Made by a program: the position numbers and the translations under genes
Shown: piece by piece, positions 1 to 64,000 of the stretch
Layout of the letters: each line of letters starts with the position of its first letter
Numbering within the stretch: position 1 is the stretch's first letter
Notes under the pieces: generated by a model
What the model was told of the DNA's origin: nothing
Database searches by the model: none
What the model saw: the letters and a program-made list of their open reading frames with translations, nothing else
Assembly (NCBI RefSeq): GCF_014779595.1
Contig: NZ_JACXZT010000009.1
Span: 3,378-67,377, forward strand
Reading direction: 5' to 3'
Source: Halomonas sp. ML-15
GTDB lineage: Bacteria > Pseudomonadota > Gammaproteobacteria > Pseudomonadales > Halomonadaceae
Length of the DNA stretch: 64,000 nucleotides

Positions 1-43
1 GCCTAATGCTAAATATGAAGAAGGAAAAATTGATATACCATAA
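1..43 (+). CDS. 3' end of an upstream paralogous membrane-protein gene (…PNAKYEEGKIDIP*), same C-terminal type as ORF 1971-2705
   Basis: Frame 2 reads PNAKYEEGKIDIP-stop. Near-identical nt to 2662-2705. Confidence 0.5.
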   Translation, partial: PNAKYEEGKIDIP

Positions 44-226
44 ATCTCGGCTTTTTGTGAACCAATGGCATTATATTTTGAGGCGAAGGGGCTGATGTAA
101 AAAATAGTAATAAGGCCCCGTTCAAGCGCGTGATGAGCCTGCTGTAAATCCTGCATCAGACCTCGGCTAAGCCCACGAGAGCAGTGCGGAAGTGGTGATA
201 TAACCCGAACGTATCAGGGCTACTGG

Positions 227-631
227 GTGAAAATCGCCTTTCCCGCCTTGCTGGCGGGTGAAACCGTCAAGCTATCCGAAAATGCCCGAGGCGGGTTCTG
301 GGCACCTGCCAGCAGTTATGAACAAAGCCCCACTCAACAAGGTGAACGGGGGGCCGTGCTACCCGCTGACGCTGGCTATGACACTGACGATGTACGAGTA
401 TGGCAAACCTGGATTCCCGCCAGTGAGCAAGCCGAGCGCGAGCCGTTTGTACTGACAGTGAATTATGCAGAGACAATGCTCGCATCATCAGAAAGCAGTT
501 TGGGCTTTACCTTTTATAAGCCGAATGCCGCCCGAGGCAAGAAAGAGATCGAGCCTAATAGCGCAGAAGGGCAAGGCATCAGCCTGCCCGCCCGCTTTGA
601 AATCACGGTACCCATGAGTTTAGAAGAGTAA
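227..631 (+). CDS. Leader-module small ORF (134 aa), unknown function; intact only in this copy
   Basis: ORF with conserved core FPALLAGETVKLSENARGGFWAPASSYEQSPTQQGERG. Alternative overlapping frames exist, so coding status is uncertain. Confidence 0.35.
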   Translation: MKIAFPALLAGETVKLSENARGGFWAPASSYEQSPTQQGERGAVLPADAGYDTDDVRVWQTWIPASEQAEREPFVLTVNYAETMLASSESSLGFTFYKPNAARGKKEIEPNSAEGQGISLPARFEITVPMSLEE

Positions 632-641
632 GGATATTGAT

Positions 642-1367
642 ATGTGGTTTGTACAACCCAAACAGGACCATATCTCTCAGATACCATGGATACATGCGGA
701 TGAGACTGCCATTATGAGCTGGCAGATTAGGGCGCGTAATTATAATGTCTTTGTGGCCAATATTTTGTTTTGCGTGCTTTTTGTAGTGTGTTTGATTTCA
801 GCCTATTTGTCTTCCTTCGTAGGAGTGAGCTTGCTATCTAAAGCTTTTGTTGGAGGAGGGATGTTTGTTTTTTTAATATTGATTGCTATGAGCATGACCC
901 ACCAGACCTCCATTCTTGTCTACCGCTTTACAGATCAATATGCAGAGGAATGTACTTGGAAGCCACAGATGGAGGCTGTGAAACCATTTTTAAAATGGTC
1001 GGCTATTATCTCGATGCCAATTGTTCTGGTGCTGATTCTCATGGATCCGTCACTGCTCATTACCAGCCTGGGGCCGCTGGCAATGGGCATCGCGGCTTGG
1101 ATGATGGGGACATCAAAAGGTTATCAAGAACTGCATGGAATGCAACACCACGACTACGATTGGCGTAAAGCTGACAAAGTTTACCTTTATCCGGGAAGAG
1201 ATATCATTGGCTTGAATGTGCCTTGGTATCACCCTGAAATGGACGAGATGATACCGGAAGGTATCAAGGAGATTTATTGCAAAGAAGGTGAACGCGATAA
1301 GGTATTGAATTTTTTGACAAATAATCTCCCAGATATCGAGGTTGTAGAAGAAAAGTTTCATCTGTGA
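642..1367 (+). CDS. Multi-TM membrane protein, cassette family A paralog 1 (241 aa)
   Basis: Hydrophobic helices with GGG between TM1 and TM2. N-terminal 170 aa ~75% identical to 1971-2705. C-terminal ~70 aa unrelated. Confidence 0.7.
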   Translation: MWFVQPKQDHISQIPWIHADETAIMSWQIRARNYNVFVANILFCVLFVVCLISAYLSSFVGVSLLSKAFVGGGMFVFLILIAMSMTHQTSILVYRFTDQYAEECTWKPQMEAVKPFLKWSAIISMPIVLVLILMDPSLLITSLGPLAMGIAAWMMGTSKGYQELHGMQHHDYDWRKADKVYLYPGRDIIGLNVPWYHPEMDEMIPEGIKEIYCKEGERDKVLNFLTNNLPDIEVVEEKFHL

Positions 1368-1502
1368 CGGTGGGGTGTATACGTGATTAAGAGCGTGAGC
1401 TCGATTGTAAAGAGCAGAGCAGGGCTTCATGAATCATAAGGATAGCTATATCATCACAAGCGCCACTGATGTGGCGCTTGGCATGTGCCATGATGTTATT
1501 TT

Positions 1503-1960
1503 GTGACTGAATATATTATCGAGCAGTATAATAAAATAGAGCGCCAAGTCATTTGGTTACAAGTCGCCTTTCCCGCTTTGCTGGCGGGTGAAACCGTCAA
1601 GCTATCCGAAAATGCCCGAGGCGGGTTCTGGGCACCTGCCAGCAGTTATGAACAAAGCCCCACCCAACAAGGTGAACGGGGGCCGTGCTACCCGCTGACG
1701 CTGGCTATGACACTGACGATGTACGAGTATGGCAAGCCTGGATTCCCGCCAGTGAACAAGCTGAGCGCGAGCCGTTTGTACTGACAGTGAATTATGCAGA
1801 GACGCTGCTCGCATCATCAGAAAGCAGTTTGGGCTTTACCTTTTACAAGCCGAATGCCGCCCGAGGCAAAAAAGAGATCGAGCCCAATAGCGAAGAAGGC
1901 CAAGGCATCAGTCTGCCCGCTCGCTTTGAAATCACGGTACCGATGAGTTTAGAAGAGTAA
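1503..1960 (+). pseudogene. Leader-module copy 2, frameshifted at G-tract (G5 vs G6)
   Basis: ORFs 1503-1784 and 1685-1960 together equal 227-631 with a -1 frameshift at 1678-1682. Confidence 0.5.
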
Positions 1961-1970
1961 GGATATTGAT

Positions 1971-2705
1971 ATGTGGTTTGTACAACCCAAGCAGGACTAT
2001 ATTCCAGAGATTCCATGGTTGCATCCGGATGAGCCTGCCATCACAAGCTGGCAAATTAGGGCACGTAACTATGATACACGTGCAGCTAATGTTTTGTTCC
2101 TAGTTCTAGTGGTCGTTTATTTTTTCGGTGCCTATTTGTTTTCTTCTCTATTTGGAGAGTCATTGCTTTTTACTTTTTTGGTAGGAGGGGGGCTTTTTTT
2201 GTTAGCTAGCCTGATTGCCATGAGCATGACCCATCAGACATCTATCCTTGTTTACCGGTTTACGGAGAAAAATGCTGAAGTGTGCTCCTGGAAACCGCAA
2301 ATGGATTCGGTAAAACCATTTTTAAAATGGTCCGCCATTATTTTGATGCCAATTGTTCTGGTGCTGATTCTCATGGATCCCTCGTTGCTCATTACTAGCC
2401 TAGGGCCGCTGGCAATGGGCTTTGCGGCCTGGATGATGGGATCATCAAAAGGCTACCAGGAAATAGCCCGAGGAAGTCGACATGAAGAGATTGACTGGAC
2501 AAAAACGGAGCATATCAAGGTATGGCGAAAGCGAAGCATGATTGCTTTGACCTATCAGTGGAAGCCTTTCAAGCGTAATTCTAGCTACCGACCGAGAACA
2601 CATCTTCTCTACTGCCTTCCCGAAGAACTGGATGACCGCATTCAGTTCTTCAAGGAACACCTACCTGATGCTGAATATGAAGAAGGAAAAATTGATATAC
2701 CATAA
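1971..2705 (+). CDS. Multi-TM membrane protein, cassette family A paralog 2 (244 aa)
   Basis: Paralog of 642-1367. Its C-terminus matches the fragment at 1-43. Confidence 0.7.
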   Translation: MWFVQPKQDYIPEIPWLHPDEPAITSWQIRARNYDTRAANVLFLVLVVVYFFGAYLFSSLFGESLLFTFLVGGGLFLLASLIAMSMTHQTSILVYRFTEKNAEVCSWKPQMDSVKPFLKWSAIILMPIVLVLILMDPSLLITSLGPLAMGFAAWMMGSSKGYQEIARGSRHEEIDWTKTEHIKVWRKRSMIALTYQWKPFKRNSSYRPRTHLLYCLPEELDDRIQFFKEHLPDAEYEEGKIDIP

Positions 2706-2831
2706 AGCTTGACTTTTTGTGAACCATTATATTTTGAGGCGAAGGGGCTGATGTAAAAAAATAGTAATAAGGCCCCGTTCAAGCGCGTGATGACCCTGCT
2801 GTAAATCCTGCATCAGAGCTCGGTTAAGCCC

Positions 2832-3113
2832 ATGAGAGCATTGCGAAGGGGGATATCTCACGAACGAATCAGAGCTGCTGAGTACAAATCGCTTTTTCCC
2901 GCTTTGCTGGCAGGTGAAACCGTCAAGCTATCCGAAAATGCCCGAGGCGGGTTCTGGGCACCTGCCAGCAGTTATGAACAAAGCCCCACCCAACAAGGTG
3001 AGCGGGGGCCGTGCTACCCGCTGACGCTGGCTATGACACCCAACTCAGCCAATGGCGACTGGCATGAAATCGACGGTCGGGCCATCGTGGTCCCAGCCAC
3101 CAGTAACGACTGA
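2832..3113 (+). pseudogene. Leader-module copy 3, truncated and diverging after ERGPCYPLTLAMT; abuts the family B gene
   Basis: Conserved core present. G5 frame. Downstream sequence unrelated to copies 1 and 2. Confidence 0.35.
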
Positions 3114-3120
3114 GCATCTA

Positions 3121-4242
3121 ATGGCGAAACACACACACAGCGAATCGCTTCCCGAACCGACGCCGGGTCAACCTCACCGCGCCGGCGATATCGAGCGTAT
3201 CGGTACCAGCAAGGTGACCTATCTGGCGCCTTTGCCGCTGCCTACTGGCATGTCACCGGTGGATGTCAGTCAAGCCATCGGCGACCTGAACGATACCTGG
3301 CTCGACTATGGTGCCGGACCACCTAACGTTTTTGGTTACCAGTTGGCCTTATTGGGTCCCTTATCCATTGTTTTTTTCAGTCTTGTGCTGCTCCCCCTGC
3401 TACTAATTTCTAATATGGACTGGCAAGGGTATCGAATGTTGCTCGGCATAGCAGTTTTCGGAGGAGGGGGAATATCCATAATATCGTGGTGGACCATGCG
3501 GGACATGCACCGGGAGCGCTTGGGGGCTACCCCCATCCGCTTCCACCGCCAGCGCCGTGAGGTGTGCTTTATCGTCAAAGAGCGGCGCCTGGGCCATGAG
3601 GTCGAGGAGCCGGTCATCATTCCCTGGGAATCGCTGATGGCCTGGGCGGTGGAGGGGTATGGCGCGACCCAGTACGGCACCACGCGGCAGTATGGTCTGG
3701 GAATCGGCTATGCCCACCCCAAGACAGGCAAGTGGTTAAATACCGAGGGCCTGACGGCGGGCATGGCTCTCTCCCTCGGTGAGTGGGAAGTACTACGTGC
3801 TTATATGGAATATGAGCTGAATAGCCTCGATGAGGTGCAGGATCGTCTCGGTCTGCGGGCGCCTGGCGACCCGCCTCACCAGGGTGTGCATACCATTCGC
3901 AATGCCCGCCGTAAGCTCCACCAGAGCCTACGTGAACGTCCCTCGCTCTGGCGCTATCTCTACGCGATAGGGTGGTACTTTATCAACGCCATGACGTTGT
4001 GGACGCTGCCGGGTTATCTGGCGGAGCGGGAGCACCGGCTCATCCAGCAGCAGCGGCCGCAGCTCAAATTGCCCGAGGTGGAAGAGTGGTCGAAGCCCCT
4101 CCCCAAGGAGCAGTGGGCCAAGCCCAGCGAGGAGCTGGTCAGGCTCTCCGCAGAGGTACGGCGGATCCGAGAGTGCGACCCGCAGCGTCCTGTCGAAGAG
4201 GTGTTCGCTGAGGCGTATCGGAAGGAAGGGATCGAGGCCTGA
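3121..4242 (+). CDS. Membrane protein, cassette family B paralog 1 (~373 aa), unknown function
   Basis: N-terminus aligns with paralog 4279-5610 (LAPLPLP vs LSPLPLP). Shared RQRREV(C/A)F(I/V)V and EWSKPLPKxQWAKPS motifs. 2 TM helices with GGG linker. Confidence 0.7.
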   Translation: MAKHTHSESLPEPTPGQPHRAGDIERIGTSKVTYLAPLPLPTGMSPVDVSQAIGDLNDTWLDYGAGPPNVFGYQLALLGPLSIVFFSLVLLPLLLISNMDWQGYRMLLGIAVFGGGGISIISWWTMRDMHRERLGATPIRFHRQRREVCFIVKERRLGHEVEEPVIIPWESLMAWAVEGYGATQYGTTRQYGLGIGYAHPKTGKWLNTEGLTAGMALSLGEWEVLRAYMEYELNSLDEVQDRLGLRAPGDPPHQGVHTIRNARRKLHQSLRERPSLWRYLYAIGWYFINAMTLWTLPGYLAEREHRLIQQQRPQLKLPEVEEWSKPLPKEQWAKPSEELVRLSAEVRRIRECDPQRPVEEVFAEAYRKEGIEA

Positions 4243-4278
4243 TGGTGGTTGCACAGCTATAACGTGTAAGGACGCGCA

Positions 4279-5610
4279 ATGTTCAAGACCGCGCCCAAAA
4301 ATGCCCTGCCCCCGATGCGCGCCGGTGAGCGTGAAAGCCGCGCCGGGGGGGAGCAGTACTGCTTGAGCCCATTACCGCTACCCGTGGATAGCGAGCATGC
4401 AGTAGACGTGGGACATATTGATGTGCGCCATAAGGACGTCACAATGGATATCCGCCAGGGGGCCAGTCCCGAAAGCCTCATGACAGCAGGGCATATGTTA
4501 AGCATTGGGACGTGCGCTATTCTTGTGCTATTTCTTATTACATGGGGCGCTGTCGGCGGTTTCCCACCGGATTCACAGCTTATCTCGGTATGGGTGGGAG
4601 GGCTCTATTTCATTTTCCAGTTTGTCTTTATTCTAGGCATCGTCTGGATCAATACGCTGCTCAGGCGCCTCCCGCCTATTCGTCTTAACCGTCAGCGCCG
4701 CGAAGTGGCATTTGTGGTGGATCCACCTGGCCGCTTCTGGCTACCAGCGCCTCATAATCTCTGGTTAACGTCTACGGTGGGTATGGCTGCCGCAATACCT
4801 GGTGGTATGGTAATAATTGAAATTGGCGAATGGTTGCGCAGCGCCCGGGAGAGTTTTCCGCTGGGGCTGACACTACTCCATCTCGGCGCAATGGCTTTTT
4901 TCTTTGTTTATCCCCCGATCTACGATGCCTTCTGCCGCCTCTTCAAGCGCGAGCGCCGCACGGTGTTGGTGCCCTGGGAAGACGTGGTGGCGGTGTGTGG
5001 GTTTAACCCCAGCCTGGGGCCGGGCGCCATTACCGGCTTTGGCTGGAACTTTGCCCTGCTGCCACCCGATCCCGAGCGGCCGGGCTATACCCTGCCCGGG
5101 GCGGGGATTATGGTTGGCGTCGGCGGCCTGCCCGGCGCGCTGGCCCAGTGGGAGTACATCCGCCGCTTTATGGAAGAGGGCGCCGAGGCGATTACGCCCT
5201 CGGCCAAGGAGTGGGGCCTCGAGCGGTACGACGCCTATGTCGCTCGTGAAAAGGCGGCATGTGAGCGTACCAACGACAAGGCGCGCTGGCGGCGCTTTCG
5301 GCGCAAGCGCCTGTGGGAGCATGCCCGCTTCGCCCACTGGTACACCGAATATCGCATGAAGCACGTGCTGCCCAAGGCGGTTCCCAAGGACTGGCTGTCG
5401 GAGTGGTCCAAGCCGCTGCCCAAGGCACAGTGGGCTAAGCCCTCCGCCGCCGTCACCGAATTGAGCGAGCACCTGCGCGCCGCCTACCAGCGTGGCGAGA
5501 AATTTACCGACATGGGCGATATCGAGAAGCGCTTTGGGATCGCGCCCCCGGCGGCCAGCCAGAGGGCCTATCCGTCGTTTCCGTTTAGAGCTAAGGCTCA
5601 ACCCGCATGA
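4279..5610 (+). CDS. Membrane protein, cassette family B paralog 2 (443 aa)
   Basis: AAGGA RBS upstream. Paralog of 3121-4242. Proline/glycine-rich insert. Confidence 0.7.
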   Translation: MFKTAPKNALPPMRAGERESRAGGEQYCLSPLPLPVDSEHAVDVGHIDVRHKDVTMDIRQGASPESLMTAGHMLSIGTCAILVLFLITWGAVGGFPPDSQLISVWVGGLYFIFQFVFILGIVWINTLLRRLPPIRLNRQRREVAFVVDPPGRFWLPAPHNLWLTSTVGMAAAIPGGMVIIEIGEWLRSARESFPLGLTLLHLGAMAFFFVYPPIYDAFCRLFKRERRTVLVPWEDVVAVCGFNPSLGPGAITGFGWNFALLPPDPERPGYTLPGAGIMVGVGGLPGALAQWEYIRRFMEEGAEAITPSAKEWGLERYDAYVAREKAACERTNDKARWRRFRRKRLWEHARFAHWYTEYRMKHVLPKAVPKDWLSEWSKPLPKAQWAKPSAAVTELSEHLRAAYQRGEKFTDMGDIEKRFGIAPPAASQRAYPSFPFRAKAQPA

Positions 5611-5638
5611 GTAATAAGCTGGTAGATATAAGTGCGTC

Positions 5639-6097
5639 TTGATAATAGATAAGAAGGCTGAGGTCTGTTGGGCTCTGCCCTCATATAGAAGTAAAAACCA
5701 ATGGAATAGCAAGGATATATCAGTGAAGACATTCGATGTTTATGAACATTCTGTTCATGGTGCAAGGGCAGTCAAGCAGGGAATCAACTGGCCAGCCTTC
5801 TTCTTTTGTTGGATCTGGGCCATGGTGAAAAAGATGTGGGCTATTGGGTTTTTTCTGCTCGGCCTATTGGTGGTGTTCGTTGCCATTGAAGAGTTTTTCT
5901 TATACTACGCTAACATAGGGGGCGTATACCTCATGTGGGCAATGCAGCTGGCCGTGTTCCTATACGCTGGAGCGAAAGGGAATGACTGGCGTAGAGGTCA
6001 TCTTCGCAAGCGTGGCTTTCAGTACATTGGCAGCGTAGAAGCGGCGAACCAGGATGCTGCAGTAACCTCGGTAAAGCAAGCCGACTCGGCCTTATGA
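5639..6097 (+). CDS. DUF2628-like small membrane protein
   Basis: GINWPAFFFCWIWAMVKKMW motif, typical of the DUF2628 family. 2 TM helices. Confidence 0.55.
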   Translation: MIIDKKAEVCWALPSYRSKNQWNSKDISVKTFDVYEHSVHGARAVKQGINWPAFFFCWIWAMVKKMWAIGFFLLGLLVVFVAIEEFFLYYANIGGVYLMWAMQLAVFLYAGAKGNDWRRGHLRKRGFQYIGSVEAANQDAAVTSVKQADSAL

Positions 6098-6257
6098 AGC
6101 AGCAGTACATTAACCAACAGGTGATCAGCCCTGATCTCGGTAACGCCGATGATGATTACTTTGGGTGTGCCAAGATATATAGGATACTTGTCTAGGGCGG
6201 AAGAGCGTCGAGACAATCAATGTCAGGAACCATATATACAGTAAAGGGGTATAGAGT

Positions 6258-6644
6258 GTGAGCAGTGAAGAAGAGAAGGCTGTACTGAAAGAATTGGATT
6301 TCGAGTGTCCCTCATGTGGTTCTTGCTTCTGCGAAGAGTCGCAGTGGGTCGCCAATCTTATAGAATTCAAGACAGCCACTTGCCCAGACTGTAGCAGCGA
6401 GCTGGCGATGGGCGAAGAAGATGAAAGTCGACTGGTGGAATTTATGAAAAAGAAGGAAAGATTTGGAAAGGCGATGTTTGTATTTATGCTGCCCTATATG
6501 ATTGGGGGGCTTGCTGTGTCTCTCTACTTCGGTGGTCTCGGGTTTATGCTCTATATGCCCGTCGGAATTGCAGGCTTCGCACTCCTGAAAGTGCTATTCG
6601 ATAACCAGTCCGACATGACCGTTCGCTTTAATCTGAGTGAGTAA
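6258..6644 (+). CDS. Zinc-ribbon (CxxC…CxxC) protein with C-terminal 2-TM anchor
   Basis: CPSCGSC…CPDC motifs. Hydrophobic C-terminus. GTG start with AAGGGG RBS. Confidence 0.5.
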   Translation: MSSEEEKAVLKELDFECPSCGSCFCEESQWVANLIEFKTATCPDCSSELAMGEEDESRLVEFMKKKERFGKAMFVFMLPYMIGGLAVSLYFGGLGFMLYMPVGIAGFALLKVLFDNQSDMTVRFNLSE

Positions 6645-6772
6645 CGTAATTTCCGCCGACCTGGTAGACGGCGGTTTCAATGACCCAGTGTAAGGAATGG
6701 TATGACGCATATGTGGCCAGTAAGAGGGCGCCGAGCGAGCGCACCAAGAGTTCGGCAAGACAGGGAGTTCGC

Positions 6773-9028
6773 ATGATCTGCAGGAAAGGCCTCATTTTTT
6801 CAATTGTGGTGACCATGACGATGGTTATGGGCTGCTCATCCGAGCCTGAGTCGGTTGCGTTTGCTCCTGAAAAAGGCGACACACGGAGCTACCAACTCTT
6901 CAGTGAGGGCAGGCTAGGCTCCGGGTCATCCAATACCGGTCGTGATCAGGTTGTAGGGTTTGGCTCGGTATTGCGCTATGAGGTACTGGATATTGGCCGA
7001 TCTCTGAATCTGGCGATTACTCCCAGGTATCTAGAACAAAGCGTGGACGGGAGACGAGAGTTCTCCACGATGGATCCTTCGGATACCCAGAATCCAGTGA
7101 TGCGGGAGCTCATGTCCGCGGGCTTTGAAGTCGACATCGACAGTGATTCTGGAGAAGTGCGCCGTTTTACCAGCCGTAACGAGGACCTCTGGCAGACATT
7201 ACAGGAGGATGGTCTAGCGCCATTGCTCGAGATTTTCGAGGAGCAGATGACCACCGGTATGGCAATGCCTGAGATTCCGCTGACCGAAGGCGAAGTGGTG
7301 ACAGTGTCGGGCTCTCATGGCGCTGCTGACTTGCAGATTACAGTGCATTCGGTGACGGATACCGAGCTCGTGACAACACTCCAGACCGATCATGAAGAGG
7401 TCAAGTTGGCAGGCACCATGGTGCTGGAGCGTGAAACCGGATGGCTTCGTCGTCTTGCCGTGGTGAGCGAAGTGAGTCAGGAAGATCACGAAGGGCATGG
7501 CACGGTACGCCAGGCACTGGTCATGCTGCCGGAGGATGAGCCGTCCTGGTTGGGGGCATGGCTTATTAATATGGCGCCGAGTGATCCAGATGATTATGTC
7601 GCTATTCAGCCCGGCCCATCGCCGGAGGAGTTCGATGGCGATGCATTGGTAGATGGGGATACTGTACTGACTGCGCCTGTGGGTACATGGGTACCTTTTT
7701 CCAGTGAGATCGTTCTGGAGATTGACCATGATCTACCTAAAGGGGCGTTCTCTGGGTATCTAGATTTTGCTGATTTACGGATTGAAAGCGAAGAGGGTGA
7801 GGTACTGGATGTAGGGTTACAACAAACCATGCGTTACGCCTTCTATCACCCCGATCGCAAGCGGCATACCACGCAGGCTTGGTATGTTCCCCTTGGTTGG
7901 GGCGACGAACTGGCACCGCTGGAGCGCGCGAAGCGTCTTACTGCAACGGGAGTAGCATACCGCCCGGTGGCGGCAGAAGCGCTGGATTTGCCGCTGGACA
8001 GTGATCAAAAGACAGAGGTGACATCTGGGGACATCCGTGCCGAGGCAATACCCACGGATAGTCCGAGGGAGTTTTTATTGCGCTTTCATAGTACGCCGGA
8101 TCACTGGTTCGGTGATCGTATCTACGGCATAAAAGATGCGATTACGCGGAGGATTCCGGAAGAGGACGCTCCAGACTGGCTGACATCCCACGAGGCTTGG
8201 ATGTTACAAGCGGTGGCGATAGGACGTTCGACAGCCAGCGACCTGCGTGTCGAGTTTGAAGAGGGCAAGACCCCTGACAGCTTGACCCTGTTCGCGCTCA
8301 GCGAAAGCGAAGCCGTTCCCGTCGACGGTCCTGTCCGTTTTGTCACCGAAGAGGCCCGCTACTCCGATATCGATCTGCCGCCCCCCTTTGACGTCACCCT
8401 TTACCCAGACGGGGATGAACCGCCTCAGGTTGGATTGGCTGACCTGGAATTACCCGATGCGGAGAACAACCGCGCGCTGTTTAGGCTCCCGGCGTCCTTG
8501 GCAGCCATGTGTGAACCAGTGGTGGTCGAGGCCCCGAAGATCAATAACCAGCCACTGGTGTGGCAGCACGTTGATGAGGACGACGCTGGTAACCGGCAGC
8601 AACTGCCCACTGAACAGAAATGGCAGCTGATTACCGAGGATGGCGTGCGCAAGCACTTTTATGACATTGAAGTAGAAAGCGAGCTCCGCTGTCGGGGAGA
8701 AGGAGAGTGGCAGACGGTAGACCTGGCGCTGGGTGACAAACCTTGGCTCGTGCGCCTGGACGAGCTCCCAGACGCTGTTGATCAAGAGCAGAGCATGAGT
8801 CGCTTCCTCCAGCGTTACCGCTTTGTCAGTGAACAGGGCGATGCGCTGGCACCGATGCCGAGAGAGAGGTACAGCGATGTCTCTCTGGCCACAGCTTCAA
8901 TTGCCGATTACCTCAATGAAGGTGATCGGCTGCGTCTGGCGGGAAGTGTCCAGCGAGTGGAGCGTTTCGAGGGCGATGGTCAACCCGACACACGCCGCTG
9001 GTCGCTACGCTACGCGCCGCTGCCATAA
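6773..9028 (+). CDS. Large acidic lipoprotein (~751 aa), unknown function
   Basis: Start at ATG 6773 (GGGAG RBS) gives signal peptide with lipobox VMGC. Long acidic ORF with no recognisable catalytic motif. Confidence 0.7.
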   Translation: MICRKGLIFSIVVTMTMVMGCSSEPESVAFAPEKGDTRSYQLFSEGRLGSGSSNTGRDQVVGFGSVLRYEVLDIGRSLNLAITPRYLEQSVDGRREFSTMDPSDTQNPVMRELMSAGFEVDIDSDSGEVRRFTSRNEDLWQTLQEDGLAPLLEIFEEQMTTGMAMPEIPLTEGEVVTVSGSHGAADLQITVHSVTDTELVTTLQTDHEEVKLAGTMVLERETGWLRRLAVVSEVSQEDHEGHGTVRQALVMLPEDEPSWLGAWLINMAPSDPDDYVAIQPGPSPEEFDGDALVDGDTVLTAPVGTWVPFSSEIVLEIDHDLPKGAFSGYLDFADLRIESEEGEVLDVGLQQTMRYAFYHPDRKRHTTQAWYVPLGWGDELAPLERAKRLTATGVAYRPVAAEALDLPLDSDQKTEVTSGDIRAEAIPTDSPREFLLRFHSTPDHWFGDRIYGIKDAITRRIPEEDAPDWLTSHEAWMLQAVAIGRSTASDLRVEFEEGKTPDSLTLFALSESEAVPVDGPVRFVTEEARYSDIDLPPPFDVTLYPDGDEPPQVGLADLELPDAENNRALFRLPASLAAMCEPVVVEAPKINNQPLVWQHVDEDDAGNRQQLPTEQKWQLITEDGVRKHFYDIEVESELRCRGEGEWQTVDLALGDKPWLVRLDELPDAVDQEQSMSRFLQRYRFVSEQGDALAPMPRERYSDVSLATASIADYLNEGDRLRLAGSVQRVERFEGDGQPDTRRWSLRYAPLP

Positions 9029-9045
9029 ACAGGGAGGTATGTTTC

Positions 9046-10929
9046 ATGAAACGTTTTTGCTGTGTTCTGGTGTTCACCTTGGCATTTATCCCGTGGCTGG
9101 TGCTAGGCGAAGAGGGGGGCGATATTCAATGGATCGACGCCGACCTTATGGGGGTGGAAGAGGGCGACTCTACGGCCGCGTACTACTTTGAGCCACCGGT
9201 GGCCGATGGTGAACTCTGGTCGGTCATCCTTTACTACATTGACGAGAGCGACGGCGATGATCCCGTGGTCGCGTATGACGTCCAACTCGATAACCCGGAC
9301 TTTCACGATGCGTTCTTGGTGGGTGAATACAGCCGCTACTACCAGGATGGCAGCCTCCACAGAGTTGGCACGCTGGATGACAAGAGCCGACCACATGGGA
9401 CCTTTACCCATTATCACCGCGATGGCAGCTACGAGGTGTCGGAATATCGGCATGGGCAGCGTCATGGATACCGTCGCGACTACCACGCCAACGATCAACT
9501 GAAACACGAGCAGCACTTCGTTGATGGCGAGCCCGAGGACGGCGAGCGCGTTTACTACGATGAGAATGGTGAAGTGACAACGCGATACTGGCACGTGGAC
9601 GGCAAACTGCATGGTGCGTTGGAACGATTCGTTGGCGGTGTGCTGATGCTAGGGGAGGACTACGTTGATGGACAGCGGCACGGTTGGGCGCGTCGTTTTA
9701 CCGAGGAGGGTGAAAAGGTCAGCGAAGTGGAGTTTGTAGGCGGACAGAGACATGGTGTTGAACGTCGCTGGAGTGATGGCCAGCTTACTCTGGAGAGCCA
9801 CTATCGGCACGGCCAGCAACATGGCCAGCGCCAACGATGGGACGATGGCGTCCTCATCGTGAATAGCTCGTACGTGGAGGGGTCACGTCAGGGTGAAGCG
9901 CAGTTCTTCCGTAATGATGGTACCCGAAGCCGTTACGAATACCGGGATGAGGACGGGCAACTCATTGAGAGACGGGAATATGGCACTGACGACCAGATGA
10001 CCTCGCTGATGATCGTCGAAGAGGGGGAGTACGGCCCTATGACTCGCCAGGAAACCTATCGCGACGGTGCGCTGGTGAGACGCAGGGTGAATAGCGAGGA
10101 CCGTCGTTGGAGTCTGGACGAGCAGTTTCAGCCCCCTGGTGCGGAAGAGCCACGTTACCGACGGGAGACGGTTGACCGTGAGATGCACGGCCGCCAGGTG
10201 AGACCGCTCAACTGGCCAGAAGGTAGTACTGAGATCGGTGAATACGATCATGGTGTCCCGGTGGGGGAACACCGGCATACCGATGAGGATGGCAATCTGA
10301 TCGCCGGTGGGCGGTATGAAAACGGTCACAAAGTGGGTGAGTGGATCACGCTGAGCTACGAGAGCACTGTCCACGAGAACTATGACGATGAGGGGCGTTT
10401 GCACGGCGAGCGTCGGGAAGTCCACGAGGATGGCACGCAGCTGGTGCGGGAGCATTATCGACATGGGGAGCGGCATGGCGATTACATTCAGCGCCATGCG
10501 TGGAACGGGCACATCATAGGCGAAGGTGAGTACCGCGATGGTCAGCGGATCGGCACATGGCGGGTGTTCAACGATTCCCACCAGGCGACATTCGAAGGTG
10601 AGTATGTCGACGGTGAAAAGGACGGACTCTGGGTAGCCCACTTCGAGGATGGCTATGAGCGTGGGAGGGTTCGCTATGACGCCGGATTGCCAGTGGGTGA
10701 TCACTACATTTTCACCCACGATGGCGCCGTGGAGCTAGTCTCCCGTTACGAGGAGGGGCGGCTGCATGGTGAGCAACTGCGTTATTTCGAAGGTACGTTA
10801 AGTGAGGTCCGGCGCTATCGCAATGGAGAGCCCCACGGATTGAACGAGTTCTTCCTGCCTGACGGCGAGCGCTACATGGTGTCGGAATACCGTGACGGCG
10901 TTCTGCTGGAAAGGGAAGACGAGCTGTGA
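9046..10929 (+). CDS. Secreted MORN-variant (YwqK-like) repeat protein (627 aa)
   Basis: Signal peptide. More than 15 tandem ~23-aa repeats of the form Y..DG.L...G.Y..G.RHG. AGGGAGG RBS. Confidence 0.75.
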   Translation: MKRFCCVLVFTLAFIPWLVLGEEGGDIQWIDADLMGVEEGDSTAAYYFEPPVADGELWSVILYYIDESDGDDPVVAYDVQLDNPDFHDAFLVGEYSRYYQDGSLHRVGTLDDKSRPHGTFTHYHRDGSYEVSEYRHGQRHGYRRDYHANDQLKHEQHFVDGEPEDGERVYYDENGEVTTRYWHVDGKLHGALERFVGGVLMLGEDYVDGQRHGWARRFTEEGEKVSEVEFVGGQRHGVERRWSDGQLTLESHYRHGQQHGQRQRWDDGVLIVNSSYVEGSRQGEAQFFRNDGTRSRYEYRDEDGQLIERREYGTDDQMTSLMIVEEGEYGPMTRQETYRDGALVRRRVNSEDRRWSLDEQFQPPGAEEPRYRRETVDREMHGRQVRPLNWPEGSTEIGEYDHGVPVGEHRHTDEDGNLIAGGRYENGHKVGEWITLSYESTVHENYDDEGRLHGERREVHEDGTQLVREHYRHGERHGDYIQRHAWNGHIIGEGEYRDGQRIGTWRVFNDSHQATFEGEYVDGEKDGLWVAHFEDGYERGRVRYDAGLPVGDHYIFTHDGAVELVSRYEEGRLHGEQLRYFEGTLSEVRRYRNGEPHGLNEFFLPDGERYMVSEYRDGVLLEREDEL

Positions 10930-12038
10930 TGAGGTGCCAGTGGAAATCGATGAGGCTGCCGATCTCGGTGATGCTGATGATCCTGACGTTGATCGCGTGT
11001 GACTCAGCCAGGGATGTCGATGTGATTCAGGAGTACCGGGGAAACAGCCATCGTACCGGGCTGTTCGAGGGTAGTGGGCCAAGTGAAAAGCCCAGTCAGC
11101 TATGGCGCTTCCTCACATTGAGTGTGCTGACAGAAACTCCGGTGATCGGCGGTGACACCTTGTTCGTTGGAAGTACCGATCGCTCCGTCTATGCTCTCGA
11201 CGTAGACACTGGAAAGCGGCGTTGGCGTTACAGAACTCTGGGCAATGTTCGCGATGCGGTCGCTGTGGACGAGCAACGCGTTTATGCTGCTGGTGAGGAT
11301 AATACTTTCTACGCCATCGACCGCTATAGCGGCGAGCCACACTGGCAGTTTCCCCTGGACAAGACGCCCCACGGTGCTGCCGCGGTGCGCGAGGGCTTGG
11401 TCTACTTCGGCAGTTTCGATGATCGAGTGATTGCACTGGATACCGACACCGGTGAGCTAGTGTGGGAGTTTCAAGGCAGTCGATCGTTCGCCGCGGGCAT
11501 CACCGTGGTCGAGGACACCCTGTATGCCGCTAGCTTCGACGGACATCTCTACGCGTTTGATGCCGAAACTGGGGAGAAACGCTGGCGGGTTTCCGTGGGT
11601 CGAGGACATTGGCTGACCACCACGCCTGTCTACCGTGAGGGGCAGGTCTTCGTCGGTGGTTGGGCGCAGTACATGACGGCTGTCGGCGCCGAAACAGGAG
11701 AAATCAACTGGACCATCGACACCGAATCTCGGTTGGACCATCCTCCCAGCGTGGCACATGGCTTGGTCTACATCAGTGGAATGAACGCTCTGCAGGCCGT
11801 GGATGAGCAGACTGGGGAACTACGCTGGTCCTTCGATGAGCGCATATTCCGCTCCCCCGCGGTGACCGATAATCGCCTATACGCCGCTTGCGAGAACCAG
11901 GTCTGTACCCTGGATCCTATCAGTGGCGAACTGCTTTGGCGCTCCGATCCGTTGAGCGATACCGTCACTACAATCACCGTGCACGGAGATAGGCTTTTCG
12001 TGACCACCATTGATGGTTATATCTACGCCCTGCAGTGA
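10926..12038 (+). CDS. PQQ-like beta-propeller repeat lipoprotein (BamB-like fold)
   Basis: Lipobox LIAC. Repeats of (V)YAxxxDxxhYAhDxxTGExxWxF. Start overlaps the upstream stop (translational coupling). Confidence 0.75.
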   Translation: MMRCQWKSMRLPISVMLMILTLIACDSARDVDVIQEYRGNSHRTGLFEGSGPSEKPSQLWRFLTLSVLTETPVIGGDTLFVGSTDRSVYALDVDTGKRRWRYRTLGNVRDAVAVDEQRVYAAGEDNTFYAIDRYSGEPHWQFPLDKTPHGAAAVREGLVYFGSFDDRVIALDTDTGELVWEFQGSRSFAAGITVVEDTLYAASFDGHLYAFDAETGEKRWRVSVGRGHWLTTTPVYREGQVFVGGWAQYMTAVGAETGEINWTIDTESRLDHPPSVAHGLVYISGMNALQAVDEQTGELRWSFDERIFRSPAVTDNRLYAACENQVCTLDPISGELLWRSDPLSDTVTTITVHGDRLFVTTIDGYIYALQ

Positions 12039-12187
12039 GGGGGCGTGTCAGCCCGCGATCTAAACATGGGTGAGTGTCTGTCACCCATTGAGTACGAACG
12101 GCATTATTGCCAGAGCCCATCGGGTGTTCAGAATACCCGATGTGGCGCATAAGAAACTGTTGAGCAACCGATCGAGACAGGTGAAAA

Positions 12188-12760
12188 ATGATAAGGATCA
12201 TTAGATACTTCATTATTACTACGGTTATGCTGGCCAGCTTTTCGGCAGCTGTTGCCGAAAACAGAGATGAGAAGGAAGAAGTGATTGAACTGTTTTCAGA
12301 ATATCTGGAGGCATATTCAGAGTCGGACTTTCATAGAGCAGCAACCTTTGTCCATCCGCAACATTTGAGTGACTATGAACGATACACTCTCCCGGTGCTG
12401 ATTGAGGCGAAGAACCACCCCAGGGGTGCGCAGCACATGATTGTGGAGGTGTTTTTTGAGGGGGTGCCAGACGACAAGATCCATGAGCTAACCGGCAAGC
12501 AGATATCAGCACGCCTTGATCGCGCTATGGTGAGTTATCTCCCGATAATTATCGAGTCAGCGCGTATGGAAAACTTAACTATCAAGACGGTCGATTTCTT
12601 GGACGAGGGTCGTGCCAGGGTAAGCTATGATTACCTTAATAGTGATGGTGAGATAAATGAACTTGAGGATAACTTCGCAAAATATGAAGATGAGTGGAGA
12701 ATTTTGCTGCCCGAGCCACCTAAACAAGCTGCAGAGAGTTTGAAGAGCCTTTATTGGTAA
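12188..12760 (+). CDS. Small secreted protein (signal peptide), unknown
   Basis: N-terminal signal sequence MLASFSAAVA. Acidic. Confidence 0.55.
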   Translation: MIRIIRYFIITTVMLASFSAAVAENRDEKEEVIELFSEYLEAYSESDFHRAATFVHPQHLSDYERYTLPVLIEAKNHPRGAQHMIVEVFFEGVPDDKIHELTGKQISARLDRAMVSYLPIIIESARMENLTIKTVDFLDEGRARVSYDYLNSDGEINELEDNFAKYEDEWRILLPEPPKQAAESLKSLYW

Positions 12761-12819
12761 GGCGGCCGGTCTCGCGGAGTGGCCGCCATTAAGCGACTTG
12801 AAGCCCTACTTTTTTAGTA

Positions 12820-13455
12820 ATGGAGCAATACATGATCCCTTTTCGTTTTAATAGAGACTTTGATGTCGAGATGCTCGAGTCTCTATATCAGCATCTCCGC
12901 ACCCATGACAATGGAGTGGAACTTACTCTACGTGCTCCAGGCGGAAATAAAGTAGACGCTGCTGGCAAGGCAGTTTCCGGGGTGGTCAAGGATGCTGGAG
13001 GAAGAACATTGTTATCAATGCGCCCAAAAGAGGGGGTTGTTTACTTGAGGCGGGCTGGTGCTTTAAAGGCACCTCTGATTGATTTTCTTAAGGAGCGTGG
13101 ATTTGATCAAGATAAAATAAATGGTGAGCTTTCCGTGGTATGTATCGGTGTTTACATTGCGCTAGTGGCTGGTCTTGGGTTTTACTATTTTCTCAATGCC
13201 CAGATGCTGTATTTTTACCCTGTTCTATTGATGTGCGCAGGCGTGATGGTTGCTGGATTATTTCTCTTGTCGCACTCCAGCAAGCCGGGCCAAGAGGTTT
13301 GGGAATTACCCGGAATGATTATGCTTGTTCTAGGCGCTTTGTTTACCGCCCCAGCGTGTATCTTGGCGAAGCCAATGATCAAGACGCTTGGGCTAAAGAA
13401 GTTGCAGTATCATCTTGTACAGGACAATGTCAGCTTGTATGAGGTAGAAAGGTAG
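12820..13455 (+). CDS. Membrane protein, unknown (soluble N-domain plus 3-4 TM)
   Basis: Hydrophobic segments in the C-terminal half. Confidence 0.45.
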   Translation: MEQYMIPFRFNRDFDVEMLESLYQHLRTHDNGVELTLRAPGGNKVDAAGKAVSGVVKDAGGRTLLSMRPKEGVVYLRRAGALKAPLIDFLKERGFDQDKINGELSVVCIGVYIALVAGLGFYYFLNAQMLYFYPVLLMCAGVMVAGLFLLSHSSKPGQEVWELPGMIMLVLGALFTAPACILAKPMIKTLGLKKLQYHLVQDNVSLYEVER

Positions 13456-13495
13456 TTGATCCGTAAGTCAAGTAGGTGCTTGAATCCACTCAGCT

Positions 13496-14071
13496 ATGAT
13501 TGATCATGAGTTGTACAGGGGAAAATCTGTGAAATGTACCGCGTGCCAAGAAGGCAATCTGATCCCGAGCTTCCTGGATGACTTGTTTCGTTGTCATACG
13601 TGCGATAGTTGCGGCGGGAACTGGATCTTGATTGAAGACTATATTAGCTGGAAGGAACGGCATCCGGAGCATGTGTTCTCCGGTGAGAGCATCGATGCCG
13701 AGGATTCGCCGGGTGCCTTGATCTGTCCTATGAGCGGCGGGTTGATGCGAAAGTTCCGGATTGCCAAGGACAATGCCCATCGAGTGGATTATAGCGCCAG
13801 GGTCGGTGGAGTATGGCTACACAAGGGTGAATGGGAGATGCTGGTGGCCGAAGGCTTGGCGGGCAACCTTAATGCTATTCTGACGGACCAGTGGCAGCAC
13901 CGTATTCGCCAGGAGAAAGCCAGTGAGTCCCTCGAGAACTTGTATCGCAGTAAGTTCGGGGAAAGTGACTACCAGAGGGCTTGCGAAATCAGGGAGTGGC
14001 TGCATGATCATCCGCAGAAATCTGATATTCGAGCGTTTCTCATGGCCGATTCGCCGTTCTCGGTATCCTAG
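13496..14071 (+). CDS. Tandem TFIIB-type zinc-ribbon domain protein
   Basis: C..C…C..CGG.W and CPMSGG…GGVWL.KGE.E.L patterns characteristic of bacterial zf-TFIIB-like ribbons. Confidence 0.5.
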   Translation: MIDHELYRGKSVKCTACQEGNLIPSFLDDLFRCHTCDSCGGNWILIEDYISWKERHPEHVFSGESIDAEDSPGALICPMSGGLMRKFRIAKDNAHRVDYSARVGGVWLHKGEWEMLVAEGLAGNLNAILTDQWQHRIRQEKASESLENLYRSKFGESDYQRACEIREWLHDHPQKSDIRAFLMADSPFSVS

Positions 14072-14105
14072 GTAACTGCATATAAGTTGGCGAGCTCGGG
14101 GGATA

Positions 14106-14633
14106 TCACCAGGCGATGACCGCGATGAGCATGAGTATCCCGAAGGGAACTGCCACCCAAAGCATCAGAGCTAGCGGTATCAGCGTCGCACAGCGCCTTG
14201 CTCGTGGCCGTTTATCCCCCCAGCGAATGAAGCAAGCACATAGCGGACTGGCGATCAGAGAGGCCGTTACTATAAGATTGGTATCTTGGCCATCATGTAT
14301 TAAAGAGGCTGGAGGAAGCCCGTTTATAGGCCAAAAATCGAGACGCAGTATCATCAGGGCCAAGGCGGCTGCGAAGAGTCCCATGGCAATTTGCCAAGGG
14401 TAGCTGTGGCGTGCGAGATAATGCCGGAAAAGAGCATAGAATGCTCCCGTCATTACTGGGCCTAGGCCAGCAAAAAAATAGACCAAGGGGAAAAATGGAA
14501 TGGCAACAAGCAGTGGAGGAGCCAAAACGGAAATTGGCAAAATGAAGCACCATGGCCCTAATACCGCATAGACGAGAATAGACTCCCACGCCGGTGTAGG
14601 GGGAGTAAGGGAAGGCTCGGGTTCTGTTCGCAT
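14106..14633 (-). CDS. Multi-TM membrane protein, unknown; downstream of the PspA-like gene
   Basis: 4-5 hydrophobic helices. Confidence 0.45.
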   Translation of the reverse strand: MRTEPEPSLTPPTPAWESILVYAVLGPWCFILPISVLAPPLLVAIPFFPLVYFFAGLGPVMTGAFYALFRHYLARHSYPWQIAMGLFAAALALMILRLDFWPINGLPPASLIHDGQDTNLIVTASLIASPLCACFIRWGDKRPRARRCATLIPLALMLWVAVPFGILMLIAVIAW

Positions 14634-14756
14634 GAGGGCCGCGGCAGCCTGTATGGTGGGGTGTTGATGGGTCTATTTATCGCCGGACAGGCGTAGCGCC
14701 CTAACGGTGCCAGGGAAACATCTGGGGCCATCTACCCATGGCCCCAGACATCGGTG

Positions 14757-15461
14757 CTACGAGGCAGATTCGCTACGCGAAGCCTTCAAGCGAGCCATGA
14801 CACCTTCCACAGCGTCGCTTTCCTGATCGATGCCTGCTGCCTTCAGGCGCTCGTCGAGGTCGGCACCGGTCAGCTCCTTCTCCAGCTGCACGCTGGCATG
14901 TTGCTTATCCTCAAGACGTTGCTGGCGCTCGCGGATACGAGCGAGGGTGGTCTTGGCACTGGTCAGAGAGGACTGGTTGCTACCGATGTTGGTGTCGATC
15001 TGAGCGGTAGTGCGGAGTACCCGCTCGTTGGTCTTGACCACTTGGAGTTCGCGCTTGTATTCGGCCAGCTGTTTCTCCGACTTCTGCATGCGTTCACGCA
15101 TGCTGTCCACCTTGCCTTGCAGCTTGGTACGGGTGGCGGTTAGCTCGCTGCGTTGGCGCTCTGCTTCCACGATGCGTTCGGCGACTTCGCGAGCCAGGTC
15201 TTCCTTGCTGGCTGCCAGGGCCTTGCGGGCGTCATCTTCACGGCGGGCGATTTCATCTTCTGTATTCTTGATCTGGCGTGCAAGGGAGGTGTTCTCGGCC
15301 ATCAGGGCTGCAAGCTCCTGACGCGCCTGTTGAAGCTCGTTCTCGGCGTCACGTATTTCCTGTTCGAAGATGCGGTTCGCCTGGTTGTCCACGACCGACT
15401 CGCCCAGTTCGTTAACCCCTCCGCGCATGGCGGTAAGCATTTTCTTGAATACCGATTTCAT
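14757..15461 (-). CDS. PspA/IM30 (ESCRT-III-like) family protein, YjfJ-like
   Basis: N-terminal MKSVFKKMLTAMRGGVNELGE…NQANRIFEQEIRDAENELQQARQ. Coiled-coil throughout. Typical PspA/IM30 length. Confidence 0.85.
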   Translation of the reverse strand: MKSVFKKMLTAMRGGVNELGESVVDNQANRIFEQEIRDAENELQQARQELAALMAENTSLARQIKNTEDEIARREDDARKALAASKEDLAREVAERIVEAERQRSELTATRTKLQGKVDSMRERMQKSEKQLAEYKRELQVVKTNERVLRTTAQIDTNIGSNQSSLTSAKTTLARIRERQQRLEDKQHASVQLEKELTGADLDERLKAAGIDQESDAVEGVMARLKASRSESAS

Positions 15462-15476
15462 ACCGTAGCGCTCCTG

Positions 15477-15881
15477 TTACTTTAAGAAATCTTCAAATAT
15501 TTCAAGTAGATCAATGGCGTTGTCGGCAAGAGTGGTTAGCTCTTGGGCAATTTCTCGATAGGTTGCCGAAGTGGCCAAGGCCCCATGTACGACATAATGT
15601 TGCTCGATTTTGCCAAGAGCGCTGAGTGGCATGGGCACGCTGAGTCTCAGCATGTTGTCGAGAAGTGTCGGGAGACGCTCCGGGATGACTTCACCCTCAT
15701 CAAAAAGGTAAGTGAAGCATAGAATCTGTGCTTCGTCGGCGGTGAGGTAGACAGGCATCTCCTCTGCGCCCGAAACGGTAACCTGCAGCACGTCTTCTTT
15801 ACCTTCTATAGGCATGACGTGGAAGTGTCGACCTTCATGGGTCGTATCGCTGAGGTGTAATGTGAGGTCTTGCGTATCCAC
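15477..15881 (-). CDS. YjfI-like (DUF2170) cytoplasmic protein, partner of the PspA-family gene
   Basis: Size and position immediately upstream of the PspA-like gene mirror the E. coli yjfI-yjfJ arrangement. Sequence recalled as DUF2170-like with moderate certainty. Confidence 0.55.
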   Translation of the reverse strand: MDTQDLTLHLSDTTHEGRHFHVMPIEGKEDVLQVTVSGAEEMPVYLTADEAQILCFTYLFDEGEVIPERLPTLLDNMLRLSVPMPLSALGKIEQHYVVHGALATSATYREIAQELTTLADNAIDLLEIFEDFLK

Positions 15882-15909
15882 TGCGCTCTCCCTTTCTCGT
15901 GGAATCTGG

Positions 15910-15938
15910 TTGACAGCGTTTCTACAACTAATTAAGTT
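15910..15938 (+). promoter_or_regulatory. Candidate sigma70 promoter for the nfeD-flotillin operon in the divergent intergenic region
   Basis: TTGACA, 17 nt spacer, TAAGTT. Confidence 0.3.
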
Positions 15939-16047
15939 TATCCGGATGAAGAGGGGGTTGGCAACGCATTGGCTACTGAATGTCGTTGCAAGGGGAGGCT
16001 TTGCCAGGGATTCCTGAGGCAGCCATAGTTAAAGCCTGTCTCAAGGG

Positions 16048-16683
16048 ATGATGAGGCAAATGTCGATATTTCTATCTATTATCATATCTTTTCCTACCGT
16101 CGTTTTTACTGTTCTGCTCTGTGTTGCCGTTATCTATTGGCTCGTATCCCTATCGGGAATGGTCGATGGTGATGTACTGGATGGTGATGTTGGAGGCGAT
16201 GGGGCAGTAGACTTCGGTGGTTTGCTCGCCACGCTTGGGCTCCAAGGTGTGCCGTTACCCCTGATGGTGACGCTCCTGTCTTTAACGGGCTGGCTGTTGA
16301 GCTACTTCGCTGACCTGTGGCTGGGCGTTAGTACTGCATCTGGCTGGCTAAGTTGGTTGCTGGGCATCGTTCTCCTGCTTGCATCGCTGGTGGGCGCACT
16401 CTTTGCTACGGCCATTCTCATCCGCCCGCTACGGCCCCTGTTCGTGCGGGCATACCACAAGCCGCAAGAAAAGCAGCTCATTGGCACACTCTGCACGATT
16501 CGTTCGGGCTCGGTTGGTCTGGGCAGTGGAAGTGCCGATGTCCACGTCGATGGCTCGCACTTGATTCTACAGGTAAGAAGCGACTCGGCCTTGGCACGCG
16601 GGGACCAAGCCGTACTGATCGAATACTTGTTGGAAGAGCAGGCCTACTGGGTCGTACCTGAAAAAGAATTCCATACCGGCTAG
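16048..16683 (+). CDS. NfeD-like membrane protein (YqiJ family) with C-terminal OB-fold
   Basis: TM helix, acidic DGDVLDGDVGGDG stretch, further TMs, C-terminal beta-rich segment. Gene directly precedes the flotillin gene. Confidence 0.75.
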   Translation: MMRQMSIFLSIIISFPTVVFTVLLCVAVIYWLVSLSGMVDGDVLDGDVGGDGAVDFGGLLATLGLQGVPLPLMVTLLSLTGWLLSYFADLWLGVSTASGWLSWLLGIVLLLASLVGALFATAILIRPLRPLFVRAYHKPQEKQLIGTLCTIRSGSVGLGSGSADVHVDGSHLILQVRSDSALARGDQAVLIEYLLEEQAYWVVPEKEFHTG

Positions 16684-16706
16684 GCCGGTGTAAACACGCA
16701 GGCAAC

Positions 16707-18662
16707 ATGGAGACTAAAGCAATGGATTTGTCGTGGATCATGCCACTGATTGTGGCAATTGGTGTTATCACCATTACTGTTTTTGCCTTGCTGGCGTTAT
16801 TTCAGGCTTTTTATCGAAAAATCGATCAGGGCCAGGCGCTGATCGTCAATGATCTCTCAATGACACCGAAGGTGTACTTTACCGGTGCCATGGTGTTGCC
16901 GGTCATTCATCGCTCCGAGATCATGAAGATATCGGTCATTACTCTGGAGATGAATCGCACCGGTAAAGAAGGCTTGATCTGCCGCGACAACCTGCGTGCC
17001 GATATCAGCGTGGCCTTCTATCTCAGGGTCAATGCCACGGCAGACGATGTGCTGCGCGTTGCCAAGTCGGTTGGTGTGGGGCGCGCCTCCGACCGTGATG
17101 CGGTAAATGAGCTGTTCAATGCCAAGTTCAGCGAGGCGTTGAAGACCGTCGGCAAGAAGATGGACTTCATGCAGCTCTTCGATGAGCGCCAGCAGTTCCG
17201 TGATGCCATCGTCGAGACCATCGGTCAGGACTTGAATGGCTACATCCTCGAAGACGTGGCGATCGATTATCTCGAGCAGACGCCCAAGAGCTCTTTGGAC
17301 TCCAATAACATTCTGGATTCAGAGGGCATCAAGCGCATCACCGAAATCACGGCCCAGCACAACGTCGAGACCAATCGCCTGGAGCGTGACCAGGAGCTGG
17401 AAATCCAGCGCAAGAACGTGTCTGCCCGTGAAGCGGGGCTGGAGCTGGAGCGTACCCAGGCCGATGCCGAAGCCCGCCAGCGTCGGGAGATCGATAGCCT
17501 GCAGGCGCGCGAGAGCTCGGAAACCGAGCAGATTCGTCAGCAGGAGCGTGCCAAGAGCGAGGCGGCACGCATCAAGACTGACGAAGAGCTGGCGATTGCC
17601 GATGAGAACAAGCAGCGCCAGATCGAGATGGCGGCCAAGGCGCGTGAGCGTGCCGTGCAGATCGAAGAAGTGCGCATTCAACAGGCGCGCGAACTCGAGG
17701 ATGTGAACCGCGAGCGCGCCGTGGAAATCGAGCGCATCGGCATGGAGAAAGCGCTGGAGGGAGAGCGCAAGGAAATCGCCGACATCACCAGCCAGCGTAT
17801 TGCCGTTGAGCGCAGCGTGGCGGAAGAAGAAGAGAATATCAGCGATGTCCGTAACCGTGCCGAAGCCGAACGCCACAAGGTGACTCGTCTGACGGCTGCC
17901 CAGGCGGAAGCGGAAGAGCGCAAGCTGAAAGAGGTGAAGTCGGCCGAGGCGGCTTTCGAGCGCTCCAAGCTCGAAGCCGAGGAAACGGTGATTCGCTCCC
18001 AGGCCGAGCTGGATGCCGCAGAGAAGAAGGCGGCCGCGGAAGAGAAACAGGCGCGTGGGAACCAGGCACTCGCCGCCGCCGATGGCCTGGCGGAGGCGCA
18101 AGTGCTGGAAGCCCGTGCACATGCGCAGCGCAGCGAAGGCTTGGCGCAGGCCGAGGTCAAGACGGCGAATGCCAAGGCCGAGGAAGATACCGGCATGGCC
18201 GAGGTGCGTGTGCTCGAGCAGCGTCTCGAGGCAGAGGCGATGGGCGAAGAGAAGCTGGGCGCTGCCAAGGCGCAAGCCCGCGAAGCCATGGCGTGCGCCG
18301 AGGCGAACGGCCTCGTCGAGAAGCTCAGGGCCTACGACAACATGTCCGAGGAGGCTCGCCACTTCGAAGAGTTCCGTATGAACCTCGAGGTGCACGAGAA
18401 GGAAGTCATGGCTCAGATCGAAGCGCAGCGCATCGGCATGCTGGAGAACGGCAAGGTGATGGCGGCAGCGCTGCAGAATGCCAAGTTCGAGCTGATCGGT
18501 GGCGATGGCGATATCTTCGAGAAGTTCGCAACGGGGCTCGGTTATGGCAAGACCGTACAAGGGGTTCTCGACAAGTCACCGGCACTCCAGGCGGCCCTGA
18601 TGGGGATCGCAAACCGGGCAGTGGGCAGCCAACCAGCGGCCAAGTCTACCGAAACCGCTTAA
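16707..18662 (+). CDS. Flotillin / SPFH (band 7) family protein, YqiK-like, with long Ala/Glu-rich coiled-coil tail
   Basis: N-terminal TM. GAMVLPVIH motif matching YqiK. SPFH core. ~350 aa EA-rich coiled coil. Confidence 0.9.
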   Translation: METKAMDLSWIMPLIVAIGVITITVFALLALFQAFYRKIDQGQALIVNDLSMTPKVYFTGAMVLPVIHRSEIMKISVITLEMNRTGKEGLICRDNLRADISVAFYLRVNATADDVLRVAKSVGVGRASDRDAVNELFNAKFSEALKTVGKKMDFMQLFDERQQFRDAIVETIGQDLNGYILEDVAIDYLEQTPKSSLDSNNILDSEGIKRITEITAQHNVETNRLERDQELEIQRKNVSAREAGLELERTQADAEARQRREIDSLQARESSETEQIRQQERAKSEAARIKTDEELAIADENKQRQIEMAAKARERAVQIEEVRIQQARELEDVNRERAVEIERIGMEKALEGERKEIADITSQRIAVERSVAEEEENISDVRNRAEAERHKVTRLTAAQAEAEERKLKEVKSAEAAFERSKLEAEETVIRSQAELDAAEKKAAAEEKQARGNQALAAADGLAEAQVLEARAHAQRSEGLAQAEVKTANAKAEEDTGMAEVRVLEQRLEAEAMGEEKLGAAKAQAREAMACAEANGLVEKLRAYDNMSEEARHFEEFRMNLEVHEKEVMAQIEAQRIGMLENGKVMAAALQNAKFELIGGDGDIFEKFATGLGYGKTVQGVLDKSPALQAALMGIANRAVGSQPAAKSTETA

Positions 18663-18788
18663 GGCATGGGCGACACCGCGTAGGTGCGTGTCGCCGGGGC
18701 CAGCCTTGCCTGTGTCCCGACCTTTCGCTTCAGGGCCGCCATGTATTGCACATGCTGCGGCCCTTGCCATTGCCAGCCTACTTCCAGG

Positions 18789-21700
18789 ATGAAGACTATG
18801 TCGAAGGGACCAACTCAGGTCGAGAGCATCGTCAGGGAAAGCACTGCATTCGAGACCATTCAGCGGCGCTTGCGATCCCAGGGTGAAAACCTGCACGCCT
18901 CAGTCGATAAGCTGAACGAGGAGCGTGCCGGGGTTTTCGGTAGCAGCAGCATGGCCCTGCTGGGGCGTGCCCGGGTACGTACCGAGAACAATACCGTGGC
19001 ACGCGATATGGTGCGCATCGGTGACAGGATTCTGTTCGGTTTCAATGTGCAGCTGGGTCTGCGCAAGGCGCTCGAAGTCGGCGATATCTTCTCGCTTTAC
19101 TATCTGGAGGATACCGCCGATGGCTTCGAACTTCAGGAGGCTCCGCTAGAGGGTAGCTTCCTGACGGATGAGCGCTTCGTACAAGACTTCCGGGAGCTGC
19201 AGCAGTACTACAGCAATGCCGTGCTGGTGCAGCTGGCTGTGATGAACGGGATGCTGCTGGCGGCTTTCCAGATTGGCGAGAAACTGACCGACGTACGCGT
19301 GTTTCGCTGGGAGCTGTCGGCGGACGGCAGCGTCAGACGTTACATCGACAACCGGGGCGAGCGCGACCTTGTCCTGCCGGAGCGCTTTGCGTTTCCCTGG
19401 AAAGAGGCGGGTCGTGACCATCAGGAGCAGGGGCGCGCGCCGCACCTGAACATTCTCGACACGGTCTTCATCGACAACCTGCGCGGCAACATTACCTTCA
19501 AGATCGAGAACAACACCGGCAGCGGCGAAGGCATCTATGCCGACCCGGTGGAGTCGGACTCCCAGTCGCTGGACGATGCAGCCTTCGAATATGCCGACCT
19601 GGGCGCGATACTGCTGGTCAGGATCCTGCCCTTCAACGAAAGCCAGTGGCGCTATTATCTGTACAACCGCTCCGAGCAGGTGGTGCAGCGGATAGACGAG
19701 ATGGCCGGCTCGGTCGTCGCGCTGCCCGAAAACCACGGGATCATCTTTCCGTCGGGCTACTACCTCAACAGCGGTGAGCTCAGGACCTACGAGGTGCCCG
19801 ATGAGGACCTGCGCTTCAAGCGCATGGTGCGCTCGCCGAACGGCGAAGACGTTCTCTACATCTTCTATGCGCCCCACACGGGCCATGTGGTGCTCTATCG
19901 CTACAACCTGATCCGCAAGCAGACCGACACGCCGATGGTCGGTCATGGCTTCGCGTTGCTGGAGAATGGCCATCTGGCGATTTTCCACTCCGAGGACGAG
20001 CCGACCCTGGTGCACCCGATCCAGGTGTGGGACACGCCGTTCATGTCGGAGAACTTCCATGCCCAGGATGCCGTTCGCAACGACACCCCGCTGGGTCGAA
20101 TCGGTAACCCCGAGCTGGTGCGCGGGATTGCCGAGCTGAACAGCATCGTTCAACTGGCGGGGGAGCAGCAGGCTTCCGAGCGACATTACAATGCCATCAT
20201 CCGGCGGGTGGACCGCGCGCTCAATCAGTTCCACTGGCTGGGCGAGGCCACCTTCGAGGCGGTGCACGATCTGCTGGTGCAGCTCAAGCATACCGCTGAA
20301 CTGATGCTCGACGAGTATGAGAAGGTCCAGGCGATCCGGGGGCAGACGGCAGAGGCCCTGGATAGCATCGGTGGGCAGCAGGACACGCTGCTACGGGAAC
20401 TCAAGCCGAGCAGCTGGAAAACGCCGGATCAATTCGTATCGCATCTCAAGGCGCTGCGCGATCACCGCGGCCGCCTGCTGGCGCTGCGGGATCGTCGCTA
20501 TCTCGATGAGGAGCGTCTGCAGGAGCTGGAGCAGGCGTTGGACAAGGCCGAACGGACCCTGACCGGCCAGACCTTCGACTTTCTTGCGACGCCCGAAGCG
20601 CTGGACGGCTATCGGGCGACCCTGGCTGCATTGGCAGAGCGCGTGAAGGAGGCCGAAACGCGGGATCAACTGGGCAAATGCGTCGGCGAGTATCGCGAGC
20701 TGACCGCCGGCCTGGACATGATACAGGCCATGCTGTCGTCCATGTCCGGCGACGATGCCACCCAGCAGACCCGTATTACCGAGAACATCTCGAGCATTTA
20801 CGCCACCATCAACCAGCAGCGCTCCGAGGCGGAGATCCGCATGCGCGAGCAGGGCAGTGCCGAAGCACAGGCCCAGTTCGCCGCTCAGATCCGGCTGTTC
20901 GAGCAGAGCCTGGCCAATGGCGTGGGGGCCCTGCGTGAGCCCGACGACTGCGACCAGTTGATGACACGGATGCTGGATCAACTGCAGGAGCTGGAGGGGC
21001 AGTTCGGCGAGTTCGACGAATTCCTGAGCATGATCCTGGAGCAGCGCGAGAGTGCCCACGAGAGTATCGAGGCGCGCCGCCAGCAGCTGCAGGACGAGCG
21101 CCAGCGCCGCGTCAACACCCTCACCGATGCCACCAAGCGCATTCTGCAGAACGTGGAGCGGCGCACCGAGCGCTTCGAGACCCTCGAGGAGCTGCACAGC
21201 TTTTTTGCCTCGGATGCGATGGTGGCCAAGGTGCGCAGCATGGCAGACGAGCTGCGTGAGATGGGCGCCAACCTCGAAGCCGATGACCTGGCCGGGCGCT
21301 TGCGCTCGACCCAGGACGCCGCCCTGCGCAGTGTCCGTGATCGGGCCGATATCTATGAATCCGGTGGCAATGTCATCCGCCTGGGGCCGCGCCATCGTTT
21401 CAGTGTCAATCAGCAGCATCTGGACCTGACGCTGGTGCCGCGGGATGACAGTATCATGCTGCATCTCACCGGTACGCAGTTCTATGCGCCGCTGAAGGAT
21501 GAGCGCCTGGAGGCGCTACGCCCCTACTGGTCGATCACCCTGCCATCCGAGACCGACGAGGTCTATCGGGCCGAGTACCTGGCTTACCTGATCATGGAGG
21601 CGCTGGCGCGTCCCGGAGCCGAGCGGATCAACGTGGAGGACCAGGCGGAACTGGAGCGCTACATCAGCCGCTTTGCCTCGCCGCGCTACCGCGAAGGCTA

Positions 21701-23735
21701 CGAAAAGGGCATTCATGACCACGATGCCGCCCGAATCGTGCGGACTCTTTGGCCGGCACGCCAGAGCGCCGGACTGCTCGGCTATGGCCCCTTGCCGCGG
21801 GCCATCGCGATGCTCTACTGGGCGCAATGCCGCCAGGACGAAAGCGCGTCCCGCAACCTGCGCGCGCGCTGCCTGTCGGCCGGCATGCTGTGCCGCATCA
21901 TGGGCAATGAAGACCTGCTGCTGGCGCTGATCGAAGAGGTCGCTCCACTGCTGGATGCCTTCGTCAGCCAGTGTCGGCTTGATGGGTCGGCAAGCCAGCG
22001 CAGGAGTGCCGCGGAATACCTCGTGCGTCAGCTTGCCGAGGAGGGTGAGAGCTTCCCCGTTACCCAATACGCCGCCGAGCTGGTCGACAGCTTTACTGCC
22101 GCGATGAAGCAGCAGGGGCATTACCGCCATTTCGAGGAGTCGTTGGCAGTGGTGGCAGGCCAGCCTGGGCCACGCTGGACGATCACGTCGCACTGGCTGC
22201 AGGCTCACGCGGAAAACGCGGGCAAGGAGGCGCTGCTGCACTACCTCCCCGAAGCGATCGCCCTGTTGAATACGGCGGATCGTCTGGCCACGGCAACTCA
22301 CAACGTCGAGCTCTCGTTTCGTGTCGAAGGGTTGCTCGGCCAGCACCCGAGGCTGTCGCAGCAGTCCCTGGCACTGCAGCTGGACGACTTCCACGAGCGC
22401 CTGCGCCATCACCAGCAGGAAGTGATACGCGGCTGGTCGGAACTTCAGGAGCGTCGCCAGACCATTCTACGCGAGCAGCGTGAGCGGCTTCGTCTCGAGG
22501 AGTTCATGCCCAAGCCGTTGAACTCCTTCGTGCGCAACAAGCTGATCACCGAAAGCTATCTGCCGATCATCGGCGACAACCTGGCCAAGCAGATGGGCAC
22601 CGTTGGCGATGCGCGTCGAACCGACAACAGCGGCCTGCTGATGATGATCTCGCCGCCGGGCTACGGCAAGACCACCCTGATGGAGTACGTCGCCAATCGC
22701 CTGGGGTTGATCTTCATGAAGATCAACTGCCCGAGCCTCGGCCACGATGTCACCTCGCTGGACCCGGAAATGGCCGCCCACTCCACCGCAAGGGCCGAGC
22801 TGGTAAAGCTCAACCTCGCTCTGGAGATGGGCAACAACGTGATGCTGTATCTGGACGATATCCAGCACACCCACCCGGAGTTCCTGCAGAAGTTCATCTC
22901 CCTGTGTGACGGCAGCCGGCGCATCGACGGTGTATGGGAGGGGCGAAACAAGACCTACGACATGCGTGGCAAGCGGTTCTGCATTGCCATGGCGGGCAAC
23001 CCCTATACCGAGAGCGGGGAGGCCTTCAAGGTGCCGGACATGCTGGCCAACCGGGCCGACGTGTATAACCTCGGCGATGTGCTGAGCGGGATGGAAGGCG
23101 TTTTTGCCCTCTCCTATATCGAGAATGCCATCAGCGCCAATACCGTGCTGGCGCCGTTGGCCACCCGTGGGTTGGACGACTTCTACCGCTTCGCCGATCT
23201 GGCGGCGGGCCGTGAGGTACCGAGCACCGACTTCGAGCACGACTACAGCGCAGCCGAGCGGGAGGAGATCGTGGCGGTGTTGAAGCACATGTTCAAGGTG
23301 CGTGAGGTGGTGTTGAGCGTCAATCAGCAGTACATCGCCTCGAGTGCCCAGGCAGATGCCTACCGGACCGAGCCGAGCTTCCGCCTGCAGGGCAGTTACC
23401 GCAATATGAGCCGCCTCGCCGAGAAGATATCGCCGATCCTGTCCGACGAAGAGCTCGAAGCGATTCTCGATGACCACTACCTCGGTGAAGCTCAGCTACT
23501 GACCCAGGGGGCGGAAGAGAACCTGCTCAAGCTCAAGGAGCTTCGCGGCACCTTGAGCGCCGAGGAGGCGCAGCGCTGGGAGTCCATCAAGCGTGAGTTC
23601 CGTCGCCGTCAACTGACCGGTGGCGACGAGGAAACCGGTGCCCTGGTGGTGCGTCAGCTTAGTCTCATCGCCGAAGGCGTGGGTAACCTCGGCGCCTCGA
23701 TGCCGACCGGGGAGAGTTACCGCGAGCCGAGTTGA
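18789..23735 (+). CDS. Giant (~1645 aa) protein. N-terminal ~500 aa is an unknown beta-rich region, the middle ~700 aa is alpha-helical/coiled-coil, and the C-terminus is a MoxR/McrB-clade AAA+ ATPase
   Basis: Walker A ISPPGYGKTT. Walker B VMLYLDDIQ. Sensor-1-like CIAMAGNPYTE…DMLANRAD, the hhhhA(T/A)xNP pattern of helix-2-insert AAA+. Start at 18789 or 18798 (AGGA RBS). Confidence 0.8.
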   Translation: MKTMSKGPTQVESIVRESTAFETIQRRLRSQGENLHASVDKLNEERAGVFGSSSMALLGRARVRTENNTVARDMVRIGDRILFGFNVQLGLRKALEVGDIFSLYYLEDTADGFELQEAPLEGSFLTDERFVQDFRELQQYYSNAVLVQLAVMNGMLLAAFQIGEKLTDVRVFRWELSADGSVRRYIDNRGERDLVLPERFAFPWKEAGRDHQEQGRAPHLNILDTVFIDNLRGNITFKIENNTGSGEGIYADPVESDSQSLDDAAFEYADLGAILLVRILPFNESQWRYYLYNRSEQVVQRIDEMAGSVVALPENHGIIFPSGYYLNSGELRTYEVPDEDLRFKRMVRSPNGEDVLYIFYAPHTGHVVLYRYNLIRKQTDTPMVGHGFALLENGHLAIFHSEDEPTLVHPIQVWDTPFMSENFHAQDAVRNDTPLGRIGNPELVRGIAELNSIVQLAGEQQASERHYNAIIRRVDRALNQFHWLGEATFEAVHDLLVQLKHTAELMLDEYEKVQAIRGQTAEALDSIGGQQDTLLRELKPSSWKTPDQFVSHLKALRDHRGRLLALRDRRYLDEERLQELEQALDKAERTLTGQTFDFLATPEALDGYRATLAALAERVKEAETRDQLGKCVGEYRELTAGLDMIQAMLSSMSGDDATQQTRITENISSIYATINQQRSEAEIRMREQGSAEAQAQFAAQIRLFEQSLANGVGALREPDDCDQLMTRMLDQLQELEGQFGEFDEFLSMILEQRESAHESIEARRQQLQDERQRRVNTLTDATKRILQNVERRTERFETLEELHSFFASDAMVAKVRSMADELREMGANLEADDLAGRLRSTQDAALRSVRDRADIYESGGNVIRLGPRHRFSVNQQHLDLTLVPRDDSIMLHLTGTQFYAPLKDERLEALRPYWSITLPSETDEVYRAEYLAYLIMEALARPGAERINVEDQAELERYISRFASPRYREGYEKGIHDHDAARIVRTLWPARQSAGLLGYGPLPRAIAMLYWAQCRQDESASRNLRARCLSAGMLCRIMGNEDLLLALIEEVAPLLDAFVSQCRLDGSASQRRSAAEYLVRQLAEEGESFPVTQYAAELVDSFTAAMKQQGHYRHFEESLAVVAGQPGPRWTITSHWLQAHAENAGKEALLHYLPEAIALLNTADRLATATHNVELSFRVEGLLGQHPRLSQQSLALQLDDFHERLRHHQQEVIRGWSELQERRQTILREQRERLRLEEFMPKPLNSFVRNKLITESYLPIIGDNLAKQMGTVGDARRTDNSGLLMMISPPGYGKTTLMEYVANRLGLIFMKINCPSLGHDVTSLDPEMAAHSTARAELVKLNLALEMGNNVMLYLDDIQHTHPEFLQKFISLCDGSRRIDGVWEGRNKTYDMRGKRFCIAMAGNPYTESGEAFKVPDMLANRADVYNLGDVLSGMEGVFALSYIENAISANTVLAPLATRGLDDFYRFADLAAGREVPSTDFEHDYSAAEREEIVAVLKHMFKVREVVLSVNQQYIASSAQADAYRTEPSFRLQGSYRNMSRLAEKISPILSDEELEAILDDHYLGEAQLLTQGAEENLLKLKELRGTLSAEEAQRWESIKREFRRRQLTGGDEETGALVVRQLSLIAEGVGNLGASMPTGESYREPS

Positions 23736-23757
23736 GACATCTCTGCAGGATGAATAT

Positions 23758-23791
23758 GCACTTGGGCGGAAGAGGGCGAACGCCCAAGTGC
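23758..23791 (+). terminator. Stem-loop (11 bp stem) immediately after the giant gene; no U-tract
   Basis: gcacttgggcg…cgcccaagtgc. Confidence 0.3.
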
Positions 23792-23839
23792 GTAACCCGG
23801 CTTGGCAGCAGAGGTATGGTTTGATAACCCTTAAGGTGG

Positions 23840-24580
23840 GTGATGATGTTTGGAAAACTTGTTTTTGGGCCGTTCTTTTTGCTGTTTTCATCAAGCAAGA
23901 GTTTGTTTAAGAGTGTGTCGGTTCCGGCTGTCATCTACTTTCTTGTGAATATGGAAATGCAAGGTGTTCTAGATTTTTTCTGGGCGTCTGGGTGGCTGAT
24001 CGGAGGAGTTGCATATATTGTCTTGGAGTGCGTTCTTCTATTGCTGATGACGTTGCTTGGTGTCAATGCAACGCGTGTGGTTCTGCTAGGTGGGAGCTTG
24101 TCAGCGGTTGGCGTGAGATGGACTAAGAGGGAAAGTGCCTATTTTCTCTATACTCTTTTGTTCATGCTTCCTTTGTATCTTATGACACTGCCTGAGATCT
24201 TTTTGAACAAGGCTCCTCTTGAGGTGAGGTTTGCCTATAGCCTGTTGTATCTAGTTTTGATGATAGGGTGGGTTTGGGTTTTTTCCAGGCTGTTGTTGGT
24301 CTTTCCAAGTATTGCGGTCGATGGCCGCATGAGTCTCAAAGACTCATGGCGGCTAACGAGAAAGTATCAGTGGGTGTTTTTGCTCTCGATTCTGTGTGTA
24401 GGTGGAATGTTTGTTGTTATGGGGGGTATGTTGCAGCTTATTCCCTTTGGCCATATTGCTGTTCATGCATTTCATACTCTGTTGGCGTTGGTCGTCTCAT
24501 TGATGCTGGCGGCTTATTATGCCGAGGTCGTGGTAAAGGAAATTCGGCCGGAGCATGATCGTTTCGCGACGGAGGAGTAG
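23840..24580 (+). CDS. Multi-TM membrane protein, unknown (low-GC islet)
   Basis: 6+ hydrophobic helices. AT-rich codon usage. Confidence 0.55.
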   Translation: MMMFGKLVFGPFFLLFSSSKSLFKSVSVPAVIYFLVNMEMQGVLDFFWASGWLIGGVAYIVLECVLLLLMTLLGVNATRVVLLGGSLSAVGVRWTKRESAYFLYTLLFMLPLYLMTLPEIFLNKAPLEVRFAYSLLYLVLMIGWVWVFSRLLLVFPSIAVDGRMSLKDSWRLTRKYQWVFLLSILCVGGMFVVMGGMLQLIPFGHIAVHAFHTLLALVVSLMLAAYYAEVVVKEIRPEHDRFATEE

Positions 24581-24683
24581 ATGCCTGATAGCTCGTGATT
24601 TAACCTTCTCTGAGCTAAGAATCATAGTGCCTATGAGGTCATTGGATTTTTTGGTGAAATAAATTCAAGCAATTCCGGGGTGT

Positions 24684-25925
24684 TTGTTGGATATCAGAGT
24701 AATAGTCTTGCTTGTCTTGTTTTTTAATTTATTCTTGTTGTCTTCCGTGCTGAAGCGCTTTTTTGATGCGAGAAGAGTCAGGGAAAGCATGCTAGATGGC
24801 AGTTCATGCCGGCCGTTGACTGAAAAAGAAAAGACAATTGCGACTCTAGGGCTGACCTTTGCTGACCACAGTTATCAGGGGGGCGGTGCATATAGAATCA
24901 CAGGGCCTTTGAGTGAATATAAGATTAGGCATAGAGGGATCGTTACTGAGGTCAGGTATAAGGCTGGCGGTGTGGAAATTATTCCTGCATTTGATGCGTT
25001 AGATTTTATTAAGGAAAATAGCGTAATTGATTTGGTCGATGTGGGTAAGGGAAAGATGGGGGTGATCAAAGTCGATGATGTGTTTGATTTAGAGGAGGCC
25101 GTGGAAAGGAAAGAGCTTCAGTTTCCAGTGAGATTTCTAGAAGGCACGCTAGGGGTGTTGTATGGATCGTCAGGCGATAGAAAGGCAGAAAGTATAGAAG
25201 TTATCAGTGTGGCCGATTGTGAAGATAAGGGCGTTTATGACGACCGAGTCGATTCCGAAAAATTTTACTTCTCGTCACTTCATTTACTAGCAGTGTTTGG
25301 ATTTCTGCTGCTGACTGTCCTGGGGTTACAAATAAGCATTTTGTCTCTTTTGTTCTTGATTCCGGTTCCTTTCTTTCTGTTTTTTTCCTTTTCTTTTTTC
25401 AGCATGGGTTTTTGTAAGGGTGAAGGAGAAGGTTATAGGATATTTAAAGTTAAGGCTGTTATGCATCGTGGTGGCTTAGGGTATGTCGTTGATTTAGGTC
25501 CCTTGGAAATGGTTACGGTCCCTCTTCCTTGGCGCGAATTTTTAGTAAGTGATGCTCACCCAAAGGAGTACGAAATAGTAGTCTCGCCATATGGTGGGGC
25601 TAGCTTACATAGTGCGCAAGGTCTATCAGTCGAGACAATGCCTGAGCCAAGCAAAAATTGGATCCCCTTTGCGGGTCCGGCTTGTGTCTCAGCATTAGCG
25701 CTGATCGCTGGGTTTTTTATGCTTAACCCATCCGACTTTTTTGTTATGCTTTCTGCTGGTGAGCTTTTTCAGCCGCGAAGCATGGCTGTTGCTTTTTTCT
25801 TCTTTATCGCGGGGGTGGTTTTTTTAATTAGTGCGCCTCTCTATTTTTATCGTTATTACAGATATCGTGCTGAGTTTGACGAGTGTGTTGCTACGGTACG
25901 CTCTGCTAAGGAAAAAAGCGGGTAA
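24684..25925 (+). CDS. Membrane protein with large soluble domain between TM1 and later TMs, unknown
   Basis: N-terminal TM, ~200 aa hydrophilic domain, then 4-5 TMs. Confidence 0.55.
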   Translation: MLDIRVIVLLVLFFNLFLLSSVLKRFFDARRVRESMLDGSSCRPLTEKEKTIATLGLTFADHSYQGGGAYRITGPLSEYKIRHRGIVTEVRYKAGGVEIIPAFDALDFIKENSVIDLVDVGKGKMGVIKVDDVFDLEEAVERKELQFPVRFLEGTLGVLYGSSGDRKAESIEVISVADCEDKGVYDDRVDSEKFYFSSLHLLAVFGFLLLTVLGLQISILSLLFLIPVPFFLFFSFSFFSMGFCKGEGEGYRIFKVKAVMHRGGLGYVVDLGPLEMVTVPLPWREFLVSDAHPKEYEIVVSPYGGASLHSAQGLSVETMPEPSKNWIPFAGPACVSALALIAGFFMLNPSDFFVMLSAGELFQPRSMAVAFFFFIAGVVFLISAPLYFYRYYRYRAEFDECVATVRSAKEKSG

Positions 25926-26070
25926 CTTTTTATCAAAAAAATGGGCAAGTGTTAATGGAGTGATAGCAATGGGACATGGCAATACGATACTATCTGGGGC
26001 AGGTGTTGCGCTTAGTCACAGAGGCTGCCGTGAGTAAAGCAACTTAATTTAAGAAAAACGAGGTTATGTA

Positions 26071-26478
26071 ATGCTGTACATGTTGGGTTTCTTACTGGGT
26101 TTCTTACTGGGTTTCTTAGGCTTTCTTTTTTTTACACCGAAAATCATTAAGTCGGTCATTGCGCAGAAAGAAATCTACAGGGAATTCAATCAGAGCCAAT
26201 TACTCCCGTTTTTTTTGCTTTTGCTCCCGGCTGGTCCTCTGGCGCTAGGGATTTTTCCTTATATAATAGGTTGGGTGCCCGCGGCCGCTGTTGCTGCCGC
26301 ATGCTATCTGCCTGCTTTACTGCTATCTCGCCGGCATATTGCCGCCTTTGATCACTCTGGTACGAGTCGGACAGTTGGTGCGCTTGACTCAGCACATATG
26401 GCGTTCGGTGGTGCTTTGGCTGGGTTAATCTATGTGGGAGTATTCGTAACTTTATCAGCAACTATAGGTAGACTGTGA
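26071..26478 (+). CDS. Small membrane protein with GFLL tandem repeat
   Basis: 3-4 TM helices. Contains the 12-bp tandem repeat. Confidence 0.4.
   Translation: MLYMLGFLLGFLLGFLGFLFFTPKIIKSVIAQKEIYREFNQSQLLPFFLLLLPAGPLALGIFPYIIGWVPAAAVAAACYLPALLLSRRHIAAFDHSGTSRTVGALDSAHMAFGGALAGLIYVGVFVTLSATIGRL
26088..26123 (+). repeat. 12-bp tandem repeat (ggtttcttactg x ~2.7) encoding GFLLGFLLGFLG
   Basis: Direct reading of sequence. Confidence 0.6.
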
Positions 26479-26610
26479 GTATATTTACATTACGTCAAAC
26501 TGAACATGCGAAACATCCGTGAACTGGTTACGCCCTCAAGCGGTATGGCCGCTGAAACAATGCTTTATAAAAAGAATCCATAAAATAAAGAGCCTCCAGC
26601 CTCTTTTTCA

Positions 26611-27732
26611 TTACTCAGCAGGCTGACATATACTCTGCAAAATTTCCCAATCCTGTTGGGATAGCGATGGCTTGGTGGTTGGCAAAGCAGAATGATTACG
26701 GACGAGCTCAGCCCGGACAGTGCTCTCTGGGTGTGTATGAAGGTATGAAGGGAGCCAGTACTCTTCATCGTCCTGCTTCGCAAGCCGATCAAAGAAATTG
26801 GCAAAGGGTTCGCTGCTGATGCGGGCCGTATTGAGAAGTTCCAGAGCAAACTCATCGGCTTGAAGCTCTGCTGTATGTGTATAATTGGCACGCAGTAGAG
26901 CTTCTCCCAGTAAGGTAATGGTAGCGCCTCCGGTTATATCGCCTAGAATCATTGCCAAAATTCCAGCTGAACCTGCTGAGCGCAGGGCTAATCTGGTAGG
27001 ATCTCGTGCTTCGACATGTCCTATTTCATGGGCAATCACGCCAGCAATCTCGTCAGGCGATTCAGCAGATTCAATGAGCCCGCGCAGTAACACAATATGC
27101 CCCCTTGGGGCAGCAAAGGCATTGACCATGGGGTGGTCAATAACTTGTACATGAATATCGTATTCTGTTGGATGACTTTCCACCAGTCTAATTACCAGCC
27201 TATCGAGTACGGCCGTCTCTTTCACGCCACTACAGGCTTTGGCCCCTCCTAGCATGTTTTTCATCTGGGAAACAACAGCGCGACCGACAGCAGCTTCGCT
27301 GTCTCGAGGAATATAAGTAGCTAGGCGGTCTGCGAGTGCCGGTATAATGACAAAGAGTAGAGCGAGCACTGATACTGTGGCAGCACCCGCCAGAGTCACG
27401 AGTTGACGCTTTATGCCAGGCCTGCTTTCTCGTGCATCCAGTTTGGGTGCGGCTTTCTGCAACCAGAGAATGAGCGCTGCATCGGTTATGATCAGTCTGG
27501 CTGGGTCATGTGGCGTTTCATCCTCGCTCTGTGTGTATTGCGTCAGCATGAGCCCCTCGCCTTGGTAAGATCGCTTGCGTAGGGCGTCTAGCGGCCAGCT
27601 AATATACTGGCCAGCCTCAGTTTCAATATGCAAGGCATCCCGCCCGGCTGATAGCCGGACGAGATGCTTTCTGGATGTTTCACCGTCGAAGAAAAGCCCT
27701 TGGGTGCTCGCTTCGGAGGAAGCATGCTTCAC
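26611..27732 (-). CDS. M48-family zinc metallopeptidase with N-terminal domain and TM anchor
   Basis: HEIGH zinc-binding motif within AHEIGHVEARD. Downstream E. TM helix ~res 110-135. 4-nt overlap with the upstream DUF898 gene. Confidence 0.85.
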   Translation of the reverse strand: MKHASSEASTQGLFFDGETSRKHLVRLSAGRDALHIETEAGQYISWPLDALRKRSYQGEGLMLTQYTQSEDETPHDPARLIITDAALILWLQKAAPKLDARESRPGIKRQLVTLAGAATVSVLALLFVIIPALADRLATYIPRDSEAAVGRAVVSQMKNMLGGAKACSGVKETAVLDRLVIRLVESHPTEYDIHVQVIDHPMVNAFAAPRGHIVLLRGLIESAESPDEIAGVIAHEIGHVEARDPTRLALRSAGSAGILAMILGDITGGATITLLGEALLRANYTHTAELQADEFALELLNTARISSEPFANFFDRLAKQDDEEYWLPSYLHTHPESTVRAELVRNHSALPTTKPSLSQQDWEILQSICQPAE

Positions 27733-28919
27733 ACTGTTGCTCCAACGTCCAGAACATCAGCAAAGCCTTCTGCATCCGTGCCCAGATCGGGGGCTCGTTG
27801 ATTGATCGATTCCAATGAGTCGAGGTGCAGCACAGTCGTGTGCTGTACAATATGAGAAATGACAGGTTGTACCACCATGACAAGCATCAAAGCGCCAATT
27901 AATATAAACGCCGAGATGTAGGCTAGGGGGGGTAGCATTATACTAAGCATTCCTAATGTGGCAGTGCTAATGTCAGATTGCCATATCAAGGCACCTATAG
28001 GTCCTGCCAGTAGCAAAATGCAGAGTAAGGTGATAATGCTGGCACCAAGTGACCCAAGTATTACCATTGTGATGATAGATGAGGGGGTCAGGTTGTTGGA
28101 GAAATGAACCTCGTCGCCAAGAACTTTGGTATTTGTCAGGTATTGAAAAGATTTTACTTTGTAATACATTACGCCGAGTGACCACCAGATGGTCGCGATG
28201 ACGAAGACAATTGTACCCAAGGTAGGCTTTGATAGGGCCATGGCAAGGCCTGATAGTAATGCTAGGCCGAGGCCGATGAAAATGTGTCGCATGGCAGAGT
28301 AGAGTTGGGTCCAGGAGCCACTTTGATGGAATTTTACCTGCCCGTACCAAGTCCTATCCGTCTGGTATTTCTCCAACCAATACGTCTGGCGAGGTAACAG
28401 TAGTCCGAGGCTGATCAAGGTTAGCAGACCATGCCCGATCACTCGGACACTATATCCCCAAGCCCCCGGCTCCATGCCGAATCGTATGCCGCGGAACCGA
28501 GTGCGGGCCATTTTATAACGTCGTGCACGATATTGTGCGAAGAAGATGAGAGGGGCAAGAAATACGAGGTTGAGATAGAAAGAGGCTGTCATGATAATAA
28601 AGTCAACCTCACTGCTTACTCTACGAAACATGCTAAGGTTGAAGAAGAAAAGTAGTAGCTGCACTATGGACAGATAGACTGCCACCACAATAAGAGCGAT
28701 GAAAAAACCTTTTAGCTTTTCCAGCCCTGTACCCGTGTACTCAAACCGGTCGCCGTTAACACTAATGGATGACAAAAGAAAACGTCTTATTCTTGTTTTT
28801 GCCCAAAAGCGATATATTCCTATTGTAAGAACTGTCAACAGGCTTGTGACTAGTGAGATTTTAAGAAGCTTGCCCGTTTGGCCGTCATAACCAGCGGTGA
28901 TTTTTTCCGTAGAGCTCAT
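27729..28919 (-). CDS. DUF898 (YjgN-like) polytopic inner-membrane protein
   Basis: N-terminal LLTVLTIGIYRFWAKTRIRRF and internal repeat RFRGIRFGM…LLTLISLGLLLP, typical of the duplicated DUF898 architecture. Confidence 0.8.
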   Translation of the reverse strand: MSSTEKITAGYDGQTGKLLKISLVTSLLTVLTIGIYRFWAKTRIRRFLLSSISVNGDRFEYTGTGLEKLKGFFIALIVVAVYLSIVQLLLFFFNLSMFRRVSSEVDFIIMTASFYLNLVFLAPLIFFAQYRARRYKMARTRFRGIRFGMEPGAWGYSVRVIGHGLLTLISLGLLLPRQTYWLEKYQTDRTWYGQVKFHQSGSWTQLYSAMRHIFIGLGLALLSGLAMALSKPTLGTIVFVIATIWWSLGVMYYKVKSFQYLTNTKVLGDEVHFSNNLTPSSIITMVILGSLGASIITLLCILLLAGPIGALIWQSDISTATLGMLSIMLPPLAYISAFILIGALMLVMVVQPVISHIVQHTTVLHLDSLESINQRAPDLGTDAEGFADVLDVGATV

Positions 28920-29503
28920 GCCTTATTCCTTTTGGCGTATGTTGCGAGTCACAGTATGTTGGTATTTATCGCTCCTGCGCTTGCAGGGCTTTCTACTTAG
29001 AGTGCGCTGCCCCAAGGGCTCATGGCAGAAAATGCAAGGTAGAGGAAAGTCGCTTTATCGTGACGTTCGATACTGTCAGGATTTATAAAACAAGGCAGGT
29101 GATGTTACCACTGACAGGTGGGGGCAGCTATGGCAGATTTCTGATCATACTGTAAGCCATTTCTTACATTCGCGTATTTCCCCGGACCCATGTCGAGTTG
29201 TAATCAATGTCAAAAATGAGGTTGAGTTATGAGAATGGCGCCATCGATACTTGACAGGTGGCAGGTCAATACTGCACTTTAATTTATAGCGTATCTCCTG
29301 GGTTAATAGAATAACTGTAGTCCTTTGGATCACCTGATAGAAGCCGCCTTAGTGACACAGGCTCTGCGCTTCGCAGTGCAGGGGGTGAGTTTCTATAGTG
29401 GCGGTTTGCCACTACCTTCACCTGGGCTACTTCATTGGCACGATGCTGCTGCTTAGCGGAGTAGCGCTGCTCTTCTGGTATTTTTAACTAGAGAAAGCAT
29501 TTT

Positions 29504-29944
29504 ATGTTGATGGCTAAAATTGCCCTTGCTCTTGTAGGCGTTATTGTGGTCGGCCTGGCTTTGGAGGTTGCTAGGATGGAGTGGGGAGTTCCGATAACCA
29601 TGGTTGATTTGATATTTTTTCCGCTATTGGTGGTAACGTTTTTTAATGTGTTGAAAGGCCTTTTTAGAAAAATATATTCAAAATCACCCACTACGGAAGG
29701 GGAGATAAAAAAATTATCGATCAGTCTTTTATTTTTCTCAACTATAGCCATTCCGTTTGGTGCTTGGAGTGTTTGGCATGTGTGGTCAGGTACAATGGGG
29801 GTCTTCGACTATTTTCCCGGAGGGAGAGGGGCCGCTCATGGTTATACTCTCATCTCTCTGGGTTTTATGTTTTTAATAATGTGGGTGCGTGTTTTGTTTG
29901 TAATGGCTAGCAATCTGGTCGCCCATAAAAGGAATGACGATTAG
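29504..29944 (+). CDS. Small membrane protein (4 TM), unknown; last gene of the low-GC islet
   Basis: Hydrophobic helices. AT-rich. Confidence 0.45.
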   Translation: MLMAKIALALVGVIVVGLALEVARMEWGVPITMVDLIFFPLLVVTFFNVLKGLFRKIYSKSPTTEGEIKKLSISLLFFSTIAIPFGAWSVWHVWSGTMGVFDYFPGGRGAAHGYTLISLGFMFLIMWVRVLFVMASNLVAHKRNDD

Positions 29945-30068
29945 CTTCAAGGCGACGACTCCCCATTGCTTTTCGTATCCAAGTTGGCAAGTGAGCGCGT
30001 TCACATCAGAGCGCAAGAATGATTATGTCAGGCCTGTTTCTGCCATCGTGGCATGGCAGACAGATCGC

Positions 30069-31424
30069 TCAGGCACGGCCCACGGGCTCTCCTTCCGGCT
30101 GCGGATGGGCGCGCAACAGCCACGAGGCGGCGGCGACGCCGGCCAGGCCGAAGAGTGCGCCGGGCAGGGCGCCTAGCGCCAGGCTGACGATGATACCGCC
30201 CAGGAGTGCCGTGCCGCCGACGAGAATGGCGGGTGTGCCGGTGGCCGAGATAACGCCGCGCTTGCGGCCCATCTCGAAGGTCACCACCGCGACCATGACC
30301 GGGGTGGCGGACACGATGCATAGCAGGATCCACCACAGGCGGCCGAGCCAGAAGCCCGCCTCGCCCGGTATGCCGGCGTCGATGGGCAGGCCGAGGCGCT
30401 CGCCCAGCCAGGCCGCCGGCAGCTCGGCGAGCTTGTGCCAGAGATAGAGCGGCATGCCCAGGGCGCCCAGGATCGTCACTACCCTGTCGATGCGGCGGCG
30501 CTCCAGCAGGCGGCGTACGGGGCCTTCACAGGTCAGTACGACACCGATCTGGACCCACATCACCCCCACCAGGGCCAGGGTTGGCGGAAGCAGGTTGCTG
30601 GGCACGCCAAACTCGCCATCGACCATGGCCACGGGATAGCCCGAGGCTACCGCCACGGCCAGCCACAGCAGGCCGAGCAGCAGCAGGGCCAGGCCGGCGC
30701 CCAGGCCAGAGAAGCGGCCGCGCTTCCAGGCGATACCGAGCTGCTGCGGCAGCAGCCAGACGATGATGGCGTTGAGCCAGCCGATGCCGCCGCCGTTGTC
30801 GGTGACCAGCGTGCCGAGCTCCAGCAGCTCGACGGGCGCCGTGATGCCGGCACGCAGTAGATCGACCGCGGCGGCGATCAGCAGCAGCCCCGCCACGGCC
30901 TTGAGCCCCCAGCGATTATCGGCCCATACGCAGAGCGGCAGCAGCGCCTGTACCCCAAGCAGCATCATCAGGAACCAGAGGTGCACGGTCAGCGAGTGGT
31001 TCAGCGGGCCGAGCAGGCGGCCGCCGGTGTAGGTGGCGATCACCACGAAAGCCACCAGCACCGCCAGATAGGTGACGGTGGGGCGCGCCAGGCCCAGCGC
31101 CCGGCCAGCCCACCAGTGAAGCTGCCGGTGGCCCTGCTTCAGCCGCCGCTGGGCGCCGTCAGCACTCACTGCGGCGGAGACGAACACGAACAGCGGCACG
31201 ACCTGTAGCACCCAGGTGAGCACGCCGGCCCCCGTCCACACCATCAGCAGGTGGTCGGTGGTGGTCATCAGGCCGTTCTCGAGCCGCGGCAGGGTGGCGA
31301 TCCAGTGGCCGAATACCACCACCAGCAGGGCGCCGGCGCGAAGCGCGTCGGGATAGCGGTCGCGGCTCGTCTGGCTGTCCGTGTCGCTGGGCTGTGGTGT
31401 GTCGCTTGGCTGTGAAGAGTTCAA
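30069..31424 (-). CDS. Acyltransferase family 3 membrane protein
   Basis: N-terminal R..D.LRAGALLVVVFGHW motif of acyltransferase_3. ~10 TM helices. Confidence 0.75.
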   Translation of the reverse strand: MNSSQPSDTPQPSDTDSQTSRDRYPDALRAGALLVVVFGHWIATLPRLENGLMTTTDHLLMVWTGAGVLTWVLQVVPLFVFVSAAVSADGAQRRLKQGHRQLHWWAGRALGLARPTVTYLAVLVAFVVIATYTGGRLLGPLNHSLTVHLWFLMMLLGVQALLPLCVWADNRWGLKAVAGLLLIAAAVDLLRAGITAPVELLELGTLVTDNGGGIGWLNAIIVWLLPQQLGIAWKRGRFSGLGAGLALLLLGLLWLAVAVASGYPVAMVDGEFGVPSNLLPPTLALVGVMWVQIGVVLTCEGPVRRLLERRRIDRVVTILGALGMPLYLWHKLAELPAAWLGERLGLPIDAGIPGEAGFWLGRLWWILLCIVSATPVMVAVVTFEMGRKRGVISATGTPAILVGGTALLGGIIVSLALGALPGALFGLAGVAAASWLLRAHPQPEGEPVGRA

Positions 31425-31803
31425 TGCGTACCGCTCCTGGTCAGCCTGGTCAGCCTGGTCCGCTGCTGTTCGATGGCGTTTACAACGCTACGATGCCTGA
31501 CGGTCGATGGTTGTCGAACAGTGTTTTTTAATATCATCCATGAAACAGCGATACGCCGCAAGAGCGTGATGAGCGCCCCGCGTTGACCGAGATGGACAAC
31601 AGCCAGTACCCGCACTAACTGGTCGGCCCGTAGAGCCTGTGCCGCGTTTTTTGCTGCACGGCTCTTTAACGGAATATCCCGATGCGCGGCTGGACCTCCC
31701 CGGCTAGCTCGCCAGGTCGGGAACAGTTCCCGTACCGCCAGTACGCTGTTAGCGTACCGCAAGCGGCTTGTTGCCTCCCTTATCACGTCGAAGGAGTGAT
31801 CCG

Positions 31804-32433
31804 ATGATTACGCTCTATGGTTTTCCCAACTCCCGCTCGCAGCGGGTTGCCTGGACCCTGGAGGAGCTGGGGCTCGAGTACGAGTACCGCTCTGTCGACA
31901 TGATGGCCGGCGAGGGGCAGGGCGAGGAGCACCTGACACGTCACCCCGATGGCAAGGTGCCAGTGCTGGAAGACGGTGAACTGGTGCTGTTCGAGTCGCT
32001 GGCGATCTGTCGCTACCTGGCCGAGCACTACGGTGAGGCGAGCGGACTGCTGCCGGCCTCGCCGGTCGAACGGGCCCAGGTCGATCAGTGGCTGAGCTTC
32101 GTTATCAGCGAACTGGAGCAGCCGCTGTGGACCCAGGGCAAGCACAAGTTTGCCCTGCCCCGCGAGCGCCGCGTGCCGACGGTGCTGCCGACGGCAGCGT
32201 GGGAGTTCCAGCGTGCGATGGGGGCGCTACAGCGCCAGTTCGACGGCCAGGCGTGGCTGGTCGGCGGGCAGTTTACCCTCGCTGACCTGTTTGTCGGCCA
32301 TACCCTGAGCTGGGGCGTGCGGTTCAAGAATCGCCTGCCGCTGGCGCTTGAGGCGTATCGTGAGCGCTGCATATCGCGCCCGGCGCTGGCCAGAGCCGCG
32401 GAGCGCGAAAAGTCGGTGGCCGAGGCAAGCTGA
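31804..32433 (+). CDS. gst: Glutathione S-transferase
   Basis: MITLYGFPNSRSQRVAWTLEELGLEYE thioredoxin-like N-domain. AAGGAG RBS. Confidence 0.85.
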   Translation: MITLYGFPNSRSQRVAWTLEELGLEYEYRSVDMMAGEGQGEEHLTRHPDGKVPVLEDGELVLFESLAICRYLAEHYGEASGLLPASPVERAQVDQWLSFVISELEQPLWTQGKHKFALPRERRVPTVLPTAAWEFQRAMGALQRQFDGQAWLVGGQFTLADLFVGHTLSWGVRFKNRLPLALEAYRERCISRPALARAAEREKSVAEAS

Positions 32434-32459
32434 ATTTCGAGACGTTTCCTATTTACCTG

Positions 32460-33173
32460 TCAGGCCCCGTGGGGTAGCACCGCCGCATACACCGCGAAGT
32501 AGTGGCAGGTGCTGCCGCCGAGCACGAACAGGTGCCAGATGGCGTGATTGTAGGGTATTGCGTTGATGGCAAAGAAGACCACGCCCAGGGTATAGGTGAT
32601 GCCGCCGGCGGCGAGCAGGACGATGCCGCTGGTCGCCAGGCTGGTGGTCAGTTCGCCGCTGGCGAAGACCATCAGCCAGCCCATCAGCAGATAGTTGGCG
32701 ATGCGCATGACGGTGAAGCGCTGAGGCCAGATCAGCTTGCAGGCAATACCGAACAGCGCCAGGGACCAGACGATGGCAAACAGCGTCCAGCCGGTGGGGC
32801 CGCGCATGTTGACCAGCAGAAAAGGGGTATAGGTACCGGCGATCAGCAGGTAGATGGCGCAGTGGTCCAGATGCTGAAACAGTCGCTTCAGTCGAGGGTG
32901 CTTGATGCCGTGGTAGAGGGTCGAGGCGGTGTAGAGCAGCACCAGGCTGGCGCCGTAGAGGCTGATGCCGATGATCTTCCAGGGGTCGGTATGGGTGGCG
33001 AGACTGGCCAGTACGATCAAGACCGCGACCCCGGCGAGGCTTAGAATGGCGCCGATACCGTGACTGATGCTGTTGAGCAGTTCCTCGATGACGCTGTGGT
33101 GGTGCGGCATGACGTGGCTAGGCATGGGCGGTTCTCCGGCAGATAGGGCGCCCGATGCCGTCATGCGGCTCAA
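32460..33173 (-). CDS. Hemolysin III family channel protein
   Basis: [16 protein letters not shown] motif and 7 TM helices. Confidence 0.85.
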
Positions 33174-33805
33174 GGCTTGCGGTCGATATCCACATCGCTG
33201 GCCTGGGTGAAGTCACCGAGCGCCATCATATGGCCCAGTTTGCCAGCTTTGGTGGCCAGATACTGTTCGTTGTGGGGATTGAGGCCGGTGGTCAGCGGCT
33301 GGCGTTCACTGATAATCACGCCGTCGCGGGTCAGCGCCTCGACCTTGCGCGGGTTGTTGGTCATCAGCTTGAGAGAGGCCACGCCGAGGTGCTCCAGCAT
33401 CGGCACACAGAGGTCGTAGCGGCGCATGTCGGCGCCGAAGCCCAACTGTTCGTTGGCCTCCACGGTGTCGGCGCCCTGATCCTGCAGGTGGTAGGCGCGG
33501 ATCTTGTTGAGCAGGCCGATGCCGCGGCCCTCCTGGCGCAGGTAGAGCAGTACGCCACGGCCTTCGGTGGCGATGCGCTTGAGCGCCTCCTGCAGCTGAT
33601 AGCCGCAGTCGCAGCGCATCGAGAACAGCGCGTCGCCGGTCAGACACTCCGAGTGCACACGGCCCAGCACCGGGGCGCCATCGTCGATCTCACCAAGCGT
33701 CAAGGCAATATGATCCTTGCCGGTGGCGTCGTCTTCGAAGCCATGCATGGTGAAGGTCGCCCAGGGTGTGGGCAGCTGAGAGGCGGCGATGAAGCGAATC
33801 GACAC
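33170..33805 (-). CDS. ribA: GTP cyclohydrolase II
   Basis: [23 protein letters not shown] zinc/GTP motifs. Confidence 0.9.
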
Positions 33806-33987
33806 GGAGAACCTCGATGCGGTGACGGCGGCCTGGCCGGCGGGTGGGCGCCTATTCTATCAGCTTCGTCGGTGCTGCTCACAGGCGATGAATAATGCCT
33901 ATAGGTGGGGGGAAGCATGGCCTTAATCAAGCCGCGAGCGGCGGCATTGGGTACAATGCGGGTAAATTCTTCAGCATAGAGCCCTTC

Positions 33988-35055
33988 ATGGAACTGCAAA
34001 ACGATCGCTTCCTGCGCGCCCTGGCCCGCCAGCCGGTGGATCGCACCCCGGTATGGATGATGCGTCAGGCCGGCCGCTACCTCCCCGAGTATCGCGCCCT
34101 GCGCGCCCATGCCGGCAGCTTTATGGACCTGTGTCGCAACCAGGAGCTGGCCTGTGAAGTGACCCTGCAGCCGCTGGAGCGCTACCCGCTGGATGCCGCC
34201 ATTCTGTTCTCGGATATCCTCACCATCCCCGATGCCATGGGCCTGGGGCTCTACTTCGAGACCGGCGAGGGGCCGAAATTCCGCCACCCGGTGCGCACCG
34301 CAGAGGCGGTCGCCGCGCTCAAGGCGCCGGATGCCGAGCGCGACCTCGACTATGTGATGAACGCCGTGCGCACCATTCGCCATGAGCTCAACGGCCGGGT
34401 ACCGCTGATCGGCTTCTCCGGCAGCCCCTGGACCCTGGCCACCTATATGGTCGAGGGCGCCTCGAGCAAGGATTTCCGGCATGTGAAGTCGATGCTGTAT
34501 GGCAACCCGGATGCCATGCACCAGCTGCTCGACACTCTGGCCACGGCGGTCACCGACTACCTCAATGCGCAGATTCGTGCCGGCGCCCAGGCGGTGCAGA
34601 TCTTCGATACCTGGGGCGGGGTGCTGTCGACGCCGGCCTACTTGGAGTTCTCGCTGCGCTATATGGAGCAGATCGTCGCCGGGCTGATTCGCGAGCATGA
34701 CGGGCGCCGGGTGCCGGTGATCCTGTTCACCAAGAATGGCGGCCAGTGGCTGGAGCAGATCGCCAGCGCCGGCAGCGACGCGGTGGGCCTGGACTGGACC
34801 ACCGAGCTCTCCGATGCGCGTGCCCGGGTCGGTCACCGCGTCGCGCTGCAGGGCAACCTCGACCCCAACGTGCTGTTTGCCAAGCCGCCGGCGATCCGCG
34901 CCGAAGTGGCGCGGGTGCTGGACAGCTTTGGTCCCGGCGAGGGCCATATCTTCAACCTTGGGCACGGCATCAGTCAGTTTACCGACCCGGACCACGTCAC
35001 CGCCTTTATGGAAGCCCTGAATGAGCTAAGCCCGGCGTACCACCAGGGCAACTGA
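33988..35055 (+). CDS. hemE: Uroporphyrinogen decarboxylase
   Basis: [17 protein letters not shown] signature. Start chosen at MELQNDRF (in frame with ORF 33895). Confidence 0.92.
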
Positions 35056-35056
35056 G

Positions 35057-35434
35057 GTGAACGCGAGAGAGATTCTGCACCGCTGGCATGAGCGCCGCCG
35101 GCTATGGCTGGTGCTGGCGCTGCTGGCCGCACTGCTGATCGTGGTGGGTAGCCTGACCCCCGGCAGTGAGATGCCCCAGCGGCTGCCGTGGGACAAGTTC
35201 AACCACTTCGTCGGCTATGGGGGGCTGGCGACGCTGGTATCGCTGGCCGGGATGCGTGAGCTGCGAGCCTTTGCGCTGGTGGTCGCCTTCGGCATTGCCA
35301 TCGAATATGCCCAGATCCCGGTGCCCGGACGCAGTGGCGGCGATGGCTGGGACATCCTGGCCAATACCCTGGGGGCCGCCAGCGCCTTGCTGGTGCTGGC
35401 CCGGCTGCGCCAATGGCTGGTCGCCGCGTCGTAA
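35057..35434 (+). CDS. VanZ-like family membrane protein
   Basis: DKFNHFVGY motif and 3-4 TM helices. Confidence 0.7.
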   Translation: MNAREILHRWHERRRLWLVLALLAALLIVVGSLTPGSEMPQRLPWDKFNHFVGYGGLATLVSLAGMRELRAFALVVAFGIAIEYAQIPVPGRSGGDGWDILANTLGAASALLVLARLRQWLVAAS

Positions 35435-35461
35435 CATCAGCCTGACACGCTATCTAGCCTA

Positions 35462-35505
35462 GATCGCCTCCGGGAGCTCCGCTGCCGGGGGCGATCTCGT
35501 TTTGG
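35462..35505 (+). terminator. Rho-independent terminator after the hemE-vanZ unit
   Basis: gatcgcctccggg…ccgggggcgatc hairpin followed by tcgtttt. Confidence 0.5.
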
Positions 35506-35741
35506 TGCGTCAGCGCGGGTGAGCGTTGAGTAATGCACTACGCAGGTGCATGAAAAAACAGGCGATTATCTTTGAGAGTGCGAGATTGAGCGGAAGAACC
35601 CGCGTTCCGCCTGGCTTTTATGCGTTGAATAAATGTTATTTTCGGTTACTGCGCATGTTGGAACACTCTTTGCTATGTTCTTGGCACATGCTTGCGTCAC
35701 GCATGTCCCAATATATTGTTCATTAGGTGAGGGAATCCTCC

Positions 35742-36770
35742 ATGTCGTACAAGAATAACAAGCTGGTACTGTTGACCTCGGCCACAGTGCTGGCCGCAGG
35801 TGCAAGCGTGATGGCCTCGGCCTCGACGCTGGAAGATACCGTTGATCGTGGCGCCGTGCAGTGTGGCGTGAGCGATGGTCTGCCGGGCTTTTCGGCGCCG
35901 GATGATGACGGTAACTGGCAAGGCCTGGATGTCGACGTCTGTCGCGCCATCGCCGCTGCCGTATTTGGCGATGCCGAGGCGGTACGCTATGTGCCGTTGA
36001 ATGCCGTCGAGCGCTTCACCGCCCTGCAGTCGGGTGAAGTGGACGTGCTGTCGCGCAATACCACCTGGACCACCACCCGCGACACCACCCTGGGTATCAA
36101 CTTTACTGGCGTCACCTTCTACGACGGTCAGGGCTTCCTGGTGTCGTCTGACCTGGGTATCTCCAGCGCTGAGGAGCTCGACGGTGCGGCGGTGTGCGTG
36201 CAGTCCGGCACTACCACTGAGCTCAACCTGGCCGACTACTTCCGCGCCAACGGCATGGAGTTCGACCCGATCGTTTTCGATACCTCCGAGCAGACCGTCG
36301 GCGGCTTCGAAGCCGGTCGCTGCGACGTGCTGACCTCCGACACCTCTCAGTTGGCCGCCCTGCGTATCCAGCTCGATGATCCGGATGGCGCCATGGTGTT
36401 GCCGGAAATCATCTCCAAGGAGCCGCTGGGTCCAGCCGTGCGCCAGGGCGATGATCAGTGGTTCAACGTCGTCAAGTGGTCACTGTTTGCCATGCTCAAC
36501 GCCGAGGAGCTGGGCCTCAGCAGCGACAACGTCGACGAGATGCTGAGTTCGGAAGATCCGGATATTGCCCGCCTGCTGGGTGAAGACGGCAACTACGGCG
36601 AGGGCATGGGTCTCGAGGCCGACTGGGCTTACCACATCATCAGCCAGGTCGGTAACTACGCCGAAAGCTTCGAGCGCAACGTGGGGATGGACTCACCGCT
36701 GCAGATCGAGCGCGGCATCAACGCCCTGTGGACCGAAGGCGGCATCCAGTACGCGCCGCCGATCCGCTAA
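35742..36770 (+). CDS. aapJ: General L-amino-acid ABC transporter substrate-binding protein
   Basis: Signal peptide. AapJ/BztA-like family 3 SBP motifs. Confidence 0.85.
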   Translation: MSYKNNKLVLLTSATVLAAGASVMASASTLEDTVDRGAVQCGVSDGLPGFSAPDDDGNWQGLDVDVCRAIAAAVFGDAEAVRYVPLNAVERFTALQSGEVDVLSRNTTWTTTRDTTLGINFTGVTFYDGQGFLVSSDLGISSAEELDGAAVCVQSGTTTELNLADYFRANGMEFDPIVFDTSEQTVGGFEAGRCDVLTSDTSQLAALRIQLDDPDGAMVLPEIISKEPLGPAVRQGDDQWFNVVKWSLFAMLNAEELGLSSDNVDEMLSSEDPDIARLLGEDGNYGEGMGLEADWAYHIISQVGNYAESFERNVGMDSPLQIERGINALWTEGGIQYAPPIR

Positions 36771-36888
36771 GCGATCCGCCTGATGCGCCGGCACGACCGG
36801 CGCGTTGACGCCACGTCTGGCGGGGGGTGTCACCGCCCGCCAGACGATGGTTCGCATTATCCAGCCCCTCCAGGCGGAGACGATTCTC

Positions 36889-38079
36889 ATGTCTGCTCGA
36901 CCCAAGGCCTCCCAGATAGGCCCCAAGCCCCCGTTCTGGCGCGATCCTGCCAAACGGGCGCTGATCTTTCAGGTGTTGCTGGTGGCGGCGGTCATCGCCT
37001 CGCTGCTCTACATTATCGGCAACACCCAGGACAACCTGGCCGCACGCGGTATTACCACCGGCTTCGGTTTCCTCAATAACACCGCCGGTTTTGGCATTGT
37101 CCAGAGTCTGGTTGATTACTCCTCCCAGAGTACCTATGGCCGCACCTTCCTGGTGGGCCTGCTCAACACCCTGCTGGTGGGTGGTCTCGGGGTGTTGGCG
37201 GCCACCATCATCGGTTTCATCGTCGGTATTGCGCGGCTGTCGCCCAACTGGCTGATTGCGCGCCTGGCCAACGCCTATATCGAGATCTTCCGCAATATCC
37301 CGCTGCTGCTGCAGATCTTCTTCTGGTACTTCGCGGTACTGCGCGCCATGCCCAGCGCCCGCGATAGCCTGGCGTTCGGCGAGGTGGTCTTCCTCAACGT
37401 CCGCGGGCTATATCTACCCGAGCCGCTGTTCGAGTCGGGCTTCGGGCTGATTCCACTGGCGTTTGGGGTGGCCATTGCCGCCAGCATCGCCCTGGTGATC
37501 TGGAACAAGCGTCGCCACGAGGCCACCGGCAAGCGCCTGCCGGCGGGCTGGATCTCGCTGGGGCTGATCCTGGGCTTGCCGCTGCTGGTGCTGGTCGCGA
37601 CCGGGGTGCCGGTCACCTGGGACGTGCCCGAGCTGCGCGGCTTCAACTTCCGCGGCGGCATCACGGTGATCCCCGAGTTTCTGGCGCTGTGGCTGGCGCT
37701 GTCGATCTATACGGCGTCCTATATCGCCGAGATCGTCCGCTCCGGCATCCAGGCCATCTCCCATGGCCAGACCGAGGCGGCCCAGGCGCTGAGCCTGCCC
37801 CAGGGAATGGTGCTGCGGCTGGTGATCATCCCCCAGGCGATGCGGGTCATCATCCCGCCGCTGACCAGCCAGTATCTCAACCTGATCAAGAACTCCTCGC
37901 TGGCCACGGCCATCGGCTATCCGGATCTGGTCTCGGTGTTTGCCGGCACCACGCTGAACCAGACCGGTCAGGCCATCGAGGTGATTGCCATGACCATGGC
38001 GGTCTACCTGAGCATCAGCCTGTCGGTATCGCTGTTCATGAACTGGTACAACGCCCGCATGGCGTTGGTCGAACGATAG
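36889..38079 (+). CDS. aapQ: Amino-acid ABC transporter permease
   Basis: Large permease with EAA-type loop. Operon context. Confidence 0.85.
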   Translation: MSARPKASQIGPKPPFWRDPAKRALIFQVLLVAAVIASLLYIIGNTQDNLAARGITTGFGFLNNTAGFGIVQSLVDYSSQSTYGRTFLVGLLNTLLVGGLGVLAATIIGFIVGIARLSPNWLIARLANAYIEIFRNIPLLLQIFFWYFAVLRAMPSARDSLAFGEVVFLNVRGLYLPEPLFESGFGLIPLAFGVAIAASIALVIWNKRRHEATGKRLPAGWISLGLILGLPLLVLVATGVPVTWDVPELRGFNFRGGITVIPEFLALWLALSIYTASYIAEIVRSGIQAISHGQTEAAQALSLPQGMVLRLVIIPQAMRVIIPPLTSQYLNLIKNSSLATAIGYPDLVSVFAGTTLNQTGQAIEVIAMTMAVYLSISLSVSLFMNWYNARMALVER

Positions 38080-38088
38080 GGGCGGGCC

Positions 38089-39189
38089 ATGATTCACCAT
38101 CACAAGATGATCGAGGCGCGACCGGCGCCCTCCAACACCATCGGCCCCCTGGCCTGGCTGCGTGCCAATCTGTTCAGCGGGCCGATCAACAGCTTTTTCT
38201 CGCTGCTTGGGCTCTATCTGCTCTACCTGCTTCTGGCTCCCACCATCCAGTGGGGACTGATCAACGCCGACTGGGTGGGGACCAGCCGCGACGACTGCTC
38301 CCGCGAGGGCGCCTGCTGGGTGTTTATCAATGCCCGTTTCACGCAGTTCATCTACGGTCTCTATCCGCGTAGCGAGCTGTGGCGGGTCGACCTGACCTTT
38401 GCCACCTTCGCCGGGCTGATCGGCTGGCTGATGATTCCGCGGCTGCCGTTCAAGCGCTGGGTGGCGCTGGTCACCCTGATCGGCTTCCCGGTATTCGCCT
38501 ACTTGCTGCTCTACGGCGGCCACTTCGGCCTGCCGGTGGTGCAGACCCACCGCTGGGGCGGCCTGATGCTGACCCTGGTGCTGGCCGTGGTAGGCATGGT
38601 CGGTGCGCTGCCGATCGGTATTCTGCTGGCCCTGGGCAGGCGTTCGCAGATGCCCATCGTCAAGAGCTTCTGCGTGGTGTTCATCGAGTTCTGGCGCGGC
38701 GTGCCGCTGATCACGGTGCTGTTCATGGCCTCGGTGATGCTGCCGCTGTTCATGCCTACCGGGGTCAGCGTCGACCGTCTGATCCGCGCCTTTATCGGTA
38801 TCACCCTGTTCCAGAGCGCCTATATGGCCGAGGTGGTGCGCGGTGGCCTGCAGGCCATTCCGCGCGGGCAGGAGGAGGCGGCGGCGGCCCTGGGCATGGG
38901 CTACTGGAAGCGCATGGGCCTGATCGTGCTGCCCCAGGCCTTGAAGATGATGATCCCCGGGATCGTCAACACCTTCATCTCGCTGTTCAAGGACACCACC
39001 CTGGTGATGATCATCGGCCTGTTCGACCTGCTTGGCATCGTCCAGGCGGCGCTGTCGGACTCACGCTGGCTGGGCTTCGCGCTGGAGGGCTATATCTTCG
39101 CGGCGTTCATGTTCTGGATCTTCTGTTTCAGCATGTCGCGCTACAGCCAGTATCTCGAGAGAAAATTACACACCGGCCATAAGCGCTAA
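38089..39189 (+). CDS. aapM: Amino-acid ABC transporter permease
   Basis: Permease. EAAxALG-like loop ([10 protein letters not shown]). Confidence 0.85.
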
Positions 39190-39200
39190 GGACAAATACA

Positions 39201-39968
39201 ATGAATGAACAGGCAACCCAGGCCGGCGCCGGCGACCTGATGGTCGAGATGCGCGGCGTCAACAAGTGGTACGGCGACTTCCATGTGCTGCGCGATATCG
39301 ACCTGGAGGTACGGCGCGGCGAGCGGATCGTCATCTGCGGCCCGTCGGGCTCGGGCAAGTCGACGCTGATTCGCTGTATCAACCATCTCGAAGAGCATCA
39401 GCAGGGCGAGATCGTGGTCGGCGGCATGCCGCTGACTCAGGACATCAAGCGCATCGAGCAGATTCGCCGCAGCGTCGGCATGGTGTTCCAGCACTTCAAT
39501 CTCTTCCCGCACCTCACGGTGCTGGAAAACTGCTGTCTGGCACCGATGTGGGTGCAGAAGAAACCACGCCAGGAGGCCGAGGCGCGGGCCATGCAGTACC
39601 TCGAGCGGGTGCAGATTGCCGAGCAGGCGCTGAAGTACCCCGGCCAGCTCTCCGGCGGCCAGCAGCAGCGGGTGGCGATCGCCCGCTCGCTGTGCATGCA
39701 CCCCGAGGTGATGCTGTTCGATGAGCCGACCTCGGCACTCGACCCGGAGATGATCAAGGAGGTGCTCGACGTCATGGTCGAGCTGGCCAAGGAGGGCATG
39801 ACCATGCTCTGCGTTACCCATGAGATGGGCTTCGCCAAGACCGTGGCTGACCGGGTGATCTTCATGGATCAGGGGCAGATCATCGAGGAGAACGCGCCGG
39901 AACCGTTCTTCAATGACCCGCAGTCCGAGCGCACTCAGCTATTCCTTAGCCAGATTCTGGGCCACTGA
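39201..39968 (+). CDS. aapP: Amino-acid ABC transporter ATP-binding protein
   Basis: GPSGSGKST Walker [14 protein letters not shown] signature. Walker [11 protein letters not shown]. Confidence 0.9.
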
Positions 39969-41430
39969 GGTCGAGCGGCAGTGCCCAATAGCACGCCACG
40001 CGATTGCGGCCGGCATGCTTGGCCGCATACAGCGCCTGGTCGGCCTGGGCGGTGGCCAGTGCCTGGGTGTGCCGCAGGTCGCTATGCGGGGTGAGCTTGG
40101 CGATGCCCAGGCTCACCGTCATCGACACGCTGCCGTGCTGGCCCACCGCGCTCTCGAGCTGAAAGGGGGACGCGTCGATACGCTGTCTCAGACGCTCCCC
40201 CAGCCGAAACACATCGTCGTCGCACATACCGCTTACCACCAGCGCAAACTCCTCGCCACCGAGTCGTGCCAGTCCATCCTCTGGGCGTAGTTCGCGGGCC
40301 AGGCGCTGGGTCAACAGGCGCAACAGAGCGTCGCCGGCAGGGTGACCGCAGCGATCATTGACCTGCTTGAAGTAGTCGATATCGACCAGTATCAGGTGGT
40401 GCCCCTCCTGGCGCGCTAGCGCCGCTCCAAGGTGCCGTCCCAGCCCGCGGCGATTCAGTACTCCGGTCAGATCGTCGTACTCGGCGGCGGTCTGCGCCTG
40501 CTCCTCGCCGAGCTTGCGCTGGCTGATATCAATGGCCAGGCCGGCCAGCCCGCGCCAGCCACCACTGTCATCGGGGATCGCTTCGATGACTATCTCATGC
40601 CAGCAGAGCGCGCCGTCGGCGGTATACAGGCGGACGTCCAGCCGCCAGCTGTGCTGGTTGGTGTGCTTGCCGGTGCGCAACAGCTGCCAAAACCGCTGCC
40701 GGTCGCCGGCGTCAATGCTGCGCAGCAGCCGGCGCAGCGAGAGGCGCGCATAGCGTTCGGGGTAGCCAAGGGTGCGCAGCAGGCTGCGCGAGCACCAGGT
40801 CGAACGGCGCCGTAGTTCGACCTCCCAGATACCGCAGTCGGTGACGCGCTGCAGCAGCTCGATCTGGCGGCGTCGGCTAGTCAATCGATGGCGGTAGATG
40901 GCGGAGGCGATCAGCTCGGCGGCGACGGTCAGGGCGTTGAGGCCGGCGCCTTCCCAGCGCAGCGAGCGCTCGCAGTCGTCGATGCCCAGGGTGCCCCACC
41001 ACTGGCCGTCGACCATGATCGGCACGGTTACCATCGAGGCGATGCCCTGCCCCTGAAGGTTGCTGCGCAGGGTGCCGGCCGGCATGTCGTCGATGACGAA
41101 GCGCTGCGACTCGCCGCGCTGTCTTTCGCGGACCAGCTGCCGGTAGACAGGGTCATCAAAGTCCGAGGTGAAGAAGCGGAAGTGCTTGTGGGTTAGCTGA
41201 CGGTAGTGCGGGGCCGCGGCCCATTCGAAGACGTAGTCTTGCACCACGCCATGGTCGTTGATCTCGAGGAGCTGGAAGATCCACACCCGGCTGGCGCCGG
41301 AGGCCAGGCCGAGTGCCTCGAGGAGCTGGTCGACGCCGTCCGACCAGAAATGGGCGTCGATCAGAGCCCGGCTGCCGCGCGCCAGCGCAGCGAGCAGACG
41401 GGTGTCATCCGGGGTGGCAGGTGCCGGCAT
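39946..41430 (-). CDS. GAF-PAS-GGDEF diguanylate cyclase
   Basis: GGEEF active-site motif. RxxD-like I-site region. N-terminal GAF-like and PAS-like regions. Confidence 0.85.
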
Positions 41431-41481
41431 GGCGGGCAGCTCGTGAATCGGGTGATAGCGCTATCATAACAGAGCCGCGGC

Positions 41482-42072
41482 TCAGTCGAGCGGCGTGATG
41501 CTGGCCGGCGTCAACGCCGGGCGGTCGCGGTGCGCGCCGAGGGGCTGGCCAGCAAGGGCCGTGAGCAGGATCTGCAACGGATCGCCGTGGCTGACCAGCA
41601 GGATCGTCGCGTCGCGGTGCGACTCCTCGAGTTCCATGATCACCGCCTGGAGGCGTTCGGCGACGCTGGCGACGCTCTCCACGCCGTAGTCGTTATGCGT
41701 TGGGTCCTGAGCGTCCAGCGCCCAGACGGCGGGGTAGTGGCTGTCTGCCTGGCGCTCCAGGCTGCCGAAGTGGCGCTCACGCAGCCGCACCTCGGGTCTC
41801 ATGTCGAGGCCAAAATGGCCGGCGACCCAGGCGGCCGTCTCGCTGGTGCGGAGGAAGTCGGAATGGACGATGAGGGTCGGTGCCGGCCAGTCCCATTCGG
41901 CGACCTTCTGCTCGAGCTGTGACTGGCCGAGGGGTGAGAGCCCGAAGCCGTTGAGCCCGTTGTCGGGATGGCTAATGATCAGCCCTTGCTGATTGGCCTG
42001 GCTGTGACCGTGGCGCATCAGCAGGTAGCGGTTTCGCCAGGCCGCCGGAGGGCGCGGTAAAGTGTTTGACAT
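41482..42072 (-). CDS. Histidine phosphatase (phosphoglycerate-mutase-like) family protein
   Basis: LMRHGHSQAN catalytic RHG motif. Confidence 0.8.
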   Translation of the reverse strand: MSNTLPRPPAAWRNRYLLMRHGHSQANQQGLIISHPDNGLNGFGLSPLGQSQLEQKVAEWDWPAPTLIVHSDFLRTSETAAWVAGHFGLDMRPEVRLRERHFGSLERQADSHYPAVWALDAQDPTHNDYGVESVASVAERLQAVIMELEESHRDATILLVSHGDPLQILLTALAGQPLGAHRDRPALTPASITPLD

Positions 42073-42210
42073 GCGATTGTCATAAAACCTAGATTGGAAG
42101 TTGTGTTTTCGAAAACAATCATTTTATACGGCTAATGTCGAATTTCGAAAAGCAGTACGCGGTTCTCACTCAGACATTCATAATAAAAAAACAACACAAT
42201 GAGGCACGCC

Positions 42211-43245
42211 ATGAAACATACTACGGCTATATCTGATGTATCCGCTGCTCAAGCGGCCCCCTTCAAGAAACGCCCGCTGGCCTCGCTGGCGCTGATTTCG
42301 CTGCTGCCGTTGGCGATGCTGGCATCGGCCAGCGCCCAGGCCGACTGTCCCCGCGGCGACCTGGACAGCATCTACTGCGATGAAGATGGTGACATGGTCG
42401 CCGATCGTCCAGCGGATGAGTCCGAGTGGGCCAATCCCGATACGCTGATATTCGCCTATACCCCGGTGGAAGATCCAGCTATCTACTCCGATATCTGGCA
42501 GCCGTTCATCGATCACCTGGAAGAGGTGACCGAGCGCGATGTGCGGTTCTTTGCGGTGCAGTCCAACTCGGCCCAAGTCGAGGCGATGCGCAGCGGTCGG
42601 CTGCATATTGCCGGGTTCTCCACCGGGCCGACGCCCTTTGCGGTCAATCTCGCAGGAGCCGTGCCCTTCGCGCTGATGGGCTCCGACGACGGCCAGTTCG
42701 GCTACACCCTGCAGGTCTACACCCACGTAGACTCGGGTATCGACGAGATGGAGGACCTCAAGGGCAAGCGCGTCGCGCACACCTCGCCGACCTCCAACTC
42801 CGGCAACCAGGCGCCGCGGGCGCTGTTCCCGGATCTCGGCGTGGTGCCCGACGAGGACTACGAGGTGGTGTACTCCGGCAGCCACGACCAGTCGATGCTC
42901 GGCGTAGTGGCGCAGGACTATGACGCCGCCCCGGTGGCCTCGGAGGTGGTGGAGCGCATGGCCGCGCGGGGTCTGTATGACCCGGATGAGGTCAAGATCA
43001 TCTTCGAAACCGATCCCTTCCCCACCACCTCCTACAACTACGCCCACAACCTGCATCCCGACCTGGTCGAGAAGATCGAAGAGGCCTTCTTCAGCTTCGA
43101 CTTCGCCGGTACTGCCCTGGGTGAGGAGTTCGAGGGCGTCGACAAGTTCGTGCCCATCAACTACCAGGACAACTGGGAGATGATCCGCACCATCCAGGCG
43201 GCCAACGACGTACGTTATACCCGCGAAGACCTGGACCAGGAGTAA
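42211..43245 (+). CDS. phnD: Phosphonate ABC transporter substrate-binding protein
   Basis: Signal peptide. PhnD-like motifs. Operon with phnC/phnE. Confidence 0.85.
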   Translation: MKHTTAISDVSAAQAAPFKKRPLASLALISLLPLAMLASASAQADCPRGDLDSIYCDEDGDMVADRPADESEWANPDTLIFAYTPVEDPAIYSDIWQPFIDHLEEVTERDVRFFAVQSNSAQVEAMRSGRLHIAGFSTGPTPFAVNLAGAVPFALMGSDDGQFGYTLQVYTHVDSGIDEMEDLKGKRVAHTSPTSNSGNQAPRALFPDLGVVPDEDYEVVYSGSHDQSMLGVVAQDYDAAPVASEVVERMAARGLYDPDEVKIIFETDPFPTTSYNYAHNLHPDLVEKIEEAFFSFDFAGTALGEEFEGVDKFVPINYQDNWEMIRTIQAANDVRYTREDLDQE

Positions 43246-43303
43246 GACGCGCGCCCCGGCCGCTGGCGGCTGGGGCGGTGTGCTCGTCTAGACGAGGTGA
43301 CGG

Positions 43304-44107
43304 ATGCTGGAAATTTCCAATCTGGTCAAGCGATACGGCCACGATGAAGCGGTACTCAAGGGCCTCGACCTGGTGGTGGAGGGCAATAGCGTAGTGGCCA
43401 TCGTCGGCGCCTCGGGGGCCGGCAAGAGCACCATGCTGCGCTGTATCAATCGCCTGGTCGAGCCCACCTCGGGGTCGATCAAGCTCAACGGCAATGAGCT
43501 GGTCAACCTGCGCGGTGGCGCCCTGCGCCGGGCGCGGCGCAAGATCGGCATGGTCTTTCAGGGCTTCAACCTGATCGACCGACTGACGGTAATGGAGAAC
43601 GTGCTGGCCGGCCGGCTGGGTTACGTCAGCCTCTACCAGGCCATCTCGCGGCGCTATCCCCAGGCCGATATCGAGCGCGCCTTCAGCCTGATGGAGCGCG
43701 TGGGTATCGCCCATTACGCCAACAAGCGCGCCGACGAGCTCTCCGGCGGTGAGCGTCAGCGGGTCGGGGTGGTGCGGGCGCTGATGCAGGAGCCGGAGGT
43801 GCTTCTGGCCGACGAGCCCACCGCCTCGCTGGATCCTCGCACCTCCGAGCAGATCATGGTGCTGCTGCAGAGCCTGGCAAGCGAGCTGTCGCTGCCGGTG
43901 CTGATCAATATTCACAACGTGGCCCAGGCCAAGACCTATACCGAGCGTATCGTGGGCCTACGCCACGGCAAGATGATCTTCGACGGTGTCCCCGCCGATT
44001 TCACCAAAGAGGCGCTGGATGCCATCTACGGTGGTATCGAGGCGCCCGAGGATGGCAGCAGTGAGGCGCCACCAGCCGCCGCGGGGGTGAGTCATGACCA
44101 GGCCTGA
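43304..44107 (+). CDS. phnC: Phosphonate ABC transporter ATP-binding protein
   Basis: GASGAGKST Walker A. LSGGERQRVGVVRAL signature. Confidence 0.9.
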   Translation: MLEISNLVKRYGHDEAVLKGLDLVVEGNSVVAIVGASGAGKSTMLRCINRLVEPTSGSIKLNGNELVNLRGGALRRARRKIGMVFQGFNLIDRLTVMENVLAGRLGYVSLYQAISRRYPQADIERAFSLMERVGIAHYANKRADELSGGERQRVGVVRALMQEPEVLLADEPTASLDPRTSEQIMVLLQSLASELSLPVLINIHNVAQAKTYTERIVGLRHGKMIFDGVPADFTKEALDAIYGGIEAPEDGSSEAPPAAAGVSHDQA

Positions 44108-44909
44108 CGCCAGCGCTACCGCGCCGGCCAGGACCTGGCGCAAGCCACCCTTTATCGCCAATCCCTGGCTACGCTACGGCCTGTGGCTGGTGGTGGTGGT
44201 CTATCTGGTCTGGGCCTTCGGCAGCCTGCCGTTCAACTGGGAGCGGATCAGTGAGGGCCTGCCGCGGGCGGCGCGGATTTTCGGCGGTGGCTTTCCACCA
44301 AGCTTCGAGCGCGGCGGCCTGCTGCTGACCGGCTTCAAGGAGAGCTTCCAGATCGCCATCCTGGCCACCCTGCTCGGGGTGGCGCTGTCGATTCCGTTTG
44401 CGGTAATGGCGGCTCGCAACGTCGCGCCGCTGCCTGTCTACCTGTTTGGCCGCGCGGTGATCATCGTGTCGCGCAGCTTTCACCCGGTGATCGTTGCCAT
44501 CCTGTTCGTCGCTGCGGTGGGCTTCGGCCCGCTTGCCGGCATCCTCACGCTGACGCTCTATTCGATCGGCTTCGTCGGCAAGCTGCTTGCCGAAGAGATC
44601 GAGGAGATCGACTGGGGCCAGGTAGAGGCGATGCGTGCCACCGGTGCCGGCTATATGGCGACGCTGTTCTATGCGGTCTTCCCGCAGATCCTGCCGCGCC
44701 AGGTGGGGCTCTCGATGTACCAGCTCGACAGCAATCTGCGCGCCTCGGCGGTGGTCGGCATCGTCGGTGCCGGGGGCATCGGCGGCACCCTGATGAACGC
44801 CTTCGGGCGCTACGACTACGACTTCGCGTTCGCCATCCTGCTGATCATCATCGCGGTGATCCTGGTCAGCGAGGGCATCAGCGGCTGGGTGAGGAAGAAG
44901 ATATGGTAG
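44094..44909 (+). CDS. phnE: Phosphonate ABC transporter permease
   Basis: PhnE-type permease. Overlaps phnC stop. Confidence 0.85.
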   Translation: MTRPDASATAPARTWRKPPFIANPWLRYGLWLVVVVYLVWAFGSLPFNWERISEGLPRAARIFGGGFPPSFERGGLLLTGFKESFQIAILATLLGVALSIPFAVMAARNVAPLPVYLFGRAVIIVSRSFHPVIVAILFVAAVGFGPLAGILTLTLYSIGFVGKLLAEEIEEIDWGQVEAMRATGAGYMATLFYAVFPQILPRQVGLSMYQLDSNLRASAVVGIVGAGGIGGTLMNAFGRYDYDFAFAILLIIIAVILVSEGISGWVRKKIW

Positions 44910-45712
44910 ATCACGCCACACTGCTGGCCGACCGCGTCTGGCAACGCTACGACCGCAAGGAGCGCCTGATCCGCTACGCCGTGCTGCTGGTAACGATGAT
45001 GGTGGTCTATTGGGCGGTGCGCGATATCGACATCTTCTGGCCCTGGGTGTGGGACGCCCCTAACCAGATCTCGAGTCTCGGGGCACGCATGTGGCCGCCG
45101 GATCCGAGCCGGCTGGCAGCGATCGTCAATGCCATGATCGAGACCGTGCATATCGCCACCCTGGCGACCCTGCTGACCATTTTCGTGGCCCTGCCGGTGT
45201 CGTACATTGCCGCGCAGAACACCACCCCCAACCGCTTTTGCCTGTGGCTGGGGCGCTTCATCCTGGTCTCCAGCCGCTCGGTCAACACCATCATCTGGGC
45301 GCTGCTGTTCGTGGCCATCTTCGGCCCCGGGGTGCTGGCCGGGATCCTGGCGATCATGTTTCGCTCGATCGGCTTTATCGGCAAGCTGATGGGGGAGGCG
45401 ATCGAGGAGATCGACCGCCGACCGGTAGAGGCCATGGAGGCCACCGGCGCCTCCAAGGCCAAGGTGATCGCTTACGCCATCGTGCCCCAGGTGATGCCGG
45501 CGTTCTTCGCCATCGTGATCCTGCGCTGGGACATCAATATTCGCGAGTCGACGGTGCTTGGGCTGGTGGGGGCCGGCGGCATCGGGGTGATCCTGCAGGG
45601 CTCCATCGACACCTTTGCCTGGCCCACGGTAGCCACCATCCTGATTGCCATCGTGATCCTGGTACTGATCGGCGAGGCGATCACCAGTCTGCTGCGCCGC
45701 AAGGTGCTGTGA
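44903..45712 (+). CDS. phnE: Phosphonate ABC transporter permease (second copy)
   Basis: Paralog of the preceding permease. Overlapping start. Confidence 0.85.
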   Translation: MVDHATLLADRVWQRYDRKERLIRYAVLLVTMMVVYWAVRDIDIFWPWVWDAPNQISSLGARMWPPDPSRLAAIVNAMIETVHIATLATLLTIFVALPVSYIAAQNTTPNRFCLWLGRFILVSSRSVNTIIWALLFVAIFGPGVLAGILAIMFRSIGFIGKLMGEAIEEIDRRPVEAMEATGASKAKVIAYAIVPQVMPAFFAIVILRWDINIRESTVLGLVGAGGIGVILQGSIDTFAWPTVATILIAIVILVLIGEAITSLLRRKVL

Positions 45713-45737
45713 CGCAGCAGCTCATCGCAGGCATGGC

Positions 45738-46226
45738 CTACAGGTGTGGCTCCTGACGTGCCGACGGCTCGGGGGGTGCGCTGTTGGCAGCCAGGTCGAG
45801 GGTCGGCTCGTCGACGCCTCGGCGGCGCGCCCGGGTGACTCGCGCGCTACCGACGACGCCATCCTCTACCTGCACCTCGCGGGCCTGACTGGTCCAGGCA
45901 TCCTGGCTGTCATGAACGGCCGGGCGGCGCTCGAAGGAACGCGTGACCACGGCGCTGGGGGCGAAGCCGCCCCGTGCCTGGCCGAGATGATGTGGCAATA
46001 GCCACAGCTCGGCCATCAGGCGCACCGCGACCATTGCCAGCAGCAGTGCACCGCCGCCCAGGCTCAGGGCCGGCCAGGCATCGGCCCAGCTGGCGCCGCT
46101 CAGCCATGGAGTTTGCGGCGCCAGCCATAGTGCCGCACCGACCACCAGGCCGACTTGCAGCAGCAGATGGCACGAGAGCAGGGTCGCGCGTGCCAGCGGC
46201 GCACGGGGAAACAGGAACTGACGCAT
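45738..46226 (-). CDS. Questionable ORF (possible 2-TM protein)
   Basis: Only an ORF in a high-GC background. No motif. Confidence 0.25.
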   Translation of the reverse strand: MRQFLFPRAPLARATLLSCHLLLQVGLVVGAALWLAPQTPWLSGASWADAWPALSLGGGALLLAMVAVRLMAELWLLPHHLGQARGGFAPSAVVTRSFERRPAVHDSQDAWTSQAREVQVEDGVVGSARVTRARRRGVDEPTLDLAANSAPPEPSARQEPHL

Positions 46227-46430
46227 GGGAAAACCTCCTGGTTAGCGGGCGCATGGATGCGCGCGGGTTGCGCCGACCTCCGTGCCGGCGCTCAGATGCT
46301 ACCCCAGTTAGTGGGCGGCGTCAGTTCTTTGCGGGGCGGTTGACCCACTGCCATGGGCTTGCCACTCTCAATGCAGGGGGTGGCGATTGGCCGCTGCCTC
46401 CTTCCCTAGGGCTACCGCCAAGGAGACACG

Positions 46431-46859
46431 ATGACGACCTATATCGTAGTGGCAGATGCAGCCAGGGCACGCTTATTCACTCGCGATGCGCTGACACTGC
46501 AAGAGCAGGAAAGTCTGGTACACGCCGAAGGTCGCCTCCATGAGGGGGATCTGGTGACCGACAACGGCGCTGATGTGCACGAGTCGACCTCGACGACGTC
46601 ACGCTCCTCGGGGGGCGAGAATACGGCGTCACAGCACCAGGCTGAAATCTTTGCCAAGCAGGTGGCCGGACGGCTTTACCAGGCGCGTGTCGATAATAGC
46701 CTGGAGAAGCTGATCCTGGTCGCTCCGCCCAAGTTTCTCGGCCTGTTGCGCGACAAGCTCGACGGCCCCACCGCCAAACGGGTCATCCACTCGCTGTCCA
46801 AGGATCTTTCCAAGGCGTCGCTGGGCGACATTCAGCATGCCGTCAGCGACATGCGCTGA
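46431..46859 (+). CDS. Host-attachment-protein-like (Hap) family protein
   Basis: MTTYIVVADAARARLF N-terminus typical of the family. Confidence 0.65.
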   Translation: MTTYIVVADAARARLFTRDALTLQEQESLVHAEGRLHEGDLVTDNGADVHESTSTTSRSSGGENTASQHQAEIFAKQVAGRLYQARVDNSLEKLILVAPPKFLGLLRDKLDGPTAKRVIHSLSKDLSKASLGDIQHAVSDMR

Positions 46860-46976
46860 TAGAGATATCTTCTTAGTCTAAAGTATGGGGCGCGTCTGCC
46901 GATAACGTGATTTCCACGTCGGCGCATGGTTGCCATGCGTCGGTGAGTCTTGACTCACGATCAGCGAGAGCGCCCC

Positions 46977-48863
46977 ATGTTATCTTCCCTGCGAGCCCGC
47001 CTTTTGATTGCCACGCTGCTGGTGATCGTCCTGGCCCTGACGGCCAACGGTGTGGCCAGTTACCTTACCGTCAAATCGCATAACGACGAGCAAGTTGCTC
47101 GAAACCTCGATGCTGTGGCCAGCAGTAATGCCCGTGCCATCGATGAGTGGTTGTCGGCGCGCATTACCATGCTGCAGGCCGTGGAGTCTGGCGCCCAGAG
47201 CGATTCGCCCATGGATGCCCTGGTACAGCTGGAAGCCTCGGGTGGCTTTCTGGCGACCTATATTGCCGATGAGCGCAGTGGGCATATGGTGTCATCTGAT
47301 GGTTGGGAACCGCCCGCCGACTATGATCCGCGTGAACGCCCCTGGTATCGCGAGGCCAAAGCGGCCGGCGATACGGTCATCACTGAGCCCTATATCGATG
47401 CGGGTACCGACCAACTGGTGGTGACCATTGCACAACCCTTCTACCGCTCTGGCACTCTCTCCGCGGTGGTGGGGGGCAACATCGTCATCGACGATGTGGT
47501 CGAGAGCGTGGCCGCTATTGCTCCCACCCCCTCTAGCTTCGCCTTCCTCGCTAGTGCCGACGGCACCGTGGTAGCGCATTCCGATGCGGAGCAGATTCTC
47601 GCGCCTAGCACCGACTTGGCCGCGGAGCTCGATGCCGGTTATCTGCAGACACTGCTTGAGCGCGATGCACCAAGGCGTTTGATGATGAACGATCGCCCAC
47701 GTCTTTTGCAGGCCCACCCGGTGTCGTCAGGGAGTGATTGGCAGCTGGTCATCGCCCTCGATGAACATGAGGCCACCGCCGGTCTGCGCGGGGTGCTGAC
47801 CAGCTCCCTGATCACGCTGGTCCTGGTGGGGTTGGCCGCGACTCTGGCGCTGGGGGCGCTGCTCAAGGTCATGCTGCGTCGCCTGCAGGGGGCCCGCGAT
47901 GCGATGGATAATATCGCCTCCGGCGAGGGCGATCTGACCCAGCGCCTGCCCGAAGAGGGGCGTGACGAGGTGGCGCAAATCGCGGCGGCATTCAACCGTT
48001 TCGTGGCCAAGATGGAGGCGGTGCTGATCGATGTGCGCGGCAGCAGCGAGGCGGTCAACAGCGCCGCCAGCGAGATCACCCTGGGTGGCCAGGACCTGTC
48101 GCGGCGCACCGAGAGCGCGGCCTCGAGCCTGCAGCAGACCTCCGCCTCGATGGAAGAGATCACCAGCACCGTGGAGCACACCGCGGCGTCGGCCCGTGAG
48201 GCCAACCAACTGTCGCAGTCGGCCTCCGAGGTCGCCGGCCGGGGCGGCGAGGTGGTGTCCCAGGTGGTGACGACCATGGACGAGATCACCGAAGCGTCGC
48301 GCAAGATCGGCGCGATCGTCAGCGTCATGGATGGCATCGCCTTCCAGACTAACCTGCTGGCGCTGAACGCCTCGGTGGAGGCGGCGCGGGCCGGTGAGCA
48401 GGGCCGTGGTTTTGCGGTGGTAGCGGCGGAGGTTCGCCAGCTGGCGAGCCGCAGCGCTGACGCCGCCCGCGAGATCAAGACCCTGATCGAGAGTTCGGGC
48501 GCCAAGGTCGACAGCGGCACCCAGCTGGTGCGCACTGCAGGCGAGACCATGGACGACATCGTGACCAGTATCGCGCGGGTTACCGACGTGCTGGGCGAGA
48601 TCACGGCGGCCACGGGGGAGCAGAGCGAGGGCATCGGCCAGGTCAATATTGCGGTGGCCGAGCTCGACCGGACGATCCAGGAGAATGCCGCCATGGTCGA
48701 GGAGTCGACCAGTGCCGCCGAGCAGCTCAAGGCACAGGCCGACCACCTCAGTCAGGCGATTGGCGTGTTCACGCTGTCCGCCTCCAAGACAGCGGTGCCG
48801 GCCGCTCACGCGTTGGCCACAGATGGCGCCAAGGTGACGCGGGAGCTCTCCCATGCAGGCTAG
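46977..48863 (+). CDS. Methyl-accepting chemotaxis protein with double-Cache periplasmic sensor and HAMP
   Basis: TM1, ~270-aa periplasmic domain, TM2, HAMP, conserved MCP signalling domain. Confidence 0.9.
47940..48775 (+). repeat. ~840 bp near-identical MCP signalling-domain repeat, copy 1
   Basis: ~90% aa identity, and long nt-identical stretches, with 50065-50900. Confidence 0.8.
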
Positions 48864-50946
48864 GTCGATTCGTCAGTTCGTGGTCATCCTGGCCGGCGCC
48901 TGCCTGTTGGTCGTGGTGGTGGCACTGGTCAGCTATGCGCTGTACGCCTCATCGCGAACCCAGGCGACCGTCGAGAGCCATACCCGGGAGCTGCTCGAAG
49001 GGGCCGTCGACGAGCGTCTCGCGGCGCTGGCGGATGCCGAAGCGGAGCGCATTCAGCGCCAGCTCGAGCATGCAATGAACCTGGCCACGCAGTTGGCCAA
49101 TACCAATGCGCTGATGGGGCAGCGTGACGATCAGGGGCGTCGGGCGCTAGCGATCAGTCGGCGCGAGCTCTCCAATCTGGTGCGTCAGACGGTGGCCGAC
49201 AATCCCGCGCTGCTTGATGCCTTCATCGGCTGGGAGCCCGATGCCTTCGGCCACGATGCCCTCTATGCCGGTATCGAGCGCGATGGCTACGACGGCAGCG
49301 GACGTTTCATGCCTTGGTGGTATCGCACCGAGTCGGGTGACATCGATGTGTTGCCGCTGGGCGATACCATGGAGAGTGAGGCCTCACAGCCGAATGGGGC
49401 GCGTGAGGGGGAATACTATCTGTGCCCGCGTGAGACCCAGGCACCCTGCATCATCGACCCGGCGCCTTATGACTATGCTGGTGAAACCCTGCTGGTCACC
49501 TCTTTCAACGCGCCGGTGCTGGTCGATGGCGAGTTTCGCGGTGTGGCGGGGGTCGACTTGGCGCTGGATTTCATTCAGGAGCTGCTGGTGGAGGCCAATG
49601 CCGGTCTCTATGACGGTGTCGGTGAGATGATCTTGATCGCCGGAGGTGGTGGCCTGGCCGGACATACCAGCGACGTCGAAGGGCTGGGGGCTGGTGCCGA
49701 TCGAGCGCTGGGAGAGGCCGCGTTGGCCAGCGTCCAACGCGCCCGAAGCGACGCCGATACCGTCAGCGTGGTGGAAGATGGGATGTTCGAGCGTTACCAG
49801 CCCTTCACCATCGGTGGGACCGAGACACCCTGGGTACTGATGGTAAGGCTCCCCGAGGAGGCGGTATTGGCCGAGCTCGAGGCGCTACAGGACACGCTCG
49901 GTGAACAGCGACGTGCCGATGCGCTGGGCATGAGCCTGGTAGGCGTGGTGCTGGCTGCACTGGGCCTGCTGGCGCTGTGGCTGGTGGGCACCAGCATCTC
50001 CCGCCCGCTCAAGCACCTGGCAGAGCGCATGCGCGAGATCGCCTCGGGGGACGGTGATCTCACTCAGCGGCTGCCGGTGAAGGGCCGTGACGAGAGTGCG
50101 GCGTTGGCGACCCAGTTCAACGCCTTCGCTGACAAGATTCATGATGTGCTGGTCGACGTGCGCGGCAGCAGCGCGGCGGTCAATAGCGCCGCCAGCGAGA
50201 TCGCCCACGGCGGCCAGGATCTGTCACGGCGCACCGAGAATGCCGCCTCGAGCCTGCAGCAGACCTCGGCCTCGATGGAGGAGATCACCAGCACCGTGGA
50301 GCACTCCGCGGCCTCAGCCCGGGAGGCAAATCAGCTGTCGCAGTCGGCCTCCGATATCGCCGGCCGTGGCGGTGAGGTGGTCGCCCAGGTGGTGACGACC
50401 ATGGACGAGATCACCGACTCGTCACGCAAGATCGGTGAGATCGTCAATGTCATGGACAGCATCGCCTTCCAGACCAACCTGCTGGCGTTGAACGCCTCGG
50501 TGGAGGCGGCGCGGGCCGGTGAGCAGGGGCGTGGCTTCGCGGTGGTAGCAGCGGAGGTGCGCCAGCTTGCCAGCCGCAGCGCCGACGCCGCCCGCGAGAT
50601 CAAGACCCTGATCGAGGCGTCCAGTCAGCGGGTCGATGCCGGCACCCAACTGGTGCGTACCGCCGGCGAGACCATGCAGGAGATCGTCACCAGCATTGCG
50701 CGGGTCACCGACGTGCTGGGCGAAATCACCGCGGCGGCGGGGGAGCAGAGCGAGGGTATCGGTCAGGTCAACATTGCGGTAGCCGAGCTCGACCGCATGA
50801 TTCAGGAGAACGCTGCGATGGTCGAGGAGTCGACGGTCGGCGCCGAGCAGCTCAAGGAGCAGGCCGAGCGGCTCGACACGGTAATCGGCGGCTTTACGCT
50901 TGCCGAGCACGACGCGGCCAAGCCACTGCTCGAGCGCCCGCGGTGA
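48853..50946 (+). CDS. Methyl-accepting chemotaxis protein, paralog with divergent Cache-type sensor
   Basis: Same architecture. Start overlaps the upstream stop by 11 nt. Confidence 0.9.
50065..50900 (+). repeat. MCP signalling-domain repeat, copy 2
   Basis: See 47940-48775. Confidence 0.8.
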
Positions 50947-50959
50947 GCCGGGCACTGCC

Positions 50960-51886
50960 CTAGGGAATATAGGGCAGGTCGATCTCGTCGCTGCGGGCAA
51001 TGCCGGCGGTCATCTGCCGGCACAGCTTGAGAAACTCGCGCATGCCGGTGGTCAGGTACTTGTGACGGTGCCAGATAAAGGTGAACTGGCGCTTCAGGTC
51101 GAGCTCCGGCGTGGCGAGCGGCACCAGGCTGCCGCGCCGGAAGGCGTCGCGCAGCGCCAGTCGCGAGACGCAGCCAATCCCCAGCCCCGACTCCACGGCA
51201 CGCTTGATGCCCTCGGTATGCTCCAGCTCGAGCAGCGTATTGAAGCGCCCGCGGCGGTGGCGTGCGGCGTGCTCCAGGGTGAGTCGCGTGCCCGAGCCCG
51301 GCTCGCGCATGATCCAGTTCTCGCGCAGCAGCCGATCCATCTCCAGGGTGCCGGCCTCGGCCAAGTGGTGGCGCGGCGAGCAGAACACCACCAGCTCATC
51401 CTCTACCCAAGGCTGCATCACCACGTCTTCGTGCTGGCAGTCGCCCTCGATCAGGCCCAGGTCCAGCTCATGCTGGACGATGTGATCGATGATGGCGCTG
51501 GTGTTGCGCACCTGGAGTCGCACGCGGCTGTCTGGATGGCGCTGCATGAAGTCGCTGATCAGCAGCGTAGCCAGGTAGTTGCCGATGGTCAGGGTGGCGC
51601 CGACATCCAGCGAGCCGATACCGCGCTGGCCGCGCAGCAGCTCCTCGATCTCTTCGCCGCGGTCGAGCAGGGCGACCGCCTTGGGCAGAATCTGGAAGCC
51701 CAGCGCGTTGAGCTTGAGGCGCTTGCCGATGCGGTCGAGCAGCTGGCAGTCGAACTGCCGCTCCAGCTCGGCCAGGGCGGTGCTGGTCGCCGACTGTGAG
51801 AGAGCCAGGGCGTTGGCCGCACGCGAAACGCTTTCGTGCTGGGCGACCGCAACGAAGACTTCCAGCTGGCGCAGGGTGTAGCGCAT
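50960..51886 (-). CDS. LysR-family transcriptional regulator
   Basis: N-terminal HTH LRQLEVFVAVAQHESVSRAANALALSQSATS. Confidence 0.9.
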   Translation of the reverse strand: MRYTLRQLEVFVAVAQHESVSRAANALALSQSATSTALAELERQFDCQLLDRIGKRLKLNALGFQILPKAVALLDRGEEIEELLRGQRGIGSLDVGATLTIGNYLATLLISDFMQRHPDSRVRLQVRNTSAIIDHIVQHELDLGLIEGDCQHEDVVMQPWVEDELVVFCSPRHHLAEAGTLEMDRLLRENWIMREPGSGTRLTLEHAARHRRGRFNTLLELEHTEGIKRAVESGLGIGCVSRLALRDAFRRGSLVPLATPELDLKRQFTFIWHRHKYLTTGMREFLKLCRQMTAGIARSDEIDLPYIP

Positions 51887-52045
51887 GTCAGGCTCCCAGC
51901 TCAGTTTATATCTATATTATAGATAAGCTTTATTCATACTACCCATTTAACAGATATGGTTGTGACGCATAAACTGTGCGGCATAACCAATACGGCGCCT
52001 TATGCGCCAATGGAATACCTAGTTATCCTCACCCGGGAGCCGGTC

Positions 52046-52822
52046 ATGAGCAAGTTTGCGCTGGAAGACGTGCTGAGCGTTCACCACTGGAACGACACCC
52101 TGTTCAGTTTTCGCACCACCCGCGAGCGCAGCCTGCGCTTCAAGAACGGCCAGTTCGTGATGATCGGCCTCGAAGTGAACGGCAAGCCGCTGATGCGCGC
52201 CTACTCCATCGCCAGCCCCAACTACGAGGACCACCTTGAGTTCTTCAGCATCAAGGTGCCTGATGGCCCGCTGACCTCGCGTCTGCAGCACCTCAAGGTC
52301 GGGGATCAGATCATGGTCAGCCGCAAGCCAACCGGTACGCTGGTCACCGATGACCTGCTGCCTGGCCGTAATCTCTACCTGCTCTCCACCGGCACCGGCC
52401 TGGCCCCGTTCATGAGCCTGATTCAGGACCCGGAGGCCTACGAGCGCTTCGAGAAGATCGTGCTGATCCACGGCGTACGCACCGTCAGCGAGCTGGCATA
52501 CGCCGATTTCATCACCAAGGAGCTGCCGGCCCACGAGTATCTCGGTGAAGAGATCGCCGAGAAGCTGGTCTACTATCCGACGGTGACCCGTGAAGACTTC
52601 CACACCACCGGGCGTCTCACCGACCATATCCGCACGGGCAAATTGTTCGACGACACCGGCCTGGCGCCACTCGACCCCAAGCAGGATCGCGCCATGATCT
52701 GCGGCAGCCCGGCGATGCTCGACGAGACCAGCGCGCTACTCGACGACCTGGGCTTCAATATCTCGCCGCGTATGGGCGAGCCGGGTGACTATGTGATCGA
52801 ACGGGCGTTTGTCGAGAAATAA
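52046..52822 (+). CDS. fpr: Ferredoxin-NADP+ reductase
   Basis: RAYSIAS FAD-binding motif. GTGLAP NADP motif. Confidence 0.9.
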   Translation: MSKFALEDVLSVHHWNDTLFSFRTTRERSLRFKNGQFVMIGLEVNGKPLMRAYSIASPNYEDHLEFFSIKVPDGPLTSRLQHLKVGDQIMVSRKPTGTLVTDDLLPGRNLYLLSTGTGLAPFMSLIQDPEAYERFEKIVLIHGVRTVSELAYADFITKELPAHEYLGEEIAEKLVYYPTVTREDFHTTGRLTDHIRTGKLFDDTGLAPLDPKQDRAMICGSPAMLDETSALLDDLGFNISPRMGEPGDYVIERAFVEK

Positions 52823-52867
52823 GCGGGAAGTTTGAAGAGCATCGCTTCGCGCCTGGAAGTGGTAAGC

Positions 52868-52910
52868 AAAGGGCCCCGCCGTTTATTCATAACGGCGGGG
52901 CCCTTTAATT
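52868..52910. terminator. Bidirectional rho-independent terminator between fpr (+) and the P-II gene (-)
   Basis: Perfect 14-bp stem agggccccgccgtt / aacggcggggccct. A/T flanks. Confidence 0.6.
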
Positions 52911-52928
52911 ATGCTCTGCTTCGAGCTG

Positions 52929-53321
<393 letters not shown>

Positions 53322-53354
53322 CTAAGACAAGCATACACCGCTCGGCCAGATATG

Positions 53355-53378
53355 AAAAAAGGCCCCCCGAAGGGGGCC
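53355..53378 (-). terminator. Terminator after amtB (minus strand)
   Basis: ggccccc-gaag-gggggcc hairpin with A6 on the plus strand (U-tract on minus). Confidence 0.5.
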
Positions 53379-53412
53379 AGGGGAGCACGCCAGCTCACTC
53401 GGTGTAACGCCG

Positions 53413-54660
53413 TTACTTCTTGGCGTTGAATTCGGGATAGGCCTCGAGACCGCATTCTGCGATGTCGACACCTTCGTACTCTTCTTCTTCGCTGACCCGG
53501 ATGCCCATGATCGCCTTGAGCACTAGCCATACCGCCAGGCTGGCACCGAAGACCCAGGCAAAGATGCCCAAGATGCCGATGATCTGAGCACCGAAGGTGG
53601 CGTCTGCGTTGGACAGCGGAACCACCAGGACGCCCCAGATACCGACCACACCGTGCACCGAGATGGCACCGACAGGATCATCGAGCTTGAGCTTGTCGAG
53701 GCTGACGATCGCGGCTACCACAATGGCACCACCCACGGCACCGATCAGCGTGGCGCCTAGCGCGGTGGGTGCCAGCGGTTCAGCGGTAATTGCCACCAGG
53801 CCGGCCAGTGCGCCGTTCAGGGCCATGGTCAGGTCCGCCTTGCGGAACCACAGCTTGGCGAGAACCAGTGCGGCGATCACGCCACCGGCTGCTGCAGCGT
53901 TGGTGTTAACGAACACTTGCGCCACGTTGTTGGCCGAGATGCCGTCGGATATCTTCAGCTCGGAGCCGCCGTTGAAGCCGAACCAGCCCATCCACAGGAT
54001 GAAGGTACCCAGGGTCGCCAGCGGCAGGTTGGCACCGGGAATGGCGTAGATAGCACCGTCCTTGCCGTACTTGCCCTTACGCGGGCCGAGCACCAGCACA
54101 CCGGCCAGAGCAGCGGAAGCACCCGCCATGTGTACGATGCCGGAACCGGCATAGTCGGAGTAGCCCAGCGCGTCGAGCCAGCCTTCACCCCAGGTCCAGT
54201 AACCGGAGATTGGATAGATGACGCCGGTCATGACCACAGCAAATGCCAGGAAGGCCCACAGCTTCATGCGCTCGGCCACGGCGCCCGAGACGATCGACAT
54301 GGCGGTGGCCACGAACACGACCTGGAAGAAGAAGTCGGAGCGCATCGAGTAGTAGGGTGCGTCCTCATCACCGGAAGTGATCGCATCGAGAGTGTTCTCA
54401 CCACCGATCAGGAAGCCCAGGTTCGGCAGGAAACCGCCGCCGGCACTGGAGTACATGATGTAGTAGCCGACCAGCAGATACATGGTGCAGGCAACGGCGA
54501 ACAGCGCGATATTCTTGGTCAGAATCTCGGCGGTGTTCTTGGAGCGTACCATCCCGGCCTCGAGCATCGAGAAGCCGGCGGCCATCCACATGACCAATAC
54601 GCCACAGATAAGGAAATAGAAGGTGTCGAGCGCGTAAGTCAGCTCTGCTAATTCTGTCAT
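53413..54660 (-). CDS. amtB: Ammonium transporter
   Basis: 11 TM. Amt family signatures. Confidence 0.92.
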   Translation of the reverse strand: MTELAELTYALDTFYFLICGVLVMWMAAGFSMLEAGMVRSKNTAEILTKNIALFAVACTMYLLVGYYIMYSSAGGGFLPNLGFLIGGENTLDAITSGDEDAPYYSMRSDFFFQVVFVATAMSIVSGAVAERMKLWAFLAFAVVMTGVIYPISGYWTWGEGWLDALGYSDYAGSGIVHMAGASAALAGVLVLGPRKGKYGKDGAIYAIPGANLPLATLGTFILWMGWFGFNGGSELKISDGISANNVAQVFVNTNAAAAGGVIAALVLAKLWFRKADLTMALNGALAGLVAITAEPLAPTALGATLIGAVGGAIVVAAIVSLDKLKLDDPVGAISVHGVVGIWGVLVVPLSNADATFGAQIIGILGIFAWVFGASLAVWLVLKAIMGIRVSEEEEYEGVDIAECGLEAYPEFNAKK

Positions 54661-54766
54661 TGGGTGTTCTCCTGAGCCCTTGTCGTGCTGCGGGCCGCGT
54701 CAGTGTCCGCGTTGAGCGTCGTTTTTTCTTGGTGCCTGCGTACTTGGGCGAAGCGCTAAGCCTCAC

Positions 54767-55159
<393 letters not shown>

Positions 55160-55168
55160 TTAGGACAT

Positions 55169-55184
55169 TGCGTGAAGCGTGCCA
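55169..55184 (-). promoter_or_regulatory. Candidate sigma54 (-24/-12) promoter for glnK-amtB
   Basis: Minus strand reads TGGCAC-gcttc-ACGCA (GG…GC spacing correct). Confidence 0.35.
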
Positions 55185-55394
55185 GGCTTTAATTATTGCT
55201 TATAAAACAGCGCAATAGGATCGAGCATGCACCATGTTGCAAAGCACGGGAGGGGGACTTTGTCATCTATTGCACCATTGCGGTGCCGTTGTAAAAGCTG
55301 CCTGCTCCACAATGAGGCAGTGGTCGGGCATGCGTGCCGAGCGCAGCTTGCGTATGCTGAAGGGGCATGTGCACAGGACAATGAGGAGAGTCGC

Positions 55395-55730
55395 GTGAGT
55401 CATCAAGATCCATTTAGCCGCCTGGCCCGGGAGCTGGGCGAGAGGTTGCAGGGCGCTTCCCAAGCGCCGGAGGAGATCCAGAAAGGCGTTCAGCAGGTGA
55501 TGCGCGGTGCCTGCGAGCGTCTCGAACTGGTATCCCGTGAAGATTTCGATATTCTCATGGATGTGCTGCAGCGCACCCGCAGCCGCGTCGAGGCCTTGGA
55601 AGCGCGGGTCGCCACGCTGGAAGCGACGCTGAACGAGGACGCCGCGACGAGCGATACCGACAGCACAAGCAGCGCTGGCGGAGACGTGCCGCCCGCCGAG
55701 GATGCCGGCGGTGGTGAGGCGTCGAGCTGA
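55395..55730 (+). CDS. ubiK: Ubiquinone biosynthesis accessory factor UbiK (YqiC/BMFP family)
   Basis: LELVSREDFDILMDVLQRTRSRVEALEARVATLE coiled-coil signature. GTG start with GAGGAG RBS. Confidence 0.8.
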   Translation: MSHQDPFSRLARELGERLQGASQAPEEIQKGVQQVMRGACERLELVSREDFDILMDVLQRTRSRVEALEARVATLEATLNEDAATSDTDSTSSAGGDVPPAEDAGGGEASS

Positions 55731-55761
55731 CGCTATGTGATTTCACCGGCGAGGGACCGCC

Positions 55762-57273
55762 ATGACACTAGCCATCATCAATACCCGGGCCAGCCTGGGG
55801 CTGGACGCACCGGAGGTGCTGGTCGAAGTGCATCTGGCCAACGGCCTGCCAGGCCTGACCCTGGTCGGGCTGGCCGAGGCGGCGGTCAAGGAGAGCCGTG
55901 AGCGGGTGCGCAGCGCGCTGATCAACGCAGGCCTCGAGTTCCCCACCACCCGCCGTATTACCCTCAATCTGGCACCTGCCGACCTGCCCAAGGAGGGCGG
56001 ACGTTTCGATCTGCCGATTGCCTTGGGCATCCTGGTCGCCTCGGGGCAGGTGCCGGGCGAGGCGCTGGAAACCATCGAGTGCCTGGGCGAGCTGGCGCTG
56101 GACGGCAAGCTGCGCCCGGTCACCGGGGTGCTGCCGGTGGCATTGGCCGCGCGCCGCGCCGGGCGTGCGCTGATCGTGCCCCGCGCCAATGCCGACGAGG
56201 CGGCTCTGGCCAGCGGTCTCGAGGTGCTGCCGGTGGAGCATCTGCTGGAAGTGGTGGCGCATCTGCTCGGCCAGCGGCACATCGCCGCGCATCACGCCGA
56301 GCCACCACCGCTCGAGGCGGTCGCCAGCGGCATAGACTTGGCCGAGGTGCGCGGCCAGCATCAGGCGCGCCGCGCGCTGGAGATCGCCGCTGCGGGCGGC
56401 CACAACCTCTTGCTAGCGGGGCCGCCAGGCACCGGCAAGACCATGCTGGCCAGCCGCCTGCCGGGCATTCTGCCGCCACTGGAGGAGGATGAGGCGCTGG
56501 AAGTGGCGGCGATTCGCTCGGTCATCGGACTGCCGCTCACCGACCAGTGGGGTCGGCGGCCGTTTCGCACCCCGCACCACACCGCCAGCGCCGTGGCCCT
56601 GGTGGGTGGCGGCTCCAAGCCGCGCCCCGGTGAAATCTCGCTGGCCCATCACGGCGTGCTGTTTCTCGATGAATTACCGGAGTTCGCGCGCAGCGTACTC
56701 GAGGTGATGCGCGAGCCGATGGAGTCGGGCACGATCTCGCTGTCGCGTGCCAACCATCAGCGCCGCTACCCGGCGCGGTTCCAACTCGTCGCGGCCATGA
56801 ACCCCTGCCCTTGTGGACACCTCGGCGATCCGCGCAACCGCTGCCACTGCAGCGCGGCGCAGATTCAGCGCTATCAGCAGCGGCTGTCCGGCCCGCTGCT
56901 GGATCGCATCGACCTGCAGGTGGAAGTGCCGGCGCTGCCGCCGGAGCAGTTGACCTCTCAGCAGCCCGGAGAGAGTTCCGCTACGGTGCGTGAGCGGGTG
57001 CTGGCGGCCCGCGCCCGGCAAGCCAGGCGCGGTGCGCTCAATGCGTATCTGCCAGGGCGAGAGCTGGAGGCCGCCTGTGCGCTGGACACGGCCACCCGCG
57101 CCTGGCTGGCCGGGGTGCTGGAGCGGCTCAATCTCTCGGCACGGGCCTACCATCGGGTGCTGCGCGTGGCGCTGACCCTCGCCGACCTGACCGGCGATGC
57201 CCGCCCCGAGCGCCGCCAGCTGATGGAGGCGATCGGCTACCGTCAGCTCGACCGACTGCTCAAGGGCGGCTAA
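55762..57273 (+). CDS. comM: YifB/ComM Mg-chelatase-like AAA+ ATPase
   Basis: N-terminal Lon-protease-like domain. Walker A GPPGTGKTMLASRLP. C-terminal Mg-chelatase helices. Confidence 0.92.
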   Translation: MTLAIINTRASLGLDAPEVLVEVHLANGLPGLTLVGLAEAAVKESRERVRSALINAGLEFPTTRRITLNLAPADLPKEGGRFDLPIALGILVASGQVPGEALETIECLGELALDGKLRPVTGVLPVALAARRAGRALIVPRANADEAALASGLEVLPVEHLLEVVAHLLGQRHIAAHHAEPPPLEAVASGIDLAEVRGQHQARRALEIAAAGGHNLLLAGPPGTGKTMLASRLPGILPPLEEDEALEVAAIRSVIGLPLTDQWGRRPFRTPHHTASAVALVGGGSKPRPGEISLAHHGVLFLDELPEFARSVLEVMREPMESGTISLSRANHQRRYPARFQLVAAMNPCPCGHLGDPRNRCHCSAAQIQRYQQRLSGPLLDRIDLQVEVPALPPEQLTSQQPGESSATVRERVLAARARQARRGALNAYLPGRELEAACALDTATRAWLAGVLERLNLSARAYHRVLRVALTLADLTGDARPERRQLMEAIGYRQLDRLLKGG

Positions 57274-57300
57274 GCCGGGCCCCGACCCCCTTGCTACAGC

Positions 57301-57792
57301 CTACAGCGCAGTGGCGTCGAAGGCCCCATACAGTGTCTCCTCCCACTGTGGCTCGCTGTCGCCCAGGCGGCGCAGGCGCATATGCAGCGCATAGGGCAGC
57401 AGGTCGCGGTCGGAGAGCGTCAGCCGCGGGCCGTCGGCGCTGAGCCGCGTCTCCAGCATCCACTGATTGTCCCGCGGGTCGCTGTCCTCCATCTCCGTTG
57501 CCCAGTCGATGACCTGGGGGCCATCGCTGGGGGCCAGCAGTGCCCGGCTAAGGCTCTCGGTGAAACGCGACTGGCTGATGCCCAGGCTCTCGTCGACGTC
57601 GGGTTCGGCCAGTAGCAGCACCACATCGGGGGTATTTCGCGTCCACACCGGCTCACTCAGCAGGCTGGCCGTGGCATTTTCGCCCAGGCCGAACAGCGCC
57701 TGGCGCAGCAGCGTTGGTGCATCGGGGGTACTGGCGCAGCCGCTGAGCAGCAGGCCGAGCAGCGCGACACGCAGTAACGGCAGTTGCTTCAT
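57301..57792 (-). CDS. Lipoprotein, unknown (possibly LpoB-like)
   Basis: Lipobox LLLSGCAS. Confidence 0.55.
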   Translation of the reverse strand: MKQLPLLRVALLGLLLSGCASTPDAPTLLRQALFGLGENATASLLSEPVWTRNTPDVVLLLAEPDVDESLGISQSRFTESLSRALLAPSDGPQVIDWATEMEDSDPRDNQWMLETRLSADGPRLTLSDRDLLPYALHMRLRRLGDSEPQWEETLYGAFDATAL

Positions 57793-58769
57793 GTGTCCCG
57801 CCGCTCAGCGTCGTCGGCTGTCAACTCATCGAGGAACCCCCCCAGTTCATCGAACAGCGTCTGGCGAATGGGTTCGGCTTCGTTGACCAGATGATGACGC
57901 GCCTCGGGGTGACGATGGACCCGGGCACACGGAAACTTGCGGGTCATCACTTCGAGGTTCCAGGCCCAGTCGACGGTCAGGTCCTGCTCGCCCTGCAGGA
58001 TCAGTACCGGCAGCTGACTTTCTGGAAGGGCGATCAGCTGCGGCATCCAGCGGCGCATGGCGCTGACCCAGCTCAGTGTCAGGTAGTCGGGTTGCAGGGG
58101 GTCGGCCTCGCGCAGGAAGGCGGTGAATTCGCTGTCCGAGGAGTTGGGTCGGTACTTGCGCGGCAGGGTGGTGATAAAGGGGCTGGCCAGCCGGTGCAGC
58201 CAGCTCGACTGCGGCCAGCCCAAGGGCCGTACCAGCGGCGCCAGCAGCGCCAGCCCGCACCATTCGCTGGCGTCGCCGTGGCGCAGCGCATCGGTGGCGA
58301 GTATTGCTGCGCCGGTACTCTGGCCGATTCCCACCCAGGGCTTGGGGATCAGCCCTTGGAAGTCGAGCTGCGTCCGCAGCGCGGCAAGGCACTCGCCGTA
58401 GTCGTCGAAATCGTCGATGGTGGCACGCTCACCGCTCGACAGGCCGTGCCCAGGCAGATCCCATAGCACCACCCGCCAGCCCTCGCTAAGCAGTCGCTCG
58501 AGCAGATGGCGGTAGAGGCCCAGGTGGTCGAAGTAGCCGTGCACCACGAAGGCCGTGCCGCGGGGCGCCTTGGGTGTCCAGACCTGGGTCCAGAGGCGAA
58601 AGCCGCGCGCGTCGAGATAGCCCACGTGGAGGCCTACCTGCTCTGCCAGCAGCGGGGCAAGCTGATAGTGTGCGAGGTACTGGTCGAGGTGTGGCGTCCA
58701 TGGCGTACTGCCGGGCACGCGGGCCGGCGCGATGGGCCCGAGGGCCTGCAGCGGTGCGAAATCGGTCAT
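57789..58769 (-). CDS. Alpha/beta hydrolase (lysophospholipase-like)
   Basis: HGYFDHLG oxyanion region. GQSTG nucleophile elbow. Confidence 0.85.
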   Translation of the reverse strand: MTDFAPLQALGPIAPARVPGSTPWTPHLDQYLAHYQLAPLLAEQVGLHVGYLDARGFRLWTQVWTPKAPRGTAFVVHGYFDHLGLYRHLLERLLSEGWRVVLWDLPGHGLSSGERATIDDFDDYGECLAALRTQLDFQGLIPKPWVGIGQSTGAAILATDALRHGDASEWCGLALLAPLVRPLGWPQSSWLHRLASPFITTLPRKYRPNSSDSEFTAFLREADPLQPDYLTLSWVSAMRRWMPQLIALPESQLPVLILQGEQDLTVDWAWNLEVMTRKFPCARVHRHPEARHHLVNEAEPIRQTLFDELGGFLDELTADDAERRDT

Positions 58770-58986
58770 CGAACCCTCCCTAGTACGCTCATGCTAGCGT
58801 CAGCAGGCTTGGCAAGCCATATTGCGACAGCGGCATTTCATCATTTGGTCGAGGCCTGGCAGACCCCGGTGACATTTTCAGGTAGCATGTGGAAGTCATT
58901 TCCATAAAAAAATGTTACTTTCAGGAACACCCCAAACGACCCACGGCCGGTATCTGATACCGGTCACAGCGCATCAGGAGACTCTC

Positions 58987-61161
58987 ATGACTGATCGTGT
59001 CACCCGCCATCGTCTTCAGGTGGCCTCCGAGCTAGACCGTTTCATCAACGACCAGGCCCTGCCTGGCTCCGGCGTCGATGCAGAGACCTTCTGGTCCGGT
59101 GTCGATGCGCTGTTCCATGATTTGACCCCGAAGAATCGCGAATTGCTCGCAGAGCGTGAGCGCCTGCAGGGCGAGCTCGATGCCTGGCACCGTGAAAACC
59201 CCGGTCCGGTCAGCGATATGCCCGCCTATCGCGACTTTCTCAAGCGTGTTGGCTACCTTGCCGACGCCCCGGCCAAGGTAACCGCGACTACCGTTAACGT
59301 CGATGCCGAGGTCGCCACCCAGGCCGGCCCGCAGCTAGTGGTGCCGGCGAGCAATGCCCGCTATGCCTTGAACGCCGCCAATGCCCGCTGGGGCAGCCTC
59401 TACGACGCCCTGTATGGCACCGACGCCATCAGCGAGGCAGATGGCGCCGAAAAGGGCACCAGCTACAACCCCAAGCGCGGTGACAAGGTCATCGCCTATG
59501 CGCGCGGCGTGCTCGACCGCGCCGCGCCGCTGGCCACCGGTTCGCACCGCGATGCCGTCAACTACGCGCTGCGCGACGGCCACCTGATAGTGACCCTCGA
59601 CGGCGGCCGCGAGACCGGCCTCAAGGATCCTGGCAAGCTGGTCGGTTTCCAGGGTGACGCGGCCAAGCCCGATGCCATCCTGCTCGCCAACCACGGCCTG
59701 CACCTGGAAATCCAGTTCGACACCAGCCATCCGATCGGCAAGACCGATCCGGCCGGGGTCAAGGACCTGCTGGTCGAGGCGGCTCTGACCACCATCATGG
59801 ACTGTGAGGACTCGGTGGCGGCAGTCGATGCCGAGGACAAGGTCGGCGTCTATCGTAACTTGCTGGGGCTGATGAAGGGCGACCTGGAAGAGCAGCTCGA
59901 CAAGGGCGGCAAGACCATCACCCGCCGCCTCAACCCGGACCGCCAGTACCTGACCCCCGATGGCGGTAGCCTGGCCCTGCCCGGTCGCGCGCTGATGTTC
60001 GTGCGCAACGTCGGGCATCTGATGACCAACCCGGCGGTGCTCGATGGCGACGGTAACGAGCTGCCGGAGGGCATCCTCGATGCCGCGGTGACCGGCCTGC
60101 TGGCCCTGCACGACCTCAACAAGGGCGGCGATGAGCCGCGCAACTCGCGTGCCGGCTCGGTGTATATCGTCAAGCCCAAGATGCACGGCCCCAAGGAGGT
60201 CGCCTTCGCCAACGAGCTGTTCGGTCGCGTCGAAGACATCCTCGGCATGGCCCGCGATACCCTCAAGATGGGCATCATGGACGAGGAGCGGCGTACCACC
60301 GTCAACCTCAAGGCCTGCATCAACGAGGCGGCGTCGCGGGTGGTGTTCATCAATACCGGTTTCCTCGACCGCACCGGCGACGAGATGCACACCGCTATGG
60401 AAGCCGGTCCCATGATTCGCAAGGGCGACATGAAGGGCGCCAAGTGGATCGGCGCCTACGAGCGTAACAACGTGCTGGTCGGTCTGGCCTGTGGTCTGCG
60501 CGGGCGCGCCCAGATCGGTAAGGGCATGTGGGCCATGCCCGACCTGATGGCTGCCATGCTAGAACAGAAGATCGGCCATCCCAAGGCGGGTGCCAACACC
60601 GCCTGGGTGCCGTCGCCCACTGCGGCTGCCCTGCACGCTCTGCACTACCACCAGGTGGATGTGGGCGCCGTGCAGCGCGAACTGGAAGGCCAGGGGGATG
60701 TCGATCTGCTCGACGACCTGCTGACGGTGCCGGTAGCCGAGAACGCCAACTGGTCCGACGAGGAGATCCAGCAGGAGCTCGACAACAACTGTCAGGGCAT
60801 CCTCGGCTACGTGGTGCGCTGGGTCGAGCACGGCGTGGGCTGTTCCAAGGTGCCGGACATTCACAATGTCGGCCTGATGGAAGACCGCGCCACGCTGCGC
60901 ATCTCCAGCCAGCACCTGGCAAATTGGCTGCGCCACGGGGTAGTCGACGCCGAGCGCGTGCAGAAGACCCTGGAGCGCATGGCCAAGGTGGTCGACGAGC
61001 AGAATGCCGGCGATCCCAGCTACACCGCCATGAGCGCCGACTTCTCCGCCTCCACTGCCTTCAAGGCCGCCTGTGACCTGATCTTCAAGGGGCGCGAGCA
61101 GCCGGCAGGCTACACCGAACCGCTTCTCCACGAGTGGCGCCAGGTGCACAAGGCCAAGTAA
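58987..61161 (+). CDS. glcB: Malate synthase G
   Basis: ~724 aa. AGGAGA RBS. Confidence 0.93.
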
Positions 61162-61180
61162 TCCCGGCCGAGTGTGATGA

Positions 61181-61217
61181 CGGGCCCCGGTGCATTAGCA
61201 CCGGGGCCCGTTGCGTT
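61181..61217 (+). terminator. Rho-independent terminator after glcB
   Basis: cgggccccggtgc-atta-gcaccggggcccg followed by ttgcgtt. Confidence 0.5.
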
Positions 61218-61312
61218 ATGTGGCGAGTAAGCCGCAGGGATATCGCCGTGCAGCGAACCTTGCGCTATCTTGGGCGCAGCGACACTCGCCGCCGAGCCGC
61301 CAGGAGGGCGCC

Positions 61313-61726
61313 ATGACCGTAATGACCGCAGCCGCCATCGAGGAATTTCTCGACGAGGTGTTTCCCCATCGCGAGGGCACCATCGAGGGTGTCGACGAGA
61401 TGCGCGCCACCATGAGCCTGGCCATCGAGGACGAACACCTGCGCCCCGGGGCCTGTGTCTCCGGGCCGAGCATGATGGGGTTGGCCGATGTCTGCCTCTA
61501 CGTGGCGATCCTGGCGCAGATCGGCCCCGAGCCGATGGCGGTGACCAGTAATATGAACTGCCACTTTCTGCGCCGCGCCCGCGGCGACCGCGACCTGATC
61601 GCCAACGCGCGCATCGTCAAGCTCGGCCGCCGCCTGGCAGTGGGCGAGGTGCAGCTGTTTTCCGCTGGCGACGAGGAGCCGGTGGCGCTCGTCACGGCGA
61701 CCTATGTCCTGCCCGACGCCGACTGA
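61313..61726 (+). CDS. PaaI/YbgC-type hotdog-fold thioesterase
   Basis: Hotdog-fold pattern GGxxAALAD-like (GLADVCLY). ~137 aa. Confidence 0.75.
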   Translation: MTVMTAAAIEEFLDEVFPHREGTIEGVDEMRATMSLAIEDEHLRPGACVSGPSMMGLADVCLYVAILAQIGPEPMAVTSNMNCHFLRRARGDRDLIANARIVKLGRRLAVGEVQLFSAGDEEPVALVTATYVLPDAD

Positions 61727-62094
61727 GCACGCAGTGCGGTGGCCGCCAGGGCGATCCAGCCGGCGATAAAGGCGACGCCGCCCAGCGGGGTGATCATCCC
61801 CAGCCGACCGATGCCACTCAGCGCCAGGGCGTAGAGCGATCCCGAGAACAGCACCATGCCTAGCGCCCAGAGTCCCAGCGTCAGCTGCTGGCCGCGCAGG
61901 GGCTGGCCGGCCCGCCAGGCCAGGACGCCGAGCATCGCCAGGGTATGCCACATCTGATAGCGCACGCCGGTCTCGAAGGCCGCCAGCAGGCGCGCCGGCA
62001 GCTGGCCCTGCAGGCCGTGGGCGGCGAAGGCACCGAGCGTCACGGCAAGGCCGCCACTGAGCGCTATCGCCAGCCACCAGGGGGTGTCTCGCAT
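61702..62094 (-). CDS. DUF423 (YgdD-like) membrane protein
   Basis: 4 TM. GAFAAHGL motif. Confidence 0.75.
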   Translation of the reverse strand: MRDTPWWLAIALSGGLAVTLGAFAAHGLQGQLPARLLAAFETGVRYQMWHTLAMLGVLAWRAGQPLRGQQLTLGLWALGMVLFSGSLYALALSGIGRLGMITPLGGVAFIAGWIALAATALRAQSASGRT

Positions 62095-62195
62095 GGGGAA
62101 ATCTCCTTGTCGAAGGCGCTCATACCGTACCCTGGCATCGATTAACAGGCTACAATAGCGACCCCCGAACCGCTGAGATTCGCTGGAGGACCGCC

Positions 62196-62396
62196 ATGCA
62201 GATCCTGCTCAACGGCGAAGCCAGAACCCTCGAGGCCGAGGCCACCATCAGCGACCTGATCGCCTCCCTCGACCTGACCGGCAGACGCATTGCCGTCGAG
62301 GTCAATGAAGAGATCGTGCCGCGCAGCCAGCATGCCCAGCAGGGGCTGGCCGACGGCGATCGCGTTGAAATCGTCCACGCCATCGGCGGGGGCTAG
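62196..62396 (+). CDS. thiS: Sulfur carrier protein ThiS
   Basis: 66 aa ending in GG. Confidence 0.9.
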
Positions 62397-62406
62397 AGGA
62401 GCCACC

Positions 62407-63204
62407 ATGACAGACCGTTTTCAGGACCAGCCGCTGCAAGTGGCAGGGCATCGCTTCGCCTCGCGGCTGCTGGTCGGCACCGGCAAGTACCGCGATTTCG
62501 ATGAGACCGCGGCCGCCATTGAGGCCTCAGGCGCCGAGGTGGTGACCTTCGCCGTGCGCCGCACCAATCTGGGGCAGGAAGCCGGCGCGCCCAATCTGCT
62601 CGACGTGGTACCGCCTGAGCGCTTTACTCTGCTGCCTAACACGGCGGGCTGCTATACCGCCAAGGATGCGGTGCGCACCTGCAAGCTGGCCCGCGAGCTG
62701 CTCGACGGCCACAAGCTGGTCAAGCTCGAGGTGCTGGGCGATGACGCGACCCTTTATCCCAACGTGGTGGAGACACTCAAGGCCGCCGAGGAGCTGATCA
62801 AGGACGGCTTCGATGTCATGGTCTACACCAGCGACGATCCTATCGTCGCCAAGGAGCTCGAACGCCTGGGCTGCTGCGCGGTAATGCCGCTGGGCTCGCT
62901 GATCGGCTCCGGTCACGGTATCCAGAACCCGCATAATGTGCGGCTCATCATCGAGCAGGCCGAGGTGCCGGTGCTGGTGGATGCCGGCATTGGCACCGCC
63001 TCCGACGCCGCCATGGCCATGGAGCTGGGCTGCGACGGGGTGCTGATGAACTCGGCGATTGCTCATGCGCGCCAGCCGGTGCTGATGGCGGCGGCCATGA
63101 AGCAGGCCGTCGAGGCCGGACGTGCCGCCTTCCTGGCCGGGCGCATGCCGCGTCGCCAGAGCGCCGAACCCTCCTCGCCCTTCGCCGGCCGTATCAACGG
63201 CTGA
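62407..63204 (+). CDS. thiG: Thiazole synthase
   Basis: ThiG motifs [19 protein letters not shown]. Confidence 0.93.
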
Positions 63205-63231
63205 CACCCCCCGACGAGACCCACGTGACGC

Positions 63232-63981
63232 ATGAGTGATACCACCCACGATCGATCCGACGACGCCGTTCAAGCGCAAGAGCCCACCGAGGCCCCGCTG
63301 CATCGGCGCGGCATCAAGAGCTATGTGCTGCGTGCCGGGCGCATGACCGTTGCCCAGACCCGCGGCCTGGAGGAGGTCTGGCCGCGGCTGGGGCTGACCC
63401 TGGCCGATGGCCGACAGGATCTCGATGTGCTGTTTGGGCGCCGTGCGCCGCGGGTGGTGGAGATCGGCTTTGGTATGGGCGCCTCGCTGATCGAGCAGGC
63501 CGCCACGCATCCCGACAGCGACTTTATCGGTATCGAGGTGCACGCTCCCGGGGTGGGCAAGCTGCTCGACGAGGCCGACAAGCGTGGCCTGACCAACCTG
63601 CGGGTCTACCGCGAGGATGCCCTGCGGGTGCTCGAGGAGTGCCTGCCGGAGGCCAGCCTCGACGCGCTGCAGCTGTTCTTCCCCGACCCCTGGCCGAAGA
63701 AGAAGCATCACAAGCGGCGTATCGTCCAGCCGGCCTTCGTCGAGCTGGTGCGCACCCGCCTCAAGCTGGGGGGCACCTTTCACCTGGCCACCGACTGGGC
63801 GGCCTACGCCGAGTGGATGGCCGAGGTGATGGACGCTGCGCCGGGCTATCGCAACACCGCAGCGGCTGAGACGGCACCCTATGTGCCGCGCCCCGACTTC
63901 CGGCCGCTGACCAAGTTCGAGGCCCGCGGCGAGCGCCTGGGCCACGGCGTTTGGGACCTGATCTACGCCCGCGACGCTTAG
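63232..63981 (+). CDS. trmB: tRNA (guanine46-N7)-methyltransferase
   Basis: [11 protein letters not shown] motif. [14 protein letters not shown] signature. Confidence 0.92.
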
Positions 63982-64000
63982 GCGGCCCCTCGTATTGTCA

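Follow-up and report, generated by a model that had tools for sequence, protein, structure and literature searches.

Repeated membrane-protein genes separated by a conserved module occupy the first 5610 positions of the window, the 64 kb stretch of Halomonas sp. ML-15 DNA analysed here, and raise the question of what kind of locus could generate such alternating conserved and variable segments. An earlier note offered two answers, a polymorphic toxin/immunity (orphan immunity) island or a locus of recombinational variation, and the former is upheld. Positions 1–5610 very probably form the distal portion of an array of orphan immunity genes belonging to a T6SS module encoding VgrG, a DUF4123 adaptor, a BTH_I2691/VasX-type pore-forming effector and an immunity protein. 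The array is of the 'sequential displacement' type known from Vibrio cholerae, and the same kind of array is known from Vibrio and Stenotrophomonas. Each unit would consist of a scar of the effector-gene 3' end (the last ~134–147 codons, with the stop-RBS-start junction in its native form) and, behind it, an entire gene for a membrane protein of family A, and the array would end in two DUF6708-like genes (family B), which elsewhere are placed after a second BTH_I2691 effector type. All features described below lie on the + strand. The GC content, already noted as low, is 0.43–0.44 in the A genes, 0.54 in the effector remnants and 0.60 in the B genes versus 0.647 at 30–64 kb of the window.

Effector remnants

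Three copies of the conserved module are present as described previously, spanning ~227–640, 1545/1560–1960 and 2895–3039, and their pairwise nucleotide identity of 95–97% is far above chance for segments of 150–410 nt. The module had been taken for a leader, but is in fact coding sequence, namely the 3' end (last 134–147 codons) of a VasX_N/BTH_I2691-family pore-forming T6SS effector gene. In tblastn searches it shares 94% amino acid identity with residues 989–1122 (the last 134 aa) and 90.5% with residues 976–1122 (147 aa) of the effector of Halomonas sp. BL6, which is intact and scores 286.6 bits against the BTH_I2691_fam profile (cut-off 150) and 81 bits against VasX_N. Copy 1 (188–631) corresponds to effector residues 976–1122, its homology to the effector beginning at 188 and not at 227; the frame is open from 137 to 631 and lacks the N-terminal ~975 codons. 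Copy 2 (1545–1960, residues ~985–1122) is split between two reading frames in tblastn (pieces of 84% and 96.8% identity), and copy 3 (2895–3039), which is truncated at 3039, covers only residues ~993–1034 (90.5% over 42 aa in tblastn) and is 99% identical to copy 2 over 145 nt. Both are frameshifted by the loss of one nucleotide from a G-run (GGGGGG at 348–353 versus GGGGG at 1678–1682 and 3004–3008). The stop-to-start junction GAAGAGTAAGGATATTGATATG of the two orphan units is identical to that between the genuine effector and immunity genes of BL6, and the remnants are 88–97% identical across all copies of three genomes. VgrG fragments are joined to effector remnants at two other loci (L001 and L006) and one lies 3' of a remnant at a third (L008), as cassette replacement would predict.

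Family A and its mosaic structure

The two complete family A genes encode proteins of 241 aa (A1, 642–1367, type-1 tail) and 244 aa (A2, 1971–2705, type-2 tail and a differing TM-hairpin type; 81% identical to L002 11754–12482), each with four predicted TM helices and a PH-like soluble domain. Both are under purifying selection (dN/dS 0.16–0.21; 0.21 for A2, with pS saturated in aa 31–80). Family A directly follows the effector gene in 10 Halomonadaceae loci (L002, L003, L005, L007–L011, L013 and L015, from Halomonas, Vreelandella and Billgrantia), with VgrG and the DUF4123 adaptor encoded upstream of the effector wherever the contig extends that far. Hence, family A is presumed to be the cognate immunity protein, A1 and A2 acting against a VX2-type pore-forming effector; for families A and B alike, we infer immunity function from position only. 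No match to Pfam, NCBIfam or PADLOC and no relatives outside the Halomonadaceae were detected for family A in sequence searches.

A1 and A2 share their N-terminal part as reported (121/162 residues, 75% identity over residues 1–162). Their tails had been called completely unrelated, but they are homologous: they align without gaps at 27% identity (21/79), BLASTP on the tails alone gives E = 1.9e-11, and G166, H169, D173-W174, Y212-C213 and L229-P230-D231 are common to both. At the nucleotide level, identity within a unit is 95–100% in the remnant and the first 35 nt of A, 58–62% in the hairpin, 87% in the core and ~30–45% in the tail. Across the family, two variable modules, the TM hairpin and the tail, are set between conserved blocks and have been shuffled. 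The first TM hairpin is the most variable part, the tails fall into discrete types (93–97% identity within a type, ~47% between types) that are common to several genomes, and the 5' part of A is shuffled relative to them, with 32 hairpin types and 17 tail types occurring in 42 combinations (r = 0.24). Paralogs from the same genome are not each other's closest relatives, which is the criterion used by Kirchberger et al. against simple duplication (PMC5361080). No effector segment clearly co-varies with either variable module (r <= 0.47, 10 pairs).

The type-2 tail travels together with its downstream intergenic block, in agreement with the earlier proposal that tail type and intergenic type go together. 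The window indeed opens with the last 13 codons and stop of a further family A paralog (1–43) bearing the tail of A2 (PNAKYEEGKIDIP versus PDAEYEEGKIDIP, each followed by the stop; repeat D5, 2–64 versus 2664–2726, 92%); its body lies upstream of the window, and it is plausible that the array continues there. The first copy of the type-2 intergenic block follows at 44–187 (repeats D4 and D7; 69–204 versus 2725–2861, 89–100%) and also matches L002 12443–12804 and L001 from 12429 onward, and the second follows A2 at 2706–2894 (repeats D4, D5 and D7), tail and block being repeated as a whole in a self-BLAST (2–384 versus 2664–3039, 90.6%). The type-1 block at 1368–1544 matches L002 9622–9740 inside the alignment of 209–1489. 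This block also contains a terminator-like hairpin (1470–1492) and a promoter-like site (1503–1532), both not above chance.

Family B at the array end

As noted before, the third module is truncated in front of a different gene family, with B1 (373 aa) at 3121–4242 and B2 (443 aa; 76% identical to L002 14327–15658) at 4279–5610. The two are not the product of a recent duplication, as had been thought, but distant paralogs (~25–30% identity, E 3e-10). The start of B1 at 3121 is backed by an 81%-identical homolog of 373 aa that aligns 1–372 to 1–372, and the AF2 model of B1 has a pLDDT of 92.3. Profile searches, which the earlier note had advised for the 241-aa and 373-aa proteins, were fruitless for family A and informative for the relatives of B1: 30/54 match DUF6708, while B1 and B2 themselves fall below its curated cut-off (19.1 bits for B2 versus 27 bits). 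Family B is a divergent DUF6708 branch. Its members are likewise linked to effectors, since B1 is 57% identical at the amino acid level to the sequence immediately 3' of the L001 effector, a second effector type, and an independent BTH_I2691-like effector ORF lies upstream of the B1 relative in L019; L006 starts within a B1-like gene, so that its upstream gene is out of view. Both proteins are DUF6708-like and presumed to be orphan immunity proteins, B1 being a membrane protein presumably directed against a VX1-type BTH_I2691 effector. The junction segment at 3040–3120 (NGDWHEIDGRAIVVP) resembles NNWYAIDPRTMVMNP at the L001 and L011 effector ends (~60% nucleotide identity over ~45 nt) and is not found upstream of B1-like genes at other loci; it could possibly be what is left of a VX1-type effector gene that was displaced, amounting to its final ~14 codons.

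Stability of the locus and alternative explanations

No effector, VgrG or adaptor is encoded in the 64 kb window, and no ML-15 effector is found among the listed homologs or nearest clusters, so the array could be detached from a live effector in this strain. Comparison with other strains, which the earlier note had advised for copy number and segment shuffling, shows both: a locus carries anything from none to at least four additional remnant-plus-A units, differing between species, and segments are shuffled, but the unit order in the window is colinear with that of BL6 at 87% nucleotide identity. The part of the array within the window is therefore old and not rapidly changing.

This stability is one of two features expected of an old, inert tandem duplication, in which a single unit of effector 3' end and immunity gene was copied in situ by unequal crossing-over and then diverged by point mutation, with no horizontal input or shuffling; the other is the nearly constant left boundary of the remnants in closely related loci (effector residues ~985–995), as if one unit had been copied. 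We nevertheless regard such a history as unlikely, as divergence changes sharply within a single unit, synonymous divergence between A1 and A2 is ~1.6 overall versus 0.09–0.25 between the window and BL6 remnants, tail types conserved across genomes reassort with hairpin types, and the remnants of L003 are strongly unlike one another (55–89% identity to the query). Programmed variation, with the array feeding variable segments into a single expressed gene for a membrane protein from generation to generation, like pilS-type silent cassettes or a shufflon, would also produce alternating segments and exchange between paralogs, for which there is evidence. However, inverted repeats are absent from positions 1–9000 and no recombinase or invertase was found among the ORFs scanned in 1–31 kb, all cassettes are full-length ORFs that possess a start codon and RBS of their own and are under purifying selection, and unit order and content are kept in BL6 at species-level divergence. 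This second proposal of the earlier note is thus highly improbable.

Two further alternatives concern the nature of the parts. The module might be a functional small gene rather than a scar, encoding the beta-rich C-terminal domain of the effector as a free-standing partner of the downstream membrane protein: a 134-codon frame is uninterrupted in copy 1 and in both orphan copies of BL6, the copies are better conserved than neighbouring genes and differ mostly at synonymous sites (dN/dS 0.08–0.18). Such low values would arise just as well from copies that belonged to a live effector gene until recently or are converted from one, and copies 2 and 3 as well as copies in L003 and L015 are frameshifted or truncated. 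Together with a left boundary that shifts in more distant loci (positions 29–70 of the 147-aa query, effector residues ~1004–1045), this leaves little room for a small gene. It is also unlikely that A and/or B are accessory membrane proteins without immunity function that travel with the effector, for instance loading helpers or membrane-stress factors. Family A resembles no named immunity family at a detectable level, but its gene lies directly 3' of the toxin gene across a coupled 10-nt junction, was multiplied into arrays, and is kept as orphan copies after effector loss. Moreover, the predicted inner-membrane topology agrees with that of the immunity proteins validated for this toxin family (PMC13133200), and in Stenotrophomonas rhizophila the annotation of DUF6708 is that of an immunity protein to a BTH_I2691 effector (PMC13340143). 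The verdict of orphan immunity is also unaffected by the errors of the earlier note concerning the tails, the leader and the age of the B pair; its repeats, A genes, opening tail, truncated third copy and low GC content all stand.

Comparison with known systems

Displaced toxin 3' fragments and immunity genes are likewise strung out downstream of the main toxin gene in orphan rhs-CT/rhsI and cdiA-CT/cdiI modules, in which blocks of homology permit recombination with the main gene and the variable toxin domain in the fragment can be re-activated. In contrast, what is kept in Halomonas is limited to the conserved extreme C-terminus and contains no toxin domain. Recombination with the main gene would therefore alter the length of the array and not the toxin type. 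Immunity proteins of pore-forming colicins (Cai/Cei type) are small polytopic inner-membrane proteins with specificity in their TM helices. Family A proteins are also membrane proteins, with peak variability in the first TM hairpin, but there is no sequence or fold match and they possess an additional PH-like soluble domain.

The orphan arrays of V. cholerae and its relatives (Kirchberger et al. 2017, PMC5361080) resemble the Halomonas locus: a vgrG-adaptor-effector-immunity module is followed on its 3' side by immunity genes, the displaced effector leaves its 3' end behind, paralogs of one genome are more similar to genes elsewhere than to one another, and content differs by species. The Halomonas array differs in its host family, the Halomonadaceae, outside which family A has no detectable relatives, in the scar with a native junction in nearly every unit, in the mosaic build of the immunity genes, whose two variable modules assort independently, and in that the effector itself is not in the window. 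In Stenotrophomonas rhizophila CFBP13503, the order is vgrG, DUF4123 adaptor, the BTH_I2691 effector gene tse3 and the DUF6708 immunity gene tsi3a, followed by 12 homologous immunity-like genes (PMC13340143). The toxin family is the same, and so is the Pfam family of the relatives of family B; however, B1 and B2 are below the DUF6708 cut-off, the main Halomonas array is built from a different family (A), and the accessible text of that report mentions no effector scars between units. The parent effector is a BTH_I2691 member, as in Tke5-Tki5 of Pseudomonas putida, VasX-TsiV2 of V. cholerae and Ptx2-Pti2 of P. aeruginosa (PMC13133200), is likewise delivered with VgrG and a DUF4123 adaptor and is followed by a gene for a predicted inner-membrane protein. 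Immunity to toxins of this family is conferred by inner-membrane proteins, and the binding of Tki5 to its toxin takes place in the membrane (PMC13133200).

Proposed origin and function

We hypothesize that recombination replaced or stacked effector-immunity cassettes, removing the old effector while its 3' end and the immunity gene were kept. Later homologous recombination through two conserved blocks, one formed by the effector remnant with the initial ~35 nt of A and the other by the A core (aa 87–162), may have reshuffled two variable modules, the first TM hairpin (aa 36–86) and the C-terminal tail with its downstream intergenic segment, between paralogs and between strains. The analogy to Tki5, TsiV2 and Pti2 suggests that the proteins of families A and B are located in the inner membrane, where they would neutralise pore-forming toxin arriving from non-kin neighbours, and retaining several variants may give the cell broader protection.

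Architecture of the array

ORF listing, repeat finding and self-BLAST bear out the three-copy repeat architecture that an earlier note, made from the sequence alone, had described for positions 1-5610 of the window. The copies of the repeated module, 95-97% identical to each other at the nucleotide level, are located at 188/227-640, 1545/1560-1960 and 2895-3039. The ~241-244-aa ORFs A1 (642-1367) and A2 (1971-2705) of membrane-protein family A each start 10 nt past module copies 1 and 2, respectively. Copy 3 ends at 3039 and is followed, as had been claimed, by the family B genes B1 (3121-4242, 373 aa) and B2 (4279-5610, 443 aa). The further paralog thought to lie at the window start is present with its last 13 codons, which are of the A2 tail type, and the tail and downstream intergenic block are repeated together (2-384 versus 2664-3039, 90.6% identity). 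Tail and intergenic type indeed co-vary, since the two segments form one contiguous variable block. The low GC content was likewise found, with values of 0.43-0.44 for A, 0.54 for the module and 0.60 for B as compared to 0.647 in the window core.

Other parts of that description need to be revised. The N-termini of A1 and A2 are 75% identical (121/162 over residues 1-162), as stated, and the tails share 21 of 79 residues (27%). However, the tails are not unrelated but homologous: they align without gaps, have conserved positions in common and find each other in BLASTP searches with the tails alone (E = 1.9e-11). B1 and B2 are paralogous, as proposed for a duplicated family, but only distantly so, with about 25-30% identity. 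Lastly, the module, which had been taken for a leader, is protein-coding sequence and corresponds to the 3' end of an effector gene.

Effector scars between the putative immunity genes

Homologs of the 134-aa ORF of copy 1 were detected only in Halomonas and Vreelandella, and some of them are longer. For two of these homologs, the module-plus-A array is located immediately 3' of type VI secretion system (T6SS) genes. In Halomonas sp. BL6, the gene order is TssM, PAAR-lysozyme, VgrG, DUF4123, a 1122-aa VasX_N protein and a 241-aa gene. The 1122-aa protein matches the profiles NF041559 (BTH_I2691, NCBIfam) with 286.6 bits (curated cut-off 150) and PF20249 (VasX_N, Pfam) with 81.2 bits (curated cut-off 27). 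The copy-1 module is 94% identical to its residues 989-1122 and 90.5% identical over residues 976-1122, and the three remnants cover residues 976-1122, 985-1122 and 993-1034, respectively, with 84-97% amino acid identity. Judged by these alignments, the module is the 3' end of a BTH_I2691/VasX_N effector gene and its copies are scars, not leaders. As the family profile match on the BL6 effector stops at residue 952 and the remnant lies beyond it, this assignment is made through the 90-94% identity to the parent and not through the profile. [quoted passage not shown]

The reading frame is open in copy 1. In contrast, one G is missing from a G-run in copies 2 and 3 (GGGGGG at 348-353 versus GGGGG at 1678-1682 and 3004-3008), and copy 3 is in addition truncated. 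Frameshifts or internal stops are likewise seen in remnants at other loci, where the left boundary of the remnant is variable. A hairpin with a 9-bp stem (CCCCAC[T/C]CAACAAGGTGA[A/G]CGGGG; window 328-353, 1658-1682 and 2984-3008) terminates in the G-run of the copies, which is plausibly a slippage site; the hairpin was flagged solely as a minus-strand terminator-like match. The scars have dN/dS values of 0.08-0.18, and their similarity may stem from conversion by a live effector gene or from recent capture from one. Conservation because of an internal promoter was rejected, as a promoter scan gave 6 hits where 6.3 were expected from shuffled sequences. A possible remnant of a second, VX1-type effector, as found in locus L001, is suggested, and no more than suggested, for positions 3040-3113.

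Two families of putative immunity proteins

A1, which is 100% identical to IEI94_05670 of Halomonas sp. ML-15, shares 88% identity with the gene directly 3' of the BL6 effector. The stop-to-start junction GAAGAGTAAGGATATTGATATG is the same in both orphan units and at the BL6 effector-immunity junction, and A starts 10 nt past the effector stop codon. Family A proteins have four predicted transmembrane (TM) helices and, similar to Tki5, TsiV2 and Pti2, are encoded directly downstream of a toxin gene and predicted to be integral inner-membrane proteins. The family comprises about 140 detectable sequence clusters, and all named ones belong to Halomonadaceae or to related bins from metagenomes. 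Profile scans of the family gave no Pfam, NCBIfam or PADLOC match, and a fold search against the PDB returned only a generic PH-like fold. Comparison of A1 and A2 with their BL6 counterparts gave dN/dS values of 0.16 and 0.21, respectively, indicating purifying selection. The connection of family A with BTH_I2691 toxins is apparently made here for the first time, as none was found in the literature searched.

In L001, the sequence immediately 3' of another BTH_I2691/VasX_N effector shares 57% identity with B1. This effector differs from the BL6 type in its C-terminus and shares 26% identity with it in the sole N-terminal stretch that aligns. A distant relative of B1 on a metagenomic contig that is unrelated (L019) is likewise preceded by a BTH_I2691-like ORF. 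B2 reaches 19.1 bits with DUF6708 (PF20455), which is under the Pfam gathering cut-off of 27 bits, and B1 gives no match to this profile. Among the aligned relatives of B1 and B2, 30 of 54 match DUF6708 at E <= 1e-3, with a best value of 8e-11. Based on these profile scores, family B is best regarded as a branch that is related to DUF6708 but divergent, and not as a curated member. In Stenotrophomonas rhizophila, the gene 3' of that for the BTH_I2691 effector Tse3 encodes Tsi3a, a DUF6708 protein annotated as its immunity protein, and 12 homologous genes come next (PMC13340143). The very confident structural model of B1 (pLDDT 92.3) combines a TM hairpin with a beta-sandwich and a C-terminal part made of helices, and has no informative neighbour in the PDB. 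Families A and B are not demonstrably homologous, with an hhalign probability of 18.7% for just an 18-column motif.

Related loci and origin of the array

Matches to effector, remnant, A, B, VgrG and adaptor were mapped over 15 related loci. In ten of these, from Halomonas, Vreelandella and Billgrantia, A is located immediately 3' of the effector, and VgrG and DUF4123 are found 5' of the effector wherever the contig extends far enough. The full vgrG-adaptor-effector-immunity module is present in L002 (BL6), L005, L007, L009-L011, L013 and L015; L003 and L008 start inside the effector. The comparison across strains, proposed in the earlier note as a check of copy number and segment shuffling, revealed from none to four or more extra remnant-plus-A units per locus, with segments shuffled between them. 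The remnant-A1-remnant-A2-truncated remnant-B1-B2 order is shared with BL6 in a colinear stretch of 2.8 kb (87% identity), and this portion is therefore older than the separation of the two strains. In BL6, frameshifts interrupt the counterparts of A1 (L002 10416-11152) and B1 (12993-14087), whereas the window copies are intact; the orphan genes decay independently between strains.

Kirchberger et al. proposed for Vibrio that a resident effector is lost when a new effector-immunity module comes in, while its immunity gene, and sometimes the 3' end of the effector gene, is kept, and that blocks are then exchanged between strains by homologous recombination (PMC5361080). In L001 (8412-8710) and L006 (574-1136), effector remnants are fused with internal VgrG fragments, and in L008 (5245-5787) such a fragment is located 3' of a remnant. 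These fragments are scars of cassette replacement, in which the part from mid-vgrG to the effector 3' end was removed. The remnants of L003 are heterogeneous, with 55-89% identity to the query, and paralogs are closer to genes in other genomes than to one another. These three observations match the Vibrio model. An incoming effector-immunity module would have replaced the resident effector, leaving behind the immunity gene and the effector 3' end, and ordinary homologous recombination would afterwards have moved blocks between strains.

In draft assemblies, A/B arrays were observed at contig ends (L004, L012, L014 and L016), and a Logan contig with an identical B2 breaks 170 bp upstream of this gene. 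Near-identical scars break short-read assemblies, and copy numbers from drafts are therefore lower bounds.

Mosaic structure of family A

Identity between the A1 and A2 units is 95-100% from the remnant up to nt ~35 of A, 58-78% across codons ~12-110, 87-88% in the core, and at random level from the tail through the intergenic block. A segment comparison between the window, BL6 and L001 showed that the remnant copies are 88-97% identical and do not group by genome. The A tails of these genomes form discrete types, with 93-97% identity within and ~47% between types, and the 5' part of A is reshuffled against them: two BL6 genes with 97% tail identity share 77% upstream. Over the first 500 alignment columns, A1 is 88-90% identical to BL6 and L001 genes as compared to 76% to A2, and tails reach 93-96% across genomes but 47% inside the window. 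The A paralogs of one genome are hence not mutually closest relatives. In the positional ortholog pair of A2 and BL6, residues 31-80 have a pN of 0.33 and a saturated pS of 0.75, whereas the flanks have pS values of 0.2-0.4. This argues for segment replacement and not for faster point mutation, and positive selection on the hairpin is not supported.

The shuffling of segments claimed in the earlier note proved to be general when 54 family A sequences were analyzed. Mean pairwise identity was 36.5% for the first TM hairpin (aa 36-86) and 38.7% for the tail (aa 163-end), as compared to 70% for the N-terminus and 61% for the core. Relatedness in the hairpin hardly correlates with relatedness in the tail (Spearman 0.24), and 32 hairpin types and 17 tail types occur in 42 combinations, with 56 pairs having at least 85% tail but at most 60% hairpin identity. 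The discontinuous identity, the tail types and the reassortment of hairpins and tails together show that the shuffling is real, with the conserved scar and the conserved core as the likely substrates of recombination. No description of such a two-module mosaic of family A was found in the literature searched. The mechanism by which membrane immunity proteins recognize pore-forming T6SS toxins has been described as unresolved (PMC13133200), and the hypervariable TM hairpin is a natural candidate for the specificity determinant. In a sample of 10 effector-A pairs, none of the effector segments showed clear co-variation with the hairpin or the tail (r <= 0.47). A further, rather unlikely reading is that A is a combinatorial immunity protein, in which hairpin and PH-like tail are reassorted by homologous recombination via conserved blocks, one of them the effector scar.

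Orphan immunity or programmed variation

The earlier note had offered two readings of the array, an orphan immunity island and a locus of programmed recombinational variation, i.e. a shufflon or gene conversion from silent cassettes. The latter would be recognized by a dedicated recombinase and/or inverted repeats, and by silent, promoterless and partial cassettes. Segments are indeed shuffled, but no inverted repeats were found in 1-9000, no recombinase was seen among the neighbouring ORFs scanned (1-31 kb), each cassette is a full ORF that has its own RBS and start codon and is under selection, and the unit order is conserved with BL6. Programmed variation is therefore not supported. The orphan-immunity reading, on the other hand, gains support from the effector scars and from the A and B homologs adjoining live effectors elsewhere: as in other orphan arrays, homologs are found beside a live effector (A1 in BL6, B1 in L001), three effector remnants lie between the immunity genes, and same-genome paralogs are not mutually closest. 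Orphan modules of Rhs/CDI systems carry a fragment with a variable C-terminal toxin domain and a conserved-core piece ahead of it. In contrast, the remnants in the window consist of the conserved last 42-147 residues only, 3' of the TM/pore region, and are 88-97% identical. The array most probably represents a set of orphan T6SS immunity genes separated by effector scars, with an immunity function that is presumed from gene position and family analogy.

VasX, Tke5 and Ptx2 belong to the same BTH_I2691 family as the parent effector of the scars and are pore-forming toxins, which are loaded onto VgrG by DUF4123 adaptors; within the inner membrane, Tki5 binds to the TM region of its toxin Tke5, and depolarisation is prevented (PMC13133200). 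By analogy with Tki5, TsiV2 and Pti2, A and B would act inside the membrane to neutralise incoming pore formers of the BTH_I2691 family, and several variants would widen protection to the toxins of non-kin neighbours. No effector, VgrG, adaptor or other T6SS gene was found in the 64-kb window. An ML-15 effector was not seen among the homologs listed and the three nearest clusters, which, as clusters were collapsed at 90% identity, does not prove its absence.

Other genes in the window

Genes for a DUF2628 protein (5639-6097), a CxxC zinc-ribbon plus TM protein (6258-6644) and a 211-aa ORF (12820-13455) code for small membrane proteins with translated matches 3' of A arrays in L011, L005 and L014; these could be additional orphan immunity genes, or cargo that recurs in such islands. 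An operon-like run at 6680-12038 encodes proteins of 782 aa (no family match), 627 aa (MORN repeats, with a weak LIC20035 adhesin match) and 370 aa (PQQ/BamB-like beta-propeller), and is also present on the Logan contig bearing the identical B2. At 14757-23735, PspA/IM30 and DUF2170 genes on the minus strand are divergent from a plus-strand operon for proteins of 211 aa, 651 aa and 1683 aa (an ATPase), none with a PADLOC match. The 651-aa and 1683-aa ORFs (16.7-23.7 kb) were considered as VgrG and Rhs candidates and rejected: the larger is a DUF3686/DUF7902/AAA ATPase and the smaller has no match. The 413-aa ORF at 24684-25925, in a stretch of low GC (0.43-0.47) and strong GC skew, has no Pfam or PADLOC match; its protein is 85-95% identical to the translation of L015 14103-15401, right after the family B genes of that locus, and it may be mobile or island-associated. 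Minus-strand ORFs of 373 aa and 396 aa (26.6-28.9 kb) in another low-GC stretch (26611-28919) were considered as further B copies and rejected, as they code for an M48 peptidase (with DUF7092) and for a DUF898 membrane protein. The agreement of their lengths with the two lengths possible for the B1 ORF is coincidental. No matches were obtained in Rfam, tRNA and PADLOC scans. The downstream flank differs from those of BL6 and L001 in that it has neither a sulfur transporter gene nor a malic enzyme gene.

Implications

An unannotated 240-aa family is now tied to the pore formers of one specific toxin family, BTH_I2691/VasX, and the mosaic structure of family A provides chimera tests of toxin recognition, in which hairpin and tail are swapped across the conserved core. 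Arrays of this type are probably under-counted in draft genomes. If A were combinatorial, the array would be a reservoir generating new immunity specificities against a diversifying pore former, beyond archiving old ones. The orphan-immunity and sequential-displacement picture of T6SS evolution is extended by the array from Vibrio to the halophilic Halomonadaceae.

Follow-up and report, generated by a model that had tools for sequence, protein, structure and literature searches.

Two Pti2-like membrane proteins of Halomonas sp. ML-15 as probable orphan immunity proteins in an array of T6SS effector cassettes

The two adjacent "hypothetical" genes B1 (3121..4242, plus strand, 373 aa) and B2 (4279..5610, plus strand, 443 aa) lie near the left end of the window, a 64-kb stretch of DNA of Halomonas sp. 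ML-15 analyzed here. Very probably (we put the probability at about 0.85), they code for Pti2/DUF6708-related inner-membrane immunity proteins that have been kept as orphans in an array resulting from serial effector replacement. B1 is predicted to be a Pti2-like membrane protein conferring immunity to a Ptx2-type effector of the VasX family, and B2 appears to be a divergent member of the same superfamily, representing a putative immunity class for a second effector subtype. The family would neutralize pore-forming T6SS effectors of the VasX family (MIX/VasX_N, BTH_I2691-type). Homology, motif conservation, gene linkage, cassette junctions and purifying selection were observed in the data presented here, and the protective function of the B1 and B2 copies as well as their mode of toxin binding would be those of their published relatives.

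Both open reading frames are intact and full-length, with a spacing of 36 nt. The B1 start at position 3121 agrees with the starts of the orthologues; an ATG at 3052 disagrees with them, and the 248-aa NCBI protein call for B1 (P0006), which starts about 125 codons too late, is not matched by the orthologues either. BLASTP aligned B1 and B2 in two collinear segments (E values of 3e-10 and 3e-06), and the profiles of the two subfamilies align end to end over 331 columns (hhalign probability 100%, E 8e-68). An insertion of about 70 residues in B2, located after RQRREVAFVV and harboring two extra hydrophobic helices, is unmatched in the hhalign comparison with the B1 family. The first signature reads RQRREVCFIV in B1 and RQRREVAFVV in B2, the second one EWSKPLPKEQWAKPS and EWSKPLPKAQWAKPS, respectively. 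Among 56 sequences of the family, R143, R145, E147, W323, S324 and S336 are invariant, and Q144, R146, V148, P326, L327, P328, Q331, W332, A333 and P335 are conserved in at least 90%; both motifs are family signatures, with chance excluded, and the most conserved motifs are located outside the transmembrane (TM) helices. The pair of adjacent paralogs with both motifs had been recognized in an earlier sequence-only reading, and its coordinates, homology and family-wide conservation hold; that reading did not recognize the family by name, but a named one exists, related to Pti2 and DUF6708.

A total of 742 homologues of B1 were found. Its Halomonadaceae orthologues located directly 3' of full-length effector genes (loci L002 and L007) show 78–84% identity. 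A protein of the vgrG6 island of Pseudomonas aeruginosa (P0088, locus L001) shares 43% identity with B1 at 94% coverage (E 2.9e-87; 373 vs 380 aa). Its gene, adjoined by argH/algZR/hemCD, is located directly 3' of genes for a DUF4123 protein and a 1174-aa VasX_N effector. P0088 presumably corresponds to Pti2 of the PA14 type (PA14_69510), as suggested by the architecture of the locus and not by an accession match. An assignment of this locus to PA5265/PA5264 (TpeX/TpiX) of strain PAO1 was replaced by the PA14-type Ptx2/Pti2 arrangement because of the DUF4123 adaptor and the 1174-aa effector; TpeX is reported to be a 119-kDa, adaptor-less protein. NCBIfam models gave no match for A1, A2, B1, B2 or the effector remnant.

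The gathering score of the Pfam model DUF6708 (PF20455), 27 bits, was missed by both B1 (16.0 bits, E 0.011) and B2 (19.1 bits, E 0.0012), the weak matches spanning TM2 and the RQRREV strand region. However, seven out of 15 family members match DUF6708 at E ≤ 0.01 (best, 2e-05), a few close relatives (P0012, P0338, P0348, P0375) have precomputed PF20455 matches, and a phmmer search with B2 reached named DUF6708 proteins with E values of 7e-12 to 1e-6. Judged from these profile comparisons, the B family is distantly related to DUF6708, yet lies outside of what the model captures; the model spans about 200 positions, as against a conserved architecture of about 370 aa with an extra C-terminal motif in the B family. 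DUF6708 genes likewise occur in tandem and 3' of genes coding for DUF4123 proteins and VasX_N effectors (PMC10777753). Their annotation is that of putative T6SS immunity, as for Tsi3a and the poly-immunity locus of Stenotrophomonas rhizophila, which comprises eight tandem DUF6708 copies, and they have already been catalogued as T6SS immunity proteins (PMC10777753, PMC13340143).

The neighbourhood survey comprised 79 homologous loci, and an effector was considered linked if its gene ended no more than 400 bp ahead of the first B gene. In 67 of the 79 loci, a VasX_N (MIX) effector gene terminated within this distance; the effector match exceeded 900 aa in 58 loci, a DUF4123 adaptor was present in 46, and two to five tandem B genes occurred in 30. 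VgrG, DUF4123, VasX_N and TssM were confirmed by Pfam in L013, L080, L081 and L082. Relatives of B2 with 63% and 41% identity are encoded by the first gene after a DUF4123 protein and a VasX_N effector in Alkalilimnicola ehrlichii (L081) and Halomonas eurihalina (L082), respectively, and the same position is taken by B2-type and bona fide DUF6708 proteins in L081, L082 and L084, whose neighbourhoods include VipA/VipB, VgrG and TssM. The MIX N-terminus is the sole part common to the effector subtypes, and the immunity families track the subtypes. The sequence-only reading had taken the tandem genes for an immunity array directed against membrane-targeting effectors and had pointed to the neighbourhoods of homologues as the place to look; the effector linkage observed there bears out the idea of T6SS-linked immunity, but the genes are not paralogs arising by local duplication. 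Instead, B1 and B2 are distinct specificity classes assembled by recombination. They share 28% identity with each other, and each has orthologues of about 80% identity elsewhere; they are therefore anciently diverged classes that did not result from a recent tandem duplication.

Upstream of B1, the left end of the window contains a row of cassettes, starting with a further family A immunity gene (A0), of which the window edge leaves only the 3' end (1..42, plus strand); its sequence ends in ...EYEEGKIDIP* like that of A2. Positions 2..384 show 90.6% identity to 2664..3039, a segment that runs from the end of A2 across the spacer into the next effector remnant. The first remnant (227..631, plus strand) corresponds to the final 134 codons of a VasX-family effector gene of the A type; its N-terminal part is absent, and GTG is the only start. 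It aligns to the C-terminal ends of the full-length VasX_N effectors encoded by L013 5872..9216 (1114 aa) and L080 6622..9990 (1122 aa), the tails of which are nearly identical, and is followed by A1 (642..1367, plus strand, 241 aa). The second orphan effector remnant (1557..1960, plus strand), which precedes A2 (1971..2705, plus strand, 244 aa), is frameshifted at a G-run near 1677–1681 (five instead of six G), its translation being split over two frames (open reading frames 1503..1784 and 1685..1960). Identity between 231..1130 and 1561..2462 amounts to 85%.

The third remnant (2883..3039, plus strand) comprises the first ~157 nt of an A-type effector 3' fragment and ends at a recombination junction. 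It is 96.8% identical to 1558..1713 and matches cassettes 1 and 2 up to ...GCTGGCTATGACAC, where it diverges. Fused to it is the very end of a Ptx2-like effector gene of the B1 type, comprising about 24 codons and the stop codon (3040..3113, plus strand). From about position 3039 onwards, the window matches L002 (9919..) at 82% identity; this stretch of L002 comes from Billgrantia aerodenitrificans and contains the 3' end of the gene of a full-length, 1199-aa effector of the VasX_N type, behind which the B1 orthologue is located, and the same effector tail is present in L007 and L003. The three remnants (227..631, 1557..1960 and 2883..3113), one of them frameshifted and one chimeric, are 85–97% identical at the DNA level. 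They are promoter-less, N-terminally truncated effector 3' fragments preceding immunity genes, and comparable fragments occur in L009, L011, L035 and L067. Within positions 1..6700, promoter-like sites (6 vs 6.3 in shuffled sequence) and terminator-like sites (10 vs 6.9, counted as not above expectation) were not enriched, and three minus-strand "terminator" hairpins turned out to be repeated coding sequence of the remnants.

The A-type remnants and the Ptx2-like tail fused in front of B1 mark the left end of the window as the probable tail of a T6SS vgrG-adaptor-effector cluster, by analogy with close relatives (L080, L003), in which the array is located directly 3' of an intact vgrG-adaptor-effector-immunity unit and from which the upstream cluster is deduced. 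The order in Halomonas sp. BL6 is TssM, PAAR-lysozyme, VgrG, DUF4123, VasX_N effector, A, two units of remnant and A, chimera and B pseudogene, and B2; in H. colorata (L003), it is VgrG, DUF4123, effector, A, A, remnant, B1, B, B and B2. The row would have arisen by successive replacement of an effector 3' end together with its immunity gene, leaving A0, A-type remnant plus A1, frameshifted remnant plus A2, A-type remnant/last 24 Ptx2-type codons plus B1, and finally B2. Arrays of orphan immunity genes and displaced effector 3' ends are known from Rhs/CDI orphan modules and from the T6SS auxiliary clusters of Vibrio cholerae. As in the array described here, a series of 3' fragments follows the current effector gene, each fragment being paired with an immunity gene of its own, and the homologous stretch of the fragments may be used as a recombination site. 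Unlike in arrays of the Rhs/CDI type, the polymorphic part is a short (~134 aa) C-terminal domain of VasX-family pore formers, and one junction joins two different effector subtypes.

A1, which is identical (100%) to IEI94_05670 of Halomonas sp. ML-15, and A2 (60% identity, BLASTP E 1e-94) are membrane proteins of a family, termed A, for which neither a Pfam nor an NCBIfam model exists and whose source-named matches all derive from Halomonadaceae. Since family A genes are located directly 3' of an A-type effector gene in L003, L013, L019, L038, L054, L067 and L080, their products are presumably the immunity proteins for a third VasX-family effector subtype (A-type). In the model of A1, four TM helices are interleaved with a PH-like β domain. 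The suggestion that families A and B form one superfamily is not borne out at the sequence level and was dropped as a demonstrated fact: BLASTP of A against B gave an E value of 1.5, and hhalign probabilities were 62.6% for the B1 family (61 columns over TM2 and RF..EV) and 0.75% for the B2 family. A search of 1.84 billion representatives with the A-family HMM retrieved 105 proteins, the longest with at most 297 aa, and thus none of the length of the B proteins. Only the architectures are alike. A structural search, also proposed in the sequence-only reading, did not help: Foldseek against the PDB yielded no match at E ≤ 0.001, and the PH-like reading of the B1 β domain is therefore taken only from the order of its secondary structure elements. 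It is a speculative and rather unlikely idea that family A, the Pti2-like B proteins and DUF6708 represent one PH-like scaffold diversified for each VasX subtype and neutralizing the pore within or beneath the membrane; the scaffold may be described as strand, TM-TM, two strands, optional TM-TM, four strands and helix, with the hairpins inserted in the PH-like β domain.

By Kyte-Doolittle analysis, B1 has two hydrophobic helices, and B2 has three that exceed the threshold. The AF2 model of B1 (pLDDT 83.4) shows a helical hairpin (70–94/101–135) with an inter-helix loop of about nine residues (95–103). On these predictions, B1 and B2 are integral inner-membrane proteins. In the order proposed earlier, i.e., TM, GGG linker, TM and RF…RQRREV, the linker is not confirmed: the GGGG stretch of B1 (113–116) is part of the second hydrophobic helix and is not a conserved linker; B2 has VGGLYF at this position, and the family varies in these columns. 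In the B family, the number of K and R residues is 0.1 in the TM1-TM2 loop vs 7.0 after TM2. Applied to 56 B1-type, 28 B2-type and 44 A-type sequences, the positive-inside rule predicts that the periplasmic loops are tiny and that the soluble domains are cytoplasmic in all three types, a topology that fits poorly with simple periplasmic capture of the toxin.

Pti2 (PA14_69510) of P. aeruginosa PA14, the immunity protein to the H2-T6SS effector Ptx2, is among the closest known counterparts; the adaptor Tap6/DUF4123 and VgrG6 are encoded at its locus. Effector and immunity function of Ptx2/Pti2 have been demonstrated (PMC11582642; bioRxiv 10.1101/2025.04.30.651342): a strain without ptx2 and pti2 was outcompeted about 1000-fold by its H2-T6SS-active parent (PMC11582642), and deletion of pti2 led to tssM2-dependent self-intoxication on solid medium (bioRxiv 10.1101/2025.04.30.651342). 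Pti2, compared via P0088, belongs to the same length class as B1 and likewise exhibits the RQRREV and WSxPLPxxQWxxPS motifs and a TM hairpin followed by a β-sheet domain, and the gene order adaptor-effector-immunity is common to the Halomonadaceae B1 orthologues. In contrast to PA14, the effector gene in the window is reduced to its last 24 codons, and the host is a halophile, not a pseudomonad. Likened by description, TpiX (PA5264) of strain PAO1, which provides immunity to the VasX-like pore former TpeX (PA5265), is an inner-membrane protein encoded at the same position of the vgrG6 island, but has four predicted TM helices, and its effector is adaptor-independent; TpiX co-purifies with TpeX and protects partly (bioRxiv 10.64898/2026.08.24.746647). 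The effector-immunity pairs TsiV2/VasX of V. cholerae and Tki5/Tke5 of P. putida, both of the VasX (BTH_I2691) family and again likened by description, follow the same system logic: besides VgrG and a DUF4123 adaptor, there is a MIX effector whose hydrophobic region forms the pore, and the membrane immunity protein encoded downstream binds the toxin (PMC13133200); Tki5 (~35 kDa), set beside B1, B2 and family A in the same way, forms a membrane complex with Tke5 (PMC13133200).

Extrapolating from these relatives, B1 and B2 would be anchored in the cytoplasmic membrane by a helical hairpin (two in B2), would bind the incoming toxin directly and would block its ion-conducting channel, so that the membrane potential is not dissipated. 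As to where the toxin is met, capture by the β-sheet on the periplasmic side has to be weighed against binding of the toxin's inserted TM domain by the helices within or beneath the membrane. Since the β domain is placed in the cytoplasm and the toxins act from the periplasm, the latter is possible, and besides the predicted topology, it has in its favor the second TM hairpin of B2 and family A, the precedent of immunity proteins to pore-forming colicins, a similar proposal for Tki5-Tke5, and the co-purification of Tki5 with Tke5 from membranes, with AF3 contacts to the toxin TM region (PMC13133200). However, the most conserved family motifs are not in the helices, the AF3 model of Ptx2-Pti2 places the curved Pti2 β-sheet on the soluble "sensor" helices 316–411 of Ptx2 (bioRxiv 10.1101/2025.04.30.651342), and in the TpeX-TpiX model, residues 170–180 of TpiX occupy an N-terminal pocket of TpeX (bioRxiv 10.64898/2026.08.24.746647), which renders the intramembrane mechanism tentative.

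The effector sequence preceding B1 is confined to 74 nt of a Ptx2-type gene, and B2 is preceded by none; neither T6SS core genes nor a VasX_N effector gene were found inside the 64-kb window, and tblastn with the P. aeruginosa effector gave no match anywhere in it. With no cognate effector there, B1 and B2 are orphans within the window, and they are presumably orphans in the genome as a whole. The cognate Ptx2-type and B2-type effectors might be encoded elsewhere in the ML-15 genome, of which 64 kb were visible, B1 and B2 then being extra or displaced copies of self-immunity genes; Pseudomonas sp. MPB23 has three loci of the family, two each occur in P. migulae, P. helleri and Litchfieldella anticariensis, and in L054, Ptx2-type and A-type loci lie side by side. 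This is nevertheless unlikely, given that B1/B2 genes without their own effector also follow an A-type effector in L003, L019, L067 and L080. Decay into functionless relics of past effector replacement, as seen in the second effector remnant, in the frameshifted pseudogene at the B1 position and a split family A copy of strain BL6, and in the split B-gene matches in L008, L015 and L067, is quite improbable for B1 and B2 themselves, which retain all invariant residues in intact, full-length reading frames; intact orthologues of B2 are found in BL6, L067 and many further genomes. Moreover, dN/dS values against orthologues ranged from 0.07 to 0.21 (B1, 0.07–0.13; B2, 0.09–0.10, with the pair B2/L002 left out; A1, 0.16 against its L080 orthologue; A2, 0.21 against L080 12859..13590), and those of the B genes (0.07–0.13) argue against decay. 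The genes are therefore maintained under purifying selection and are not "fast-evolving", as had been supposed. That B1 and B2 are housekeeping membrane proteins without a role in interbacterial antagonism can hardly be true: a few homologues are named "SoxR reducing system RseC family", "DNA-binding protein" or "Ycf4", but the Pfam/NCBIfam models of these families do not match, and both the effector linkage in 67 of 79 loci and published genetics (PMC11582642) favor immunity.

The reading as orphan immunity genes retained after serial effector replacement provides a functional label for two "hypothetical" genes and assigns to family A a likely role in immunity to a third subtype of VasX-family effectors. 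The understanding of such systems is left unchanged, the arrangement being ordinary and the family already known; the array nevertheless preserves a clear record of how effectors were replaced one after another, and the junction of two effector subtypes is part of it. The orphan proteins most likely protect against effectors of the Ptx2 and B2 types that other Halomonadaceae fire. The halophile would retain immunity to three or more classes of pore-forming T6SS toxins but probably fires a single one itself, which is useful for predicting who kills whom among the Halomonadaceae.

The adjacent membrane-protein genes B1 (3121..4242, plus strand; 373 aa) and B2 (4279..5610, plus strand; 443 aa) belong to a family that the sequence-only reading had not recognised by name, but that is already known, comprising Pti2-like, DUF6708-related immunity proteins against VasX-family effectors. 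Database relatives of B1 number 742 and come from Halomonadaceae, Pseudomonas, Marinobacter and other groups; the Pseudomonas aeruginosa member P0088 (380 aa), from a cluster of 342 sequences, is 43% identical to it. Pfam DUF6708 scores of 16 bits (B1) and 19 bits (B2) are below the threshold of 27, matches at E ≤ 0.01 occur in 7 of 15 family members, and named DUF6708 proteins were reached from B2 by phmmer. Listings of T6SS immunity proteins already include DUF6708 proteins, among them those encoded in Stenotrophomonas rhizophila by a locus with eight copies (PMC10777753, PMC13340143).

The P0088 gene directly follows the genes of a DUF4123 adaptor and a 1174-aa VasX_N effector, and its locus, which adjoins argH, algZ/algR and hemCD, is the vgrG6 island. 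Because of the adaptor and the effector length of 1174 aa, we infer a PA14-type tap6-ptx2-pti2 arrangement; tpeX-tpiX of strain PAO1, in contrast, lacks an adaptor, and its effector was reported as a 119-kDa protein. Pti2 is a genetically validated immunity protein (PMC11582642; bioRxiv 10.1101/2025.04.30.651342): a strain devoid of ptx2 and pti2 loses about 1000-fold to its H2-T6SS-active parent (PMC11582642), and deletion of pti2 causes tssM2-dependent self-intoxication on solid medium (bioRxiv 10.1101/2025.04.30.651342). TpiX confers partial protection against TpeX, with which it co-purifies (bioRxiv 10.64898/2026.08.24.746647).

The claimed paralogy of B1 and B2 was borne out by two collinear BLASTP segments (E 3e-10 and 3e-06, identity about 25-30%) and by hhalign, which aligned 331 columns of the two subfamily profiles (probability 100%, E 8e-68). 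Their sole large difference is a B2 insertion of about 70 residues directly after RQRREVAFVV, carrying two extra hydrophobic segments. Both proposed signature motifs are genuine, as in 56 aligned family sequences R143, R145, E147, W323, S324 and S336 are invariant and conservation is 90% or higher at Q144, R146, V148, P326-P328, Q331-A333 and P335. The suggested GGG linker fails, since the glycines of B1, which vary across the family, form part of the second hydrophobic helix. Orthologues use the same start as the B1 ATG at 3121. The NCBI version of B1, P0006 (248 aa), begins about 125 codons too late, which would remove both transmembrane helices; the public annotations of the relatives P0007 and P0008 (245 aa) have the same late start.

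The linkage to effectors for which genomic neighbourhoods were to be inspected was examined in 79 loci, namely the P. aeruginosa locus L001 and 78 loci of species-representative genomes. In 73 of them a relative of the P. aeruginosa effector occurs (match >900 aa in 58), and in 67 the first B gene lies ≤400 bp downstream of the effector C-terminus; a DUF4123 adaptor is also present in 46 loci, and tandem B genes (2-5 copies) in 30. The interpretation as an immunity array was correct in substance. B2-type proteins are more than mere second genes: in Alkalilimnicola ehrlichii and Halomonas eurihalina, B2 relatives (63% and 41% identical, respectively) are encoded by the first gene after VgrG - DUF4123 - VasX_N effector, in loci adjoining VipA/VipB or TssM. 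A Shewanella contig carries bona fide DUF6708 genes in the same order. The effectors whose genes precede those of B1-type, B2-type and family A proteins have only the N-terminal MIX/VasX_N part in common (24-29% identity); since they differ elsewhere, the three immunity families track three effector subtypes.

The first 3.1 kb of the window form a set of cassettes, each with a small ORF that precedes the gene of a family A membrane protein; repeats lie at 2..384 and 2664..3039 (90.6% identity), 231..1130 and 1561..2462 (85%), and 1558..1713 and 2883..3039 (96.8%). Besides A1 (642..1367; 100% identical to IEI94_05670) and A2 (1971..2705; 60% identical to A1), a further A gene is cut by the window start. 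The small ORF 227..631, devoid of an ATG, represents the final 134 residues of a VasX_N effector from another subtype and aligns to the C-termini of the effectors at L013 5872..9216 (1114 aa; VgrG, DUF4123 and TssM upstream) and, in Halomonas sp. BL6, at L080 6622..9990 (1122 aa). The second effector remnant is frameshifted at a G-run; the third retains only 157 nt and gives way at about 3039 to the end of a Ptx2-type effector gene (last ~24 codons plus stop), which matches the effector 3' ends of L002 (Billgrantia aerodenitrificans) and L007. B1 begins 7 nt after this tail. In the close relative BL6 the order is TssM, PAAR-lysozyme, VgrG, DUF4123, VasX_N effector and A, then a remnant with a split A, a remnant with A, a chimeric remnant with a frameshifted B, and B2, followed by a zinc-ribbon membrane protein and housekeeping genes; H. 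colorata (L003) is arranged similarly. The cassettes, the remnants and these arrangements thus indicate that the left end of the window is probably where a T6SS vgrG cluster ends, in a row of displaced effector 3' ends with their immunity genes. Neither an effector nor a T6SS core gene was found in the 64-kb window, within which B1 and B2 are therefore orphans; this is an orphan-immunity array of the ordinary kind, with junctions that are unusually easy to read. In the interval from tssM to vgrG, ahead of the VasX-family effector gene, BL6 also encodes a PAAR and phage-lysozyme effector (294 aa) with a 170-aa putative immunity gene (L080 2265..3655).

Further genes lie downstream, on the plus strand unless stated otherwise. 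A DUF2628 membrane protein (5639..6097; Pfam E 1.9e-08), 28 nt after B2, has a sub-threshold NCBIfam match to "Erum7620/ECH_0207 putative T1SS effector", and a 76% identical homologue adjoins the B2 orthologue of L009. The 128-aa zinc-ribbon-like protein at 6258..6644 (two CxxC pairs, then two hydrophobic helices) may belong to these islands as a further orphan immunity protein or as an accessory one. Homologues of it occur within, or immediately downstream of, the immunity arrays of L003 (13496..13870), L038 and L009, and fragments lie downstream of B genes in L004 and L005; the 147-aa zinc-ribbon and TM protein after B2 in BL6 (L080 16777..17220) has the same build and no sequence match. Three co-directional genes (6680..12038) encode a 782-aa protein without family match, a 627-aa MORN_2-repeat protein (YwqK-like repeats) and a 370-aa PQQ/BamB-like beta-propeller; as MORN_2 and PQQ-type repeat proteins often are immunity proteins, these genes may extend the island. 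The 211-aa ORF at 12820..13455, without Pfam match, has homologues (41-44% identical) near the immunity arrays of L009 and L038. The stretch 14757..23735 could be a membrane-stress or large-ATPase module; it opens with a minus-strand PspA/IM30 gene (14757..15461), after which the plus strand carries two ORFs (211 and 651 aa) without family match and the gene of a 1683-aa protein that combines DUF3686, DUF7902 and AAA domains. An M48 peptidase with a DUF7092 domain is encoded beside a DUF898 membrane protein (26611..28919, minus strand) in the low-GC part. G+C is 44-62% in 1..30000, mostly <58% with a 60-64% patch at 18-24 kb, and 61-70% in 30001..64000, a split compatible with horizontal acquisition of an island to which the immunity array belongs.

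The description as fast-evolving is contradicted by orthologue comparisons, with dN/dS of 0.07-0.13 (B1), 0.09-0.10 (B2), 0.16 (A1) and 0.21 (A2). All four ORFs are intact, with the invariant residues present, and are under purifying selection, not rapid diversification. B1 and B2 share 28% identity, and other genera have orthologues of each with ~80% identity; these specificity classes are old, and recombination, not local duplication, brought them together.

After their delivery to the periplasm, VasX-family effectors place a hydrophobic domain in the inner membrane and dissipate the membrane potential, the toxin being bound by a membrane-bound immunity protein (PMC13133200; bioRxiv 10.1101/2025.04.30.651342; bioRxiv 10.64898/2026.08.24.746647). 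By homology and context, B1 and B2 would likewise bind toxins of two effector subtypes, and A1/A2 those of a third. Two binding modes have been proposed: in the Ptx2-Pti2 AF3 model, the curved beta-sheet of the immunity protein contacts soluble "sensor" helices (bioRxiv 10.1101/2025.04.30.651342), and in the Tki5-Tke5 complex the toxin transmembrane region would be bound within the membrane (PMC13133200). Positive-inside counts (0.1 K+R in the 9-residue TM1-TM2 loop vs 7.0 in the 25 residues after TM2; similar around the B2 insertion) predict nearly all soluble mass to be cytoplasmic, which would lean towards binding of the toxin transmembrane region inside the membrane.

The AF2 model of B1 (pLDDT 83.4, pTM 0.79) comprises N-terminal strands (24-63), a long helical hairpin (70-94/101-135), six strands (139-212) capped by a helix (215-229), and a helical C-terminal part containing the WSKPLP motif. 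In the A1 model (pLDDT 73.3, pTM 0.56), a strand, TM1-TM2, a beta hairpin, TM3-TM4, five to six strands and a helix follow each other; this is the element order of B2, whose second TM pair is inserted after the RQRREV strands. Sequence tests of the A-B relationship were weak or negative and did not sustain a single superfamily; a common scaffold is possible. Neither Pfam nor NCBIfam has a model for family A, whose source-named hits all come from Halomonadaceae (72 clusters at 90% identity, 105 representatives at 50%); the family is the most original by-product of the analysis.

Follow-up and report, generated by a model that had tools for sequence, protein, structure and literature searches.

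A conserved gene pair for a lipoprotein and an exported MORN2 repeat protein in Halomonas sp. ML-15, and its possible role in the cell envelope

Gene organization of the locus

We analyzed a 64,000-nt stretch of DNA from Halomonas sp. ML-15, referred to here as the window. The open reading frame (ORF) list of the window contained g1, g2, g3, and g4, all in the same direction, as had been described in the original prediction. The features are as follows.

6773..9028, + strand: g1, 751-aa lipoprotein (enclosing ORF 6680-9028; no existing family model)
9046..10929, + strand: g2, 627-aa Sec-exported MORN_2 repeat protein (ORF; PF07661 match)
10929..12038, + strand: g3, ~369-aa PQQ_2-type beta-propeller lipoprotein (ORF as 10926-12038; PQQ_2 match)
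12066..12088, + strand: hairpin 1, after g3, with an 8-bp stem and a 7-nt loop, without a U-tract
12118..12142, + strand: hairpin 2, after g3, with 12-nt arms that are 92% complementary, without a U-tract
12188..12760, + strand: g4, 190-aa exported protein, a neighbour outside the cassette (GC 45.5%)

The spacing between g1 and g2 was 17 nt and the g2 stop codon (TGA, 10927-10929) overlapped the start of g3, in agreement with the predicted tight or overlapping junctions. The 751-aa form of g1 begins at ATG 6773, with GGGAG 6 nt upstream, and this start agreed with the N-termini of its homologs. A GTG at 10926 had been proposed as the start of g3. The ATG at 10929, which shares one base with the g2 stop (TGATG), is the more likely start, because the same TGATG junction was present in both Microbulbifer loci. 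Inspection of the N-termini revealed the signal peptide or lipobox predicted for each of the four products, and these were conserved in homologs: a lipobox VMG-C21 with Ser at +2 in g1, a Sec signal peptide in g2 (MKRFCCVLVFTLAFIPWLVLG), a lipobox LIA-C with Asp at +2 in g3, and a cleavage site between AVA and EN in g4. The g1 product is acidic, as stated earlier, but this does not distinguish it, since all four products had a pI of 4.4-4.9; low protein pI is usual for a halophile. The GC content of g1-g3 was 56-58%, compared with 60-70% for the core of the window. An Rfam search of the whole window gave no match, and the window contained no tRNAs. The 128-nt region 5' of g1 had no unusual structure (z = 0.01), and a promoter scan of it returned no candidate.

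The start of g4 lies 149 nt downstream of g3, beyond the two hairpins, and the folding of this intergenic region had a z of -2.76. Stem-loops had been predicted at 12068-12090 and 12122-12146, following a four-gene operon. Two hairpins were indeed found, a few bases away from these positions, and they are located between g3 and g4. The terminator scan called neither of them. As neither recurs at another place in the window, they are not REP-like in this sequence. Their placement closes a three-gene unit and not a four-gene one. The few homologs of g4 were all in unrelated contexts, one of them in Halomonas sp. MCCC 1A11062 downstream of a vgrG-DUF4123-effector arrangement where g1-g3 were absent. 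Because of its GC content and the lack of a homolog at any of the 35 further loci with the cassette core, g4 does not belong to the proposed operon and is a neighbour, not part of the cassette.

Conservation and mobility of the gene pair

To define the conserved unit, we examined 36 non-redundant loci, including the window, from marine or saline Gammaproteobacteria and Alphaproteobacteria; the genome scan for the g1 family used a 12-sequence alignment. A g2 homolog was located directly 3' of the g1 homolog on the same strand at all 36 loci and in the plasmid copies examined, with junctions of 2-17-nt gaps or a 4-nt stop/start overlap. The complete g1-g2-g3 trio was found at four of the loci, namely the window, two Microbulbifer species, and a Marinobacter metagenome-assembled genome (MAG). 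The original prediction was to fall if homologs were scattered singly, and what we found was a pair kept throughout. Neighbour clustering across the 36 loci detected no common gene family besides g1 and g2 beyond genus-level synteny, and none of the homologs listed was a g1-g2 fusion protein. Judged from gene order and spacing, g1 and g2 form the conserved core, a translationally coupled two-gene module. The data supported the prediction that these are exported envelope proteins whose genes form a closely coupled unit within an accessory region. The pairwise-identity matrices of g1 and g2 were correlated (r = 0.96; 0.81 for pairs below 50% identity), which is explicable by co-inheritance alone.

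The cassette was distributed among marine taxa that are often particle-associated. Halomonas contributed only one sequence among 5.8 billion proteins. Plasmid copies were present in Martelella and Rhodovulum, and the copy on the S. oneidensis MR-1 megaplasmid was flanked by IS elements. The MR-1 genes bear the locus tags SO_RS22780 and SO_RS22785 (WP_011074434 and WP_011074435). In Shewanella, the chromosomal position of the pair was fixed, next to ftsEX-like ABC/FtsX genes and a gene of the sigma-70 family. A literature search on the old MR-1 locus tags and BtapC provided nothing usable. This patchy distribution, the plasmid-borne or IS-flanked copies, and the position of the Halomonas cassette in a variable low-GC island would fit a system on mobile DNA that excludes phages or bacteriocins at the envelope. 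However, PADLOC and PHROG searches were blank for g1, g2, and g4 and gave only a generic propeller match for g3, the position is stable within Shewanella, and we know of no exclusion system of g1-g2-g3 composition. We consider such a defence role very unlikely.

Sequence and predicted structure of the products

The g2 product matched MORN_2 (PF07661) with 34.3 bits (cutoff 29.6). A pattern count revealed ~18-22 units of 23-24 aa behind a short N-terminal stretch, which confirmed that the protein is built almost wholly of YwqK/MORN-variant repeats. A signal peptide was visible in most g2 homologs, and a WLDxxW motif was kept in many. Databases name the protein "YwqK family antitoxin", and a link of MORN-variant repeats to immunity or antitoxin modules had been suggested. 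YwqK of B. subtilis is small and cytoplasmic and is encoded beside the LXG toxin gene ywqJ. Although g2 is made of the same 22-24-aa MORN-variant repeat as the YwqK / MORN_2 (PF07661, COG2849) proteins, it is 627 aa long, Sec-exported, composed of ~20 repeats, always partnered by a large lipoprotein, and without an adjacent toxin gene. The signal peptides seen by inspection in g2 and most of its homologs do not fit a cytoplasmic location of the YwqK type.

We further considered whether g2, helped by g1, neutralizes a periplasm-acting polymorphic or T6SS toxin, the region then being an orphan-immunity island. The database name agrees with this, as do the surroundings: the cassette lies within an array of small genes (up4 at 6258-6644, g4, 12820-13455, and 13496-14071), homologs of the small genes are found directly 3' of vgrG-DUF4123-1181-aa-331-aa in Halomonas sp. 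MCCC 1A11062, and the upstream paralogs 3052-4242 and 4279-5610 encode membrane proteins, with a weak DUF6708 match in 4279-5610. However, g1-g3 are wholly missing from the T6SS island of MCCC 1A11062, which indicates that the T6SS link belongs to the small genes and not to the cassette. No toxin or secretion gene adjoined the cassette in the window, and seven Pfam-annotated homolog contexts contained no toxin, VgrG, Rhs, CdiA, or secretion gene. Since no such gene recurs near homologous cassettes, and no neighbour family recurs across the 36 loci, a link to polymorphic-toxin immunity is unsupported at the family level; the recurrence beside secretion systems that the original prediction proposed to look for was not seen in the examined contexts. 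The fixed chromosomal position in Shewanella also speaks against immunity, and typical immunity proteins are far smaller than a pair of 751 and 627 aa. Taken together, an immunity role appears quite unlikely.

Export of g2 had been presented as notable, but 87% of 697 MORN2 genes in Fusobacterium have signal peptides (PMC4222103), so that export of MORN2 proteins is not unusual. The exported MORN2 proteins of Fusobacterium and Helicobacter bilis are multi-repeat proteins with signal peptides, like g2, and those of Fusobacterium are predicted adhesion or invasion factors (PMC4222103). This precedent, the often particle-associated marine carriers, and a partial match of g2 to NF033566 (LIC20035 family adhesin, Leptospira; 68.9 bits) would agree with a surface or secreted adhesin system in which g1 and g2 attach to particles, hosts, or cells. 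However, the NF033566 score falls far short of the 250-bit cutoff and is due to the repeats only, and MORN2 proteins are themselves only predicted to be adhesins. In Fusobacterium, the MORN2 genes are expanded to large, variable sets that cluster with the genes for the adhesins FadA and RadD, whereas in marine Proteobacteria there is one g2 gene, in strict 1:1 synteny with the g1 family. The export signal of g2 is a Sec signal peptide only, and neither T2SS, T5SS, Slam, nor similar systems were linked to the pair in the examined loci. An adhesin function is therefore unlikely.

The g1 product gave no match to Pfam, NCBIfam, PADLOC, or PHROG, in agreement with its description as a lipoprotein of no recognisable family. 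A Pfam scan of the 12-sequence set (g1 and 11 relatives) found nothing, a PDB profile search gave nothing below E = 0.08, and profile searches detected no sequence link to LolA, RseB, or the large lipid transfer proteins (LLTPs; vitellogenin, lipovitellin, ApoB-100, MTP). By these searches, g1 is the founding member of a family without a Pfam or NCBIfam model, which comprises 132 representative clusters at 50% identity. A lipobox, mostly with Ser at +2, was present in 54 of 72 family members, and the rest had signal peptides or N-terminal anchors. The Ser at +2 suggests that g1 probably sits in the outer membrane. Two cysteines of g1 (C580 and C640) were invariant in the 12-sequence alignment, as were C322 and C327 of g3 in its homologs, and these pairs fit an oxidising compartment.

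Structure prediction of g1, which had been proposed as a check, gave a confident model. An AF2 run from 5 sequences was unusable (pLDDT 45.8) and was superseded by a run from a 72-sequence alignment (pLDDT 91.1, pTM 0.86). The predicted structure is compact and beta-rich, with an N-terminal beta-barrel with internal helices (approximately residues 27-255) followed by beta-sandwich domains; the first strand begins only ~5-10 residues after the lipidated Cys. Foldseek returned the ApoB100 barrel, MTP, and lipovitellin as the best matches (probability 1.00), followed by DynF (0.97), LolA (0.77-0.89), and RseB. The model points to a membrane-proximal N-terminal domain consisting of a beta-sheet barrel around helices, of the LolA / RseB / vitellogenin-N type. 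Compared with the vitellogenin/ApoB/MTP barrels, the identity was 6-9%, the rmsd was high, and the TM-scores were ~0.2. Unlike the LLTPs, g1 is a bacterial lipoprotein and lacks both the Vitellogenin_N Pfam signature and the alpha-helical superhelix domain. It also differs from the LolA / LolB / RseB / MucB / LppX-type barrels, to which it has no sequence-level relationship, in that it is four times the size of LolA-type proteins and carries extra beta-sandwich domains.

The g3 product had been described as a BamB-like propeller. It is a lipoprotein with a PQQ_2-type propeller (PQQ_2, 3e-60), as is BamB (YfgL), and could on this basis be viewed as a BamB paralog docking on BamA, the cassette then supplying auxiliary BAM or outer-membrane-protein assembly factors. 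However, g3 scored below the cutoffs of both BamB equivalog models, TIGR03300 (159 bits; cutoff 285.2) and NF008351 (111.6 bits; cutoff 423), so that BamB orthology was not upheld. Its nearest solved relatives were designed and archaeal or kinase-linked PQQ-like propellers (1e-62 to 1e-26), with BamB appearing only at ~1e-16, and it lies outside the usual bamB context. In addition, g3 is missing from 32 of the 36 loci. A BAM-related role is extremely improbable; g3 is a lineage-specific accessory to the cassette, not a BamB ortholog. The g3 homologs of the two Microbulbifer species shared 62-64% identity with g3, and that of the Marinobacter MAG 47%. We also considered a bridge across the envelope in which the Asp at +2 would anchor g3 in the inner membrane. 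This idea was dropped, since the Microbulbifer homologs have Gly at +2 and that of Marinobacter lacks a lipobox.

Proposed function of the cassette

The evidence points to a role of the cassette in the cell envelope rather than in toxin immunity. We propose, with a probability of roughly 40%, that g1-g2-g3 is a horizontally acquired envelope cassette in which a complex of g1 and g2 may bind a hydrophobic ligand. The g1 lipoprotein and periplasmic g2 would form this complex on the side of the outer membrane that faces the periplasm, where the g1 barrel would bind a hydrophobic or amphipathic envelope ligand such as a lipid, an acyl chain, or a glycolipid. The elongated MORN2 array of g2, with ~20 beta-hairpin repeats, may serve as a scaffold or as the partner of g1. 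The branch comprising Halomonas, Microbulbifer, and Marinobacter would have gained g3 as a further platform for protein interactions.

A more specific version, which we regard as a speculative outside chance, is that the vitellogenin/LolA-like barrel of g1 and a long periplasmic ribbon of g2 bind, shuttle, or tether membrane lipid, the pair being a new and mobile envelope system with two components in marine Proteobacteria. By our estimate, ~20 MORN2 repeats could come near the width of the periplasm if each spans ~1 nm. If this is true, it would be the first function assigned to MORN2 repeats in bacteria, and g1 would represent a structural counterpart of the LLTP barrel in prokaryotes. The impact would be modest if g1 and g2 were merely an ordinary structural envelope pair.

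Bacterial MORN2 (YwqK-type) proteins are widespread and mostly exported, and annotation pipelines label all of them "antitoxins"; to our knowledge, bacterial MORN2 repeat proteins have no known function. For g2-type genes, the label "YwqK family antitoxin" is probably misleading. The present analysis connects one MORN2 clade to a previously unmodelled lipoprotein family whose predicted fold is nearest to lipid-binding barrels. It thereby offers a concrete hypothesis for this clade that is testable in tractable organisms, since S. oneidensis MR-1 carries the pair on its megaplasmid and Shewanella algae and Vibrio mimicus have it as well.

Gene structure and export signals of the cassette

The region 6680-12760 of the window contained four ORFs, all in the same direction. 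The products of g1, g2, and g4 were 100% identical to IEI94_05705, IEI94_05710, and IEI94_05720 of Halomonas sp. ML-15, respectively.

Genes and sites of the region
6773-9028 (+): g1, 751-aa lipoprotein; ATG at 6773, GGGAG 6 nt upstream, lipobox VMG-C21
9046-10929 (+): g2, 627-aa MORN_2 repeat protein; begins 17 nt past the g1 stop, GGGAGG upstream
10929-12038 (+): g3, PQQ_2 propeller lipoprotein; lipobox LIA-C
12066-12088 and 12118-12142: hairpins in the g3-g4 spacer, neither with a U-tract
12188-12760 (+): g4, 190-aa exported protein; preceded by a 149-nt spacer

The N-terminus of the 751-aa form of g1 aligned with those of its homologs. The stop codon of g2 (TGA, 10927-10929) overlapped g3, and since the same one-base TGATG overlap occurred in both Microbulbifer loci, we preferred ATG at 10929 as the g3 start to GTG at 10926, the choice of the original prediction. 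No match to g1 was found in Pfam, NCBIfam, PADLOC, or PHROG. The g2 protein scored above the MORN_2 threshold, with about 18-22 units of 23-24 aa across approximately residues 85-620, and g3 was a PQQ_2 propeller (3e-60). A BamB-like identity had been proposed for g3; its score fell below both BamB equivalog cutoffs, and the nearest solved structures were designed, archaeal, and kinase-linked PQQ-like propellers, with BamB appearing only at ~1e-16. The cassette is thus not a BamB system, and a role as a BAM accessory is highly improbable. All four products were acidic (pI 4.4-4.9), as is normal in halophiles.

Among 72 g1-family members, 54 carried a lipobox, followed in most by Ser, and the others had signal peptides or N-terminal anchors. 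Most g2 homologs had a cleavable signal peptide, after which a conserved WLDxxW motif was present in many. Two cysteines of g1 (C580 and C640) were invariant in a 12-sequence alignment, and g3 likewise had two invariant cysteines (C322 and C327); both pairs fit a compartment with oxidising conditions. At +2 of g3, Asp was not conserved among homologs, and therefore no inference on inner-membrane retention was drawn.

Pairing of g1 and g2 across genomes

When 5.8 billion proteins were searched with word seeding, only five g1 relatives were recovered: g1 itself, homologs from two Microbulbifer species (44-45% identity), and two fragments from Logan sequencing-run assemblies. Both Microbulbifer genomes kept the g1-g2-g3 order, followed by a convergent gene, and g4 was absent. 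A 718-774-aa protein with no Pfam match preceded a distant g2 homolog in Shewanella algae, Alkalimonas, Gallaecimonas, Vibrio mimicus, and one metagenome, and the propeller was absent from these five loci. The upstream proteins of Shewanella algae and Alkalimonas, the two compared directly with g1, were full-length homologs (27% identity; E = 1e-68 and 7e-75) and were also lipoproteins.

When 1.84 billion cluster representatives were searched exhaustively with a profile, 132 g1-family members emerged, mostly of 710-790 aa, with a subgroup of ~505-555 aa without the C-terminal third. Scanning one genome per species gave 31 g1 loci in Gammaproteobacteria (Microbulbifer, Marinobacter, Pseudomonas mangrovi, Salinisphaera, Shewanella, Idiomarina, Alteromonas, Celerinatantimonas, Chromatiaceae, Pseudoalteromonadaceae, and Vibrio) and Alphaproteobacteria (Martelella and Thalassospira). 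At every locus having downstream DNA, tblastn placed a g2 homolog immediately 3' of the g1 homolog. All-against-all ORF clustering of 36 non-redundant loci revealed g1 and g2 as the only universal families; the propeller occurred in 4/36 (the window, two Microbulbifer, and one Marinobacter MAG), and the remaining recurring neighbours reflected genus-level synteny. Many g1/g2 junctions had a 4-nt overlap, and the matrices of pairwise identity for the g1 and g2 families were correlated (r = 0.96). These results show that g1 and g2 are inherited together as a unit; the identity correlation is compatible with co-evolution and is no proof of it.

The original prediction had joined g1-g4 in one operon. 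The g1-g2(-g3) part of this unit held, whereas g4 was set apart by its absence from both Microbulbifer loci and its GC content (45.5% versus 56-58% for g1-g3). These findings support a mobile two-gene envelope module in which the g3 propeller is optional, and not an operon of four genes.

Variant arrangements were also observed. Salinisphaera (L014, L017-L019, L027, L029) showed tandem expansions with up to three g1 paralogs per cluster, including a short form of the N-terminal two-thirds only, and most of these loci had two MORN_2 genes per cluster. Two Shewanella loci (L022, L026) had a second g1 paralog and a single MORN_2 gene, and in Gallaecimonas (L005) an additional 182-aa MORN_2 gene sat between g1 and g2. 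A ~1090-aa TPR + MORN_2 fusion among the g2 matches P0023-P0044 (Hymenobacter and metagenomic relatives) was unrelated to g1 pairing.

Mobility and the surrounding island

Martelella, Rhodovulum, and Plesiomonas had plasmid-borne copies, and another was present on the megaplasmid of S. oneidensis MR-1.

L043 5026-9095 (NC_004349.1 126416-130485): SO_RS22780 (776-aa lipoprotein) and SO_RS22785 (576-aa MORN_2 protein)

SO_RS22780 was joined to the g1 family by hhalign (probability 100%, E = 8e-51). IS481-, IS3-, and IS256-family elements lay immediately downstream of the MR-1 pair and an IS4-like element ~4.6 kb upstream. Entry exclusion or defence, functions that plasmid carriage could suit, is an improbable role for a pair whose g1 matched nothing in PADLOC. 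Because the g1-g3 cassette was unique among Halomonas sequences in the 5.8-billion-protein search and its GC was below the 60-70% of the window's core half, it looks foreign.

Only four g4 homologs were found in total. The one in Halomonas sp. MCCC 1A11062 lay within a small-gene array just 3' of vgrG-DUF4123-1181-aa-331-aa. This array (L040 8001-11980) also contained homologs of window genes 6258-6644, 12820-13455, and 13496-14071, which together with g4 (12188-12760) flank the cassette in the window; identities for the four were 42-88%. As g1-g3 were absent from the MCCC 1A11062 array, the cassette is an independent insertion inside a small-gene array, and any T6SS association is a property of the array, not of the cassette. 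This suggests that the four flanking genes, possibly orphan immunity genes, are a T6SS-associated array that received g1-g3 in ML-15. The cassette is not a typical toxin-immunity locus, and exported immunity is distinctly unlikely.

Other features of the window
3052-4242 and 4279-5610 (+): membrane proteins of 396 and 443 aa, paralogs in tandem
5639-6097 (+): 152-aa DUF2628 protein
14757-15461 and 15477-15881 (-): PspA and DUF2170, divergent from the following run
16048-23735 (+): run of three genes with products of 211, 651 (no family), and 1683 aa
23840-24580 and 24684-25925: unannotated ORFs
26611-28919 (-): M48 peptidase and DUF898 pair

The tandem paralogs had no firm family (the 4279-5610 product weakly matched DUF6708, E = 1e-3), had motifs such as 'R(F/L)(H/N)RQRREV' and C-terminal 'EWSKPLPKxQWAKPS' in common, and may be immunity-like membrane proteins. 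The DUF2628 protein scored 45 bits, below the cutoff of 90, against the Erum7620/ECH_0207 family ('putative T1SS effector'). The 1683-aa protein matched DUF3686 at 579 bits ('ATPase involved in DNA repair') and also carried DUF7902 and an AAA domain; its three-gene run had no PADLOC match. The last two lines fall in a second low-GC block (24000-30000, 43-52%). The first 30 kb resembles a mosaic of accessory DNA; beyond that point, the window had a GC of 60-70% and core genes (hemE, ABC transporter, GGDEF).

Predicted fold of g1 and proposed role

The AlphaFold2 model of g1, built with 72 family sequences (pLDDT 91.1, pTM 0.86), indicates a predicted compact multi-domain protein, with ~12 strands and three internal helices in residues ~27-255 and a beta-sandwich-like remainder. 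Foldseek against the PDB ranked the ApoB100 barrel, MTP, and lipovitellin at the top (probability 1.00, E down to 2.5e-7; TM ~0.2), followed by DynF (0.97), LolA (0.77-0.89), RseB, and AttH. The barrel of large lipid transfer proteins was ranked first by two independent methods, and hydrophobic-ligand binders were prominent among the matches. However, identities were only 6-9%, transmembrane barrels scored about as well, and the same mixture of matches has been reported for PA1994, another 'sheet wrapped around a helix' barrel (PMC2954207). Sequence profiles gave no tie between g1 and any solved structure. We regard possible lipid binding by g1 as a lead and do not count it among the results.

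Our proposal, inferred from the fold, the topology, and the strict synteny, is that g1 would be a barrel lipoprotein tethered to the outer membrane; there it would form a complex with an elongated MORN2 array (g2) in the periplasm and bind a hydrophobic ligand of the envelope. We give this reading a confidence of 0.4. Surface adhesion, a rival reading, is unlikely. Overall, the original prediction was confirmed in part as an observation and supported in part in its interpretation.

It was already known that export is common among MORN2 proteins (PMC4222103); what is new here is a partner family without an existing model, the invariant pairing, and the g1 fold. The g1-g2 pair is a variant among systems of exported MORN2 proteins and envelope lipoproteins, and tractable hosts exist, with the model organism MR-1 offering a ready experimental handle.

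What the first reader, a model, noticed from the sequence alone, without database searches (positions are those of the whole stretch)
14106..23735. Membrane-remodelling supercluster: PspA/IM30-YjfI pair divergent from NfeD(YqiJ)-flotillin(YqiK)-giant AAA+ operon
Within ~9.6 kb the window encodes an ESCRT-III-like PspA/IM30 protein (14757-15461) with its YjfI-like partner. Divergently transcribed from a shared 166-bp control region are an NfeD-family protein, an SPFH/flotillin with a ~350-aa coiled-coil tail, and a ~1645-aa protein ending in a MoxR/McrB-clade AAA+ module. PspA, SPFH/NfeD and AAA+ are each membrane-microdomain or membrane-repair machinery. Their tight physical linkage, with the flotillin-giant genes separated by only ~126 bp containing an 8-bp-stem hairpin without a U-tract, suggests one functional system. 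Candidate roles are a membrane-damage surveillance/repair module or a membrane-associated phage-defence system. The block's GC is core-like, but it is embedded between two low-GC segments. I am not aware of a characterised system with this exact composition.
Basis: partly seen in the sequence, partly recalled or inferred. Interest (0 to 1): 0.85.

Follow-up and report, generated by a model that had tools for sequence, protein, structure and literature searches.

The report
PspA-flotillin-giant AAA+ membrane-stress cluster
This stretch of a Halomonas genome carries a real, widely conserved set of membrane-stress genes (a PspA protein with its chaperone, a flotillin with its small membrane partner, and a giant ATPase), but the same set was already described by comparative genomics and is studied in Pseudomonas aeruginosa as the 'bac' operon, so it is a new example, not a new system.

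Summary
The genes are there as described. The window matches Halomonas sp. ML-15. The cluster holds a DUF2170 (YjfI/BacA-like) and PspA pair on the minus strand, divergent from a YqiJ-like protein, a YqiK-like flotillin and a 1645-aa DUF3686+DUF7902+AAA+ protein.

In 80 species-level genomes that carry a homologue of the giant gene, a flotillin gene lies directly upstream in 77 and a YqiJ-like gene in 74. PspA is present in 57 and DUF2170 in 56. In 44 loci all five genes run in one direction.

The composition is not new. Ravi et al. (mSystems 2024) described this same operon class. In P. aeruginosa it is the bacABCDEF operon (PA3732-PA3727). That operon is co-transcribed, derepressed in a bacA mutant, and induced by osmotic shock and by phage infection.

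The Halomonas locus is a rearranged member: the PspA pair is inverted and the PLD gene (bacF) is absent.

Three details add to the published picture:
- A hairpin without a U-tract sits just after the flotillin stop codon in most loci.
- A Zn-ribbon protein recurs beside the cluster in 25 of 80 loci.
- The AAA+ module falls in the MoxR / Clp-D2 structural neighbourhood, not the Vps4 one.

The mechanism is still unknown.

The parts
13496..14071 (+). Zn-ribbon protein (191 aa, two CxxC pairs). Probable accessory component.
   Evidence: Pfam Zn_ribbon_TFIIB, E 5e-9. Homologues lie beside the cluster in 25 of 80 loci that carry a homologue of the giant gene. Their position and orientation vary: after the giant gene or the PLD gene, between flotillin and giant, or after PspA.
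14106..14633 (-). 175-aa polytopic membrane ORF downstream of pspA. It is lineage-specific and its membership in the system is doubtful.
   Evidence: No family hit. No homologue in any of the 80 related loci. It is called as a gene in the public record.
14757..15461 (-). PspA/IM30 (ESCRT-III-like) protein, BacB-like.
   Evidence: Pfam PF04012, E 7e-40. 36% identity (E 1e-38) to the P. paraeruginosa BacB homologue, against 28% to E. coli YjfJ.
15477..15881 (-). DUF2170 / YjfI-family protein (CesT/Tir-like chaperone), BacA-like.
   Evidence: Pfam PF09938, E 1e-30. NCBIfam BacA model scores 48.8 bits, below its 300-bit cut-off. The L060 protein passes that model at 340 bits.
15882..16059 (.). Divergent intergenic control region.
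   Evidence: Back-to-back sigma-70-like hexamer pairs at 16001-16029(+) and 15964-15935(-), each matching 9 of 12 positions. There is only a weak sigma-54-like match (8 of 11) at 15959, and it is not conserved in related loci.
16060..16683 (+). YqiJ-like (short NfeD-type) membrane protein, BacC-like.
   Evidence: hhalign of family profile A2 against E. coli YqiJ: 87.5%, E 3.6e-6. Relatives are named DUF1449, YqiJ or OB-fold protein by their sources. Present upstream of the flotillin gene in 74 of 80 loci. No Pfam NfeD hit.
16722..18662 (+). YqiK-type flotillin: N-terminal TM helix, SPFH domain, then a helix of about 340 residues. BacD/PaFlo3-like.
   Evidence: BLASTP against E. coli YqiK, E 7e-39. 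hhalign 99.7%. The only PDB profile hit is Flotillin-1 at E 0.11. The AF2 model has one helix from 200 to 539. Present upstream of the giant gene in 77 of 80 loci.
18668..18694 (+). Intercistronic hairpin (8-bp stem, no U-tract) six bases after the flotillin stop codon.
   Evidence: Sequence. A stem of at least 8 bp occurs within 60 nt of the flotillin stop in 74% of 77 loci, against 18% for a coding-region control. Only 4 of 77 have a T-rich tail.
18798..23735 (+). Giant 1645-aa protein: DUF3686, DUF7902, a helical middle region and a C-terminal AAA+ module. BacE-like. Publicly annotated as 'DNA repair ATPase'.

Best explanation
This locus is the Halomonas version of the PspA-associated 'CesT-like/PspA + YqiJ + flotillin + beta-propeller-AAA+' envelope-stress system. 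In P. aeruginosa that system is the bacABCDEF operon.

Shown here or in the literature:
- The five gene families travel together across Gammaproteobacteria and beyond.
- In Pseudomonas they are one transcript.
- They are derepressed when bacA is lost.
- They are induced by hyperosmotic shock and by phage infection.

Inferred working model:
1. The DUF2170 dimer acts as a chaperone or negative regulator that holds the PspA-like protein in check.
2. On inner-membrane stress the PspA-like protein is released and polymerises on the damaged bilayer, as ESCRT-III-type proteins do.
3. The YqiJ-like protein and the flotillin form a membrane-anchored SPFH cage or microdomain that marks the site. The model for this is the QmcA-YbbJ and HflK/C cages.
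4. The giant protein docks there through its N-terminal DUF3686 and helical regions.
5. Its C-terminal AAA+ ring then uses ATP to assemble, remodel or recycle the PspA and/or flotillin polymers. This would be a functional counterpart of Vps4 with a different AAA+ ancestry.
6. The hairpin after the flotillin gene probably lowers read-through or protects the upstream mRNA. The scaffold would then be made in excess over the ATPase.

In Halomonas the PspA pair has been inverted into a divergent unit. That arrangement would allow the two halves to be regulated separately.
For: Identity of the system:
- Pfam and NCBIfam assignments.
- Homology to E. coli YqiK and YqiJ.
- In the P. paraeruginosa locus L060 the first gene passes NCBI's BacA equivalog cut-off (340 bits against 300). 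It is followed by genes for PspA, a 213-aa protein, a 688-aa protein, a 1746-aa protein and a PLD.

Linkage:
- At least 540 species genomes encode a relative of the giant protein.
- In the 80 fetched loci the counts are flotillin 77, YqiJ-like 74, PspA 57 and DUF2170 56.
- 44 loci are co-directional and 12 are divergent like the window.

Literature:
- Ravi et al. describe the same composition (PMC11237479).
- RT-PCR shows an operon, and BacB-F rise 6- to 13-fold in a bacA mutant. There is a CesT-like crystal structure of BacA (PMC10948618).
- PA3731 is induced by osmotic shock, and its deletion gives biofilm, swarming and virulence defects (PMC2587700).
- PA3728-PA3732 are up-regulated on phage infection (PMC12041424).
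- No Vps4-like ATPase is known for bacterial PspA (PMC7619361).

ATPase competence: Walker A, sensor-1 Asn and arginine residues are invariant. The AAA+ fold is modelled with a core pLDDT of 76-94.

Hairpin: it is conserved in position but not in sequence.
Against: - There are no functional data for Halomonas.
- The mechanistic steps (who binds whom, what the ATPase acts on) are inference only.
- A paFlo3 (bacD) deletion in PA14 lost only about 20% of biofilm. It showed no phenotype for growth, motility, oxidative stress or virulence (PMC13086221).
- 17 complete loci carry YqiJ-flotillin-giant with no PspA within 10 kb. The ATPase therefore cannot depend strictly on a neighbouring PspA.
- Walker B reads DD rather than DE, and no canonical aromatic pore loop was seen in the sequence. 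Substrate threading in the Vps4 or Clp manner is therefore uncertain.
- The SPFH domain could not be modelled with confidence (pLDDT 24-50).
- The sigma-54 promoter proposed in Pseudomonas is not recognisable here or in most loci.
Confidence: 0.6

Rival explanations
1. It is a membrane-associated anti-phage (conflict) system. The flotillin/PspA part senses infection-induced membrane damage. The giant NTPase, together with the PLD-family enzyme where present, executes an abortive or protective response.
For: - PA3728-PA3732 are among only 17 genes up-regulated in all phage-infected P. aeruginosa samples (PMC12041424).
- 27 of 80 loci carry a PLD-family gene right after the giant gene.
- The nearest NCBIfam models for that PLD are the NucT nuclease, DISARM DrmC and DpdK, all below their cut-offs.
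- The locus sits between low-GC segments.
- The giant protein has a weak PADLOC IetA match, E 0.002.
Against: - No PADLOC model matches any of the ten proteins at a meaningful score.
- The window lacks the PLD gene.
- The cluster is a stable chromosomal locus across whole genera, with conserved gene order, rather than a patchy island gene.
- It is also induced by osmotic shock and in biofilms (PMC2587700).
- Classical Psp is itself induced by phage without being a defence system.
Confidence: 0.12
2. There are two independent modules that merely lie next to each other here: a yjfIJ-type PspA pair and a separate yqiJK-giant ATPase operon. They have unrelated regulation and functions.
For: - They are divergently transcribed in the window.
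- E. coli has yjfIJ and yqiJK at unlinked sites and has no giant gene.
- 17 complete loci have no PspA within 10 kb.
- Ravi et al. note that 'abbreviated' operons without PspA are more widespread.
- The PspA and DUF2170 proteins are much more diverged (about 30-37% identity to the Pseudomonas versions) than flotillin and giant (about 50-55%).
Against: - PspA lies next to the flotillin-giant genes in 57 of 80 loci. In 44 of them it is in a single co-directional array.
- Co-transcription and co-derepression are shown in PA14.
- The window's PspA is closer to BacB than to YjfJ.
Confidence: 0.1
3. The giant protein is a DNA-repair ATPase, as the Pfam DUF3686 description and the NCBI product name say. 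Its position next to membrane genes would then be incidental.
For: Pfam describes PF12458 as 'ATPase involved in DNA repair'. NCBI names the protein 'DNA repair ATPase'. RuvB is among the Foldseek hits.
Against: - No paper in the searched library mentions DUF3686.
- No DNA-binding or nuclease domain was detected.
- Linkage to YqiJ-flotillin is near-obligate.
- The RuvB similarity is a generic AAA+ fold match, equalled by NorQ, CbbQ and Clp.
Confidence: 0.03

Closest known systems
P. aeruginosa bacABCDEF operon (PA3732-PA3727 / PA14_16140-16200; Mace 2008, Wallart 2024)
   Same: The same five protein families: DUF2170 (BacA), PspA-like (BacB), YqiJ-like (BacC), flotillin (BacD/PaFlo3) and the DUF3686-AAA+ giant (BacE). 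The order C-D-E is the same, and there is a comparable spacer after the flotillin gene (149 nt in L060).
   Different: - In Halomonas the BacA/BacB pair is inverted and divergently transcribed.
- There is no PLD gene (bacF).
- The DUF2170 protein scores 48.8 bits against the 300-bit cut-off of NCBI's BacA equivalog model.
- Identities are PspA 36%, flotillin about 54% and giant about 50%.
- A Zn-ribbon gene lies next to the cluster.
- No sigma-54 site is recognisable.
[quoted passage not shown]
   Same: The composition matches exactly, including the optional PLD and the existence of abbreviated versions without PspA.
   Different: Nothing substantive differs. That paper gives neither counts nor orientation variants, and it does not mention the post-flotillin hairpin. 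I did not see the Zn-ribbon partner mentioned for this operon class in the passages I read.
E. coli yqiJ-yqiK and yjfI-yjfJ
   Same: The window proteins are homologous to YqiK (E 7e-39), YqiJ (hhalign E 3.6e-6), YjfJ (E 4e-19) and YjfI (E 4e-13).
   Different: In E. coli the two pairs lie more than 1 Mb apart. No giant AAA+ gene follows yqiK. yjfIJ is joined to yjfKLMC, which includes polyamine-related genes.
B. subtilis pspA-ydjGHI
   Same: PspA is encoded together with an SPFH/flotillin-family protein that links it to the membrane, and with a Zn-ribbon protein (YdjG).
   Different: It has no AAA+ ATPase, no DUF2170 and no YqiJ-like protein. The partner YdjH is a TPM-domain protein. The SPFH protein belongs to a different subfamily.
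ESCRT-III / Vps4 (archaea and eukaryotes), and the HflK/C-FtsH cage
   Same: The logic is the same. In one case a polymerising ESCRT-III-fold protein is paired with an AAA+ remodeller. In the other an SPFH cage is associated with an AAA+ machine.
   Different: - It has no MIT domain, no protease domain and no TM anchor.
- The resemblance is an analogy, not membership.

Membership tests
bac / PspA-flotillin-AAA+ operon class (Ravi 2024; Wallart 2024) | DUF2170 (CesT/Tir-like) and PspA dyad | tested here: met
   Pfam PF09938, E 1e-30, and PF04012, E 7e-40. The genes are adjacent on the minus strand and 16 bp apart.
bac / PspA-flotillin-AAA+ operon class (Ravi 2024; Wallart 2024) | [quoted passage not shown] | tested here: met
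   Homology to YqiK (E 7e-39; hhalign 99.7%) and to YqiJ (hhalign 87.5%, E 3.6e-6).
bac / PspA-flotillin-AAA+ operon class (Ravi 2024; Wallart 2024) | Large AAA+ ATPase with a non-ATPase N-terminal region (beta-propeller/coiled coil) directly downstream of the flotillin gene | tested here: met
   DUF3686 (E 6e-174), DUF7902 and AAA. About 50% identical to the L060 (bacE-position) protein. The beta-propeller fold itself was not modelled here.
bac / PspA-flotillin-AAA+ operon class (Ravi 2024; Wallart 2024) | All genes in one co-directional operon | tested here: not met
   The PspA pair is on the opposite strand and divergent. The same variant occurs in 12 of 80 loci (Marinobacter, Hahella), against 44 co-directional loci.
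bac / PspA-flotillin-AAA+ operon class (Ravi 2024; Wallart 2024) | PLD/HKD hydrolase (BacF) after the ATPase gene (optional feature) | tested here: not met
   tblastn with the L060 PLD finds it in 27 of 80 loci but not in the window.
bac / PspA-flotillin-AAA+ operon class (Ravi 2024; Wallart 2024) | Sigma-54 promoter; induction by osmotic or phage stress; repression through BacA | tested here: inconclusive
   Only one GG-N10-GC match (8 of 11 positions) at 15959, not conserved in related loci. Expression cannot be tested with these tools.
SPFH / flotillin | SPFH (band-7) domain recognisable by sequence or fold | tested here: met
   - The Pfam Band_7 and Flot models miss the window protein. They hit only 1 and 3 of 29 relatives.
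- Homology to the flotillin-family protein YqiK is clear.
- The only PDB profile hit is Flotillin-1 across the whole SPFH domain, at E 0.11.
- The AF2 model of this domain is unreliable.
NfeD | C-terminal NfeD OB-fold domain (Pfam PF01957) after TM helices, encoded upstream of an SPFH gene | tested here: inconclusive
   - No PF01957 hit. YqiJ_N matches only 2 of 19 relatives, at E 0.12.
- No PDB hit.
- The hhalign match to YqiJ spans the TM region and the C-terminal domain.
- The position upstream of the SPFH gene is conserved in 74 of 80 loci.
- The OB fold itself was not modelled.
   - The model shows a beta-hairpin (model residues 226-239) between the Walker B strand and the sensor-1 strand.
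- Foldseek top hits are NorQ and CbbQ at E 1e-6, with RuvB next at 3e-6.
- A helix-2 insert is not resolved.
- No VWA partner appears among the cluster's Pfam hits.
Classical Psp system (PspF-ABC) | PspB/PspC membrane sensors and the PspF enhancer-binding protein next to pspA | tested here: not met
   No such Pfam or NCBIfam hits among the ORFs from 9 to 29 kb.
Known anti-phage defence systems (PADLOC-DB v2) | Significant match of the component proteins to a defence-system model | tested here: not met
   Only coiled-coil noise (LmuB and JetC matches on PspA) and a 15.8-bit IetA match on the giant protein.

The most novel reading that the evidence does not exclude
The DUF3686-AAA+ giant (BacE type) is the missing ATP-driven remodeller of bacterial ESCRT-III-like PspA polymers. 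It would work from a YqiJ-flotillin platform as a functional analogue of Vps4 that arose from a MoxR/Clp-like AAA+ lineage. The Zn-ribbon protein would be a further, so far unlisted, component. The post-flotillin hairpin would set the ratio of scaffold to motor.
Probability: 0.25. Interest if true: 0.75.

Novelty: new member of a known kind. Interest (0 to 1): 0.35.

Why it matters
Bacterial PspA/Vipp1 proteins are now recognised as ESCRT-III relatives. No bacterial ATPase is known to play the role that Vps4 plays in archaea and eukaryotes (PMC7619361). This conserved cluster couples a PspA, a flotillin cage and a 1600-2000-aa AAA+ protein in hundreds of species, including P. aeruginosa. There the genes affect biofilm and virulence and respond to phage and osmotic stress.

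The locus is therefore a good place to test how bacteria power membrane repair. The credit for recognising the system belongs to earlier work. This window adds one rearranged example and a few comparative details: how often the genes are syntenic, the hairpin, the Zn-ribbon partner and the structural neighbourhood of the AAA+ module. It also shows that the product name 'DNA repair ATPase' has no supporting evidence.

Tried and rejected
- Pfam at E<=10, and PDB sequence and profile searches, for the 207-aa and 646-aa proteins gave nothing usable. I therefore fetched E. coli yqiJK and compared directly.
- The AlphaFold model of the flotillin, built on 29 sequences, was too poor in the SPFH domain (pLDDT 24-50). 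I did not run a fold search on it.
- A sigma-54 promoter scan found one weak site in the window. It found no consistent site upstream of the operons in 80 loci. I do not carry over the RpoN claim from Pseudomonas.
- PADLOC gave no defence-system match.
- Rfam (gathering threshold) and tRNA scans of the whole window found nothing. The spacer hairpin is not a known RNA family, and no tRNA-linked island boundary is visible.
- The consensus terminator scan found no canonical terminator after the flotillin gene or the giant gene.
- A literature search for DUF3686 returned no papers. A search for later work on bacE returned only Wallart 2024.
- I considered whether the window's PspA pair was a separately recruited yjfIJ pair. 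It is closer to BacB (36%) than to YjfJ (28%), so I rejected independent recruitment as the simplest reading.

Full report
**1. What is in the sequence**

- 14106-14633(-), 175 aa.
- 14757-15461(-), 234 aa.
- 15477-15881(-), 134 aa.
- 16060-16683(+), 207 aa.
- 16722-18662(+), 646 aa.
- 18798-23735(+), 1645 aa.

The giant protein is 100% identical to a Halomonas sp. ML-15 protein annotated 'DNA repair ATPase'. That identifies the source organism.

Pfam assigns PspA_IM30 (E 7e-40) to the 234-aa protein and DUF2170 (E 1e-30) to the 134-aa protein. For the giant protein (numbered on the 1683-aa GTG ORF) it gives DUF3686 at residues 70-517 (E 6e-174), DUF7902 at 638-722, and AAA/AAA_5 at 1315-1442.

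The 8-bp hairpin GGCGACAC...GTGTCGCC sits at 18668-18694, six bases after the flotillin stop codon. No T-run follows it.

GC content is 0.53-0.56 over the PspA/YqiJ part and 0.60-0.65 over flotillin and giant. The flanks are lower: 0.48-0.49 at 12-14 kb and 0.43-0.52 at 24-30 kb.

**2. Testing the 'NfeD' and 'flotillin' labels**

Neither protein hits any Pfam model, even at E<=10. Neither hits any PDB chain, by sequence or by family profile. The labels therefore needed an independent test.

Database relatives of the 646-aa protein are named 'flotillin family protein' or YqiK by NCBI and UniRef. Relatives of the 207-aa protein are named DUF1449, YqiJ or OB-fold protein.

I fetched E. coli K-12 yqiJ-yqiK and compared directly.
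- The window protein against YqiK gives BLASTP E 7e-39, with 27% identity over 508 residues that include the SPFH domain.
- The N-terminal family profile against YqiK gives hhalign probability 99.7%, E 2e-25.
- The profile of the small protein against YqiJ gives 87.5%, E 3.6e-6, over 138 columns.
- The N-terminal profile's only PDB match is human Flotillin-1, aligned across the whole SPFH domain, at E 0.11.
- Pfam Band_7 and Flot recognise only 1 and 3 of 29 family members. This is a divergent YqiK-type subfamily.

The AlphaFold model was unreliable in the SPFH domain (pLDDT 24-50).

The flotillin label is confirmed. The YqiJ-like label is moderately supported. Membership in Pfam NfeD proper is unproven.

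**3.

A scan of one genome per species found at least 540 genomes that encode a relative of the giant protein. I fetched 80 loci with 10-kb flanks. They cover Halomonas/Vreelandella, Marinobacter, Hahella, Cellvibrionaceae, many Pseudomonas, Xenorhabdus, Pragia, Lysobacter, Psychromonas, a betaproteobacterium and a zetaproteobacterial MAG.

Iterative HMM searches of all six-frame ORFs (tblastn) gave these counts.

| Gene | Loci of 80 | Note |
|---|---|---|
| Flotillin, directly upstream of giant | 77 | 77 of 78 with enough upstream DNA |
| YqiJ-like, upstream of flotillin | 74 | 74 of 75 assessable |
| PspA | 57 | |
| DUF2170 | 56 | |

The only clear exception for flotillin and the YqiJ-like gene is a Methyloprofundus MAG.

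In 44 loci the order is DUF2170 > PspA > YqiJ-like > flotillin > giant, all on one strand. In 12 loci (Marinobacter, Hahella) the PspA pair is inverted, as in the window. In 17 complete loci no PspA lies within 10 kb.

The genes form one conserved unit.

The DUF3686 family comprises about 700 clusters at 50% identity. Nearly all full-length members are 1600-2000 aa with DUF3686 at the N-terminus.

**4. The system is already known**

Ravi et al. (mSystems 2024, PMC11237479; first posted as a bioRxiv preprint, DOI 10.1101/2020.09.24.301986) describe the CesT/Tir(DUF2170)-PspA dyad 'within larger operons'. Those operons combine it with three further proteins:
[quoted passage not shown] They add that some Proteobacteria also carry a PLD hydrolase. 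They also note that abbreviated operons without PspA are more widespread.

In P. aeruginosa the same genes are the 'biofilm-associated cluster'.
- Mace 2008 (PMC2587700) defined PA3729-PA3732. A PA3731 (PspA-like) deletion impaired biofilm, swarming, rhamnolipid production and lung virulence. The protein accumulated after osmotic shock.
- Wallart 2024 (PMC10948618) showed by RT-PCR that bacA to bacF (PA14_16140-16200) form one operon. BacB-F rise 6- to 13-fold in a bacA mutant. BacA has a CesT-like crystal structure.
- A 2026 study classifies PA14_16180 as the SPFH protein PaFlo3 and PA14_16160 as a short NfeD. The deletion gave only about a 20% loss of biofilm (PMC13086221).
- PA3728-PA3732 are among 17 genes induced in all phage-infected samples (PMC12041424).
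- PA3728 ('ATPase') is listed among genes recurrently mutated in cystic-fibrosis isolates (PMC8190622).

I checked that my Pseudomonas locus is this operon. In L060 (P. paraeruginosa) the first gene passes NCBI's BacA equivalog cut-off, at 340 bits against 300. It is followed by genes for PspA, a 213-aa protein, a 688-aa protein, a 1746-aa giant and a PLDc_2 protein, and then by recJ.

The equation bacE = giant rests on gene position and on the 'ATPase' annotation of PA3728. I did not check a locus tag directly.

**5. How the Halomonas locus differs**

- The PspA pair is divergent rather than co-directional.
- The PLD gene (bacF) is absent. It is present in 27 of 80 loci.
- The DUF2170 protein scores only 48.8 bits on the BacA equivalog model.
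- PspA is 36% identical to the L060 BacB homologue and 28% to E. coli YjfJ. Flotillin and giant are about 50-55% identical to their Pseudomonas counterparts.
- The divergent spacer has two back-to-back sigma-70-like hexamer pairs in sensible positions.
- It has only a weak sigma-54-like match (8 of 11 positions), which is not conserved. A scan of 80 upstream regions shows no consistent sigma-54 site. I do not carry over the RpoN claim.

**6. Details added here**

(a) The hairpin. In the first 60 nt after the flotillin stop codon, 74% of 77 loci have an uninterrupted stem of at least 8 bp. The median z-score against shuffled sequence is -2.6. For a control window inside the flotillin coding region the figures are 18% and -0.75.

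The hairpin sequences are unrelated to one another, and only 4 of 77 have a T-rich tail. The median flotillin-to-giant gap is 126 nt. The window's own 60-nt segment is less extreme (z = -1.6).

PA14 shows read-through across this junction. The most economical reading is therefore an intercistronic attenuator or mRNA-stabilising stem that sets a high ratio of flotillin to ATPase. This is inference.

(b) A Zn-ribbon protein. Homologues lie beside the cluster in 25 of 80 loci, at different positions:
- directly after the giant gene or the PLD gene, on the same strand;
- between flotillin and giant;
- convergent, downstream of the giant gene;
- after PspA.

Linkage that survives rearrangement suggests a functional partner. 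It recalls the Zn-ribbon protein YdjG of the B. subtilis pspA-ydjGHI operon.

(c) The AAA+ module. A model of residues 1150-1645 has mean pLDDT 70, with 76-94 in the core. It shows a beta-hairpin between the Walker B strand and the sensor-1 strand.
- Foldseek ranks the MoxR-family proteins NorQ and CbbQ first (E 1e-6). RuvB, MCM, ClpB/Skd3 and Lon follow.

The module therefore belongs to the pre-sensor-1-hairpin part of the AAA+ superfamily. It could be MoxR-like or Clp-D2-like; the data do not decide. It is not of the classical Vps4/katanin type.

Walker A (GPPGYGKT), a sensor-1 Asn and candidate arginine residues are invariant. Walker B reads LYLDD.

**7. How it most likely works**

Shown: the linkage here and, in Pseudomonas, co-transcription, co-regulation and stress induction.

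Inferred:
1. The DUF2170 dimer restrains the PspA-like protein and feeds back on expression.
2. Membrane stress releases PspA, which polymerises on the inner membrane.
3. YqiJ-like protein plus flotillin build an SPFH cage or microdomain. This is by analogy with the QmcA-YbbJ and HflK/C structures cited in PMC13086221.
4. The giant ATPase is recruited through its N-terminal domains. It uses ATP to assemble, remodel or recycle these polymers.

I put about 0.9 on the identity of the system and about 0.4 on this mechanism.

Against the mechanism:
- The paFlo3 deletion phenotype is mild.
- PspA-less operons exist.
- Walker B is unusual.
- No canonical pore loop is visible in the sequence.

**8. 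Rival explanations**

- Anti-phage system. It is supported by phage-induced expression. It is also supported by a PLD whose nearest models are NucT, DrmC and DpdK, all below their cut-offs. There is no PADLOC match, the window has no PLD, and gene order is stable across genera. Confidence about 0.12.
- Two unrelated neighbouring modules. E. coli keeps yjfIJ and yqiJK apart. But 57 of 80 loci link them and PA14 co-transcribes them. Confidence about 0.1.
- DNA-repair ATPase. The name alone supports it. No paper in the library mentions DUF3686. Confidence about 0.03.

**9. Verdict**

The 'one functional system' interpretation is correct. The novelty claim is not: this is a rearranged member of a known, partly characterised system whose mechanism is still open.

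Interest is moderate (0.35). The biology is attractive because the giant ATPase is a candidate power source for bacterial ESCRT-III-like repair. However, the window itself reveals nothing that a specialist who knows Ravi et al. 2024 and the bac literature would find surprising.

Noticed in passing
window 13496-14071 (+); loci L001-L003, L007, L009-L011, L013-L015, L018, L021, L023, L025, L026, L029, L031, L033, L038, L041, L045, L062, L076, L080: A Zn-ribbon protein (Pfam Zn_ribbon_TFIIB) recurs beside the PspA-flotillin-giant cluster in 25 of 80 loci. Its position and orientation vary, which suggests an accessory component. In Marinobacter it is a longer protein of about 370 aa, downstream of pspA.
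   Followed up: partly
L060 15219-15926 and 26 other loci; absent from the window: A PLDc_2 gene (BacF) directly follows the giant gene in 27 of 80 loci, and in L060 it overlaps the giant gene's end. Its nearest NCBIfam models are the NucT nuclease, DISARM DrmC and DpdK, all below their cut-offs. It may be nuclease-like rather than a phospholipase.
   Followed up: partly
L036, L037, L048, L059, L061, L062: the gap between the flotillin and giant genes: Several Pseudomonas loci, and one Cellvibrionaceae locus, have a 414-534-nt spacer (905 nt in L062). It holds a conserved ORF of about 80 aa (MSEPRDYLEM(S/T)FRSIQCF..DGRLD..EL..LL.IAERDGVID.NE.RVL). This ORF has no NCBIfam hit and has no counterpart in the window.
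   Followed up: partly
L067 and L072: between the flotillin and giant genes: Insertions of 2.0 kb and 3.4 kb separate the flotillin gene from the giant gene. L067 has two copies of a roughly 310-aa ORF. L072 has several unrelated ORFs. The junction after the hairpin appears to tolerate insertions.
   Followed up: no
window 642-9028 (+): Five consecutive same-strand ORFs (241, 244, 396, 443 and 782 aa) have no Pfam hit. They are followed by a MORN-repeat protein (9046-10929) and a BamB-like PQQ_2 beta-propeller protein (10926-12038). The first 3 kb has GC of only 0.46-0.48.
   Followed up: no
window 23840-30000: This low-GC segment (0.43-0.52) downstream of the giant gene holds hydrophobic ORFs without family hits (23840-24580, 24684-25925, 26071-26478). 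It also holds a convergent M48-peptidase/DUF898 pair (26611-28919). GC jumps to 0.69 at about 30 kb. No tRNA or Rfam feature marks a boundary.
   Followed up: partly
window about 22854-22860 (giant protein residues 1353-1354 in the 1645-aa numbering): The Walker B motif of the giant ATPase reads LYLDD (Asp-Asp, not Asp-Glu). It is invariant across homologues of 50-100% identity. Its effect on hydrolysis is unknown.
   Followed up: no
window 14106-14633 (-): This 175-aa polytopic membrane ORF lies between pspA and the Zn-ribbon gene. It has no homologue in any of the 80 related loci. It is probably a lineage-specific insertion and not part of the system.
   Followed up: partly
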